In this document: positions 1 to 64,000 of the stretch, in pieces
How the letters are laid out: each line of letters starts with the position of its first letter
Position numbering within the stretch: position 1 is the first letter of the stretch
Assembly (NCBI GenBank): GCA_043228905.1
Contig: JBHGNT010000001.1
Location: 27,032,001 to 27,096,000 of the forward strand
DNA from: Azolla caroliniana
Lineage: Eukaryota; Plantae; Polypodiophyta
Reading direction: 5' to 3'
DNA length: 64,000 bases
Position numbers and translations under genes: made by a program
Notes under the pieces: model-generated
Database searches by the model: none
Told to the model about the DNA's origin: nothing
The model's input: the letters and a program-made list of their open reading frames with translations, nothing else

Positions 1-1141
1 CGTGCAATGGATGGGAAGAAGATACAAACTATAAAGAGAGGAAAATGACACTTGCTTTCCAACTCATGCAGTTAATTTGCACCAAAACTAGGTTTTTTTC
101 TAAAATTACTTAACAATGTGGTGGTGTTCTCACCATCCTGTGATGCCTAGGTTATACTTTGGCAAAAGCTTTCAATTCATGAAAATCATATTTGTTGAAA
201 AATGGTTATGTTACCAATATCCATTTTCTCAAGTGTTACTGTGTTAGTAATATTTTATTTTGGCTCCCAATACATCTTACAATTGTTACTTGATCAATAT
301 ACAATCACTCCCTTGGCCATAGATCCTCATCTTCATCATGGGAAGTTCACTATATGAAATATTTTCAACTTCATGTTAATCGTGAAAATATCAATGTGGG
401 ACAATTTACACTTCTCATAGTCATAGATCAAGAAACATGAATGGAAGGATTGCAATTCTTGTCTTACGTGAACCAACACCAAATATGATGACCCAACTAT
501 TATTAGCAATTCCAATTTGGGAGAAGACTTTATTGTCATTGAAAGCTTCATAGGTCCCCGTCGTATATGTTTAGAGCATACTGGAGTTTCATAAATTTTA
601 GGGTCTTCCTTTCTTAGAGGAGTATGGGTTGTACCGAAATGCTCATGAAATTGGCATGCTACCAAATGCTTATGCACAACTTCATTCTACATTGAAATGA
701 ATCGATTTCTTTTGTTTAGTTTTCATGGATCTTTTATTCTAAGGTTGATACAAATAAAAACACTATTCAATGAATTTAATTACAAACTTAAACATGCATT
801 TCCTTACTAAAAAACTTAAACCAAATGGTTGAGAACTTAAATTAGTCATCGTTTGATGGAATGAAAAATATTGTTGCCAAGGAAAAGTTTAGATAGGTAG
901 CGCATGTGTACTCTTAGCCAAAATGCATTTGAACCTATAAAAGTAGAAACCAAGTATTGATAAGGGGATTGATGCATTTTGTACGTAAGAGCAAGGACAT
1001 TGCTAATTGATTCGCAACCTCCACAATAACACCACCTACCATGAGCTATGGATTTTTTGATTGATGACATATATACTAAGTCTCACTTTCACATTGTGCA
1101 AAGTGAAATATTTTTGTGGAGGTAAGAGAGAGAGAGAGAGA

Positions 1142-1310
1142 TCTTTGAAAGTTGAAGGGAGTATTAATGTGACAATTTTCTTTATTGGAGGAAGTGGAAA
1201 TTCTTTCTGCAGTAGAGTGTCCGTCTTGCCTATTAGCAATTCAACATGTTCCACTACCCATGTAGTGTAGTGTTTGTCACACACACTTATTAATATAATT
1301 GTGTGTTTTT

Positions 1311-1313
<3 letters not shown>
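1142..1313 (+). mobile_element. Short 5'-truncated 3' end of an L1-type LINE, flanked by (GA)n on both sides
   Basis: Aligns with the reverse complement of 32241-32460 (gaaagttgaagggagta...catgttccactacccatgtagtgtagtgt...ttattaatataattgtgtgtttt). (GA)n lies at 1125-1141 and 1314-1347. Confidence 0.85.
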
Positions 1314-1347
<34 letters not shown>

Positions 1348-1349
<2 letters not shown>

Positions 1350-1830
1350 TCTACTAAGACCAAATTTGGCACATGAGCCAATTGGTTACAATAATGGGAT
1401 GTGTACACAATCATTGAAAAATAAAAATAAACTAAACTTGGATAAAAGAGTTTAGTGTGGTTACTGGTACAAAAGATGTTATGGTGTAACATATTCTATA
1501 AACGAAACAACTATGTGTTGGGACTAGTTTCATTTCCATCCAAATCTCTCGAAAAGGAGGAAGTCAAAGGGTTTCAATGTGGGTGTGACATGTGGTCCTA
1601 ATGTAAATGGTATCCTGACCATAGCTTCTAGGCGATGTAACTCACGGTCCCTTATCTTCTTAATTGTTTCTGGACAACGAGTGAATTTGAGACCCCATAT
1701 TCGAGGGTGTTACATGTTTGGTGAATATTAGAAAGGTTAAGGTTAACATTTTGTAGCTTATTCTCTTTATATCATTTTAGCTCTTTATATCCGGGGTATC
1801 CAATTGTCAACATCAATACGGCATAGGGCC
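1348..1830 (-). mobile_element. Degenerate 3' fragment of an RTEX-like LINE related to the element at 16.7-21.9 kb
   Basis: Reverse complement matches 21380-21890 (gagaataagctacaaaatgtt; aagaagataagggaccgtgagttacatcgcctagaagc; ttttcgagagatttggatggaaatga; ccaaatttgg) and runs into (CT)n. The upstream boundary is approximate. Confidence 0.8.
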
Positions 1831-2049
1831 AACCAAAAGTAGTTGATCATATGGATAACTTTAGAGCACATCCAATTAGATAATCAATTGTGCTTTAACC
1901 TCCTCCATAGAAAGAGAGAGAAACAAAAAAGGATATCTCAATTCTAGCATTTCCTTTTCATGTATGGCTTAAGGTGGTCTGATCAATTGTGGTCTCTATG
2001 GTATCTTAATATCTTTGTTACCATAGTCCAAGAAAGCTCTTGAAATGGT

Positions 2050-3055
2050 ATCACACTGAATGCAAATATTATTTGTCATGGTTGGCATGGGATCATGTTT
2101 GTACATCGATATTGAATTTATATGAGCATATGTTAGCTTGTCCATACACTTTCCTTCAATTTATGTTTGAGGGCCTACAACTTTGGAAATGGTGGCATAC
2201 TTTATAGAGAAGGCCGAAATTCATCTTGGAAACACAACAATTGAAGTTACTTGGTGGAATGTCATGAAATCCAAAAGGGATGTCAAATGTTCAAGGAATG
2301 TAATAGTTAATAATTTGTTGACATCTCAACAAAGCATGTTAGATTTTGTGCAATAGAATTCTACACAAGAAAAGGGATGTGTCAATTCATTACAACTGGA
2401 GGTTTTGGTGACTTCAAGATTGTTGCTAGATTGTGTTGGTAACAATTAAGGATACTATGTCAGTGTCACAAAGAATATTAATGGCCTTTTGAAGTGCAAG
2501 ATCAACCATTCATATTCCAAGGACTAAATTCTTTGTTTGGAATAAGTTGCATGAATGATTTGTTATCATCTTATGGGTCAATTCATGATTATAATATCAA
2601 CAGAAGATGCTTATTACAAGTTGATTGACAACCATTACCTAGTGGTTTCATGTGATCCAGACAGGTTGGTGTTCTCAATTGACAATGCAAGATAAGGTAT
2701 TCATTTGGAGGGTTATGGTTGGAGTGTTACCATTGAGGAATATCTGTTTCTTTTGTTCAATGGAATGACATCTTTTATACACAATGGCTAGAATGGTTTC
2801 AAGGTATATCAATTTAGTGTGGATGTCTTTAATTGGAGTGAGATTATCTTCACCAAATTCAGTCTTTAATTGGAGTGAATGGATTCACAAGTGGGGTTGA
2901 GGAAATTTGTTGTACAGTTTAAAGGACTTCTTTTGTGGCAATTGAATATACTAGAGAATACACGAAATCTCAATCATGAGAGAGAACTCTACAAGGTCAC
3001 ATATCTATCATCACATTGCACATTTGAATTGGTTTATATTGTTGGATTGAGTTTT
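2050..3055 (+). pseudogene. Degenerate L1-type LINE ORF2 C-terminal fragment
   Basis: Homologous to 33854-35080 (-): SWLAWDHVC motif, GILY..EK, and SQVGLRKFVVQFKGLLLWQL versus SQVGVRKYVLKLKGLLLWQL. Many stops and indels. Confidence 0.8.
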
Positions 3056-4298
3056 CAAAACTACAATGCAAAGTGGGATCCAGTAAATTAAGGGGCAAAA
3101 AAGAGGTGTCACCATTGAGCCGTGAACTCAAGGACTCCAAGTTGTTTTGTTGTTGTGGGCAAGAGAAAGACTATCAGTATTTCACAAACAAATGATCTAT
3201 ACAAAAGAAACATAATAACTGAAAAAGAGTGGCAAATGAGAATAACTATTGTCTTAAATGTGTAAGACAATATTCATATAACTTCATATAGTTATCCTAG
3301 GTTGCTTCAAACAGATTACCTACTAAATAACTTCATATAGTTATCCTCAGTCGTCAACATAATGGGGTCTAATAATGGCCTTTCTATTAGGCTCCTTTGA
3401 TAACCAATTGACACACTTCAGATTATTATACATGTAGTAATGAAGAAGTGCTTACGCATATGGTGTATCAGATTATGTAGCAATGCACAGCAGCTCCACA
3501 AATATGTTTACTTTTTTCTTCGTTGTTGCATAGTCCCAACTAATAAAGCACTTTCCATATATTTTGTTTCTGAAGTTCTACTTAATCTTTTTGTCTGTAA
3601 CCTACTAACAAGAGTTTTAACTTGTCATAGCAACTATTAAACTAGGTAACACAAGATCCAAGAAGTTTAATTGCATCTAAACCATGTGGCAGTTCATAGT
3701 GGCTCAACAGTCCTAAAACTCCATAAACTTCATGCATTAAATTTTCACTGTGGTATTAAGACATAGATACTATACCAAAACTGGACGATGCATAGATGAA
3801 TGTTTGAACGTACATGATGCAGAAACTTATATTCCTCGAAACATTCCTCAAACTGACATGAAAGAACTCAATCAGTCCAGACGTTTCGCCTTTAGTTTCA
3901 GTATTTCCCCAAACATCAAAAGCTAAGTGATACCCACATTGTCTGGCTATAATCATCTACAAGAGTTTTGCCATCATCTTTCCGCAATACCAATTATATG
4001 AAGCTAACGTTATTGTCCAATTGAGGCAGAAAAAATGCAGTCAATACTACATAACACAAAAATTGATTTAGGAGGTTCAACCGACTATATATTTTGCACG
4101 TTTGAGGATATAATACAAGTGTCTAGTCAGAATTTTGATCACATCTAGAATACAGAAACTAATCCCAAATTCATGCTAATGCTAGAATAGTGTAACCTTT
4201 AACACGAGAGCAAAAACTTGTCACAAGCAGGCATTTTCCGTCCATTCTATACATAGGAAAAACTTCAGTGGGGATAAATATAATAGTAAATAATAGTA

Positions 4299-4637
4299 GT
4301 AATTGTAGTAATAGTAGCAACAGTAGTAAAAGGAGTAAGAAAGTAATACACACAATCAAGAGGTTTATTGCAATGTTTTACATTATGTACATGGCCTTAC
4401 CTCCATTCCCATCTCCATGTTGCTCACAATACAAGCAAGGTAATGGAATAGTCTGGGGTTTATAATATTCGTAATTGTAGTAATAGTAGCAACAGTAGTA
4501 AAAGTAGTAAGAAAGTAATACACATGTTCAAGAGGTTTATGGCAATGTTTTACATTATGTACATGGCATTACCTCCATTCCCATCTCCATGTTGTTGCTC
4601 ACATACAAGCAAGGTAATGGAATAGCTTGGGGTTTAT
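4299..4637. repeat. Tandem duplication, two ~170-bp units downstream of the hnRNP gene
   Basis: Units start gtaattgtagtaatagtagcaacagtag at 4299 and 4471 and end ggggtttat; they are nearly identical. Confidence 0.9.
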
Positions 4638-5343
4638 TATCACTCGAACCTGCAAATCTTAATAAAATGCAAGTAAAAAGTGACTAGATCTCAGGGAGAT
4701 CTTAACCCTGGAAAGAAAAAAATAGAAAGGTAATGAAATCTTTTTAAGTATTGAATTTCTCATATGAACCGTACGTTGAGACTCCTATATCACGAAAGAC
4801 TATTTCATGAATGCATATCATACATTTGTTTAATCAAACTACACTATGCTATAACCTAACTAATCTGAGTAAGGTTAAGATTTTTCTATACGCAACTATA
4901 ATGGAATCAGACCCATATGCGTCATAATCAAATGGAATTCGCAATCGCTCGTACAACATCAAACTAAACTAAACAGTGACCTCAGTAGCAAGTTCAAACT
5001 ATTCATTGCTACAACGGAATCAGTCTAGTGTCTCTGTCAACAAAGCAAAGTACAGATTCCACTACGAAAAAACACACGGGGAAAAAACTATGAAGGTATT
5101 TTCCTAAAGAATTGGGCTAGCCCTTAAAGCATATTGGCTTTCACTAAATCCAACTCTTGCAAGAAAAAAGCTTGCAATCAGCAATCTAGCGCACTTCTAG
5201 AAACAACCATGCCAGTAAATCTTTTCTGTCCATATGAGATCATTCTGACACAATCTAAGAAAAGTAGCCAACAATATAAGAGCTATATCCATATTGCTCC
5301 AAGTGTGCCAATTCTCCTACCTTTCCTTATCTCTCTAGAATTA

Positions 5344-8236
5344 TCACCTGCCATACGGATGGTATCTCCCACTACTATAGCCACGGCCACTACCACCATA
5401 ACCACCACCACTTCCCCCAACACCACCACCACCATAAACATTACCATAACCAGATCCAGAACCACCATAGCCAGCATAATTGTAGCCCATGCCACCATAA
5501 CCATCATCAACATCGCCACCAAATCCATAGAAACCTCCATAGCCACTACCACCATAACCATATGCGGCTCCATATGCATAGCCTCCTCCATGTCTTCCAT
5601 CACCCCTGTATGGTCCACCTCCATAATATGGAGCGGCAGCAGCACCACCCCCACCAGCACCACCATAACCACCATAAAACCCAACATTTCCATCATAACT
5701 AGAACCTCCTCTTCCCCTCCGAGGACCACCCCTGTCATGACTTGGTGGAGCTTCATCTCCTCTCTTTGGTTCTGCTTTCTTAATTTCAACCTGTCACAGT
5801 TTGAAGAAACAGTTTCATCTCCTCCTCAAACTGTTGGATAGAAACGATGAACATCACTGGTTTGTTAAAGTACATTCTCTCACCTGTTTACCATCAATTT
5901 CATGCATTTTCCCGTGACTCAACAGATCCTCAACTGACTGTTCACTCTCAAAGGTTACAAAGCCAAACCCACGAGATCTTCCAGTGCTATGATCTTGCAT
6001 TATTTGGCATTCAGCAATCTTTCCAAATTTCTCGAAGAAACTTTTAAATTCCTCTGCATTACAAAGAATTCATGAATCTTTAACATAGTACAAACGTTAT
6101 TTTTATTCTTAAAACAATAATAAGAAATCCCCCTTATCACATGGATTATGAACATACAAGATAAAAGGATAGGTAACATTTAACTCTTACCTTCAGTTGT
6201 GGAGGTCTTGAGTCCTCCTACAAAAACTTTCTTGGTCTTTGGCCCTCTAGTTGATGTAGGGGTCACTTCCCGTGGTACTGTTCGCTTTGCTTCAACCTAA
6301 AAGGAGAAAAATACTTATTATTAACATCAATAAAATGAATTCACTCAATTAGTGACCCAAATCTTCAGCATACCATTTTGCCATCCAGAATGTGAGTGTC
6401 TTTCAGAGCAATATCAACAATTGACGGATCAGCAAATGTGACAAAACCAAAGCCTCTAGGATGACCAGTGCTTCGATTTTTCATGATGACAGAATCTATG
6501 ATCTCTCCATACTTCTTGAAATGACGAGTAAGCATTTCTGGCAAAGGGATGTGACGATATAAGTGAGGAAAGCTCACGAGGAGCACAAAAAGAAAAATAA
6601 TTGCAAAGCGACAGAATGAAGTACATACCTGTAGTTGTATCCCTTGTCAATCCACCAATAAAAATTTTGCCCCTGAATACAAGAAAACGAAGTTTTTATG
6701 TGGCAGACAAGATTCGTAACTGACCAATCTTGCAATGGCAAGTGCACAATGTTATTCCAAGAAACACCTCAAGGAGCTGAAACTCCAATTAGAACCATAG
6801 TGTATGCCATTATACCCTCTCACAGATGTCAGGAATACAAAGCAAGCAAAGTATTTTACTTCGGGTATAGCCATAAAACATAACACAGAGAAGGAGAATA
6901 TTGAAAATGTTAAAAGTTCGGATTTCAAAGAGGTTTAGAAATGATAGAATCTAGGATTTCAAAGAAGACAAAAAATTATGAACGATGGCCCGTCACTTTC
7001 TTCAACCAAGTTAACATTTCAAAGGGAATTGAAAGCAGTAATATTTTGGATTAACATTCCTTTAATTAAAGGGCAATAAATGATTAATGACTGCCATTAC
7101 TTTCTTCAACCAAGTTAATGTTTGAAAGGGTAAGGAAAGCAGTGAGGTTTTATGTTAGCATTTCGTTTATTAAAGAGCGATAAGAATATGTTTTCAAAGA
7201 TCATTGAGAATCATAAATGACTGAGTCAGTTCCCAAAGAGCACTTTGGATAATAAATTATTTGGTGAGTTCTCAAGGTGGATTACAAACAATAAAGCTTG
7301 GAGTTTGTGAGCGGTTTTGAACTGAGAACAATGATAAAACTTATGAATAACAATAGCAAAAACTTGCAATGAAGATTAGAAACACGCACCATTGGTAAAA
7401 ATTTAAGGGTAAGGGGTTATGAGGAGAAGTAAAGATATAGATTAGGTTTGAAGGAGGAGTAGAACCGAAAAGGAGAGAACTTACCCTGAGCTGTTGCTCC
7501 CTTCCGTAAAATCCTTCCTCGCAGCATATATCTGGGCCTCGTTCTCACCTCCTTTAGAAACGCCTTCACCATTCTGCATCGTAGTATCTTGATCTGCACT
7601 ATTTTCTTTTGAGTTTTCTACATTTTCCTTCTTTTCCTTCTCTACTTGTGCATCGTTATCAACATCCTCTCCTTCAACCTCTACTACATCTTCCTCCTCC
7701 TCCTCCTCTTCTTCTTCTTCTTCTCCTTCTTCTTCTCCTTCTCCTTCTCCTTCTCCTTCGTGTGCTGTTACATCCTCTTCTCCCTCGAAACGTAGTTCAT
7801 CTCCTTCCTCGGCAAGACCTAAAACTTCTTCTTCCTCCTCTTCAAGTCCTAAATCTTCTCTTTCGAGGCCTAAATCGTCTCTTTCAAGACCAAGATCGTC
7901 TCCTTCGAGGCCCAAATCGTCTTGATCAAGACCAACACCTTCCTCATTGGCAGATTCAGAAGCAATGGCTTGTCCCGTAGCTGTTTGTGCTGCTTCCTTT
8001 TCTATTACATCTGCTGAATCGCTGGATATTGGATAGGAAAGTGGAGGATCAGAAGCAGAAGTTTCTCTTACCTCATCTGCTTCTTCTTCATATGTGTCTT
8101 TCATGCGATTATCTTCATCTTCTTGGGCCAGCGAAGGAGGGGTGTGCTCCTGTTTCTGCAAAGAAGCCTCTTGTTCTTTCTTGGCTTTCTTGGCAGCAGG
8201 GGAGGAGGTCTTCTTTCCCTTTCGAGCAGGTGCCAT
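5344..8236 (-). CDS. hnRNP A/B (Musashi-like) RNA-binding protein with acidic N-terminus, 2 RRMs, Gly/Tyr-rich tail and PY-NLS; 560 aa. Exons 8236-7485, 6672-6629, 6537-6374, 6296-6191, 6053-5884, 5790-5344
   Basis: All five introns are GT-AG with consistent phases (1683 nt total). RNP2/RNP1 motifs are KIFIGGL...RGFGFVTF and KVFVGGL...RGFGFVTF. The C-terminus is GRYHPYGR*. Confidence 0.93.
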
Positions 8237-9051
8237 GGAAGATCAAGCTTTTCCTCCTTCTCTTCCTCTTTCTCTCTCTCTCTCTCTCTGTCAATCACTC
8301 TATGTCGGCCGGTCGGTCGGTCGCAGAAGATGAAGAATTGCAGGGAAACGACAGTCTTTCCTAACGGACGGACAGACAGAGACAGACCGCAGAAGCAGAA
8401 GCAGACGCAGAAGAAGCAGAAGAAACCCTAAAATCTGATGGCTTTTTGCATTTTCTTAACACTGTCTGTTTTATTTATTTACTTACATTTCTTTTTAGGT
8501 TTATTTAGTTTTATGTCCATACTATATGTACATACATATATGTATTTCTTAAAACCTTTTATATACATACTCCATAGTGTACTAAATCATCAGTCATTCT
8601 TCATGTTTTTCCTTTAACATTTTCTGTTTTCATTGTCATGATCATATCAGTTTTTTCTTCATGGTTTTTTCCTTCACGTTTTTTTGTTTTCGCGTTATGA
8701 TCATATAAGTTTTATAATAACTCTTTGAATGGGGGGGGGCCAACCGAAGTTTACTCTCGATGAATGATGATTGATGATCATGATGATGAGCAATTGGGTC
8801 ACAGGAAATTATTCATCACTGCATTCCAGATGCCGCAATAGATCACACATAAGTTATGTCAACCATACAACATTCTCTTTTTGCATTTGTATGTATGTAT
8901 GGTATGTATGCAGCACCTAATGCCTACCATACATACAAAGTGTTCTCTTTTTGCTCGGGTAAATCTACTTTTTTCCTACCATTGCAAGAGATCGTGCCAT
9001 CATTACTTTCTCTCGTTTAGCTCCACAACTCTCTCGACTCTAGACATTCTT

Positions 9052-9095
<44 letters not shown>

Positions 9096-9174
9096 CATGA
9101 AGCATTTATATAGCCGATTTCTATACGGAGTGCTATCATCCCTATGAGTCCTCTCACATAGATCTTGAACCATT

Positions 9175-9750
9175 CCATACACACATTGGGTTGATGGACT
9201 TCACTGCTAACAACCTTGACACCATGAAGGAATGCATATTACACCTCGAGTAGCCTCCTTCATTATCAAGCCCTTCACCATGTAGGGGCTTGCTCTCAGT
9301 TTGCATGGTTTGGTGGTATGTAGTTTGTCTACTTTGATGGACAAATGCTTTTGGCAATCCATTGTTGCAACACTTTCTTAAGGGTGGGTCGTTCGGCAAC
9401 AAGCCATCTCTAATGCCCCACATTCACCATCTACAATTCAAGCTTACATGTAGTAGGAAATTATGAATACAACATGTCCACCCACACCATGGACAATGCT
9501 CAACTAGTCTCACTTGCAACCTATGGAATGCACACTATGCCTCCATTAATCTCCTTGTCTAAGCCCCTTGATGTCTAGGGCTTTGCTCTCAATTTGCCTA
9601 CTTTGATGGGTGATGGAAAGCCCTCCACATTCGGATCTACTTAAGGATGGTCCCATTTGGTAAAGAACTCTCTAACAACCCACGTGTTATCTACAATTCA
9701 ATCCAACATGTGATGAGTAATTATGAACAAAACATGCTCACCCACACCAC
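9175..9750. repeat. Degenerate tandem repeat, about two 260-300 bp units
   Basis: Shared blocks atctacaattcaa...acatgt...attatgaa...aacatg..cacccacacca at ~9430 and ~9690, and aagccc...tagggg/tagggc...ttgctctca at ~9270 and ~9560. Confidence 0.6.
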
Positions 9751-10314
9751 AACCGCAATCCTCCACATCAACAATATTACAAGTTGAACTAATCATGAGC
9801 AATGTAATAAGAGATTAAGGGGGGGATGGATTAAGGGTGCTTAACCACACCAACAAAACCCGAGTGAAGGAAATACTACAAAACATAAAATATCATTGAT
9901 GTTCAATACCATCAAATATTACCTTATATTATACCTTGGTAGTTTAATAATGGATACAAAGAAGTGGGTTGATCATCACCTATAGAAACTCAAGAACATC
10001 AGATGCACTAATGAAGTGGGTACCTAGTCCCCTTTATATAGTACAACAATAGATGATAAAAGAGTGGTCACAAGGTGACTTGTAGGCGGGCATGTCTTGC
10101 ATAAAGAGGTGTGAGTTTGCACACATTCCTGACATACCTATTGCATGCTTGGTTGTATATAAAGGGGGTTGCCCTCAAGGAGTTCAAAATGCTTAAGATT
10201 GAAGACGACATTTGACAAGTGAGACGCATGAGAATGGGGGACAGATAAAAAAGGAGGAGCAAGAACAATGAAGTGGAAGATGAGACTAGATAGATTTCAA
10301 CATTTCTCTTATTC

Positions 10315-10630
10315 ATTAAGAAGAAAGATTTATCATTGCATATGATGTACGTAGATTATCGCATTCTAAATTGCTTAACCATTATTCATTGGTATCCCTT
10401 ATCATTGATTATGGAACTTCTCGATCAACTTTGGAATTGGGCGAATCTTCTCCAAATTTGACCAACAAGGAACCTACAACTTAGTCTTATTCGAGCCCGG
10501 GAATGAATGGAAGACGACTTTCCAAACTCGCTATGGCCATTTGGAGTACACGATGTTGTTATTTGGCCTCGCAAACTTCTCGACATCCTTCTAACACATG
10601 ATGAATGACATCTTTGGGGAATACATGCCC
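10315..10630 (+). pseudogene. Old Ty3/Gypsy (chromovirus-type) reverse transcriptase fragment
   Basis: Translating across frameshifts gives VDYRILN...YPL...ELLDQL...IFSKFD...EWKTTFQTRYGHLEYTMLLFGLAN...MMNDIF. Confidence 0.8.
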
Positions 10631-11480
10631 ATTGGACATGATCCATTACTACTTAAAAGAGGGTAGTTCTACACAAATTACATATATGGTCATGTTTTTT
10701 TTATATGCATTTGGCGTATGACCATTATTGTAGATTCAAAATATTAAGTCATATAGAGTTGTTAAAACAAAAGAACATGACATTATTCCTCAATATATTT
10801 CAATCGTGGCCCCACCAAACTCCATATGGTTGGCTTGAGAACCCATGTTCATGAGCTAAACTCAACATACCTCTACAAATTTGAGTCCATGAAGGATTTT
10901 CTTTTGTTTTCTTGTAATTTGCTTTTATTCACTTCCTAGACCATCTCTTCCCGGCGTATGATGCAAACATGGCTTGTTGATGTGACCCTTCAATTTTTTG
11001 CCATGATATCTCAACTTTCAAACGTCTCAATTCCACCATTAAATTTCTCTACCTCACCCACATTTTTTTCCATCGCATGCCACACCAATCTAACAGAAGA
11101 TTTCACATATTTCTTTGAAGCTCTTCATCTCCCTATTTCTAACATCTCCATCAAGCTTGAGTAGCCCTCCTTGTTGACACCCATGATGGAACCTCCCCTA
11201 ATGCACTAGATATTGTGCATGCATTTGGTCGAGAAGGGATGTTAAGTACTCACCAAACATCTCACTTAGATATTAGGGCCAATGGATACAATGAATAAGT
11301 AGAACCATAGAGAGAGGGAGAGCGAGAGATCGTATTATCATTTCAAGAGGCCAAACATGACCTAAGAGACACATGACGATGATTAATGGCATGTGAGAGC
11401 AATTTTCACGTGATACATGTCGAAGGGATTATTGATTCACGACATTCAAGAAGTTAACTAATCAATGTCACTATTCAAAG

Positions 11481-11764
11481 CATAGTACGTAAAATTCGTG
11501 TTCGTCTAGTATAACATTCGTTTTCCTACGTTGGAAAACGAATGCGAATGTTATTCAAACATTCTTGTGTTTTTTTTTGTTTTTTCCCCATTTTTTTAAT
11601 GTTTTTTATTTGTTTTCTTTTCATTTTTAGGCTTATCTACCTCATAACAAATAGTTAATCCAAAAGTATGGTATTTATCATTCTTTGAGGGTGTTTTTCT
11701 TTCGCGAATGATTGAACCATTCATGAATACGAATGCACGTATGGTATGTATGGTTCATACTATG
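11481..11764 (+). mobile_element. hAT-type MITE, copy 1
   Basis: TIR CATAGTA...TACTATG; 8-bp TSD ATTCAAAG at 11473-11480 and 11765-11772. Confidence 0.9.
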
Positions 11765-12269
11765 ATTCAAAGTGTACATTGCGCTTATGAGAGAAATTCA
11801 AGCAAATGATTGGGTTGGGTCAAATATGTGTGGAAAGCATAATCAAAGACATAACATTGTACCAAAATGTAATACGAAACCCTAGAACATGTTTAGGCAA
11901 ATTGAGCATAGTCAAATGTCATCAAAGACATAGCATTGTGTCAACATGTGATACTTAGACACCAGAATATGTTCAAGGCAAAATGTGCATAGTTGACTAG
12001 TCTCGTAACCCTTTTATAGGCCAACAACTCATCTCACATATAATGGAGTATGAACTAATTCATATGGAATCAAGCTTTCAAAAGGTCAACAAGGAGATGG
12101 GCTCTAACTTGAATCCATGCAAAAAGACCTCAACCTCATTCCAGAGGAATCCATTGATACATCATGAAGCAAGTGTGTTCCATCCCATTATCCAAAGTTT
12201 TTTTCTATAGCTTGAGACCAAACAAAACACGAAATTTTGCTTCTATGAGCCTTTTGGGTCTTTTACTTA

Positions 12270-12470
12270 CTTTCCATGTGATTCTAAGAAGTTGATGTGA
12301 GGGACATTTTTTCATGTACTCTACCACCCTTACCATGGACATGATCTCAATGGACATAATTTCGTCTCAAGAAGTAGAAAACATTTCTCGAGGACCCAAC
12401 ATTTAATGTCTCCACCATTTTATGTTTTCCCAAGTGGATAGTATGTTCTCTTTCATGCTTGTAAGTGATA
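12270..12470 (-). pseudogene. Possible remnant of an LTR-retrotransposon integrase zinc-binding region
   Basis: Only fragmentary motifs HLGKHKMVE and EYMKKCPSHQ on the minus strand. Confidence 0.3.
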
Positions 12471-12605
12471 GGTAGCACATTCATTCTATTTATGATTTGA
12501 GAGAACTTTAAGGTCAACAATTTTAGCGCTTTCCACTATTTCAAGGCAAGGGAAACAATAAGAGAGAGAGTAAGAATGTTGAGCATTGGATTGGGGTAGA
12601 AAAGT

Positions 12606-13038
12606 TGTTGAGATTTAAAGCTCAACTAAGTTTAGCCATTTAGTTAACCACATAACTTAGTTATTACCTAGATAGAATCTAGTTAGAATGTTAACTATAA
12701 AGTCTTTGGTAGGATTGTGTTCCTTGTACTTAAGTGGGATACCTTCTAGATCCCCCACTATCAAGTTCATTTAATATAGGACTTACACCCTTATACCTAT
12801 ACATGTTCTCCTCACATATGTGCACCTTTGCACATGAGATGTATGTATACCTCATTGCGGGTATTTTTTATTTTTGATGTCTCTTTAATATAAGTAAGAG
12901 TTCCTTGAGATACACTTATTAATCATCCCCCATTTATTGTTCATAAGTGTAACTCTCCCTCTCTCTTCCTCTCACACACATATCATATAATATTCTGCAA
13001 CTTAATCACATAATTAGTTAATTACCTAATTATTAACA
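12606..13038 (+). repeat. C1 5' LTR
   Basis: TG...CA ends; matches 16038-16348 plus 35207-35345. Confidence 0.9.
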
Positions 13039-13050
13039 TGGTATCAGAGC
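13039..13050 (+). promoter_or_regulatory. C1 primer-binding site (tRNA-iMet)
   Basis: TGGTATCAGAGC directly after the LTR. Confidence 0.9.
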
Positions 13051-13211
13051 GTGTGGTTTAGCATATCCACTAAGCCCACCTGACTCATAGTGATTGTGTG
13101 TTTGAGAACCCAACAACAACTCTAGTTATTTGCTACCGTAGTGCCGCTACGTAGCTGCACATGTACGTGACCAAAGGAAGAAAAGCTAGAAAAGAAAGAC
13201 ACTACATTGAC

Positions 13212-15930
13212 ATGAACGTACAAATGGCTAGCTCGCTCCCTAGTGAAAAGCTAGATTAGAGCAATTTCTCATATTGAGAGTACAAGATGAACCAATACCT
13301 AGTCGGCCAAGGGTATTGGAGCCCTCGAAAACAAACCTGACATCACAAATGCCAACTACCCAACATGGGAGCAAGGGGTGAGTCGGGTGATGTATTGTTT
13401 GACAACATGTGTCCATGATCACATGCTCTGTCACATTTGAGACACCAAGATGCCAAAAGAAGCATGGCTAAATTTGAGAATAATATTTTTCGCCAACACG
13501 ACCACCCACAAGCTTCTCAGTCGGCCAAATCGTGGAGCAAGGCATGCAGATTTGTTTCAACAATGGAGGCTGCTTTATAGAAAAGAATGACCGACTCGTA
13601 GCTAGAGGATGGAGAGAAGGCTGAATGTTTATTCTTGATTTGGGCGAGGTAAAATCAACCAGTTATGCAAACGGTCTTAAGGTTGAATCACATATCGAGT
13701 TGTGGCACAAGAGGATTGGCCACATCAACCTCCAACGGCTCCGAGCTATGCAGTCGAAGGGAATAGTTATCAAACTTCCCACCTTTGAGTCAAAACGAGT
13801 CGATTGAGTATGCGAAGCATGCCAACTCGGCAAACAACATCGACTCCCATTCCCAAAGGAGAGCTACGTAAGCAAATGCCTTCTTGACGTAGTCCACTCA
13901 GATGTGTGGGGGTCAGCCTAAACGTCGACGATCAGCGGATGTTGATACTACATCACCTTCATCGACGATTACTTGCGCTACACATGGATCTTCTTGATGA
14001 AGAAGAAGAGTGAAGTGCTCTCCCACTTCCAAAAGCTCAAGAGCCAAGTGGAGAAAGAAATGGGTCGACATATTCAATGCCTACAATCGAATGGAGGAAA
14101 GGAGTACTTCTATGACGAATTCATCTCCTACCTCCAAGGTGAAGGCATCCGGAGAGAATTTTCATGCAGACACACACCCCAACAAAATGGTGTAGCCGAA
14201 CAAAAGAATTGGCACATACTCGAGATAGCACGTGTAACCGTAGTTTAGTCTGCACACTACGTGAAAAATGTAAAAATAATATATCCGATTTAAGTACATA
14301 TATATAAATAAAAGAAAATATTAAAATATTTATTACATGCATAGGGCAAGATTCAAACCCTATACCTCCATGTAAATAAACCAAAACTTTACCATTGTAT
14401 TAACTTATCATTAAGTGTTATAAATATAGATTTAATAGATATAAGACTTTTATTTATGCCTAGCTTTATTAAAAGGTAAATCATGCATTTTTAGAGTGCG
14501 TGAATACTTTATTTACAAGAAAAATATAAACCAATAAAAAAATACTCGTGCACATCTAGCGTGCGTGAGCACTATATTTAGGAAATAAAACCATAGTGGA
14601 AAAAGCAACTCATGCACATTTAGTGTGCATGAACACTTTAGAAAAAGAAGGAAGCTATGCTTAGTCTCGCCCATCCTTATATAAGGAGGAAGGAAAGATG
14701 TATATGGTTGTTGATTATTTTGTAAGGATTGACCAATATAATATATTCGTGGGATTCACGAGATTCGTAACTTATCTCTCTTTCTACCTATTCATTATTA
14801 GCCTTATCTCATATTCTTCTTTCTCCTAGTCCAAAACCTCAGTGGTTCCCACCCGACTCACGCAACGATCCGGAGCCGAAAGGCACGACAACGCCATGTT
14901 GCATGAGAAGTACAAGCCAAAATACTATTGGGCCGAAGCGGCATCCACGACCGTCTACATTATGAATCGATGCACAACTACTAGAGCACACGAACTAACT
15001 CCACATGAGATGTATGCTGGAAAGAAGACTTTGTCGCATCTACGAGTGTTCAGAAGTATTGCATATGTTCATATCCCGACCGAAAAACGACAGAAGCTCG
15101 ACCCGAAGTCTGAAAAGTGCATTTTCGTGGGATATTCATTCGAACAAAAGGGATACAAGTGCTTCAACCCTTCCACTTGTTCAGTTCGAGTAAGTCAGGT
15201 TGTCATCTTCGACGAACCGTCAACTTGATATAAACCTGATTCGACTTCGTCTGGCCCGACTGAGGAAGAGTCAGACACCATCTCAGATGACGACATTCAG
15301 CCGAAACCTATACCTGCCAATCCAAGCTCAACCATGATGAGCGGACCATTGGAGCAACCGAGCAACCGGAGCACAACACAACCATCGGCCAGGCTGGACA
15401 AAGGTAAAGGTAAGATGCCTAAATATGAAGTCGATCACCCTGACAAAAGCGTTTTGGATGTGTTGGCTCTCTCTTTGGATATTGAGTTCGGAGTGCCCAT
15501 TATGCGGATCCCTGGTGTAAAGAAGGCGTTGGCTTCTACAAATGAAAAACTCAGACACTCGAATAGAGAGAAGAATTTGATTACTCGATTCGGCTACAAT
15601 GAGTATATGGCACACTATTATGCTTTCATGATGAAGCTAGCAACCAAGCAAGAGCCCGAAAGCTTTACGGAAGCAACTCGTGACCCCCGATGAGTGGAAG
15701 CCATGGGCCAAGAGATGTAAACGCTACTTGACAACGAGACTTGGGATCTTGTAGCACCTCCACCGCACAAGAAGACGATTAGTTGTCGATGGATTTACAA
15801 AATCATGCACAATGCTGACGACTCCATCGACCTCCAACGCGTCAGCCCTAATCAACAGACGACCAATATCTTTACCAAGGCCTTAGGAGCAGACAAGCTC
15901 CACCCATTTTCATTGGCACTCGACCTTTGG
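13212..15930 (+). pseudogene. C1 gag-pol remnant (gag truncated, integrase interrupted, most of RT/RH deleted)
   Basis: Motifs LWHKRIGHIN, HSDVWG, FIDDY, TPQQNGVAE, YWAEAASTTVY, KLDPKSEKCIFVGY. The RT start (WIYKIMHNAD) is joined directly to the RNase H end (IFTKALG) near 15830. Confidence 0.88.
14233..14890 (+). mobile_element. Solo-LTR-like insertion in C1 integrase
   Basis: Interrupts ILEIAR|AMLHEK. Termini are TGTAACC...CACGACA with a TATA-like ccttatataagg near 14676. The TSD is not clean. Confidence 0.7.
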
Positions 15931-16037
15931 CCAATTAACACTCCAAGCCTTCGTCGAAGGCTTCTGGATTAGGAAATGAAAACTGCCGACATGACTTAGT
16001 CAATAGCCGAACTCTCACACTTGAGCTTGAGCGAGCG

Positions 16038-16348
16038 TGTTGAGATTTCAAGGTCAACTTAGTTAATTACGTAACTTAGTAGTTACCTAGATAGAATCTA
16101 GTTAGAATGTTAACTATAAAGTGGGATACCTTCTAGATTCCCCACTATGGGATACCTTCTAGATTCCCCACTATCAAGTTCATTTAATATAGGACTTACA
16201 CCCTTCTACCTATATTCTCCTCACACATGTGCACCTTTGCACATGAGATGTATATATACCTCATTGTGGGTATTTTTTTTTATGTCTCTTAAATATAAGT
16301 AAGAGTTCCTCGAGCTACACTTATTAATCATCCCCCATTTATTGTTCA
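16038..16348 (+). repeat. C1 3' LTR, left part (continues at 35207-35345)
   Basis: Preceded by PPT-like tgagcttgagcgagcg; homologous to the 5' LTR; split by C2. Confidence 0.9.
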
Positions 16349-17172
16349 TGTTGAGAGATCATGCTCAACTTAGTTTAGTTAGTTAGTCAACTATGTAACT
16401 TCGTAGTTACCTAGATAGAATCTAGTTAGAAGTGTTGACTATAACGCCTTAAATATGACCTTGTACTTAAGTGGGATATTCTAAATCCTCCACTCCTAAG
16501 TACATTTAATATAGGACTTACACCTTAGTACCTATATTCTACTCACACATGTGCACATTTGCACATGAGATGTATGTATACCTCATTGTGGGTATTTTTG
16601 TATTTGATGATGATGATAATGCTAATTTAACATAGTTACTCATCCCCCATCTTGTGTTGTTCATAAGTGTATCTCTCTCTCTCTCTCTCCTTCTTGCATG
16701 CTTTCTCTCTCTCTCTCTCTCTCCTTCTTGCATGCTCTCTCTCTCTCTCTCTCTCTCTCTCTATTGTTTGGGTGCAACGGTCGTGCTGTTGTTGCCACAT
16801 TGTCGTCGATGTTGTCTGCGACGTCTATCGCCGCCTGCTACCATGCTGCACTCTCTCTCTCTCCCCCCCTCATTGTGTTGTCGTCTGTTGCCGCGCTGCC
16901 GCCTCTGACGTCTATCGCCGTCTGCGTGCTGGACGACCTGCTGGCGTTCGTCATCGTCCGTCGTAGTCGTCGTTGCCGTTGCCGTGTTCTTCTCTTTCTT
17001 GTTCTTGACGTTGCCGAGTGCCGTGTTTCTTTTCTTGGGGGCGCATCCTTCCTCTGTGGGTTCTTTTAGCATGCTCGTCGCGTGCAAACTGCCGATGTGA
17101 TTGCGACATACACACAAACTCGGTTAAGTCTCGAACCCATTTATTTTATCTTTTTTTCCTATTGACACTACA

Positions 17173-17979
17173 GTGTCTAAACGAAAGGAACATAAGGATA
17201 CACAAGATGAGGCTATAAGTAAGGAGGACTCTTTAGATATGTTTAATCGTTTAACAAAAATAGAGATGGATATGAAAAAATGGGTGAAAGACGTCGAAAC
17301 CCACAAGAAAAAAGATAGAGAGGAAAAAGACGCCCTCAAGGCCGAAATAGAAAAACTTAAAGAGGAAAACACAAACCTCAAACAACAACTTAATGACATC
17401 GAGGTATCCCGAGACGTCAGTAAAATATCCTCCATAGAGGATATAAAAGATGAGATCAAAAAAGTTAAAGAGGAGGTTAAAAATAACATAGAGTTAGCAA
17501 AAACGGGTTGGGTAGATGTGGTTAAAAGAAACATTAAAAAAGAAATAAAAGATGAAAATATTGTTAATACCACCCTTGAAGAGGAGAAAATGCGTCAGGC
17601 CCGACGCCTAAATGTGTGTGTCACTGGGCTCAAGGAAGGTGCATCCCCGGACGAGGATGCACAAACACTCTGGAAAATGTTAGGGTACACAACGACCCTA
17701 CCTATCACCAAAGCTTGGAGGGCCGGACGCGACACAACTACGAAGAGAGCCTTAGTTCTTCAATTTAAAGACTTAGACTCTAGAATCACTTTCTTTAAGA
17801 AGAGACCAATTCTTCGAGGATTGGGTGGGGACCCTATCTATCTCGATGAAGACCTCACCAAGATGCAAATTGAGCATCGCAAGAGTTGTATGCCAAAGGT
17901 TATGCAAGCTCGTAAAGAAGGGCATCACGCCTTTTATCGAGATGGGCGAGTGATCATAAATGATTGCACTACTAATTGA
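17173..17979 (+). CDS. LINE ORF1: coiled coil plus putative RNA-binding domain
   Basis: K/E-rich coiled coil followed by EEEKMRQARRLNVCVTGLKE...IYLDEDLT, typical of non-LTR ORF1 proteins. The true start codon is uncertain. Confidence 0.8.
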   Translation: MSKRKEHKDTQDEAISKEDSLDMFNRLTKIEMDMKKWVKDVETHKKKDREEKDALKAEIEKLKEENTNLKQQLNDIEVSRDVSKISSIEDIKDEIKKVKEEVKNNIELAKTGWVDVVKRNIKKEIKDENIVNTTLEEEKMRQARRLNVCVTGLKEGASPDEDAQTLWKMLGYTTTLPITKAWRAGRDTTTKRALVLQFKDLDSRITFFKKRPILRGLGGDPIYLDEDLTKMQIEHRKSCMPKVMQARKEGHHAFYRDGRVIINDCTTN

Positions 17980-18015
17980 CGGCGTGTGGCCCATGTGACA
18001 GAAAACACACTTAGG

Positions 18016-21000
18016 ATGACCTTATGGAATTGTAACGACACACTCTGGACACACCCCGGCCGCCTAGAGGAGATATTAAAGGAATCAGATATAGTTTGCC
18101 TAGTAGAAACACACCAAACCCCAAATAGGGGACTCCCACGAGTCGAAGGATTTTGTTGGGAGTCGGCTTTTAGACAAACCTCATGTCAATGCACTACCAA
18201 GGGATCTGGAGGTGTCGCAATATTGTTTCGGAGGGAGCTACATAATAGGATAGAAATACTGAGCACAAACCCAGAAGCTCGTTTTATGTGGGTGAAAGTC
18301 TCCACAAGCAAGGACAAGGCAATATTTTTTGCCATTTGTTACTTCCCCCCGAAAGGCTCTCGTTATAATCTAGCTGGCAAGGCAAGATTAGTTGATGAAG
18401 GAGTGCCACATGGGCCTTCCCCATATGAACCTCTATCGGATGACATAATCCGATATTCTTCCCAAGGAGAAGTATTCCTTGTAGGAGACTTTAATGCGAG
18501 AACCCAATCCCGACAATGCACAATATTTCAAATGAATAGAAACCTAGAAATGGTAAATGTCGATCCTTTAGACATAGGCACCACACATAGATCAAAGGAT
18601 CAAGGTGCGGACGCCACGAGCTTTGGCCATCATTTGCTTGAACTTGACAGTCGGCACCAGATGGTCATATATAATGGTTTAGCCAAGTGGCCAGGTTCGG
18701 AAGAGCTCACATGTTTCCCACATGGAGGAGGGGAAAGCACAATTGATTATCTAACAGGACGCCATGAAGCTACCCACATGATTAACTCCTTCCGAGTGGC
18801 CCCATGTCCTATTGGCGCAGACCATAGTTTCTTATACTTCGAGCTAAAATGCGATATCTCTAACGTCACCAACTCTAGTCAACCACGCCATGACATCACA
18901 ATAACATCACAATACATTTCACACATGATCTCTCTGACATATATGCTCGACATGTTCAAGCCCATCTCTCCTCCCTTGATCCCTCCCTACCTTTAGAGAG
19001 CCTTAGTACAAAACTCACACACATCCTTCACTCTACAGCAGTTAGCAGTTTCCCATACACGAAACACTCAAATCAAGGTAAAGTAGGATCTATGCCACAA
19101 AATAGATGGTATGATGAGGATTGTAGGTGCTTACATAGACAACTTACAATATCGCAACTCAATGGTAGTATTACCTTAGTACAAGCTCGTAAAGAAATGC
19201 GCAAGATGACACGTCGTAAGAGACGAGCATGGGAGGCATCCCAATATTGGGAACTCTACCATATGCTCATGAGTAGTGATTGTGCCACTGCATGGAAGAG
19301 ATTACGGGAACCAATACCAGAAACACCCATCGAAGATCCCGAAACTTGGCACACTCATACAGAGAGACTTTACCAAATCCCAAACCAACCACCCATTCCA
19401 ATGCCTTCTACACCCCGACCTACTGTGGGGACACTCTTCACGACCTCTAGGGTCACGAAGGTCATAAAGAAATTACAACATAGGAAGTCCATGGACCACA
19501 CAAGATTGCGAGCAGAACACATCATATATGTGAGAGAGTGCCTAGCTCCCTTGCTAACTCTAATCTTCAATCGCGCCCTCGCAGAGGGTTTTCCACCACA
19601 ATGGACCATGAACACAATGGCCCCCATACATAAAGGGGGGGACCCCATGGACCTAAATACTTATAGGACCATTATGATAGGTCATACCCTTGCTAAATTA
19701 TATAGTGCAGTAATGGAGGCAGAGTTTAGCGATTATATGGAGACCTTAAATCTTCGTGCGCCTGAACAGGCTAGCTTTAGACGAGCCTTCTCCACTATTG
19801 ATCATATCTTCACACTTAGATGCTTAATTGACCAGACTAAGGCTCGCAAGAAGAAACTATATTGTTGTTTTGTGGACTTCCGCAAAGCCTTTGACACGGT
19901 CCCTAGAGAGCGGTTGTTTGATAGGCTTAAGAGCTTGAGGATACCAGATGACATGGTTTGGGCCATCTACGCACTATATGAACAAGTGTCCAGGTGTGTT
20001 CAATGCCCAAGTGGCATATCCGGTAGTTTCACTAGCACTATTGGTGTAAAACAAGGTTGCCCCTTATCTCCAACTCTTTTTGGGATCTACATTGATGAGA
20101 TCACAAATTTTATTGCTCGTAAGGGAGGCAATGGAGTAGTCCTTGGGGATACACAGGTACGTATCTTGCTCTATGCAGAAGACATAGTTTTGCTCTCTGA
20201 ATCCGAACACGACCTACAAAGGCACCTTAATGCCTTCGATGACTTTTGCACACAATGAGGATTGGTAGTGAATCTAGGGAAAACTAAAGTCCTTATCTTC
20301 CACACGTCGGCCCAAGTTAGAGCTAAGTGTCACCTAACTATCTCCCATAGCCCAATTGAGGTGGTTGGATCATATGTCTATCTCAGAGTCACTTTCAGTG
20401 CCCGCTCAGGTAAATTTTCGATGACACAAGCAGCGAAGGATAGACTTACAAGAGGACATGCACCCCTCTCACTCCTCGAGAGAAAATGCCACCAAGCATA
20501 CTTCCAAGAGCCACGAACTAAAGGGTGGCTCTTTGACTCATTAGTGACTCCCTCTTTCATGTATACATTAGCGGTTTGGGCTCCAGGACTACCATCTTTC
20601 ATGTGGACGCAATTAGAGAGACCATTGGTGATGATGTTATCACGCCAACTCCGAAGCAAATTGTCAGTCCCACATGACATTATTAGGGCTGAGTTCACTC
20701 TACCCCATATGTTAGTAGAAGCACTTTTTCAACTTGTAGTCTTTATCCACAGGATACATAACCAACCACTTGATAGAATATCCCATCAAGCCTTTAAGGC
20801 TTCTCGAGCACTTTATGAGTCCGGCTATACTAGCTCATGGTATGGCATGATGGTGAGTTGGCTTCTTGCCAACGGTCTAGACATTAATAACCTTCCCCCC
20901 CTTAAGTACGACCACACGACTGATAACACTTTAATCTCTCATGAGGACTGTAATAAAATAATACGCCAAGAACTATGGCAAATTTATACTCAGTATAAAT

Positions 21001-21740
21001 GGATCACCCCACTAGAGCCACTCCCATCTAAAATGTCATACTATAAGGAACACTTTATGCACTTCTCTAAGTTAGGTTTTATTACACGGCCAAAATATCT
21101 AGATGTATTCTTACCGCATGCACTAAGGGTTGCCATTGGTCAACTTAGAATATCATCTCACCAACTTGAGATTGAGAATGGACGTACTAATGGAGTCCCT
21201 AGGGAGGAAAGGATATGTAGGTTATGCCACATAGAGATAGAGGATGAGTACCATTTTACATGCAAATGCCCCACCTATGCCAAGATAAGGGCAAAATACC
21301 AAGACATACTTGGTTCCTCTCCCATCCTCCCTAAACTATTAGATATACTAGATATAAAGAAATTAGGTAGATACATCTTAGAATTGAAACAACACAGAGA
21401 GAATAAGTTACAAAACGTTGATAATAATGTTGCTAATGTTTACCAACATGTAACAAATGAAGTTTTTCAGGAACAGGGGGAGACAATGAATGTACAGACA
21501 CCTACACCACTCGGGCTTTTCCTTGATGAAGCAAAAAATCAAAGAAGAACCAAACGCCCTTGGATGCCGGGTTTCAAACCAACTCGACGAGATGTAGAAG
21601 CAATAAAGAAAATAAGGGAACGTGAACTACACTGCCTAGAAGCCATGGCTAGGGTACTCTATACACCGGGACCATGGGTCACACCCACACCAAAAACTTT
21701 TGACCACCCACTTCTTTTTGAGAGACTTGGGTGGAAATGA
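18016..21740 (+). pseudogene. LINE ORF2 (APE endonuclease, RT, C-terminal CCHC), disrupted
   Basis: Motifs GDFNART, TIDY, ADHS; FVDFRKAFDTV, GVKQGCPLSPTLF, YAED in place of YADD; RICRLCHIEIEDEYHFTCKCP. Frameshift near 18.9 kb and TGA at 20256. Confidence 0.9.
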
Positions 21741-21902
21741 GATTAGGCTTAGTGCAAAGTTTTGTACACTACTAGAACCCTCTGAGCTTAAGCTATTTTC
21801 TTTTATTTTAGTTTTGATGATTGGATAAACACTCATTTTTGTTGTAAACCAATTGTCTCATGGGCCAAATTTGGCCTTAGAAGACGTTAATATATCTTTC
21901 TT

Positions 21903-21942
<40 letters not shown>

Positions 21943-22213
21943 TCTCACACACATACACACACATATCACATAATCTTCCGCTTATCAACTAATCACATAA
22001 TTAGGTACTAATTAACCCTTAATTACTTACCTAGTTTTTAACATGGTATCAGAGTGTGTGGTTTAGCACATCCACTAAGCCCACCCAACTCTTCGTAATT
22101 GTGTGTTCGAAACACCGACAACAAATTCCGGCCATTCGCTACCGTAGTGCCGCTACGTAGCACGTACACATGATCGAAGGAAGAAAAACAAAAGAAGAGA
22201 AGACACCATCAAC

Positions 22214-22521
22214 ATGAACACACAAATGGGTAGCTCGCTCCCTAGCGAAAAGCTAGACCGGAGCAATTATTCATCTTGGGAGTACAAGATGACCCAATAC
22301 CTCTTCGGCCAAGGGTATTGGAGCTACATCAACGACACACAAGAAAATCGACCCGACTCGAAAAATGCCGACTATGCAACATGGGAGCAAGCGGCGAGTC
22401 GAGTCATGTATTGCTTGGCAATATGTGTCCATGACCACATGCTTAGCCACATTCGAGACGCCAAGATGCCCAAAGAGGCGTGGGAGAACTTAAAGAAAAT
22501 GTTCACTGCCAACACAACCGT
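22214..22521 (+). pseudogene. C2 gag N-terminal part (continues at 29302)
   Basis: MNTQMGSSLPSEKLDRSNYSSWEYKM...ANTT, resuming as ARKIQLRQELNNIRQ after G1. Confidence 0.88.
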
Positions 22522-25500
22522 TGTCGTGAAGAAAACATAGGCGGATTCGGGCAAAAAGGCGCATGAACCGGCTCTTACACGGATGGACGCTTGACGTGAT
22601 ATTTTGATATTGATTCATAAATGGATCAACTGATGTAAATACTAAGTAGTGCACATTTATTAGGAGGAATTGTGCGTATCTCTGTCAGAAGGGACAGGGA
22701 ATAAAGCGATTTGACTAGGGAAAAGGGCACCCTTTTTTTTGGGAACTATTTAAGGAGAGGAGAGAAGGAAGACCAAATATCGCGCGTTGGCAAAGACGAA
22801 GTGGGGCGGTAGAACTGAGTGCCGAGCGCTCTCTTCTCCTCCTCCGGTCGTCGGTCTCTATGGGTGTCGAGAGTTCGCTGCCTCTGCTTCGTTGACAGCC
22901 CGTGTGCTTCAAGCAGAGGCTCTCCCCCTTTTGGTTCCTGGAGTTGTGTGTCAGTCCTCTGTGTGCGTGAGTAGGACCCCGTGTCAGGCCCATCACCGGG
23001 TCGCCGATTGTAACTGTTCGAGTTGTAAGCTATTGATTTTAGTAATTGGGTTCTTGTTTTCTTGCTCTTAACTCTTCTCTGTGTATCTCCCTCTCTCCCT
23101 CTCCCTCTCTCTCCCTCTCTCCCTCTCTCTCCCTCTCTCTCTCCTTCGTCCAAGACCCCCATGGTCCCGCCTCTTTCTACACGCACGCGCGTAGCAACGC
23201 AACACCGCCCGAAAGATTCAACTCCGACAAGAGTTGAACAACATTCGGCAAAAAGACATGTTCGTGTCGGACTACACCGCCAAGATCAAGTACGGGTTTG
23301 ACGACTCGCTTCGGCTGTCGAGGCGGGACTTCATGGCGTGGGTGGAAAGCCCCGGAAAGGGGAGGAACACGTCGGCGCTCCTCCAGGAGTTCGAAAAACG
23401 GTTCGCGAGGCTGTCGACGTTGGACCGGACCGTGCTCGAAACGAGTCGAGTACTACTATTTGTCAAGTCGGTGGACGCGCTCAACAGGGAAAAGGTGGGT
23501 CCCCTATTGGAAACGGATGAAGGGCTCACAACAGACTGGGCCGCGGTAAAATGAGTCTGCAGCCGTTTCGACAAACGGCGCGATTGGAGCAACAGAAGCT
23601 CGTCGGGGTCAGGGCCGGTCCCAGGGAGGAGGCTCGAGGAGTCGGTATCGGTGCCAGCCGGTAGGAAAGAAGAAACCGGAATCGGGCTAGAGTCGGGGTC
23701 GACATCGAATGACGTGGTCAGAGGCCCATCCGGAGGAGCGGCTCTGGAGGAGCTGACACAGATGGTGCACGACCTGCAGATCGCACAGGCCCGGAGAGAC
23801 AGTGGAGAACAACCTCGCGACCGGAGGCCGCCGGCTGGGCAGCGGTGCATGTGGTGTGACGTGATCGGTCACATTTGGAAGGATTGCGCGGATTTTGCCG
23901 ACGCACTCAGGACCAACGTGGTGTACCTCTGGAATGGGCGGGTGCACGCGAGCGAGACCCTGAGAGCCCTAGAACTAAATACGGGTCGCGACGGAATGAA
24001 GAGGTTGATGGAAGAGGCCGCGGCACGGCACGTTGAAGCCGTTAACTACACAATGTCGGCGGGAATTCGGGTCGGGGGCGACGAGTCCCGAAAGGTGAAG
24101 GACTCCGGATTCTGGCCGCTAGTGCTAGAAGGCTTCTCCGGAGTTCGGCTGAAGAAGGAAGAGGCGGACCGCGCGGAACAACGGGTCCAGGAGGTCACCG
24201 GATGGGACGATCCGGTCGAAGAGAAAACGGGCTTCGTAGAAGCCGCTTGCCAGAACTACGAGGTTCTGGTGGAAGACAAACGGGCAGGAAAGGCCCGGGG
24301 GGGGGGGGGGGGGTCCCCCGCAGAGGTATGAGACCCGGTTCGAACCGAAACCGACCAGTGCCGGCAACCTAGGCGCGCCGGACGGAAAGAAGCCGGCGGG
24401 GTTTCGGTTGAGCACCGAAATCAAGAGAGCAACGGACCTACGGAAGGTCCTTGAAGAGCGGATCCTCGACAGTAAAGTGGAGCTGTTGTTGCGGGAGGTG
24501 CTGGGAATCGCCAAGAGGGAGTTCCACGACTCCATCGTAGACTTGGTGAAATGGAAGAGGCTCTCCACGGAGCCAGAACCGGAGAAGCCGGTGGAGGTGC
24601 GGACTACGCACTTAGAAGACGTGGCCCTAGAAGACGAGTTGGCGGAAAGCCACTACGTGAAGCCGCATTGGGCCAGGGCAACTACGGAAACCCCTGTGCG
24701 GATCGGCGACGTTCCGGAACCGGTGGTGGCCTTGGTAGGCCATGGATCCGAAATCAGCCTGATGTCCATGGATTTCTACAAGAAGGGTAAATGGCCGATC
24801 AACACCAAGCACGAGTGGAAGATACACGCGGCGACGCGTGCTACGGAGGAGTTGCATGGTGCGTGCCCGAATATACACGTAAAGGTCGTTGACGTCGAGA
24901 TAGATCAACATTTCTTCGTGCAGGAAACATCCTCGCACCCGGTGATTCTCGACGAACCATACATTACGGCAACACGCATGGAGATGAAGGTGCTGGACAA
25001 CGGTTCGGCGTACGCGCGCATCAAGAGCCAGGACGGTGGGCATTCCGTCCAATTCATGACCGTACGACTGAACCATGAGAGGAATCGTGAGACCCTCAAC
25101 GGCGGCGACCGAGGGGATTTTTAGAGAGGGCTATCAAGGTGTGGGGCCGCGGTAGTCCGGACGTACCAGAAGAACCCCACACATGTACAGTAGGTAGGAA
25201 GTTTTGGTTCTCCGAAAACGGAGGTTGTACTATAGCCAACGTCAACGGCTGGGAAAGGAAGCGAGCGAAGGAGTGGCTCAGGAGATGCAGAATCCTCTCC
25301 CTCGACGAAGAGATCAACAGAGTTGTGGAGGCGGTCTCTTTTGACGACACCTTGGGCGAGTTGCGAAAGGTGATCGGTGAAGACCTTAGAGAAGACTGGA
25401 CCGTTCCGGTAGGATCGATGGGAATGTACGAAGTCATCGCGGACTTCGGGGAAAGGATCGGGTCGAATCGGACGGCCCGCATGGATACAAAGTACAAGAC

Positions 25501-28500
25501 TGTTGACCGGAAGGTGAGGCCAGTCGCGGCACCCTTGGCAGAGGGCAACGAGGAGCGGGTAAAAGGGGTCGGGTCGGACCCAAGTTTACGAATCCGGCTG
25601 GCATAGGGCACTGGTTCACCGACATAACGCTACGGGAGGTCAAGGTCGGTGGGGGTGGCTTCCTACTGCCGGCGGAGGAGGACATGTTTCGGAGAATGCT
25701 CGGAAGGCATGGGAAAGCCTTCGCGTTCTCGCCAGAGGAGATCAGGTGCGTGGACCCAACAATCGTCGAACCGATGGTGATCTTCACAGTACCGCATGTA
25801 CCGTGGAATCTCAAACCGATTCCGGTGCCGAGAGCTCACATCCCGAAGTTGATGGAGCTTCTGAAGCAGAAGGTGGAGATGGGTATCCTCGAACCGTCGA
25901 GTGCCTCGTACTCTAATCGGTGGTTTACGGTGCCGAAGAAGAACGGCACGCTACGCTTCATTCAGGACCTGCAACCGGTCAACAGGGTGACCATCCGTAA
26001 TGCAGGAATCAGACCGACCATAGACGGTCAATCTATTCGGTCGGTGACTTATACTCGGGGTACGACCAGTTCCAGCCGTGGAGAGCAGGGATATCATGAC
26101 GATGTGAACTCCTCTCGGCCTGGTACGAATGTGTACCCTACCACAAGGAGGGACAAATTCGGTGGCGCATATGGTGAACGCAATGAACAAGGTGCTCAGG
26201 GACTGCATCCCGGACATCACCATGCCATTATTGGATGACATCCCGATAAAGGGGTGTCCGGTGGAAGATGCGGACGAGACTGTCGGGACGGACGGATGCC
26301 AGAGGTTCGTCGTGAACCACATCAACGACTGCGAGAAGGTGTTGCAGAGGCTCGAAAACGCACGACTCACCTTTTCCGGAGAAAAATCTGCGTTCAGGTA
26401 GTCGGAGATCCTGGTGGTCAGACACCTATGAGGGCCTTACGGCAGGAAACCGTCTCCAGCAAAGGTAGAGGCCATCTCCGCAATGAGGAACGATTGCGGG
26501 TCGGTTACGGAGGTCCGTAGATTCTTGGGTGCATGCGCGTTCTACCACATCTGGATCCCGCACTACGCACATGTCGCGGAACCCCTCTACAAACTATTGA
26601 AAAAGGGGCATAGCTTTGAGTGGAGGACGGAGCACACAGAGTCGGTACGGAGACTAAAGGAGGCGCTTACGGTAGCACCAGCTTTCCGAAAAGCGGTTTA
26701 TGGCAAGGATGTCCCCATTTGCGTGACGATGGACATGAGCCCGATTGGGATCGGGTGGGTAATCAGTCAGGAGGACAAGGACGACGTACGGTTCCCGATC
26801 CGGTTCGAGGCGAAGGTATTGAGCGAGCGGCAGCGAGGATACACCCAAGTTAAGCGCGAGCTTTGGGATATCGTTTTGGCAGTCAAGGCCGACAAGGACT
26901 ATCTGATCGGGACGGAGGTGATCATCGAGACGGACTGCCTGCCGATACTCAGCATGGTTTCCGGATGCACGACGCCGGACCTAGCAATGCTCCGGTGGAT
27001 AGCGTATGTTAAGTTCCTGAACCCGGAGATATGGCACATATCCGGAAAAGATAACGCCATGGCCGACATGCTTTCGAGAGCGAGGTTCAACGATGAAGAC
27101 GACATGGTTTCAGATGACGAAGAAGTCGGCGAGGACTTCTTATGGTCGGCGAACGTAACGACGAGGAAAGGGGACACTCCGGCGCTTAACGAATTTGACG
27201 AAAGAAGGTACGACGGGGAGTGGCTCCAAATCGGGAGGTTCCTACGGGCGATGACGCCGGATGTAGCGTGGACGAGAGAAGAGGTGAGCCGGGTACGGAA
27301 GAAGGCGTACCAATTCTTCCTACGAGACGGGTGTATATGGAGGCACCCAAAGAAGAAAAATGGCATTCTGCTCCGAGTAGTGGCAAGGAAAGAAGAACAA
27401 GGGGAACTACTAGTGGCATTTCACGAGAGTCCCTGGGCTGGGCACCGCGGAACGTGGGCCACATTCGAGAAGCTGAAGGAGAAGTACTGGTGGCCGGGGC
27501 TGTACCAGGACGTGCATCGGTTTGTAACGACTTGCGAAAGCTGTTAGATGCACTCCGGGTTCGACATCGGGACGAGCTACACCCGACCTACCTGCCTACG
27601 GTCCATTTCAAGTGGGTGGTAGACTTGGTGACGATGCCGATAGGAGTAGGACAGATGCGATACCTGGTTCTTGCGCGAGAAGACTTAACGAACCAGGTGG
27701 AAGGCCGTGCACTGCAGAACAAGACAACCGCGGCGGTATGCCGGTTCCTGATCGAAGAGGTAGTGTGTCGATACGGGTGCGTCGGGAGGATCGTGGTGGA
27801 CCGGGGAGAGCTGGATGCGAGGGAGGCTGAGGAGTTGTTCGACCGGCTAGGGGTCAAACTCTCCCTCACTACGGCATACAATCCGGAGGCGAACGGAAAG
27901 GTAGAACGTGGGCATGGGTCGATCGTAAAGGCGTTGGTGCGTGCATGCGGAGGGCAGGTCGGGAATTGGCCGCGACTCCTTCCTTACGCACTATGGGTGG
28001 ACCGAACTACGCACAGTTCGGTAACAGGGTTTATGCCGACCAAGCTGATGTATGGACAGAAGCCGATCATGCCGGTGGAACGGACGGTTTCTTCGTGGGC
28101 GGCGGTAGATTGGAAGGACAAGATGAGTCGGGAGGAGTTGTTGGCGGCGCAGATTCGGCAACTCGAGCGGAGGCCGGAGGACATGAAACGGGCAAAGGAG
28201 AAGCAGCGGGCGGCAAGGGAACGGAACAAGACCCGGTTCAACTAGACGCACCGGTTGCGACCAAAGAAAATCGAGGAAGGCGATTGGGTTTTGGTGTACG
28301 ACAACAACCTCGACAATCAGCACAAGGCGTTGCAAAAGTTCGCGAGGAGATGGTTCGGGCCCTACACGGTGACGAGCGCGAACGACAACGGCACGTACCA
28401 CCTCGCGGAACTTGACGGGACACGACTAGCAGTACCGGTGGCCGGGAAGCGGATCAAAGCGTACAAGAAGCGGTTCAAGGATGAGCCGGACCCAGAGGGC

Positions 28501-29301
28501 GCGGACGAGAGCGACGACGACGATCAGTTCAGGCCCGGCAAAGAATCGGAGAGCGCCGACTGAAGCCGGTTTTCTTCGGTATCAACCCGTCTCTAGTGCA
28601 AGCCGGTGGATGTGCGGTTTGATGGGGGCGGATGTCGTGAAGAAAACCGGCCATAGGCGGATTCGGGAAAAAAGGCGCATGAACCGGCTCTTACATGGAT
28701 GGACGCCTGACGTGATATTTTGATATTGATTCATAAATAGATCAACTGATGTAAATACTAAGTAGTGCACATTTATTAGGAGGAATTGTGCGTATCTCTG
28801 TCAGAAGGGACAGGGAATAAAGCGATTTGACTAGGGAAAAGGGCACCCTTTTTTTTGGGAACTATTTAAGGAGAGGAGAGAAGGAAGACCAAATATCGCG
28901 CGTTGGCAAAGACGAAGTGGGGCGGCAGAACCGAGTGCCGAGCACTCTCTTCTCCTCCTCCGGTCGTCGGTCTCTATGGGTGTCGAGAGTTCGCTGCCTC
29001 TACTTCATTGACAGCCCGTGTGCTTCAAGCAGAGGCTCTCCCCCTTTTGGTTCCTGGAGTTGTGTGTCAGTCCTCTGTGTGCGTGAGTAGGACCCGATGT
29101 CGGGCCCATCACCGGGTCGCCGGTTGTAACTGTTCGAGTTGTAAGCTATTGATTTTAGTAACTGGTTCTTGTTTTCTTGCTCTTAACTCTTCTCTGTGTA
29201 TCTCCCTCTCTCCCTCTCTCTCCCTCTCCATCTCTCTCTCCTTGGTCCAAGACCCCCGTGGTCCCGCCTCTTTCTACACGCACGCGCGTAGCAACGTGGC
29301 A
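22522..29301 (+). mobile_element. Ty3/Gypsy element G1 (no chromodomain) nested in C2 gag
   Basis: LTRs 22522-23204 and 28633-29301 (TGTCG...CA); PPT gatgggggcgga at 28621-28632; 4-bp TSD CCGT/CCGC; domain order gag-PR-RT-RH-INT. Confidence 0.92.
23291..28563 (+). pseudogene. G1 gag-pol, disrupted by stops and frameshifts
   Basis: Zinc knuckle CMWCDVIGHIWKDC; PR ALVGHGSE (catalytic D lost); RT WFTVPKKNGTLRFIQDLQPVN, LPQG, LLDD; RH IETDC, NAMADMLSR; INT H..GH...CESC, YNPEANGKVERGH, WFGPY. Confidence 0.9.
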
Positions 29302-31690
29302 CCGCCCGAAAGATTCAACTCCGACAAGAGTTGAACAACATTCGGCAAAAAGACATGTTCGTGTCGGACTACACCGCCAAGATCAAGAGCATTTCCAACT
29401 CGCTTGACTCCATCAAAATAAACGTCGACGAAGACGAGATGGTTCAAGTATGCTTGGACGGCCTCTCACAACGATTCGACTCGTTGAGGACGGCAATCTT
29501 GGCGAGGGAAAACCCTCCCTCGTTCTTCGACCTTCAATCAATGCTAATGGTTGAAGAGAACCACGTCCAAACCAAAACCAAGACATCGGAAGGACAAATG
29601 TTCTTCTCGAATTCGGATGGTGGCCGAGGACGAGGTTACAACGGTAAAAGAGGTCAATTTGACCCATCACACGAAGGGAAATCAAACCTTCACGGAAGCC
29701 ATTGAGGAACCTTCGTAAGAACGGGGAGCTTCCACGCCGAACATGGTCGGCAAACGAGGCCCACAACTTGCAATTATTGCGGCAAAGTCGGCCACTACAA
29801 GGCGGAGTGTCAGAAAAAGAGAAGTGAGTCGGCTTCAACAAGTCGACAACTCACAAACTACACATCGAATTCCACCTATGACGATCATAGTGAAATTTTT
29901 ACAAATTACGCCCCAAATTCCGACTACGGCGACCGTGGCGGAATGTTCGTAATGAGGCATAGAGCGAACTCTATGATGGCCTCCAACTCGGAAGACGTGT
30001 AGTTCGTCAATTCCAGCGTCTCACATCACATGACATCTCACGAAGAGTGGTTTCGTGATTTACGAACACCTGATCGACCCGGCTTCATAGAGACCGGAGA
30101 CGACACCACACACCCCATACGGCACATTGGCAATGTCCCATTTGGGAAAGAAGGTGAGCAAACTTGCATCAAGAATGTCTTGCACGTGCCCACATTAACA
30201 AAGAATTTGGTCTCGGTCAGCCAAATCGTGGAGCAAGGCATGCAAGTCCACTTCAACAACGAAGGTTGTTTCATTGAGAAAGGGGTGGACTCATAGCAAA
30301 GGGGCGGAGAGACAGCCGAATGTTCATCCTTGATTCGAACGAGGTGAAATTGGCAATGTACGCCAAAGGTCTCAAAATCGAGACAAGCATCGAGTTGTGG
30401 CAAAAGAGAATCGGCCAGATAAACCTCCAACGGCTTCGAAGCGTGTCAACTTGGCTAACAACATCGATTCCCATTCCCGAAGGAGAGCTCCGCAAGCGAA
30501 GGCCTCCTCGAAATCATACACTCGGATGTATGGGGATTGGCTCAAATGCCGACGATCGGCGGATGCCGATACTATGTAACCTTCATCGATGACTACTCGC
30601 GCTACATGTGGATCTACCTGATGAAGAAGAAGAGCGAAGTGTTCTCCCACTTCCAAAAGCTCAAGGGGCAAGTCAAAAAAGAAACCGGTCGGCACATTTG
30701 ATGCCTACGATCGGATGGAGGCAAGGAGTACTTCTCCGATGAGTTCACCTCCTACCTCCAAAGTGAAGGCATTCGGAGAGAATTCTCGTGCTGACACACA
30801 CCCCAACAAAATGGAGTCGCCAAAAGGAAAAATCGGCAAATACTCGAGGTAGCACGCGCCATGATGCATGAGAAGCACATGCCGAACTTCTATTGGGCCG
30901 AAGCGGCATCCACGGCCGTCTATCTCATGAACCGGTGCACCACCAATGGAGTGCATGAGCTAACTCCATACGAGCTCCTCATCAGAAGGAAGTTGATCTT
31001 GTCACACCTCATGGTGTTCGAAAGCATTGCGAATGTACGCATCCCGAACGAACAACGACAGAAGCCCAACACGAAGTCGGAGGAATGTATCCTCATAGGA
31101 TACTCATCCAAGAAGAAGGTATACAAGTGCTACAACCCTTCTACCCGAGCGGTTCGAGTAAGTCGAGACGTAGTCTTCGACGAGTCCGCATCCTGGTACG
31201 CACTAGAGACAACTACGACTCCGACTCCGCTCGACCCAGAATCCGCCGAACAAGAGGTAGAAGATGGAGATCGCTTCGAACACATGTTCGAAGAAAGTCC
31301 GATTACGGCAAGGCCTAGTGGGCCACAAGAGCCTCCAAGCGACCCAAGCACGTCGCAGCCAAGTACGAACTTGGACAAAGGGAAAGGTAAGATGCCCGAA
31401 TACGAAGTCGACCACCCCGACGACAATGATTTGGATGGATCGACTCCCTCACTAGACAATGAGTTCGGTGTACCTATCATGCAGATACCCGGAGTAAAGA
31501 AGGCACTCACATCGGTGAGCGAAAAACTTCGACGCTCATCTAGAGCCAAGAACCCCGTCACTCGACACGGCTACAACGAGTACATGGCCCATCACTATGC
31601 CTTTGCAATTAAGGTAGTGGTCGAACAAGAGCCCAAGAGCTCCACCGAAGCGGCGCGTAACCCATGATGGGTGGAAGTAGTCGACCTTCG
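29302..31690 (+). pseudogene. C2 gag C-terminus, protease and integrase; RT/RH absent
   Basis: CNYCGKVGHYKAEC knuckle, SHHMTSHEEWF, KNLVSVSQI, FIDDY, FYWAEAASTAVY. Sequence passes to the 3' UTR right after EPKSSTEAARNP. Confidence 0.88.
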
Positions 31691-32181
31691 CCCACACACT
31701 ACAAGCCTTCGTCACCGGCTTGAGGGGGAGGAACCGAGATTGCCACGGCAAGGAAAGTCGAAGGCCAGACGGAAGCCGCACAAAAGCCGACATCGGAAGC
31801 CGGACAACGCCGAAAACAACGACGGATGTCGGACGCCTCACACTTGAGCTTGAGGGGGCGTGTTGAGAGATCAAGCTCAACTTAGTTTAGTTAGTTAGTC
31901 AACTATGTAACTTCGTAGTTACCTCGATAGAATCTAGTTAGAAGTGTTGACTATAACGCCTTAAATATGACCTTGTACTTAAGTGGGATATTCTAGATCC
32001 TCCACTCCTAAGTACATTTAATATAGGACTTACACCTTAGTACCTATATTCTACTCACACATGTGTACCTTTGCACATGAGATGTATATATACCTCATTG
32101 TGGGTATTTTTGTATTTGATGATGATGATAATGCTAATTTAACATAATTACTCATCCCCCATCTTGTGTTGTTCATAAGTG

Positions 32182-32240
<59 letters not shown>

Positions 32241-32243
<3 letters not shown>

Positions 32244-33667
32244 TGAAAACACACAATTATATTAATAAATGTGTGTGAAAAACACTACTTACAATACGTG
32301 TGACAATGGAGTATGGTCACACACTAACCACACTACACTACATGGGTAGTGGAACATGCTGAATTGCCAATAGGCAAGACGAACACTCCACCAAGGAAAT
32401 AATTTCCACTTGTTCCAATAAAGAAAATTGCCACATTAGTACTCCCTTCAACTTTCATAGATATGCTTTCACTCCATGTCTACCATCGAATACGAAAGTG
32501 TTGCGCATGTTCCAATTATGACGCAATCCCCAATATCTCATAAATAGGAAAACAATCTCCATCTCTGATTTTGGGTCAGCATGTGTAAATTGTGCAAACA
32601 CCCATTGTCTAGGTGTCAAATAACTCCGTGATAAAACTTGCCAAATTTGAGAAATGTAACTCCAAATTTGGCAAGCAATTGGACATTGTATAAATCGATG
32701 AGTACTATCTTCTATCTGAACTGTGCAAAAGAAGCAGGTACCTGTTGCTAGTCCACGACGCTTTAAAGCTAATCCCAAAGGCAATCCTCCGATCAAAACT
32801 CTCCAAATGAATACCTTTGCAACAAGTGGCAATTTAGAATGCCAACTACGTTGTAAGATCTGCCACCACCCATGATCATATTTGTGTATTTTCCATTCTT
32901 CTTCAGCCTTAGATGATAACCATCCAAGAGACTCAACGGAACAATGATACAAAAGATTAGTAGTCACTTGTAACAATGGTGTTTGACCCCTTAAACTCCA
33001 ATCAATCCATGGTTGTTCTCCTGTTTGTAGAGGTAAGGGACCTTGCATCAATGCAATATTCTGTAGTTGTTGCCAAATAAACCCATAATTAGGCGGGATG
33101 CGTAATAATTGTCGTGCTTCAGTAAACTCCAAAATTCTTTGACATGGAACCTCAACTATATCTCCCACCTCTTTGACCCCCAAACGAAACAAACGATTAA
33201 ATTGAGAATGCAATCTCTCCTTTCCTGGCACCACATATCCTTGCCATCCTAAAACTACATCCACCTCATCCTCAGTGAAATCCGCATCCAATTCATGACT
33301 AATGAGATCATGCACAATACATCCAACCACATCATAAAACTCATGACGTGCTCTACTCACCTCATCTGTCATTAACAATTGTGGACCAATCAACTCTAAA
33401 AAGTAATGAAGACATATGTCAATTATTGTTGTAGGATCCACTATCAATTCATCCCCTTGCTTCACATGTACCACATTAGATCAAGCATAAGTAGGATGTA
33501 ATGCTTGGAAAAACAAATGAGATTGACATTGATTATCAATGAGTCCTTCCCTGAGTTGTCGCATCTTAGCATAACGATAACTTTGGCATTGCAACTGAGA
33601 AATAATAACATGCAATTGACTCTGAATATCCAAAAGCTCCTCATATAATGGTGTATGTATCAATAAT

Positions 33668-33670
<3 letters not shown>
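32241..33670 (-). mobile_element. Truncated, RT-deleted L1-type LINE in the (CT)n tract of the C2 3' LTR
   Basis: ORF 33474-32455 has an EN-RT linker fused to the C-terminal zf-RVT-like region (KVFIWR...CFFC...EDSTHRFIQC). (CT)n on both sides. Confidence 0.85.
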
Positions 33671-33742
<72 letters not shown>

Positions 33743-33745
<3 letters not shown>

Positions 33746-35082
33746 GTAAATAATGGCTTTCATTACGAAAGAAAAAACACCACCATGAGTAACTTACAAC
33801 AAACTATAGAACCCCTTCTATCTAGGGATCTAAAGAAAACTACGACACTAAACTCAATGCCGCCCTACACACCAATTCAAATGGCGAATATGATGATATG
33901 TGACCTTGCAGAGTTCTCTCTCTTCTTGGTTGAGATTTTGTGACTTCTCTAGCATTGTCAATTGCCACAAAAGAAGTCCTTTTAACTTAAGAACATATTT
34001 TCTCACCCCAACTTGCGAATAAAAAATGAAGGCATTCCGCATATTCCAATTGAACCATAGCCCCCAATACCTCAAGAACTCAAAAATAATTTGAAAATGA
34101 GGCATCGGTTCATTGTTCTCCATATGTGCAAAAACCCAACTGAAGGAAGATAGACTTACTCCTGTTAGAGACATCCACACTAAACTGATACACCTCCAAA
34201 CCATCCTTGCCATCGGGCATGAAATAAATCGATGCCTACTATGTTCTAATTCCACTGAACAAAAGAAACACAATCCTTTAGTAATGTTTCTTCTTTTTAA
34301 TGCATCCCCTAATGGTAAAGCTCCAACCATAACTCTCCAAATAAATACCTTGGCTCGTAGCATCAATCGAGAACACCAACCTGCCTTGATCACATGAAAC
34401 CACCAAGTAATGGGCTTATGAAAACCCCATATCTTTATAACCCTTTCTTCCAACCACTTATGTTTGTCAATCAACTTGTGATAAGCAACATTCATTGAGA
34501 TCATAGTCAATCTCTTATTTCCAACAAACCTCCAATCAAGCTCTTGAGATAGCCCATCTAAATTAGGAATTGGCTCATGCGAAGATAGTATTTGTTGCAA
34601 CTTATCCCAAATAAAGTTATAACCTTTTGGAATACGAAATGTTGATCTTATTGTTCGAAAAGCCATTAATCTTCTTTGTGAAACCAACATAGCATCCTTA
34701 ACTCTTACCAAACCCAATCTAGCCATCCGATTAAATTGAAGGTTAAGAATTTGTTTACCTTCCCACCTCAACAACCTTGATGTTGCCAAAACCTCCATTT
34801 GTAATGAATTGGCACATCCCCTTTCTTGTGGGGGATGCCATTCCACAAAATCCAACATACTTTGCCAAGATGTCAACAAATGATTAACTATCATAGACCC
34901 TGTACATTTGACATCCCTGTCAGAATTAATTACATTCCACCAATTCGCTTCAACCTTTATGTTTCCAAGCTTTATTCCGTTCTTCTCTATAAAGTAAAGT
35001 ATGCCACCATTTCTATCCAAGGTTGTACACCTTCAAACATGAATCGAATGAAAGTAAATCGACGAGCCACCATATGCTCATT
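33743..35082 (-). mobile_element. 5'-truncated L1-type LINE (second family) in the same (CT)n tract
   Basis: ORF 35020-33854 with KVFIWR...CFFCSVELEHSRHRFISC. (CT)n at 33671-33742 and from 35083. Confidence 0.85.
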
Positions 35083-35345
35083 TCTCTCTCTCTCTCTCCC
35101 TCTCACACACATACACACACATATCACATAATCTTCCGCTTATCAACTAATCGCATAATTAGGTACTAATTAACCCTTAATTACTTACCTAATTTTTAAC
35201 AGTTCATAAGTGTAACTTCCTCTCTCTCTCTCTCTTCCTCTTACACACATATCACATAATCTTCCGCGACTTAATCACATACGTGATTAACTATTCACAT
35301 AATTAGATACTAATTAACCCTTAGTTAATTACCTAATTATTAACA

Positions 35346-35808
35346 AAAGTATATTTGTAAATCTTGATACCTTCTCAAGTTTGAAAGGGACATAGATAAA
35401 AGATAGGTAATAATTATGAAGGTGAAACGATAAATCTTTTGTCAAGGTTCTTCCATAATGCTAATTAAAATCCTCTCTATCTCTCTCTCCTTAATCATTT
35501 TCTTAATTATAAGCATAAACCTAATCATTATAAACAAACCAATGGAAGTTTAAACAATAAAAGTATATAAACGTATTGCATTGTATTGGGGTATATACTA
35601 TATAGTATAAAGTATTTTTGTAAACCTTGATATCTTCTCAAAGGGACATAGATAAAATATGTATAGATAAGAACTATAAAGTTGAAAATATAAACCTTTG
35701 ACAAGGTTCTTCCTCATTTACAATCCCCATGTAGTACTTAAAGGTAATTATGCCCCTCTTTGTCTTTCCTTAATAATTTTCCTAATTATAAGCATAAACC
35801 TAATCATG
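35346..35808. repeat. Degenerate ~260-bp tandem duplication; C1 is inserted at the start of the first unit
   Basis: aaagtat.tttgtaaa.cttgata.cttctcaa...gggacatagataaaa...caaggttcttcc...aattataagcataaacctaatcat occurs twice (35346 and ~35609). Confidence 0.7.
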
Positions 35809-36191
35809 GTAATTCATTAATATTATAATTATTTTTTTTAAAAACAATGGAAGCTAATTTAGTTGATGATTTTCTTGTCTCTTGTCTCTTCTATCACGTG
35901 CTTGGAAACGTAATAAAGTACGTTCGTGGTTATGCGTTAAGGTATTGTTTATGTAAGTGATTAAGTCATAGAGTAACTTAGAGTTTCCATTATTAATTAG
36001 CCTACACATTAATAACTCGAGTTATCGACACCCACTTGTTCATTTTGGCAACAAGAGTGTAGATGGTGGTACATTAGGCTCACATCATGAATTCGAGGTG
36101 GTTCTCAAGAAGAACACCCAAGTAAGTTGTAAGTTTTGAGATGGGAATCAAAAGACTCTACACACACATATATTATTGTCATTGTTCCGCG

Positions 36192-36476
36192 CATAGTATG
36201 AACCATACACACCATACGTGCATTCGCATTCATGAATGTTTCAATCATTCGCGTAAGAAAAACACCCTCAACGAATGATAAATACCATACTTTTGGATTA
36301 ACTATTTATTATAAGATAAATAAGCCTAAAAATGAAAAACAAAACGTAAAAAAACATTTAAAAAATGGGAAAAAAACAAAAAAAAAACACAAGAATGTTT
36401 GAATAACATTCGCATTCGTTTTCCAACGTTGGAAAACGAATGTTATGCTAGACGAACACGAATTTTAGGTACTATG
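36192..36476 (-). mobile_element. hAT-type MITE, copy 2 (inverted)
   Basis: Same TIRs as copy 1; TSD GTTCCGCG/GTTCCGCA. Confidence 0.9.
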
Positions 36477-36979
36477 GTTCCGCATATGCAAATTTATTTA
36501 AAAGGCCATTTAAAAAAACATATTTGAAATCCATTTGGTAAACTTTCCAATTTTGACTAATTAATTGCATGTGACTAAGATGAAAATATTTCTTTGTAAT
36601 CTAAACCTTACGTTTGTGCACGCAATAAGCAGAACCCTTTGGAGCAATTTTGACTATATATTGATCAATAATATCATCAAATTAAATAGGTGTGAGCAAA
36701 CAATATAATAACATGAACCCCGAAGCGATGGCGAGGAGCAGGAGCACGGTGAGGAGCGAGCGCGTTGGCTAGCTGTGAGCCACTATCCAAGTTTGCGCGC
36801 AACGGCTGTCGCCAGAGGGTGTTTTGGCCGCTCGTCAGTGGCTTTTCTGCTTTGTGGTGCTGTCAGGGTTAAAACCGGAGGGAGAGGGCAGCGATGGCGG
36901 GATGTGGGTTTAGGGTTGCAAAGTCGGCCTCCAAAGCAGACGATTGAGACAAAGCTACTCTCCTTCTTAAGCGCTAGGT

Positions 36980-39171
36980 ATGTCTCGTCCATTAAGGTGT
37001 AAGGTAGGAGTCGGGGACACAGGAATGCAGAAACATGTTGGCAAAATGTGGGCAAAGGATCCAACAGTGAGAGTTAACGCATCAACGACTGCAATTAAGG
37101 TAGCAACGACAAGGGTACCCGCTGTGAGGGCGGTGGAATCGAGGTACACATTGCAAGGTGGGAACAAGGATAGGGAGAAGCATCGGATGGCAAATGGGGG
37201 GCGTAGGAAAGTAGATGAGATGATGAAAGAAACAAGGCAACACATTATTGGTAGAGATAGGGAATTGGGTAAGGAATCACTCAATCAATTAGACAAGGCG
37301 GGCTGGATGGAAGAGGATGATAGGGCTCCTCTCAACAGCAAGGCGGAAACGGTCTTCACCGTTGAATGCTCAGAGGATTTGACAGTGTGGGGAGTGCCGA
37401 AGGTTTGGAATAAAGAGGTTGGGAAGCAAAAAATTGGGGGCAATAATTCCATCCATGCATTATGGCAAGTGATGAGTGCGGGGAGGCCGCGGGGACAGGC
37501 AGGCAGATCGTCACAAGGGTTGGATGGTGTTGCGGAATTGGACGCCACAGAGGACATGTTGCAAGTAGAAAATCTCCTACAGGAATGTGGTCACGCACAT
37601 AATGCATGCCCGAGAGGAGGTCATGATAAGGATATGGATATGAATGAGAGCTCTGAGTTACTAGAGGTTTTTTTGTCAAAAGATGAAAGTAAAATTTTGA
37701 ATGCAGAGATTGAAAGATTAAGGAAATGCTCGTTCATTTGTAAGCTATTTGGTGGTAGTCCTAATGGAGGTATGGTTCGTGACATGCTACAAGTAGCTCT
37801 TATGGATCAGGTGCCGCAAATATTAAATGTGCACAATATGGGTCGAAATTTCTTCCATGTTGAAGTGGTCGAGGGGGGTGATGTATCGCGGATTGTGGAT
37901 ATGAAATTTGTAGAGCTCAAATATGGAAGAGCTCTTTTGTTGGAGTGGCATGCTAACTTCAACGCTATGGAGGAAGACAAGAAAATTGGTAACCCTCGGG
38001 TGATTTCTATGATATTCCCAAATCTACCTCGACAGTTATACCCCTTGATCCCAAAGATTGGGGATAAGATTGGCATCATTTGTCCCTCAAAGGCAACGAT
38101 GGTAGATAGAATCAGGGACTACCCTAAGATTAGAGTGCTTGTGCAAAGTTTGTCCAAACTCCCCCCTATAATCAGGGTTCATGATGTAGAAGCAGGTTTG
38201 ATAGATGTGGCGGTGGAATACGAGGGCTTACCTGGTCAATGTTTTTATTGTAAAAAGAAGGGCCACATTGCTAAGGAATGCCCTAGGAAGATCAATGGTA
38301 ATGGGAGGGTGGGAAAGGACAAAGGGCAGGTTGCTAGGCAAGAGAATATAGGAGTGAAATATCAGAACACCCTCAATGGGGTAGTGAAGGAGAAGGCTAA
38401 TACAGAATCTTGGACTCTAGTTTTGGGGAAAAAAATCGTTTGCAGCAAGAAGGAGACACAACTATGCCTCGTGTAAGGTTGAAGAATAGCTTTGAGGCAT
38501 TGTTGGAAGAAGAGGAGTTGTTTCAGGATCAAAGCTCAAATAATGTTGAAGAGGTGGTAGTGTGCACATCTGATGCCTTGCTTGGTAAGAGTGGAAGTAT
38601 CAGACTTAGAGCGATGAAAGAGTGGTTGCGTACTAGGAGGGGGCAAGAAAGCTCTCCACTCAGTTCCGAAACTCAGAAGTTGCATGAGACAAGACAAGTA
38701 ACTTTAGGCGTAGATGCTCGAGTTCCGGTGAAATTTGTTCAGTCCAAAAGATCAATCAGGGATAGGTTCGACAAGGGGTGCAGGTTTAGCCAACAGGCTT
38801 GCAAGAGATTGATTGACTTATGTCATGAGGAAGGCCCAGGGCTGAGGGTTTATGTGGTTGTCAATGAACACAACAAGTTGTTAAATGCTTATTTTTCTTT
38901 TGACCTAACAGACCTGGAGATTTCAGCCAATAACATGGATTGGATCTCGAGTTCCATAACCAGTAGGGCGAACAAGTACTTTAACAATTTGCCCATCAAT
39001 TCGAATGGAGATAACTGGAGTGTGATGTGGATGAACGTTAAAATGATCTGTGGGAGGGTCAATGATTCATACATTAAAAAACAGTTGCTACTAAGCATAG
39101 AAGAGAGGGTAGACTCCCTCGATGAGGTATTGCACTTCCATGAGGAGGAAATAGAGGATGCAATGCGGTAG
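36980..39171 (+). pseudogene. L1 ORF1 (DUF4283-like region plus zinc knuckle), frameshifted near 38430
   Basis: VEYEGLPGQCFYCKKKGHIAKECP. The reading frame continues in ORF 38410-39171 after an A7 run. Confidence 0.82.
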
Positions 39172-39269
39172 GATGTTATGGTGGGATGGGAGAGGCTCAG
39201 TAAGGGTGGTTGGGCGTGGACTCAAGAGGAGGGGCTATGTCCGTCATGGGAGGCTTTACTCATGTTTTG

Positions 39270-42200
39270 ATGAAATTACTCACGTGGAACATACAAGGTC
39301 TAGGGGGTAGCAAATGTATGTTGGAGAGGAAGAACTTCTGACAAGAGTTCAAATCCCCAAGTTTCAAGGGGGCCCCGGATATATTGTTGTTGCAAGAGCA
39401 CCATCTAAGTGCGAATAGGATCTTAAATATTGGCAATCCTCTTGAGGGAGATTGGCAGACATTTTGGTCCCCATCTCAAGGTGAGCATGGTAGGAAAGGG
39501 GGTGTCTGTACATCTATAAGGAAGTCTTCAAATGTTGTTGTGGTGGGTCATGACACCATAGTGGAGGGACGTGCCATCTATGTGACTATTAGATGGGCCC
39601 AATGTGTAATTGGCATAATAAATGTGTATGCACCCAATTCGTCAATGAACCGGGCCCTTTTTTGGAGGCAATTGGCCGATGGTCTGCCAGCGGCAGATGC
39701 ATGGATCCTTGCTGGGGATTTTAACATGACTTTATACAAAGAGGACAAGGTGGGGGGTATGCCAATGGTGGTACAAGGGGTTGAGCTTGTTGCGTGGGAT
39801 TTGCTGATGGGTAGAATGGGGGTGAAAGATGCCTGGCATGTAATAAAAAAACCTCGAAATTCGCTAAGTTTTTCGAGAGCAGGCTGTAGTATGCATGGTT
39901 TTTGCATGTCACACATAGACAGAATATACATCAGTCCGGCACTAGAAAAATTTGGAACCAATGTGGAAATCATTGCAGGGTCAGCCTACTCTGATCATAT
40001 GCCGGTTAAGATAACGCTAGAAACGCAGAGGAGACCACCAAGGGACTGCAATGTGAGGATCAACAAAAAACTTTTTGAGGATGTGGAGGTGAGTAGAAAC
40101 ATAAGGCGTATATGGGAAAGCAATTCGGTTGGATGTGGCGCACTTGATAAACTTCGAGGGAAGATTATCGAAACGTCAACTTATCTCCATAAGGCGACGA
40201 AAAGTAGAATTACGAGGTCTAAGGAGGAAGAAATGTGTTTAAGGAGATCAATAGCGGCTGCCCAAAGGCTACTACAGAAAGATCCCCGATGCCAATGGTC
40301 TAAGGCAGGCCTCGAGGCTTCTAGAGAAATGTTGCAATGCTTGATTGCATCCAGAAATACAATGTTATTTAGGAGTTCGGCTGCATGGTGGAGCAAAAAT
40401 GGGGATAAGGTGAATAAACAATTTTTAATGCATAAACAACCTAGAACAAACTATAGCTACAATTCGAAGCTGGTTAAGGAAGATGGCTCTATCTCGGAGG
40501 ATATTTCAGAGATCTTGGAGGCGGTCACCTCACACTATCATGAGTTGCTTTCGGATAGTTACAATAGCCCCGAACAACCTGCTATGATAGAATATGTGCT
40601 TGAGGGAATACAACATAAATTTTCAGATGCGGCACAAGCTAATTTGGTGAGGCCTCTCTTGGAGGAGGAGGTGGCTGATGCTTTGGCAAGTATTTGTAGA
40701 ACGTCCAGCCCAGGCTCCGATGGGTTATCAAGAGATTTTTTCGAAAAATTTTGGGACGTAATCAAGGTAGATTTGGTTGATGGGCTAAAGGAGGCATGGG
40801 ATGTTGGGTACTTACCTGAGCAATTTCAAGAGGGGATGATATTTCTAATTCCTAAGGTACAAGGTGTAACAACTGATGCAAGGCAATGGAGACCAATCAC
40901 GCTGCTAAACACAATATATAAGATATTTGCTAATATACTAGCCAAGAGGGTAAATCCCTACCTGCAAGAACTAATCCATGTTGGACAAACAAGGTTCATG
41001 GAAAACAGATGCATAATTGATAATGTGCTGACATTTTGGGAGGTGATTGCCTTGGCAAAGAAAACCAATCAGCACATGCATGTCTCATGCTTGACTTTGA
41101 GAAGGCATATGACAGAGTTCAGTGGCCTTTTTTAGATAAAGTCACGGAAAGGTTGGGTCTACCTTTAAAATGGCAATCAGCTGCGCTAGCCCTTTACAAA
41201 GGAAGTTCGAGTAGGGTGTTAGTGACAGGGCATCGTGGCCCATCAATTCCATTACATAGGTCAGTTAGACAGGGGTGCCCGCTGGCCCCCTATCTTTTTT
41301 TATTTATTACAGAAGCATTCTCTTTCTTTTTGAACAGATCGGATGCAGGAATAAGAGGTTTAGCTATCCCACATGCGAGTAAGGAGTTGTTGGACTCTGA
41401 GTATGTAGACGACACTATGCTTTACTTGCAAGGGAATGATGCTAATTTACAGAAGGCGGAAGGATGGATTGAGTGGTTTTGCAATGCATCAGGGGGGAAA
41501 ATTAACTGGAACAAAAGTAGAGGATTCTGGGTAAGTTCAAACCCACGACCGTTATGGTGTCCCAACGTTGATTTTCAATGGGTCCCCAATGGCATGGCTG
41601 TTAAGTATTTGGGCTTTTTGGTGGGAGTTGAGACACCAAAAAATCAGCAGCTTGAGCAAGTCAAAGACAAAATTAGAAAAAAGCTTCGGTTGTGGGCATC
41701 AATAAAACTCTCCCTTGCTGGTAGGGTTGTGGTGGTGAACCATATTTTGTTGGCCACCATGTGGCATTCAGTGGCATGTTGGATGTTAGACAAAGCCTGC
41801 ATAAAAAATATTAAGGCAATGGTGAGAGGCTTCTTGTGGTCGGGTAGAGACAATGAAAAGGCATCAGCTAAAGTGGCGTGGGGTTGTTTAGTTAAGACAA
41901 AGAATGAAGGAGGACTTGGACTGGTGGATCTGGTTCACCAAAGTAAGGCTCTACTTGGTAAGCTTTTAGTGCGAAGTTTGCAACCCGTACCAGAATTGTG
42001 GAAGGTGCTCCTTAGGAATAGAGTTTACCTTTGGTGTCCCATGAATGGTGGTCCTTGGCCGGCAAATACATGGTGGTTGTTCAGCCCAGCTCTAAAGTTG
42101 AAAGAATCGGCTAGCATGGAGGATAGAGTGGTTCGCGCCATAATGAAGGCATGGTCAAGTTTAAGAGAAGGGTTAGTCTTAATGCAACCGAAAACACTGG

Positions 42201-43576
42201 ATGAACAGCTACGACAACCGTTGTTTTGGAACCCTAGGATTAGAAGTGAAGATGGTAAGATGCTTGGACAACAAAAGTACTTGCCTTGGGGGAAGATGCT
42301 AGGGTACAAGATTCGGTCGGTACACGATTGGGAGGTTTTCAGCATGAAGAGGCGGACGGGTCAGACTGTTAATTGTAGGATTACTGGAAGACTAGCGAAG
42401 GTAACCCAACTGATAGATGGGGTTGTTGAGGGATTGGATAAGTTGCCTGTGGAAGAGACAATTTGGTCGGGCTGGTTTATAGGTGAGGGTGACGCACAAT
42501 TTATCCGTGGTAGGTGCTCAACTAGCGAGGATCGTTTGTGGGGTAACCGAAGTTCTTTGACAGATGATGGTAGGTGGATGGCAGTGCGGATGGTAGTGTT
42601 CGAGGGTAAGTGGTGGCAATTGAACCCAGACCCTAAGACACTGGATCATGAGTGTATAATATGGCTTTACAATAATAAGCCCTTATATGATTTGGAGTGG
42701 GACCCATTGGAGATTTGGTGGCAGACACCATGAACAAAAAACTTGAAAAAGATTTTTGAATACAATACCAAGCTAGGTAGACGAATTGTTGGCTCCAAAA
42801 CCGTGGATGCTGGAATGATTCGCAACAACTAGAAGGATAAAGGCATTTCAGACGACAATTTGAAGTCGTTTTGGAGGAGACTATGGGCATTGGATATGCC
42901 AGAAAAAATTAAGGCTTGGTGGTGGCTTCTTAGCCACAAGGCAATACCTGTAGGCGAGTGGTTGAGCTCCCGTGGTGGTGAGGCTAGCTGTAAATTATGT
43001 GGACAGGTTGTGGAATCAATCTCTCACTATTTTTGGAATTGTACAGAGGCGATTAGCATTTGGAGTAGAAGCCTTCGAATCGTGGCAGCCTGTGGTGTGA
43101 AAGGGAACGTTGTGTGGGGCTCAATACAAGGGTTGTCCTTAAAAGGGGAAATTTGGGGCGAACGGTTAAACCCACAAGGACATGGATTTATAGTGCAGGG
43201 CGGTGGCGTGTTCCAATGTGATGGGGTGAGACCAGGCACAAATTCTGAAATTTTTGAGGAGATTTGGCTTATGGTGGCTTGTTTGACGGCTTGGCACATC
43301 TGGATCAGGCGTTGTAAGGTTGTTTTTCAGCAGCAAAAGATCTCATGCGGGGAGATGATGTTAAATATCTGGTTTGATCTTGTGGCTTGGTTGCGTGGTC
43401 GGTATGATTCAATTCAAGGGGATTCAGAAGAAGCAGAAAGGGCAAGGTCAAAGTTCTTGTTGAAATGGAGTAGCTCTCCCATGCTAGTCAAATCTTCATC
43501 CAGGCCTAAGTGGAATTACCAAGCACCTAGGTGGCTGTTTCCACCGATGACTCCCAATATTGTACATGGGTTGTAA
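39270..43576 (+). pseudogene. L1 ORF2 (APE-RT-zf-RVT), disrupted
   Basis: MKLLTWNIQGLG, INVYAPN, AGDFN, IDRIY, SDH; SPGSDGL, WRPITLLNTIYKI, LDFEKAYDRV, VRQGCPLAP, YVDD; CKLC...ESISHYFWNC. Stop at 39339 and frameshifts near 41.08 and 42.7-42.85 kb. Confidence 0.92.
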
Positions 43577-45655
43577 TTATGTATGTATAGCTAACACAAA
43601 CGTGCGTCAGGGAGTTGTAGAGTCGGGGTAAAATAGGGTTTAATTCAATTTTGCTTGAGTTAAGGATCGGTTGAGTTTTTTTGTTGTTTTTGGTTGATAG
43701 TTTTGGAGTTGTTTCTCCAAGTTGTATATGTTGATCCCATTGTGGATTTGGATAAACTTTGTTGTATTCTATTTGCTAACTAATGCGAAGTAATGGTTTT
43801 TTGGAAAATAATAATAATAATATCATCAAATTTATATTTTACCTTATAAATCCATCTATAGCGAATTACATTTAGATCATTATTTTGCGCCACCAATTCC
43901 CATGTGACACTTTTCTTTAATGCATCTATTTCTTCTTTCATTGCTTCTACCACTTCATTTTTACCACATGTGTTTCGTAAAAACTTCATTCAATACAACA
44001 TTGAACTTTTCACATAAATATACAAATAATGAATGATGCCTTAATCTATTCTATGTGATTGTGATCTACATGTGTCAAACATAACTCTCTCATCCAAATA
44101 CGAGTCATCCTCTTCTTCTTTTTGTGATTCTTGTTATTTTCTTCTTTATTTTCGACAAGTTCTTCTTATTGTTAGTGTGCATGCATCTTACATTCTAAAT
44201 CTTGAAAATTCTTTTTTTATCAAATTTGCAATCATGGAAAAGATAAGATTTATTGTCTTTTGGATCATAACTATTAACGTCTATATCATTTTTTTATAGT
44301 TTATATTATGAGCTCTATGCATTTATCGGAAAATTACATTCTTATGCACTTACCTAGGTAATGTACATAACAAACACATCAAAAGCTTTTATTTTTCTAT
44401 TACATTGTTGTCAACTATGGATTTTGATAGATATGGATCATGTGAGAAAAAACATTAATAAAGGTAACAAAATACCTAGATCCTACAATATGTAATCTTC
44501 TAATGGTCCCCAAACATCTGTAAGCTCGAGAGGATACCTAGATAGTCTGTGAGCTTAGCGTTATAACTTATAACACAACTCACATATAGATAATTCTAAC
44601 TTTTTATCAAACACGTACAAGTTTCTGACAAATGTCATTTACAATCATATCAATTAATCTTTGTTGATTTACATGACCAAATATTTTCTACCGTAACTAA
44701 ATATCACTTTGTTCAAATATAAATAAACACTTTTATTTAAGATTATCCAAAACAAGTAGATAAGCAACTTTACATCGAGTAGCAACCAGTTTATCATTTT
44801 TAGCCCAAGTAATTTCAAAACCACCGTTTGTGAATAATACAAAATTATTTCTCGACAAGTTAAGCAATAGAACTCCATGCACAAACCCTGTATCTTTTAA
44901 GCTCTTGATTGCATTATTTGGCCATTTGAATCTCAATATCATAACTTCTCTTAACATTGTATTGCATGTTAAGTCCCATACCAAGTTGCTTAGATACTAC
45001 CATTTTAGTTGTTTGATTGTTTCCAAACGTGTTATCTAAACACTCTAAATTATATCGTGTATATCATTCAAAGTTTTAGGTGTGGTTCTAACTAAGTCTC
45101 ATCATAATCATAGGTAGTTGTTGGTTTTTCAATATCTGGTACAAAATTATTGTGTGCGAATTTTGTTTCCTTAATATCACTATTGATGATACCATCAATC
45201 TTGCACTTGATAAGTTATCTTATCACAAATTTTACACATGAGAGGATTTTTATTACCTTGATTATTATGTTGTTCATTCCATCTTTGGCTACCTCTTCTT
45301 TGATTGCTTTGTGGACCATATATTCCACCTTGACCTTACTAAATGTACCATCTCTAATCAATTTGTGGTTGCTACCAAGAGTTCATATTTGAATTCAATG
45401 TCTTACTTTCTTTGGTCTATCATCACCACTATCTCTTTCATATCTTCTTCCTCTCAAATAGGATGCATTGCTCTCACTCCAATAATTAGAAATATGTGAA
45501 CTAGATGTCAAACAACAGAATACCAAACATGTGTGCAAAATTTTTGAATACGTTATAAATTCCTTAGTAATCCTTCTAACCAAATATTTATGCATTAATT
45601 AGTGACGTAATTAACCATGATTGTTTATACAAGTATATCCTAAAGGTGAACTTTT

Positions 45656-45697
45656 TTTTTGCTAACTAATGCGAAGTAGTGTTTTTTGGAAAAAAAA
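45656..45697 (+). mobile_element. ~40-bp extreme 5'-truncated retrocopy of the L1 3' end
   Basis: ttgctaactaatgcgaagta.tg.tttttgg plus poly(A) matches 43773-43808; TSD AAAGGTGAACTTTT at 45642-45655 and 45698-45711. Confidence 0.88.
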
Positions 45698-46181
45698 AAA
45701 GGTGAACTTTTAAATATGTGGATAGAAATAATTGTCATGACATCATAATTCTTCTTAATCCATACATTTTGTTCAAGCAACTCAATTGTCATATATCTTA
45801 TACTAACACATTTTTCAATCTTAACATTGCCTTGTAGTTGTATCAATAAATCAAATTTCTCAAAACAAATCCCAAATATATCGTGAGCGCAAATCAATTT
45901 CAACTTTATAATTCCAAGAGGAATAATTATCTTTAATGAGTTTCTCTAGTTTTGCTATTTGTAAACAACCTCTTTCTAATCCTCAAAGTTACATCACCAT
46001 CACTATCAATATTGCATTCACAATTATGACATAGTAACATGCAAGAGAAAAAATCATTGATTCTACGTCCCTTTTCTTTCTTTGCCGTTGCAATTAATCT
46101 ATTGCAAATATTTCTGAACGGACAAGCTAGCTTTGATATAATTGTTGGTTATATCTGTAATTGACGGTTGAGAAAGCATAA

Positions 46182-46218
<37 letters not shown>

Positions 46219-46800
46219 ATCTTAACTTTAAGTTGATGCAAAAAGTTGTGTATTTATATGATTGTGCACACATGAAAAATCAAGGAAGATTTCATAAATA
46301 ATAATTTACACAAAAAGAGAAGCTAGTTAACGGTCTTATGTAATGTGCGTGCACTTGTTTATATGCATATTGTATTCATATATCCAATATGCATAACTTT
46401 GGATATTTTTATGAGTGTACATACATGCAACAAAACAAAAATTTGTTATCGAATAATCGTATATTGGTGGGTGGGTTTTTCACTTCACATACACATGTGC
46501 ATGTATGTATGTATGTATGGACTCACATATGAAGGTCCGTATACAAGTATGTGGATATGTACGGACCCACAAATGTGTATGGACAGTAACAAGGAGTATT
46601 GTTTATAACAAAGTCCACATCATGTGTCTGGATGCTAAAGAACAAAGGCACGCGAATTGTGTTGTCAATACAATAATAGGCGAACAAGTCATATGATTTA
46701 CATATGTACATTCAATTTGTAATTCTTAGATTGATCTCACTACATAAGTAAAGGAAAGATTTTGCTCATCTTTCAAGTCTCGCAAGATGACCACCTTACA

Positions 46801-47048
46801 CATAGTACGTAAAATTCGTGTTCGTCTAGTATAACATTCGTTTTCCTATGTTGGAAAATGAATGTGAATGTTATTCAAACATTCTTGTGTTTTTTTCCCA
46901 TTTTTTAATGTTTTTTTTTTCGTTTTTAGGCTTATTTACCTCATAATAAATAGTTAATCCAAAAGTATGGTATTTATCATTCTTTGATGGTGTTTTTCTT
47001 TCACGAATGATTGAAACATTCACGAATGCACGTATGGTTCATACTATG
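46801..47048 (+). mobile_element. hAT-type MITE, copy 3
   Basis: Same TIRs as copy 1; perfect 8-bp TSD ACCTTACA. Confidence 0.9.
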
Positions 47049-47656
47049 ACCTTACATATTAACCTCACATTTTGTTTATTATGCAAGCTTGATTTCAAAC
47101 CATTATATCGTACTCTCGCATTCTTTCAACATATTATTCGTAAAAAATAAGACTTAACATAATTTGCGGTATTTCATATTTCCATCACCAAGTAGATGCT
47201 TTCATTTCTCTCTAAAAATTCATAATATGGCTGGGTATCATGTTCCATTTTAGTAATATTGGACATTATTCTTAGCATTATTCTTGGATTATGTGATATT
47301 CGACCAGACTCCCTCACACAAATTAACATATGCATGTCTCTAGTCCAAGACAAATAATCGTTCTGAAGGTGTTCAAGATAAACATAGCAAGTTATATCTA
47401 CTTGTGTGTGTGTGTGTGTGTGTGCGCGCGCGCTCGTGCATGTGCACACAAGATAACATTTCAAGTTGAAAACGTCGTTCCATCATATATATTTTTGTTC
47501 TCTTGCTTTAAAGGGACTATTAACAATGTTGTAATGTTTTAGTCTCCAATGGTGGGGTAGAGTCTCTACTGTTCTCCCTCCATCTCTAAATAAATTTTCT
47601 CATAATGTTCTCGTTTGCTTTGTCTTTATTTTGTTGACAACTTCCTTTGTAATAAA

Positions 47657-48067
47657 TTGGCTAACTATTCGGACGAGTCAAGCTATGGTTTCTCTATATC
47701 AAAGCATTATGTAGGGGTTTGAGAAGGAAAAGTAATCCATCCAAGTAAACATGCTTCACAAACACTATCAACAAGTGCATGGAAGGTACTCTTGTTAACA
47801 TCAATAATTATTCGTCGACAAGACTATTTATTATGGTAGAGAGTCAAGACATGCTACACATATTTTTGGCTAACTATTCACACGAGTCAAGATATGGTTT
47901 CTTTGTATCAAAGCATTATGTAGGGGTTTGAGAAGAAGTAATGCACCCAAGTAAACATGCTTCACAAACACCATCAATAAGTGCACGGAAGGTATTCTTG
48001 TTTATACCAATAATTATAAGTCAACAAGACTCTTAAAATTGTAGAGAGTCGAGACATACTGCACATA
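47657..48067. repeat. Tandem duplication, two ~205-bp units
   Basis: Units start ttggctaactattc at 47657 and 47866 and share tcaaagcattatgtaggggtttgagaag and ccaagtaaacatgcttcacaaacac. Confidence 0.88.
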
Positions 48068-51000
48068 CTTAAGTCGTCATTTCACAAAGAGTGCTCACCA
48101 ATCAATTGTAGACAAACATATGCAAAAGTTACATTGACACTTATCTAATACGCATGATAATCCATTTCATATTCAAGCACACACATATATTGCACAAAGG
48201 TGGAAATAAACACGTTCACATAACACGGTCTCATTGAAAAATTCAATTGACCAATTAGTTGTCACTAATTAATAATAACCATCTACTTGTCAACAATTAA
48301 TGAGTGGGCATGGGTACATGCATATTACACCTATACATCCATAATGGAATAATCAACTCACCCTTGCTTATTGAAACACACACATCGCAAAGAAGTGAGA
48401 AAGGGCTTATGATGTTTCCTACAGCAAATGTAGCTTTGCATGTTGCAAATCACAATGTACCTTCCTCATATGATATTGATTTGTATGTTGGCAACACATT
48501 GTGCATATGAGATTTGTCAAATCGAGCATAATTTGATGAAATTGCTATCTTTTAAATTTATATATAATATCCTTTTAAGTTGCTTCAATTGAGTAATTTT
48601 TAATCTCTCAATATTATAGGTGCGAGAATGAAATAAATATGAAATTTAATCTTGTAATCCTAGTGGTAAGCTAAAAGCTAAAACCCATTAAGGTGGGTTG
48701 TCTTCTTGATCACCTACAGACTCAGGTGCAAAACTCAATAACTTCATTAATTTAATAGATGTCACTACAAAACTTAAATTTAATATGTAAGCTTATGGTA
48801 TTCGGCACACAATGTTACAATTTGAGCTCCCTCTATGAGAACATGGATTGTGACATGTTATGTGCTTAAGGACATGGAGCTTTAAATTTTAACTAACATT
48901 ATTGGTGTCAAACCAAGAATTTCTAGTTTCAATAATTCTTTTTGTATTATGTACTTCATGAATTGGAACATATGGTTGACATATTTATACCACAAGAAGG
49001 CATATGATAGGTTACCAATGGGAATGCAACCATCATAGTTTTGTTACACACAAATGGCATAGTGCTCTAAGCAAATGCACAAACATCTATGAGTGCATTG
49101 GTAGACAAAGTAGATTGCCCATAAATAGTTGTAAAACAAAGATTATGTTTATGACAACACTAAAAAAGGATAAGTCATCAATAAAGTAAATGAGCTAGTC
49201 ATCGCTTGTAAACATAAAACAGAGTTTATATGCATCTGGGAACATAACGCGATGGAGGATAAATCAAATCTAAGGATCTCAAGGATACATTTTTTTTTTC
49301 CATAAAAATTAATCTCAAGGATACATTTCTTCACGGTTTGGTCACACCAATCCTTTTTTTTATAGGGCATGATTGTGAAGTGGTAGCAATTGTAAGCTCA
49401 CTTGCAAAAGTGTTTGAAAGTGTCCAAATGGGGTTTTTATGAAGTTTCTCCAAGTGAAGATACAAATGTCGTGAGTGTTCTTACTTATCGAAACCACATC
49501 GCTTCCCATCGGGATCATAAGCATGGAGAGGGTTGGGAAATAAATACCTTGGATACAAAAGAGAAAACTAACATTGACATCCTCGAAATGCATTTGAAGT
49601 AAAAATGTTGAAGAATATGTATAGATGGTTTGGGAGATAGGATGCATTACACTCATTCCATGACGCCTCATTTGGATATTTGACAAATGAGTTTTTTCAT
49701 GCAATGCTAACATAACATAGCATATGGTTTGTGGAGATTTAGAAGCTCATGATAAGATATGTTTTGCTAAACTACAATCCCATCTTCTTCTCTCAATGTA
49801 TAATCATACTCATGCATACATGTTAGAGCCCATCTCGTGTCTTCAATATGCACCGCCATTTATGTATGATTGATCTCACATTCTCTTAGTTTGATGTCGA
49901 GACAAGGCGGTGTGGTGTCTACATAGAGACTCTCGCGTTCACATTTCAGTTGGAACAAAGTCCACTAATTCTAAGACTCGAATATCACACTTTACCACGA
50001 TGCTTCTTCACCGTTTGATCATATTTGAGCCATAATTTGAAGCCAAATTTAGCCTTACACACATTTCTTCTCTCCCATTTTGCAATATGTATGCGTGACC
50101 AAACATTGCAATGTTTCATTAGTGAATGCCCTCGAGAGTGTCACATATTAACTCAACATATGACACATGTTACGTGGATACTCGAATTATATCAATTCGG
50201 ATCGTTGATATTTTGATATGGAGAGGACTTAGAGAGTACAGCCTCTCTATCTAAATCTAGGTCTGCCCCTCTCACACACACACATACATTACACACACAT
50301 TCCAAACATTAAGAGAGAAGGAAGCTTCTTCTTCTTCTTTATTTCTTTGTGTTTACATCTATCTACATGACCTTTTTATAACTTTTTCTTTCTCCAAACC
50401 TACTTACTTGTCTTTCCCCTGTTTTTTCCTTGCCTTTGATTTTGTCTCTCTTCTTTCTTCTTCTCTCCAATCTACCCAACACTACCTCATTTCTTCTCCT
50501 TCATCCTTCCAAAGAGTAAGCTAAGCTATATTTGGCAGGGATTGCTTTCATTTTTGAGTGAAACTGGCTCTAATTTAGACACGTTTTAGTGGCTAAATTT
50601 CCCTACTTGTCACTGCTTCAATGCCTCTGAAGTAGACATGTTTTAGTGGCTAAAAATATGACAAATCCTGATAAAAGGGCATTCCTTTCTTTCTTCTTTA
50701 TAGTTCTTTGAAATTTAGAGAGGAAATACCACTAGCTAGATTTTAGGGTTTTTTTGAAGCTGAGTTTATACCGAATTTAGCACTTGTCCTATCTGTTTTA
50801 GCAAAGATTTTTGTTAAGAGAAGAATATACTGCTACTAAGTCTAGGCAAAAAAAAGAGAGGCTCCAAATCTAGGACAAATTAGGGTTACTTTGCTGGCAA
50901 CAAAATTTCACTCGATAGAGGGTGAATTTCTGTCTAAATTTTTGAAGGAAGTTAAGCTACAGCTAGAGGGGAAATTAATCTAAATCTACAGTGAATCGGC

Positions 51001-51193
51001 CGAATTTTAGAGGGAAGCCCACCTAAATTTAAGAATGGAAAAGGTAAATTTTATATAGGGTATTTGGAAAGATTAAAGGGCAAGAGTTAACGGAAATCTC
51101 AAATCGAGCTAAAGTCTTGCTAAACGTTTTCTTTTTTATAGCTGCTTTGTTAACATAGTTTTGGTTTGTTTTTTCTGCAGCAGCACAGGAAAC

Positions 51194-53719
51194 ATGGCAA
51201 GTGAAGTTCATGATGAAATCAGTAATGGCAACTTGAAGGAGAATATAGAGGTAAAAATGACATGTGTATTCTCTTCTTCTCAGAACGCCATTAAAATGGA
51301 AAAAGGAGAAAGAAGAACACATCTCTGTATGTATTTTGGTCAGAATTTCTTGTAAAACACTACTACATTAATATTAAACAGGTCCAGAAAACATAGAGAA
51401 AATTCTCTATATTTGTGGCCAAACTGTAATAGATTTTTTTTTTACTTTCTGGTTCATTTGATCAGAATTTTTCTTCTCTAGATTACACCCCCTCCTACCC
51501 CAAAAAACAAAATAATTATTATATTTCAAGATTTTTCTCTACATTAGAGACTTTCTTCTCAATTCACAAGTAAAATCTGGATGGTACAAAAACCCTCAGA
51601 AATAAGCCCGAGATTTTCTTTAAAGTTCATGATTTTCTCCACAATTTGTACATAGAGCCTCTGGGTACTAAATCTTCCAAAGATTTGTTTGCAGATTGAG
51701 CCCCTTGGAGAGACTAACGTGAAGGCCAAATCAGCAGAAGCTATTATCGTGGATCTCGTCCAGTCGGAGTGAGATTCCTGACACTGTCCAAAATTTTTAG
51801 GTCGAAATTAGCCACAAATTTCACACATTTTAAACAGTTAGACGGCAGACACATAATGAATGAAGGCGATCGATCTATGACATAATTAGTAGGCACAACA
51901 GGAATACTTGAGGCCTGCTACATTTTCCAGGTCGAATTCGCCATGAAATTATGCCTCGAAACCGTGAATTAAGTAATTATTAATGGAACGTTGAGAGAGG
52001 CATCTCAGCGTCTAAATAGAGGCAAGCCCCAAGTGGGGGCAAGAATTGATTATAGACTCTGAATACACACAATCAAAACATGTAAAAGTAGTTAACCAAC
52101 GGCTTTCTTAATTGTGCTCATTACGTTCTTTGCGCAGATTGCCTAATCTTCTGGTGAAAGTCCTTCTTAAATCATAATCATTCATACATATTATGCTAGA
52201 ATTAAACCCTAATTGTGTGACAGATGCAGCGCCGATGGGCGGAAGGCCGAAGAAGTGGAGGAGACGACCAGAGACGAGAAGGTAAGGCGTGCCGACGTGT
52301 CATCTCTGCCGGGCTGACGTGTCCTACCTGCAAGCAGACGTGTCAATCTCTGCCCGGCTGACGTGTCTTCTCTGCCCCCCTTTTTTTGCCCACGTGTGGA
52401 AATGGATGTCCTCTTCTGCTTTTTCCTTCTTCTTCTTCTTCTTCTTCTTTTGCTTTCGTGTTGTTTGCCTGCTTTTCTGGCTTTCTGCGTTTTCACACTA
52501 TGAATATGCATAAAATAGAACACTTTTTTTTTGGTGGGCTTTTCTCGTGAGGAAAAGAAAGTTGCTTGCTTTTCTGGCTTCTCAAGGGCTACAAGCCGTC
52601 CGTCTGTCCATCCGTCCGTCCGTCGGCTCATAACAAACAAGCCGGGGTGGGTTTTGTGGTGGTGGTGTTAAAACTTCCTCGGGTACTTTTAACTTACTCC
52701 AAACAATAAGTCGTGTATAGTTTTCCAAGGTTATATATATATATATATATAGGTGGCTCGAGAAGAGGCAAGGGGCGTGGATAGCATTTGGTTTTTGAGA
52801 GGGCTTTCGTGCTCACAAAATAAGGTAGCATTGACATCAATTTTTCGAGTGTGGTTATATATATAGGTGGCTTGAGAAGAGGCAGAGGGGGCGGTGGGGG
52901 GGGGGAGCATTTGGTTTTTGAGAGGGCTTTCGTGCTCACAAAATAAGGTAGCATTGACATCAATTTTCCGAGTGCAACTAGCGTTGCAAACTTCAAGAGG
53001 ATCCAAATACTGCCTTAGCGCTCTCCTTACGCTCTATCCCTAGACATTAACCTCTTTTTGTTGTATGTGTCACTTGTTTGTGTTTTGTCTTTACCCTTGT
53101 GGACCCAACACTAAGTCTATATTATTCACAACATCTTATCTACATTGGTTGGGAAGTCATCAAGTTTTTCATGTTTTTTTTTTTTGAGTTTTCTTGTGAG
53201 TGGTGTTTTCATTTACTAAACTAATGTTTTGCACTAAGTAATATTGAGCAAGTGAGAATTGTCTTTTTTTTTACCCAATTTGATTTGGAAATTTGTCTTT
53301 GTGCATCCCGAATTTATTTTATTTGTTTCATCATCACTTTTTATCTTCTCTTGAATGCGGCCTAATTATCCTTTGCTTGCTTTTGTGACTATTAAACTTT
53401 ATGCATGTTTATGTTTGTGGCCCTCATTCATACTTATGTGATTATCTAACTTTTTGATTTGCCTCCTTTACTTTGTCAGCAAGAACCCTTGCCAACGACA
53501 CTTGAAAAAGAGAAGGACGTTCATGAAGTAGGCAAAGATGAAGAGGAGCCCCAAGAAGGCAATGGTTATAGTGTTGATGAGGAAGTAGAAGACGAAGTCA
53601 ATGAACGAGAAGCAGAAGGACAATATGAAGAAGAAGAAGACGATGATGAAGAATATGAGGAAGCCAAGGATGATGACGAAGATGAGGAAGCCGAGCCTCC
53701 TTCGAAAAGAAGGAAATGA
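51194..53719 (+). CDS. Predicted small acidic, likely disordered nuclear protein, 142 aa. Exons 51194-51250, 51695-51768, 52224-52281, 53480-53719
   Basis: GT-AG introns with phases 0, 2, 0 join in frame: MASEVHDEISNGNLKENIE-IEPLGETNVKAKSAEAIIVDLVQSE-CSADGRKAEEVEETTRDEK-QEPLPTT...EDEEAEPPSKRRK*. The start context is aacATGG, with a probable 5' UTR intron from ~50516 to 51180. Confidence 0.7.
52291..52396 (+). promoter_or_regulatory. Cluster of four ABRE motifs (ACGTGTC), a G-box and a DRE core
   Basis: ACGTGTC at 52295, 52317, 52338 and 52361; CACGTG at 52391; GCCGAC at 52291. Confidence 0.55.
52731..52972. repeat. Intronic tandem duplication, two ~115-120 bp units each headed by (TA)n
   Basis: tataggtggct.gagaagaggca...agcatttggtttttgagagggctttcgtgctcacaaaataaggtagcattgacatcaatttt occurs twice. 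Confidence 0.9.
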
Positions 53720-55473
53720 ATATGAGTGCATCACTAAAAAGGAACATTTGCTATTTCTTCCTAAAGGACATGGGCATTTCTTCTTAAGTAACAAACGCCT
53801 TGCAACTTAAAAGGCATAGGGCCTTTTTTCTAGCTTTGCATGTTTGTACTTTTAAGTGTTATGAAACACCTCACTCTTTCCTTCATGATATTGATCTCTT
53901 TAATTATGTCATTTATTGTTTCTATATTTGCACTTTAGGACTTAGAATGCTTGACAATTGTTTGTCTGGTGGGAAATCTTTACACACCACGGACAAATTG
54001 ATTGGCATATGTTTTCTATGTGTGATCGGGGGCCACACTATTAGAATCATTGGGATATTTTTTGAGTATATGTCATGTGATGTATTTCAGCACTTTGTTT
54101 TGTAGTAGCGTATTTCTACTTTTAAAGTTTTTCTAGTTATTTACTGTTCAAATCTCTTTTCTCTCTCGTTGAACCCATCATTGTACACGTGATTAATTTG
54201 ATAGCCTATGCAAACCTACTTTCATAAAGGTATATGAACAAGTACACATGCACATGCATCATTTTTCAATTTCTTAACATGGAGTTTCGCTAGTGATAAC
54301 ATACAATATATGGCACATGTATAGAGGTGATCATTTCTACAACGTTAAGAGTTATATGAGCAAACACATATTTTGTCTTTGTGATCAATTTGATTATCAA
54401 TAACAAGTAGTACATTTGGATGTCAAATGCGCCTTCTATTTAATTGCCTTCTATTAAAAGTTCGTTTGCAACTTGTGTGCTATAAACTTTTGCCTTGCCC
54501 ATGTTGTATCCCAATGTAATTATTAGGCTAGGATAAGTAAGCAACGTTTTTTGTGAATTAATTTAAAATTATACCAAACAAAGTTAAAAACATCTACTTT
54601 TAGCTAGTTATATACATACACATGGCCTTTTATGGGCACTTGAACCAAATCTTCGAATTATAGCTCCACACGAAATGCTTGTCTTAAAGTTTTCTTCTTG
54701 CTCTAAAATATTATTTGACATATATCACTTCTTGTATGTATGTAGAGCAACTTTGTTGATTTGACTATGTTAACGCATGCCACCTATATGATGGTTCTTT
54801 TTAAACTTTTATTTGATCATACTTGGTTTGGTGTAAGGCTTTATTTAACATCTTCGTCATTCATCAAAAGAATGCTCAATAGCAATTTTATGTGTCTAGT
54901 CACCATGTCTTGTGATTGTCTTAATTATATGCCCAAAAAAACAATGAATATTAAACTTACAAAAAAGATTGATGTGTGGTATCATATATTTCTATACCCC
55001 TTTAGGCATGGAGAATTGTAAGGGTATTATGTCCTAGTTCCAAATGAGTTGGGTGTGATTTATAGACTTGAGGTTGAATCAAGAACGAAGAATGATGACT
55101 ACGTAAAGCTAAATAACTAGTGAATGCTAGTGGCTAGGTTATATCGAAATGCATTCATTGTTGATTAGAGTTCATGTTCATCAAAGTATATACATTAGAG
55201 TGGCAATTTCTACTATGATAAGCTTGACGTTGGATAAGGAATCATGAATTGTGTCTAAGTATGTAAATAACTTGTCCAATAGTGTTTTTAATGTTTAAGT
55301 TGTGGAAAAGCTTGTAAGTAATTTTGGCTAATTCCGTACCATCAACATGTACACCCCAGTATATGATATTTTACATCATCTGATGAGCATGCTAATTTGT
55401 GTTATAGTATTAATGGGATCCAACACATGTGAAGTATTATCGTAATAAGTGGCACCTACCACCTGACTCAACT

Positions 55474-58400
55474 CTTCTTCTTCTTCTTCTTCTTCTTCTT
55501 CTTCTTGGGAGGAGAAGTTTTAACTTTTAAAAAAAAATAAAAAAAAATGAAGATTCACCTTGGTATTAATGGAAAGATGACCAAAGGCTACAACGACTTC
55601 ATACAATAGATTATAACCCTCATACCCACATCAACCAACATGTCAAGTATCAAAAGCCCTCATGTAGGGTCATTCCAAGATGGAGGGCGGAAAAAGCCAT
55701 CTTGGTGGAGCATATCTCCACTTTATTCTCTCACTAAAAGAGGTGAAGACCTCTGACTTTTTCCAAATTTCTCGAATTTGTTGTTGTTTACGAATCACAA
55801 CCATAGGCTCACCGGTTATTGCCTCATATTGACCTCTTAGAGTATGTAAGGGCATTAACCATATCTTCTTGACTAACTCAACCGCATTTTGTTTACCTTT
55901 TTGAAATACACATTTACTTCTAGCCTTCCACAATACCCAAACTACCAAAGAAGATATCGTAAACCGGACCTTGTCCTCTTCCAAACAACGAATTGTGGTA
56001 GTATAAGAGACCTCCAATACATGTCTTCCATCGGAGAGAAGAAGAAAATCAACATACTCCTTTTCATACTTATGTATTTCTTTAGTCAATCTTCCCCATC
56101 TCACAAAACCCCATGTGTACACATGTTTGCTATATATAGGATACAACATTCTCAACATTCTTTTCCAAATAGCTCTAACAATAGGACATATCCATAAAAT
56201 ATGGTAAACCGATTCAATGGGAGAACCACAAATATCACATTTTAAATCATGGCAATGCCCCCGCATCCATGACTTCACAGGAATGCCATAATGTATCAAC
56301 AACCATCCAAATAACACAACTTTTTTAGGAATTTGCATAGCCCACAACCATTTCCAATAAGCATTCAACCAAGAGTATGTTACATTACCAGATCTCCAAA
56401 GTTTACAAGTTCCTGGCGTAACAACCACACCCCTCCTTGACAATTCTCTACCCATTTTTACCGAATACTAAAAAAATGGGATTTGCTTACCTAACATTCC
56501 TTGCGTTGATATGGTTTGCGATTTCCACTCACCGGGATCCCACAAAAGGCGATCAATGGGCTTATTCTCACAGACCCACAATTCAGAGAGATTGTTTATA
56601 GGGAAAAGTACCATGATACCCTTGGAAGTTCATCTATTTACCAGAATGCCCCTAGAAGTTCCAAATTTACCAAACTACCCCTATGCCCAAAAAATTACAC
56701 TTTATAAAGTAATTATACACTCAAATCTACAAGCCCTATTTACCAAAGATGGAAGAAATGGACCCAAACTAGCCTTATTTACCAAAGATTTGAGTGTATA
56801 ATTACTTTATAAAGTGTAATTTTTTGGACATAGGGGTAGTTTGGTAAATTTGGAACTTCTAGGGGCATTCTGGTAAATAGACGAACTTCCAGGGGTATCT
56901 TGGTACTTTTCCCTTGTTTATATCATTTGGATGTGGATTCAACATCCATTTTTTAACTGTCTTCCACAATATATGAATAGGCAACATATTCCCTTGAGTT
57001 ACAATTTCGTCTTCAACAAAGAGATAATGAAATCGTCTAGAAGGCAAAACATCAAAGTAAAGTCATTCATGAGAGTTTTATAACCCTTGACCCCCAACAA
57101 GACATGTAAGGATGAAAACATACCATACCAAAACAAACTAGTTTGAGAAGGCTAAAAGGAAGACATCGTAAAGACTCTATCCATTTCTGCATACATAATG
57201 TTCGCTCCCCAAATTGTTCTACAAACATGGGCTTTTTTTTCCATCGCTGAAGAAGAAAAAGTCAGCCAATTCCCCCATTGACTCAGTTTCACCTTTATCA
57301 AAGTCAACCCAATTCAACCTAGTTCTCTTCCCTAACATTACCCCCTCCTTTGATGTAAATAGTGGGTTTGATATGAGGGGTTGGCACAACCATTCCTCCG
57401 TATATGATGGTAGATATTGGACTAAATTATGTTTAAAATCCCTCCATGCCTTCATGATACCCCTAAAAAACTTATCATGGCGAAAAATATCAATGGAATG
57501 ATTAAAACCTCTTAAACCACTGTCTAATACTATCTTTCCAATTGCCACATGTAGAAGGCATAACTTTAACCATTCTCTACCTTAAGATTTTTTTCCAAGG
57601 CTCCTCACCAGGCAACAAACCTCTTATAATAAAATTTCCCCAAAAAGCCTTACATTATAAAAGAGGATCAATCAATCCAAGACCACCCTGGTCCTTTGGA
57701 CCTGTAATAACTTTCCAAGATACCTTGGCTCTCACATATGAACAACCTTTAGATCCCTAAAGGAAATTCCTAATAAGCCTTTGTACTTGTGATAAAGTAG
57801 AACGTGAGCACAACCAAGATGATAAAATGTACCATGTGGAAGCCAACAATACTTGATTGGCAACAACCCTACCTGCCAATGACAATTTAGAAGTATTCCA
57901 ATATAACAATTTCTTCCTTATAGCAAGCAACAGGGGAGCTACATGATCTTCTGACGAAAGATTAATACCTACCTGACATCCCAAGTATCTTATAGGTTTA
58001 CCATGCAGAATCCATTGAAACTCTTCCTGTGGACACCACAAAGGGTTTACTGTGTTACCTACCCAGAACCTCACCGACTTATTCTAATTAATAACAGTTC
58101 TAGAGCATAGCAAAATGTATCAATAGCCCATTGTACTCTTGAAAGTTTATCGTGAGAACCTTGCGAATACAAGGTTGTATCATCAACAAATTGACAATCC
58201 ATAATTTGTTCCTCTAACCATGGTCATTGCAGCCTTTTTATATTCACAACATTACTTGTAAGAAAACTACTAAAAGCTTCTCCAATCATCAAATTTAAAA
58301 TAGGAGCCAACGGACATCCCTGTCTCACTAACCTCGAAATTGAAAATGATTGGTCTAGCTCTCTAGCTACTAATACCCTACTTTGAGACAACCGTTAACC

Positions 58401-59370
58401 ATTGATTAGGAAAACCCAACTTTTCTATGGTGCCCCTCAAAAAAGACCAATATGCTCTGTCATAAGCCTTTTCGAAATCCAACAACTAGATTGCTAAATC
58501 CTCTTTCCTTTCTTGTGAAATTGCAACCGCTTCCCAAAATAAAAAAAAAGTTATCCAATATACTCCTATCTTGTAAGAACCCTATTTGGGTGTTATGAAT
58601 GATGTATGATAAAAAAAGGCTGCAATCTCATAGCCAACAACTTGAAATATATATTGTAAATAGTATTCAATATAGTAATGGGTTGTCATTTCCTAATATC
58701 AACCACTACCCCTTCCAACTTAGGAATAAGATATATCATACCTTCTGTCTATTTACTTGGCATAAATCCAATGTCAAACACCTCATGGAATGCAACTGTA
58801 ATGTCAGTCCCAATAAACTCCCAATAATTCCAGAAAAAATCTGTTGAAAGCCCATTAGTACCTGGGCATACACGGGAGCCAATTGCATCCAAATCAACCC
58901 TTACTTCAAAAATTGAAATCGTCTTAACCAAAACATTTGACATATGGAGTGAAACACGTGCGTGCATGGATTGCCACACAACTCTACGACTCTCCAATTG
59001 ATCAAGTGTAAAACATTTAGCAGACAATAAATTGCAATAAAATTACGTAGATATCCCTCATTTCTCTAGCATCCTCCGTAATGGATCCCTCATCCCTATG
59101 CAGTTGTTTCATCCCATTACAAGTTCTTTTTGTAGTTACAATTTTGAAAAAATCAGCTGAAACTTTATCCCCCACTTGTGCCCACTTTGTAGCAAACACA
59201 TTATAAGTGCATTGAGCCCAAGTATCTTGTAATTTACAGAGCTTAGCATTATTTAATTCAAACATCACCCAAGTAGCCCATGGCATACGTTGCGGAAAAT
59301 GTTGCAAAGAAGAAACCGATCGCTTAATACTCAATATCTTAGTTTTGAGTTGACACCGTTCCTCCTGGAA
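55474..59370 (-). mobile_element. 5'-truncated degenerate L1-type LINE whose 3' end runs into (GAA)11
   Basis: CPGTNGLSTDFF, LDFEKAYDR, VRQGCPLAP, KLSLAGRV, CDICGSPIESVYHILWIC, PPRWLFPP. (CTT)n at 55474-55506. Confidence 0.87.
56601..56913. mobile_element. Mutator-type foldback MITE inside the LINE
   Basis: 128-bp TIRs at 56601-56728 and 56786-56913 (GGGAAAAGTACC...GGTACTTTTCCC); 9-bp TSD TTGTTTATA. Confidence 0.93.
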
Positions 59371-59549
59371 CTTCCCTTAGATAGGTTTCACATTAGCTCA
59401 TGGACACTCCAAGCTAGTTTTGTAAATAGTAGAAAGGGCCCTTGTCCTAGCTTAGTTGGTATATAAACCAACTCATTGTAACTTAGTCACCGTTGGATGT
59501 ATTTTGTTTCGTTAATATAATATACGTTTTTGGCTATCTTTGTCTCTTG

Positions 59550-59589
<40 letters not shown>

Positions 59590-61862
59590 TGTTACACATA
59601 CACACACCTACGTTCACCTTCCGCTGCATTGCAATCACCACAGACTCCATTTCCTAACATGGTGTCAGAGCGTGTGGTTGCTTGATCAAGCATTTTCGAC
59701 TGTGTTGTGCTACACGCCGACGATCAATAGAACCGGCCCATCGACAGAGAAAAAATCACCATGAATACTCAAATGGGAAGCGCTCTTCCTACCGAGAAGC
59801 TCGACAGAACGAACTTCGCATCTTGGGAATACAAGATGCGTCAATATCTTGTCGGACAAGGTTATTGGAGCTACATCGAAGGATCTCACGAATCACACCC
59901 CAACCCAACACACGCCGACTATCCCGCTTGGGAGCAGGCCGCAAGCCGTGTGTTGTATTGTCTAGCATCATGCGTTCATGATCATATGCTTGGCTACATT
60001 CGAGAGGCAAAAACGCCGAAGTAGGCGTGGAAAAATCTCAAAAAGATTTTCGCAGCCAACACAGCCGCACGCAAGCTCCAGCTTCGTCAGGAGCTGAATA
60101 GCATCCAACAGAGGGACATGTCAATCTCAAGCTATACCTTGAAGATCAAGGAGCTGTGTGACACCCTTGGATCGATCAATGTCATCATTGATGATGATGA
60201 ACTGGTGCAGATATGCCTCAGAGGCTTCGCACCGCGTTTTGGCACGATTAGATCAACCATTCTTGCAAGGGAGAACCCTCCCTCCTTCTTCGACCTTCAA
60301 TCGATATTGCTAGTCGAAGAGAATCACGCTCGATAAAGGAGCAACACATCAGATGGTCATCTGCTCTACTCCCAATCTGATAATAGAAGAGATTTCGGTC
60401 ATGGAAACACATGTCATTTCGGACAAGGCCATAATGATCAGCGGAATCAAGGGCATAACTCCCACCAGTGGCAAGCGGACAGGAACGGGCCCAAAGAGCT
60501 TGGCGGAAGGGGGAGTCATAACGCCGGACCAAGGAATCGTTGTAACCCAGTCGAGTGCGGGTACTGGGGAAAACCCGGCCACTACGAAGAAGAGTGCCAG
60601 AAGAAGAAACGTGAGGCAGGCCAACAACTCACGAACTATGCCCTGAACTCTGACTACGACGACCGTGGCAGAATGTTCATAATGAAGCACGAAGCACACT
60701 CGATGTCTGCATTTGTGACAACTAGTGCCTTCACTCCTAATAGTGTATGGTTTGTCGATTCGGGAGCTTCCAATCACATGACTTCCCATGAAGATTGGTT
60801 CCGGGAATTACGAAAGCCCGAACGTCTCGGATATGTCGAAACAGGTGATGATACGACTCATCCAATACAGCATATCGAGAATGTCCCATTCAGAAACGAC
60901 GGCGAATAGACCTACCTCAAGAACGTACTGCATGTTCCCACCATCACGAAAAATCTGGTCTCGGTCGGCCAGATTGTAGAACAAGGAATGCAAGTATGCT
61001 TCAACAATGATGGGTGCTTCATTGAAAAAGGCGATCAAATCGTAGTTCACGACAGATGAGAAGGCCGTATGTTCATCCTCGAGTCAAGTGAAGTAAAGTT
61101 AGCTATGTACGCAAAAGGCCAGAAAGTCGAAACGACACAAGAGAATCGGCCACATCAATCTCCAGAAGCTTCAGAACATGCAGACAAAAGGAGTCGTAAT
61201 CAGACTCCCGAACTTTACGGCAAAGGAGATCACAGGCGTGTGCGAAGCATGCCAATTCGGAAAACAACACCGTCACCCATTCCCTAAAGAGCGGAATGTG
61301 AGCAAAGGAATCTTGGATGTCGTACATTCAGATGTGTGGGGACCAGCTCAAGCAGCAACATTCGGCAAATGCCGATACTATGTCACCTTCATCGACGACT
61401 TCTCCAGGAACACCTGGATCTATTCGATGAAGTAGAACAGTGAAGTATTCAAGCACTTCCAGACATTCAAAGCCGAAGTTGAAAAAACTATGGAACGACA
61501 TGTACGTTGTCTTCGATTAGATGGAGGCAAAGAATATTTCTCGGATGAGTTCCCGGCGTATCTCCGCAAGGAAGGAATCTGACGAGAGTTCTCGTGTCGA
61601 CATACACCTCAACAAAACGGCGTAGTTGAGCGTAAAAACCGCCACATACTAGAAGTCGCATGAACCATGATGAATGAGAAGAACCTGTCGAAATCGTACT
61701 GGGCAGAAGCGGCGAATATGGCCATATATCTCATGAATAAGTGCACAACCTCAGGAATACACGACATAACTCCTCATGAGAAGTTCTTTGGAAAGAAGCC
61801 AGACTTATCGCATGTCCACATTTTCGGTTCTATCGCCTACGTACATATTCCCGACGATACGC
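59371..61862 (+). mobile_element. Ty1/Copia element C3 related to C1/C2; partial 5' LTR to 59659, PBS 59660-59671, disrupted gag-PR-INT from 59761
   Basis: TAACA followed by TGGTGTCAGAGC; MNTQMGSALPTEKLDRTNFASWEYKM; WFVDSGASNHMT; HSDVWGP; FIDDFSR. Interrupted at 61863. Confidence 0.88.
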
Positions 61863-64000
61863 TGTCGCGTTATTACGCGCGTGCGTGGAGAAAGGCGGGA
61901 CCACGGGGGTCTTGGACTAGGGAGTAGAGGAGAAGGAATCGGACATGGAATGGAAGCTTTGCTCAAGAAGGAGAAGAATGAACAAGAGATTAACTCAAAC
62001 AAGAGGAAGATGGAGACAAGAAGATCAACAAGATATATTAAAATGAAATGAACGATTACAAAACGGTGGCCGCGTAGGCCGCACCAAACGACTACTCGAA
62101 ACCCTAACCCTAACCCTGATGCTTGACCTACGTGGTATACCTCGCACACTCAAAATAGGCAACCCCCACAATGGTGCCTTCTCTCTCCTTTTATAGCACA
62201 AGGAGGGAAGACCATTTACAAAAGTGAGACTAAAATATCCTCTTTCATTCAAAGGGGATATTTGCCTTGATTTGGGGGAGGGTGAGATTGATGGCCCCTT
62301 AACTCCCACCTCCTCACAAACAACTAGGTACCTATGTACCGCATAGTACCTCTCTCTCTCTCTCTCTCGCGTGGATGTGCGTACAACCATATCACCTTCA
62401 TACCTTTATTACTATCAAATACATTATGTACGTGTACAATGTTGCACATCGCTCTTTGGCTCTCGTTGCTCGGGTTTTCGCTTGTGGACGAAAATCTTCA
62501 CGACATCCACCCCCACCTAACCGCACATCCTCCGGTATGTGCCAAAACATAAGGGAGAGAACACGAGATTTTCGGCCACGACGACCGACTGAGTCCTTAG
62601 CGTCCTCGTGGGCCCGCCCGGCTTTGTCTTCCACTTCGAGCAAGACCACCCCGTCCACACGAACCACCGCCGCCTTCCGGCCCACCATCCTCGCCGAATG
62701 GTCTCGAACCGTCGATGCCATCCGATCCGCCACACTCGATGATGTTCGCCGAGTCGTTGCCTCCACCTGATCCGCCACGTCCACTGTGGGTCCTCGAACC
62801 ACCGACTACATCCGGCCCGCCGTATCCGATGCCCGTGCTTTCCTCCCCGTTCGGTCCTCCCGAACGTCGTCGCCGACCCGGTTGCTCTTCCTTTGTCCGC
62901 CTCGTATATCCTCCGGATGCGCTCCCGGTCGCATGCCGGATTCCGCCCTTTGCGTGCCGCACACCTTGGCGGGCCGACTCTCTTTGCTCCGCGCTTGCCT
63001 TCCGTAGGCTTTCCCCGTATGTCGATGTTGCCCTCCGAATGCGTGCTCGTGCTTCGGTCCTTCGATGACCCCATCACGCGTTTTTCGCTTTCCTCTTTTT
63101 CGCCGTGCTCTCTCGTAGTAGAGCGTATCGTAATCCCGACCTCCGTGTCGGTGTCCCTCGAGGCTCTCGTTATCGCCTCACCTCGACTTGCGCCCTCTTG
63201 GCCCGCTTGGCCTTGTATGCCCTCCGGGAAGCCACCGCGCTTTCTCTTCCCGGTGTGTACCCCGTTGTTCTCCACGCATCTCCTCCGTTTTCCTAGATAC
63301 GACTCTCCGCTCATGCCGATCGCGCTCGGCCCATGTCGTCGATCTTGGCGTTTCGCCGCGCCGTCCTTCGTCCCGTGCTTGCCTCTCGAAGGCTTGACCC
63401 GACCGTCATCATCGGTCAATCGTTGTCGCCCATCCGCCGTATGCATGCTTGTGTCTTGGCCCTCCACCGGCCGTATTGCATGCGTCTCGTGTCGTGCTTT
63501 CGCCGTAGACCCGACCTCCGCGTCGGTCTCCAACTCCTCGCCGCCACCCACCGCTTCTTCGTTCTCCTTTCGATCCGTGACCGCCGATGCCTCACGGGTA
63601 GGTGTGGAGGGTTCCTCCCACTCTCGGTTCACCACCGAGTCCTCGCCTCTCAAAGGCTCAATCGGTCCACCATTTCCGGTCACTCGTTAACGCTCTCTCG
63701 GATGCATGCTCGTTCTTGGGCCCTTCATCGACCGTAGTGCATGCTTCGTGTTACGCCCTTCATCCGCCGTAGACCCGACCTCCACGTCGGCCACTTCTTC
63801 CTTTGTCACCGTAGCCCGTTCCGACCCGAGCTCGCCATCTTGGACCCGCTCGTCCATCATCTCATACCGGATACCCGCACCGATAACTTTGTCCGCTTCG
63901 GCCTCCGACTCCTCGCCGCCACCCGCCGTCTCTCCGGTCTCACGTTGATCCGCAACCGCCGAAGTCTCTAGAATGGGTGTGGAAGGTCCCTCTCGCTCTT
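61863..64000 (-). mobile_element. Ty3/Gypsy element G2 related to G1: 3' LTR 61863-62505, PPT 62506-62517 and GC-rich internal region (runs off the window)
   Basis: LTR termini and PPT context match G1 in reverse: ggatgtgcggtt...gggg.gga|TGTCGTGAAGA and ...cacgcacgcgcgta..aacgcgACA. Confidence 0.87.

Follow-up and report, generated by a model that had tools for sequence, protein, structure and literature searches.

Both long terminal repeats (LTRs) of one Copia element in the Azolla caroliniana genome are interrupted by LINEs within their own (CT)n tract. Are such microsatellites the preferred targets of these LINEs, and if so, what directs the LINEs to them? The target preference of plant LINEs is almost unstudied, and in the open literature we found no description of microsatellite-preferring LINEs of land plants, such elements being named only for animals (fish, insects and snails). 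The window analyzed here is the whole stretch of 64,000 nucleotides in which the Copia element lies, and an earlier note on it had proposed that its LINEs are sequence-targeted.

The Copia element and its interrupted LTRs

The Copia element, C2 (positions 16349-35201), has the features of the Ty1/Copia group: an LTR pair, a 5-bp target-site duplication (TSD; GTTCA), a tRNA-Met-type primer-binding site (PBS; TGGTATCAGAG) and a polypurine tract (PPT). Its interior combines a Copia-type SH3 domain with RT-RNaseH-integrase in Gypsy order, the latter probably nested, and the assignment of the core to a superfamily is provisional. The 5' LTR begins with TGTTGAG immediately 3' of the TSD. Its left part (16349-16671, plus strand) reaches to the element's own CT tract and is 97.8% identical to the left part of the 3' LTR (31862-32183, plus strand; PPT just before it); its right part (21940-22043, plus strand) is followed by the PBS. 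In the 3' LTR, the right part and a (TC)11 left over from the tract of the LTR together occupy 35083-35201 (plus strand), and the TSD comes next. The two LTRs as wholes are likewise 97.8% identical (nine differences in 421 nt).

Both LTRs are interrupted within this same tract, and no LTR base has been lost at either site. Once the LINEs were excised in silico, both aligned to three relatives that had not been hit, all with a short CT tract in the corresponding place. This bears out the claim that different LINEs had split the two LTRs at the same (CT)n. One related un-hit LTR (12606-13050, plus strand), whose CT tract at this place is short and interrupted, serves as an empty-site reference. 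C2 had itself inserted into an older related LTR (left part 16059-16348; right part 35202-35345, plus strand), whose (CT)8 (35220-35235) is intact. Because the un-hit relatives carry a CT tract at the same position, the alignment shows that the tract of the LTR predates the LINE insertions. The (TC)n that precedes the LINE in the 5' LTR (16672-16762, plus strand; delimited by TRF and from the sequence) consists of 2.5 copies of a 34-bp unit and contains a 13-nt filler, CCTTCTTGCATGC, that was duplicated along with its CT run; no second occurrence of this filler was found in the window or in the collected loci.

LINE families and their tails

The 5' LTR is occupied by LINE B (16763-21894, plus strand), a near-complete element of 5.1 kb with an ORF1, Pfam APE (PF03372, 5.6e-11) and reverse transcriptase (RT; PF00078, 3e-26) domains, a C-terminal part of 492 aa and a conserved 3' stem-loop. 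The ORFs are broken by one frameshift and by two in-frame stops; ORF1 has a coiled-coil-like stretch and the long C-terminal part a CX2C...H...CXC motif. The tail, (TCTT)3(TC)n (21895-21939, plus strand), runs into the CT tract of the LTR. Among the 11 fern copies compared, the stem-loop is conserved, with one compensatory pair (G-C to A-U). The family is highly repeated in four public runs, with a 5'-to-3' gradient of depth over 16600-22000 (excluding the repeat ends, 16600-16774 and 21885-22000); these runs were taken as Logan contigs, which are informative on depth and not on flanks. A sequence search of the APE domain against PDB gave no matches, and in a PDB search with the RT domain R2 scored slightly higher than human L1, both being distant relatives. 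Homologues of LINE B were found in ferns, Taxus, liverworts and Klebsormidium, in records that are unnamed or labeled "hypothetical"; in the Riccia relative the tails are poly(A)21 and (TCCA)4, with CT absent.

The 3' LTR contains two LINEs of the L1 type, both on the minus strand. The first, A1 (32241-33670), is 5'-truncated and internally deleted, and retains a zf-RVT domain (PF13966) and a 3' hairpin; its tail, (GA)28 in the minus-strand reading (32184-32240), is continuous with the LTR tract. Against the full-length ORF2 of its family (P0054, with PF03372, PF00078 and PF13966) it is 83-90% identical over residues 325-476 and 982-1277, residues 477-981 having been removed by the internal deletion. 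The second, A2 (33743-35082), likewise 5'-truncated and with a zf-RVT domain (PF13966), represents another family, the protein identity between A1 and A2 being only 42%; its tail, (GA)36 (33671-33742, minus strand), is at the same time the 5' flank of A1. Each of the two fragments ends in a 3' hairpin followed by (GA)n. Their domain set is that of plant L1 elements (APE, RT and C-terminal zf-RVT, with a weak match of ORF1 to the DUF4283 type), but the poly(A) tail that almost all flowering-plant L1s have is absent and (GA)n stands in its place. In two A1 relatives outside the window an A-rich run precedes the (GA)n. The RT domains of the A families and of B are about 24% identical.

A third site lies near the start of the window, where a 3' end of the A1 family, 172 bp long (1142-1313, plus strand; 89-93% DNA identity to 32243-32461) is flanked on its 5' side by (AG)8 (1125-1141, plus strand). 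It joins a B-like piece, B2 (1348-1908, minus strand), tail-to-tail through a common (GA)17 (1314-1347, unstranded). B2, recognized by blastn and tblastn, comprises an APE fragment and, beyond an internal deletion of 2.8 kb, the 3' 330 bp, and its part at 1348-1830 matches the 3' end of LINE B at about 75-78%. The 5' end of B2 is separated by a GA-rich remnant, GAAAGAGAGAGAAAC (1909-1925, unstranded), from the adjoining 5' end of an older, A2-like L1 copy (1926-3160, plus strand; 3' end degraded, end coordinate approximate). The internal control is LINE C (36684-43815, plus strand), a full-length L1-type element of another L1 lineage, which ends in (AAT)3 and sits in unique DNA between the two copies of an ordinary 17-bp TSD (36667-36683 and 43816-43832).

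Preference for CT/GA tracts

The five LINE pieces that the earlier note had described as abutting a CT/GA repeat are all present, with ends at most a few bases from where it had drawn them. All five adjoin the repeat. The tail of LINE B is (TCTT)3(TC)n and not pure (TC)n, and no copy in the window has poly(A). The count of pieces with the repeat on both sides, formerly four, is corrected to five, since B2 extends to about 1908 and its 5' flank is GA-rich. The zone within 5 bp of a (CT/GA) tract of at least four units takes up only 1.4% of the window, even with the LINE-flanking tracts included; that all five junctions, spread over three independent sites, fall there far exceeds chance, in a window that was itself selected for showing the pattern. 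AG/CT accounts for 16 of the 19 dinucleotide microsatellites of the window, and half of the AG/CT tracts there adjoin LINE ends.

A sample not selected for microsatellites was obtained by collecting 119 contigs of a metagenome set by the conserved 3' motif of B. A pyrimidine tail, (TTTC)n(TC)n, follows 105 of the 119 3' ends (the other 14 are tail-less or have a different tail), and all eight A1-type 3' ends examined have GA tails (with few 5' junctions, one of them from a collapsed contig), so that orientation follows family with no exception, as had been claimed. Ten of the 53 readable 5' junctions (19%) lie at (CT) runs of at least four units, compared with 0.50% of control positions, a 38-fold enrichment (p = 1.5e-13). 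The other 43 (81%) are away from CT tracts. The majority of the sampled copies lie in other DNA with short (TTTC)n tails, and the median tail has only three TC repeats, followed by unique DNA. Recognizable TSDs were found at three or four of the 53 junctions (including L055, with an ordinary 9-bp TSD in unique DNA, L091 and L117) by an automated search in which boundaries were estimated to a few bases and short TSDs may be missed. Many of the copies are very short (40-130 bp), and many start 96-128 bp from the 3' end, for which a SINE-like explanation was considered.

Short-read contigs under-represent long microsatellites, and the true share of copies at CT tracts lies somewhere between 19% and nearly all. 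A repeat on both sides is not found in most copies of the motif sample, but it is found in most long copies of long-read assemblies. The families share with microsatellite-specific APE-type LINEs in the sense of Kojima and Fujiwara the APE and RT domains and a 3' end that joins the target repeat in a fixed orientation. The earlier note had held that unique 5' flanks with ordinary TSDs in most copies, or a lack of enrichment over background, would speak against targeting: most flanks are indeed unique, ordinary TSDs are rarely recognizable, and the enrichment is clear. Its term "sequence-targeted" therefore holds as enrichment at the 5' flank and not as strict specificity. The A and B families show a strong preference for CT/GA tracts, not the strict specificity described for Kibi.

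Copies in other ferns

The A and B families were also found inside CT/GA tracts in Ceratopteris, in two Adiantum species and in fern DNA of metagenome contigs, often stacked or tail-to-tail. In three other ferns, most of the copies that were chosen by protein homology alone lie within (CT)n or form stacks connected by it. One Adiantum capillus-veneris copy adjoins (CT)21 where its 5' end is truncated, and its tail is (TCTT)6(TC)12; in A. nelumboides, two copies are stacked via CT runs; and a Ceratopteris scaffold bears an array of copies with spacers of (CT)72, (CT)113 and (CT)102. Tail-to-tail meetings of the A1 and B types, as in the window, recur in L045 and L100. Two full-length A1 copies are linked by A10(GA)n, and the same contig opens with GAGAGA right before a 5' end. 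An assembly artefact was ruled out, the same structures being present in independent assemblies of at least four fern sources. The Ceratopteris copy in L001 has its 5' boundary at about 4000-4133; a second LTR around it, sought as confirmation of an LTR setting, was not found.

Two full-length B copies have a repeat mainly on one side. L010, which was likewise found by protein homology alone, has (TC)7 at its 5' end and almost no TC beyond its (TTTC)6 tail, a layout that a nick at the edge of a tract fits better than long tail pairing. L064, a collapsed full-length contig, has (TC)19 at its 3' end and no CT at its 5' terminus.

Choice of target and alternative explanations

The observed tail identity, strand rule, pre-existing LTR tract, enrichment, stacking and conservation across ferns are explained, with a probability of about 0.7 for the explanation as a whole, by two unrelated LINE lineages with tail pairing at CT/GA tracts, stacking, and a strong but non-absolute preference. 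The fern genome would contain two or more LINE lineages, unrelated to each other, with RNAs that terminate in repeats of opposite strands of one microsatellite: (GA)n in the plant-L1-type A1 and A2, and (TTTC)n(TC)n in the B lineage (APE and RT), each with a conserved stem-loop just 5' of the tail. When target-primed reverse transcription starts at (GA)n.(TC)n, a nicked TC strand would provide a primer for pairing with the A-type tail, and a nicked GA strand one for pairing with the B-type tail. Because of this pairing, initiation would be far more efficient in CT/GA tracts, and orientation would be set by the family. Each insertion would keep the repeat on both sides and add a tail of its own, giving a longer tract and a fresh target, so that the CT tracts of LTRs and the tails of old LINEs would fill with stacked, head-to-tail or tail-to-tail copies. 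The preference would be tens-fold over background, with many copies, mostly very short, landing elsewhere. We infer that it is probably pairing of the RNA tail with the nicked target, rather than recognition of sequence by the endonuclease, that drives the preference.

Strict targeting by the endonuclease, as proposed for Tx1/R1-clade elements such as Kibi, would have the APE nick (GA)n.(TC)n, with outside copies as rare errors or degraded sites. The long copies in long-read assemblies, nearly all within CT tracts, agree with it, as do the family-specific choice of strand and L010, in which the entire (TC)7 lies on the 5' side, as from a nick at the tract edge. It is nevertheless improbable in view of the 43 of 53 junctions away from CT, some of them with TSDs in unique DNA, and of L064 with its CT-free 5' end, and it would require that two unrelated endonucleases (in elements whose RT domains share about 24% identity) came by convergence to act on opposite strands of the same repeat.

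No more probable is capture independent of the endonuclease, in which fragile or non-B homopurine-homopyrimidine tracts would give free 3' ends that are patched with complementary-tailed LINE RNAs. The scarcity of recognizable TSDs, the extreme truncation of many copies and the internal deletions in A1, B2 and one L003 copy would be expected of such a process. Against it, more than 100 copies have precise, intact 3' ends, conservation of the APE ORFs extends across ferns and some TSDs do exist; with 5' boundaries placed only to a few bases, other short ones may have been overlooked.

It is very unlikely that the CT/GA repeats are only element-encoded tails that expanded later, with the 5' repeats there by chance or belonging to neighbors. 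LINE tails seed microsatellites in other taxa (PMC2887409), and both the tracts adjoining LINE ends in the window and the unique flanks of most short copies are in keeping with this; but un-hit relatives already have the LTR tract, both LTRs retain all flanking bases, and randomly 5'-truncated copies adjoin CT at the point of truncation. Given representative control positions, the LTR alignment and the enrichment already contradict such an origin. Equally remote is the formation of stacks in single events by an RT that jumps between LINE RNAs, entering the next one at its tail, since the head-to-tail arrays linked by tail repeats only, and two L003 copies with an identical 5' start, could reflect it, but the outermost junctions within the LTR tract, the tail-to-tail pairs in opposite orientation and single CT-flanked copies are left unexplained, so that template jumping could supplement tail pairing and cannot substitute for it.

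Comparison with known systems

The closest counterparts of the fern LINEs are Kibi, in (TC)n, and Koshi, in (TTC)n, fish LINEs of the Tx1 group (Kojima and Fujiwara 2004, as cited in PMC3812793). From that citation, they share with the fern LINEs an APE-type endonuclease, a position within a pyrimidine/purine microsatellite, a tail made of that repeat and an invariant orientation; however, they are animal elements described as sequence-specific, whereas those of ferns belong to the plant L1 type and to a second streptophyte lineage and show a preference only (19% in the unselected short-read sample). Among R1-clade elements, Waldo in (ACAY)n, Mino in (AC)n and Dong in (TAA)n, from insects and snails, also combine microsatellite insertion with an APE endonuclease, but in other repeats, clades and hosts, and no two clades on opposite strands of one repeat are reported there (PMC3812793).

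In plants, almost all L1s of flowering plants end in poly(A), and flowering-plant RTEs end in (TTG)n (PMC3472496). Stringent-type LINEs with a 3' stem-loop and short tandem repeats have plant examples in one monocot L1 lineage; like the A and B families, they have a conserved stem-loop beside a repeat tail, which implies recognition of their own 3' end, but unlike in A and B, insertion into matching microsatellites is not reported for them (PMC3472496). A microsatellite tail alone does not imply a matching target, as Bov-B illustrates: tail repeats of Bov-B/RTE elements are thought to aid priming or the choice of the nick site, as may be the case in A and B, yet Bov-B copies are rarely flanked by tail-like sequence (PMC13295347), whereas CT flanks of the fern B family are enriched 38-fold. 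That microsatellites may be "landing pads" for plant transposable elements was suggested by Kejnovsky et al. (2013, as cited in PMC12477314), and Micron MITEs insert in (TA)n of rice (PMC3812793). These cases, as cited, resemble A and B in that microsatellites are preferred insertion sites in plants; they concern general associations or DNA transposons, whereas A and B are LINE families whose tails are complementary to the target.

Conclusions

We consider the chances even that this is the first microsatellite-preferring LINE system of land plants, in which a (GA)n plant L1 and an unrelated (TTTC)n(TC)n streptophyte lineage use opposite strands, land in each other's tails and in LTR tracts, and have been consuming and generating much of the genomic CT/GA since before the split of Polypodiales and Salviniales. 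If the preference is genome-wide, ferns would offer a natural system in which two unrelated RT and endonuclease machineries act on opposite strands of one repeat, and the contributions of tail pairing and endonuclease recognition could therefore be tested directly by tail swaps. Such a preference would also account for the dominance of AG/CT among dinucleotide microsatellites (16 of 19 in the window) and for the piling up of LINEs in LTRs and in one another. For annotation, CT/GA tracts of fern genomes would then be expected to conceal stacked, internally deleted LINE fragments.

LINE insertions in the CT tract of a Copia element

On the basis of tandem-repeat and sequence reads, the LTR retrotransposon C2, a Copia element, occupies positions 16349-35201. 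Its two LTRs are 97.8% identical, and it has a 5-bp TSD (GTTCA), a tRNA-Met-type PBS (TGGTATCAGAG) and a PPT, and sits within an LTR (16059-16348 and 35202-35345) that belongs to a related, older element. The same reads bear out, with small corrections, the observation of the earlier note that LINEs lie at CT/GA repeats and split both LTRs of C2; in each of the two, the interruption lies inside the CT tract. We compared these filled LTRs, with the LINEs excised, with three un-hit relatives, namely the LTR at 12606-13050, the host LTR of C2 and an LTR on another contig (L005). They align base for base: a short CT tract is present at the exact homologous position in all three relatives, and no LTR base has been lost at either side of the LINE insertions. 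The CT tract of the C2 LTRs is older than the LINE insertions. Because the two LTRs contain different LINEs in different orientations, the insertions post-date the integration of C2 and are mutually independent, as had been proposed.

The insertion point of C2 itself (16344-16348 / 35202-35206, TSD GTTCA) is about 13 bp upstream of the (CT)8 tract of the host LTR, and this short tract is free of any LINE insertion. A segment of the C2 interior with RT-RNaseH followed by integrase (26483-28245), that is, in Gypsy order, is probably nested; apart from it, the interior has a Copia-type retroviral SH3-like domain near the 3' LTR (30861-31667). A further LTR end, at 59552-59587, has an uninterrupted (CT)18, which a PBS-like TGGTGTCAGAGC follows at a distance of about 100 bp; CT tracts near the LTR 3' end thus seem to be common in these fern Copia families.

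The 5' LTR is split by LINE B (16763-21894, + strand, 5.1 kb), which contains ORF1, an APE domain, an RT domain and a C-terminal part of 492 aa, has one frameshift and two in-frame stops, and ends in a stem-loop followed by a (TCTT)3(TC)n tail. At its 5' junction (16672-16757), a 34-bp unit, composed of a CT run and the 13-nt filler CCTTCTTGCATGC, is repeated 2.5 times; the filler occurs at no other place in the window, nor among the loci fetched, and the repeat could represent filler DNA plus slippage. The B family is very abundant in public runs, where depth has a gradient of roughly 100-fold from 5' to 3' (a measurement made outside the junction repeats), and contigs from these runs contain a joint that omits 19096-21724 of LINE B. 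In the 3' LTR are two L1-type fragments, A1 (32241-33670) and A2 (33743-35082), both on the - strand and with a plant-L1 zf-RVT domain. The two share only 42% identity, and the 3' ends of both consist of a hairpin and then (GA)n.

At a second LINE site (1125-1925), a single (GA)17 joins, tail-to-tail, an A1-family 3' end of 172 bp (+) to a B-like piece (-). The B-like piece extends to about 1908 and carries an internal deletion, and a GA-rich remnant adjoins the 5' ends of both this piece and an older L1 copy (1926 to about 3160). In both lineages, LINE copies have repeatedly lost 1.5-2.8 kb of internal sequence (32241-33670; 1348-1908; 2628-4845 of the outside locus L003). A sixth LINE of the window, the full-length L1-type LINE C (36684-43815; 36667-43832 with TSDs), served as an internal control. 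It belongs to a third lineage (24-30% identity to the ORF2 of A1), carries a CCHC knuckle in its ORF1, ends in an (AAT)3 tail, and lies in unique DNA with a clean, ordinary 17-bp TSD (AATAATATCATCAAATT). As background, a (CT/GA)≥4 tract is found at most 5 bp away from only 1.4% of window positions, the LINE-flanking tracts included.

Copies in other ferns and in metagenome contigs

The homologues of the C-terminal part of LINE B are proteins of ferns (Ceratopteris and two Adiantum species), which identifies the window as fern DNA, and the fern copies were chosen by protein identity alone. A copy of Adiantum capillus-veneris, truncated within the RT, has (CT)21 immediately 5' and the tail (TCTT)6(TC)12, two copies in A. 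nelumboides form a stack joined via CT runs, and a Ceratopteris scaffold contains an array of copies with (CT)72, (CT)113 and (CT)102 between them. The last 40 nt ahead of the tail are conserved in all these ferns, with a predicted two-tier stem-loop and one compensatory pair. A B-like LINE of Ceratopteris richardii (L001, 3901-8140) has the tail (TTTC)5(TC)25; a PBS-like TGGTATCAGAGC lies about 100 bp past this tail, a stretch beginning TGTTGGGG precedes the LINE, and no second LTR was found within reach of the fetched sequence. This sequence context suggests another hit in an LTR-borne CT tract.

Relatives of A1, with 85-98% DNA identity, occur in contigs of plant and leaf metagenomes, which we infer to be most likely Azolla-type fern DNA. 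In one contig, two full-length relatives, with an ORF1 of the DUF4283 type and an ORF2 containing APE, RT and zf-RVT, are linked by A10(GA)n, and GAGAGA stands at the contig start, immediately before the element 5' end. Other relatives have short tails, (AG)6AAAG or an A-rich run plus (GA)4, and then unique DNA. Two further metagenome contigs contain A1/B tail-to-tail pairs in the same arrangement as in the window. In L009 (1-1980), two 5'-truncated A1 copies lie head-to-head over a (CT)6/(GA)6 run, which could reflect twin priming or two separate insertions.

When metagenome contigs were searched for the conserved 3' motif of B, at least 119 of them matched. Among the matches listed, 105 of 119 B 3' ends have pyrimidine tails (medians: 23 nt, three TTTC units and three TC repeats), and 37 ends have (TC)≥5. 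A few listed copies have (CATTT)n or other tails, as subfamilies (L036, L069, L093, L106). The 5' ends were set where homology among copies stops, and 53 junctions were readable among the matches listed: 10 (19%) have (CT)≥4 within 22 nt, and a few additional ones lie in or beside another B tail. Control positions on the same contigs gave 0.50% (same strand) and 0.23% (other strand), the excess at the listed junctions being 38-fold (binomial p = 1.5e-13). Since short-read contigs are unable to span long repeats, the 19% is a lower bound. However, the majority of the readable junctions among these matches lie away from CT tracts, and as only about 5% of the sample contigs end in a tail, short-read bias cannot hide a strict specificity. 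The targeting of (CT)n/(GA)n put forward in the earlier note thus stands as a strong preference but not as a strict rule. Recognisable TSDs are rare among the 53 listed junctions; L055 has a clean one of 9 bp in unique DNA, and the collapsed full-length B contig L064 runs at its 3' end into (TC)19 and ends at the element 5' terminus without CT. About 15 of the 53 listed copies have their start near TTAGCTTAA, at a distance of 96-128 bp from the 3' end, with unrelated upstream flanks (L012, L017, L032, L044, L063, L066-L071, L073, L074, L084, L085 and L117, the last with an 8-bp TSD), and may represent a short derivative that is non-autonomous, or a point at which reverse transcription preferentially stops.

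Target preference and its possible mechanism

Microsatellite-inserting APE-type LINEs are known in animals, and Kibi of fishes inserts in TC repeats (PMC3812793), whereas the fern LINEs show a preference and not strict specificity. For Bov-B, having a repeat tail is not enough to predict targets that match it (PMC13295347); in contrast, the listed fern B 5' junctions are enriched 38-fold for CT. Flowering-plant L1s have poly(A) and RTEs (TTG)n tails (PMC3472496), unlike the (GA)n-tailed L1-type A1 and A2. Microsatellite "landing pads" come up only in general terms in a recent review on where plant TEs are located (PMC12477314), and the open literature that we searched yielded no account of land-plant LINEs that prefer CT/GA. 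Relatives of the B lineage exist in Taxus, liverworts and Klebsormidium. In that of the liverwort Riccia (L011, 8714-8734 and 10580-10600), the same 3' motif is followed by poly(A)21 and (TCCA)4, and within this small sample the CT-type tail thus seems to be specific to ferns; the tail repeats of the lineage appear to change between sublineages.

Pairing between tail and target is the simplest mechanism for the preference. The RNA tail would pair with the nicked target strand when target-primed reverse transcription starts, (GA)n tails with a nicked TC strand and (UUUC)n(UC)n tails with a nicked GA strand, and U-G wobble, as we infer, would allow the UUUC part to pair too. Such pairing would explain the strict family-wise strand rule, the repeat retained at both sides and the many short-tailed insertions elsewhere, and also, because each insertion brings a new tract, the stacks and tail-to-tail pairs. 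Alternatively, the endonuclease itself might recognise the repeat, breaks at fragile homopurine tracts might capture the elements, or template jumping might produce the stacks. That the repeats are tails only, without target preference, is contradicted by the CT tract pre-existing in un-hit LTRs with all LTR bases kept, and by the 38-fold CT excess at the listed B 5' junctions.

In short, the target choice of these LINEs fits a strong preference, not strict site specificity. This preference is real, strong and conserved across ferns, and it is common to two unrelated lineages, on opposite strands of the repeat.
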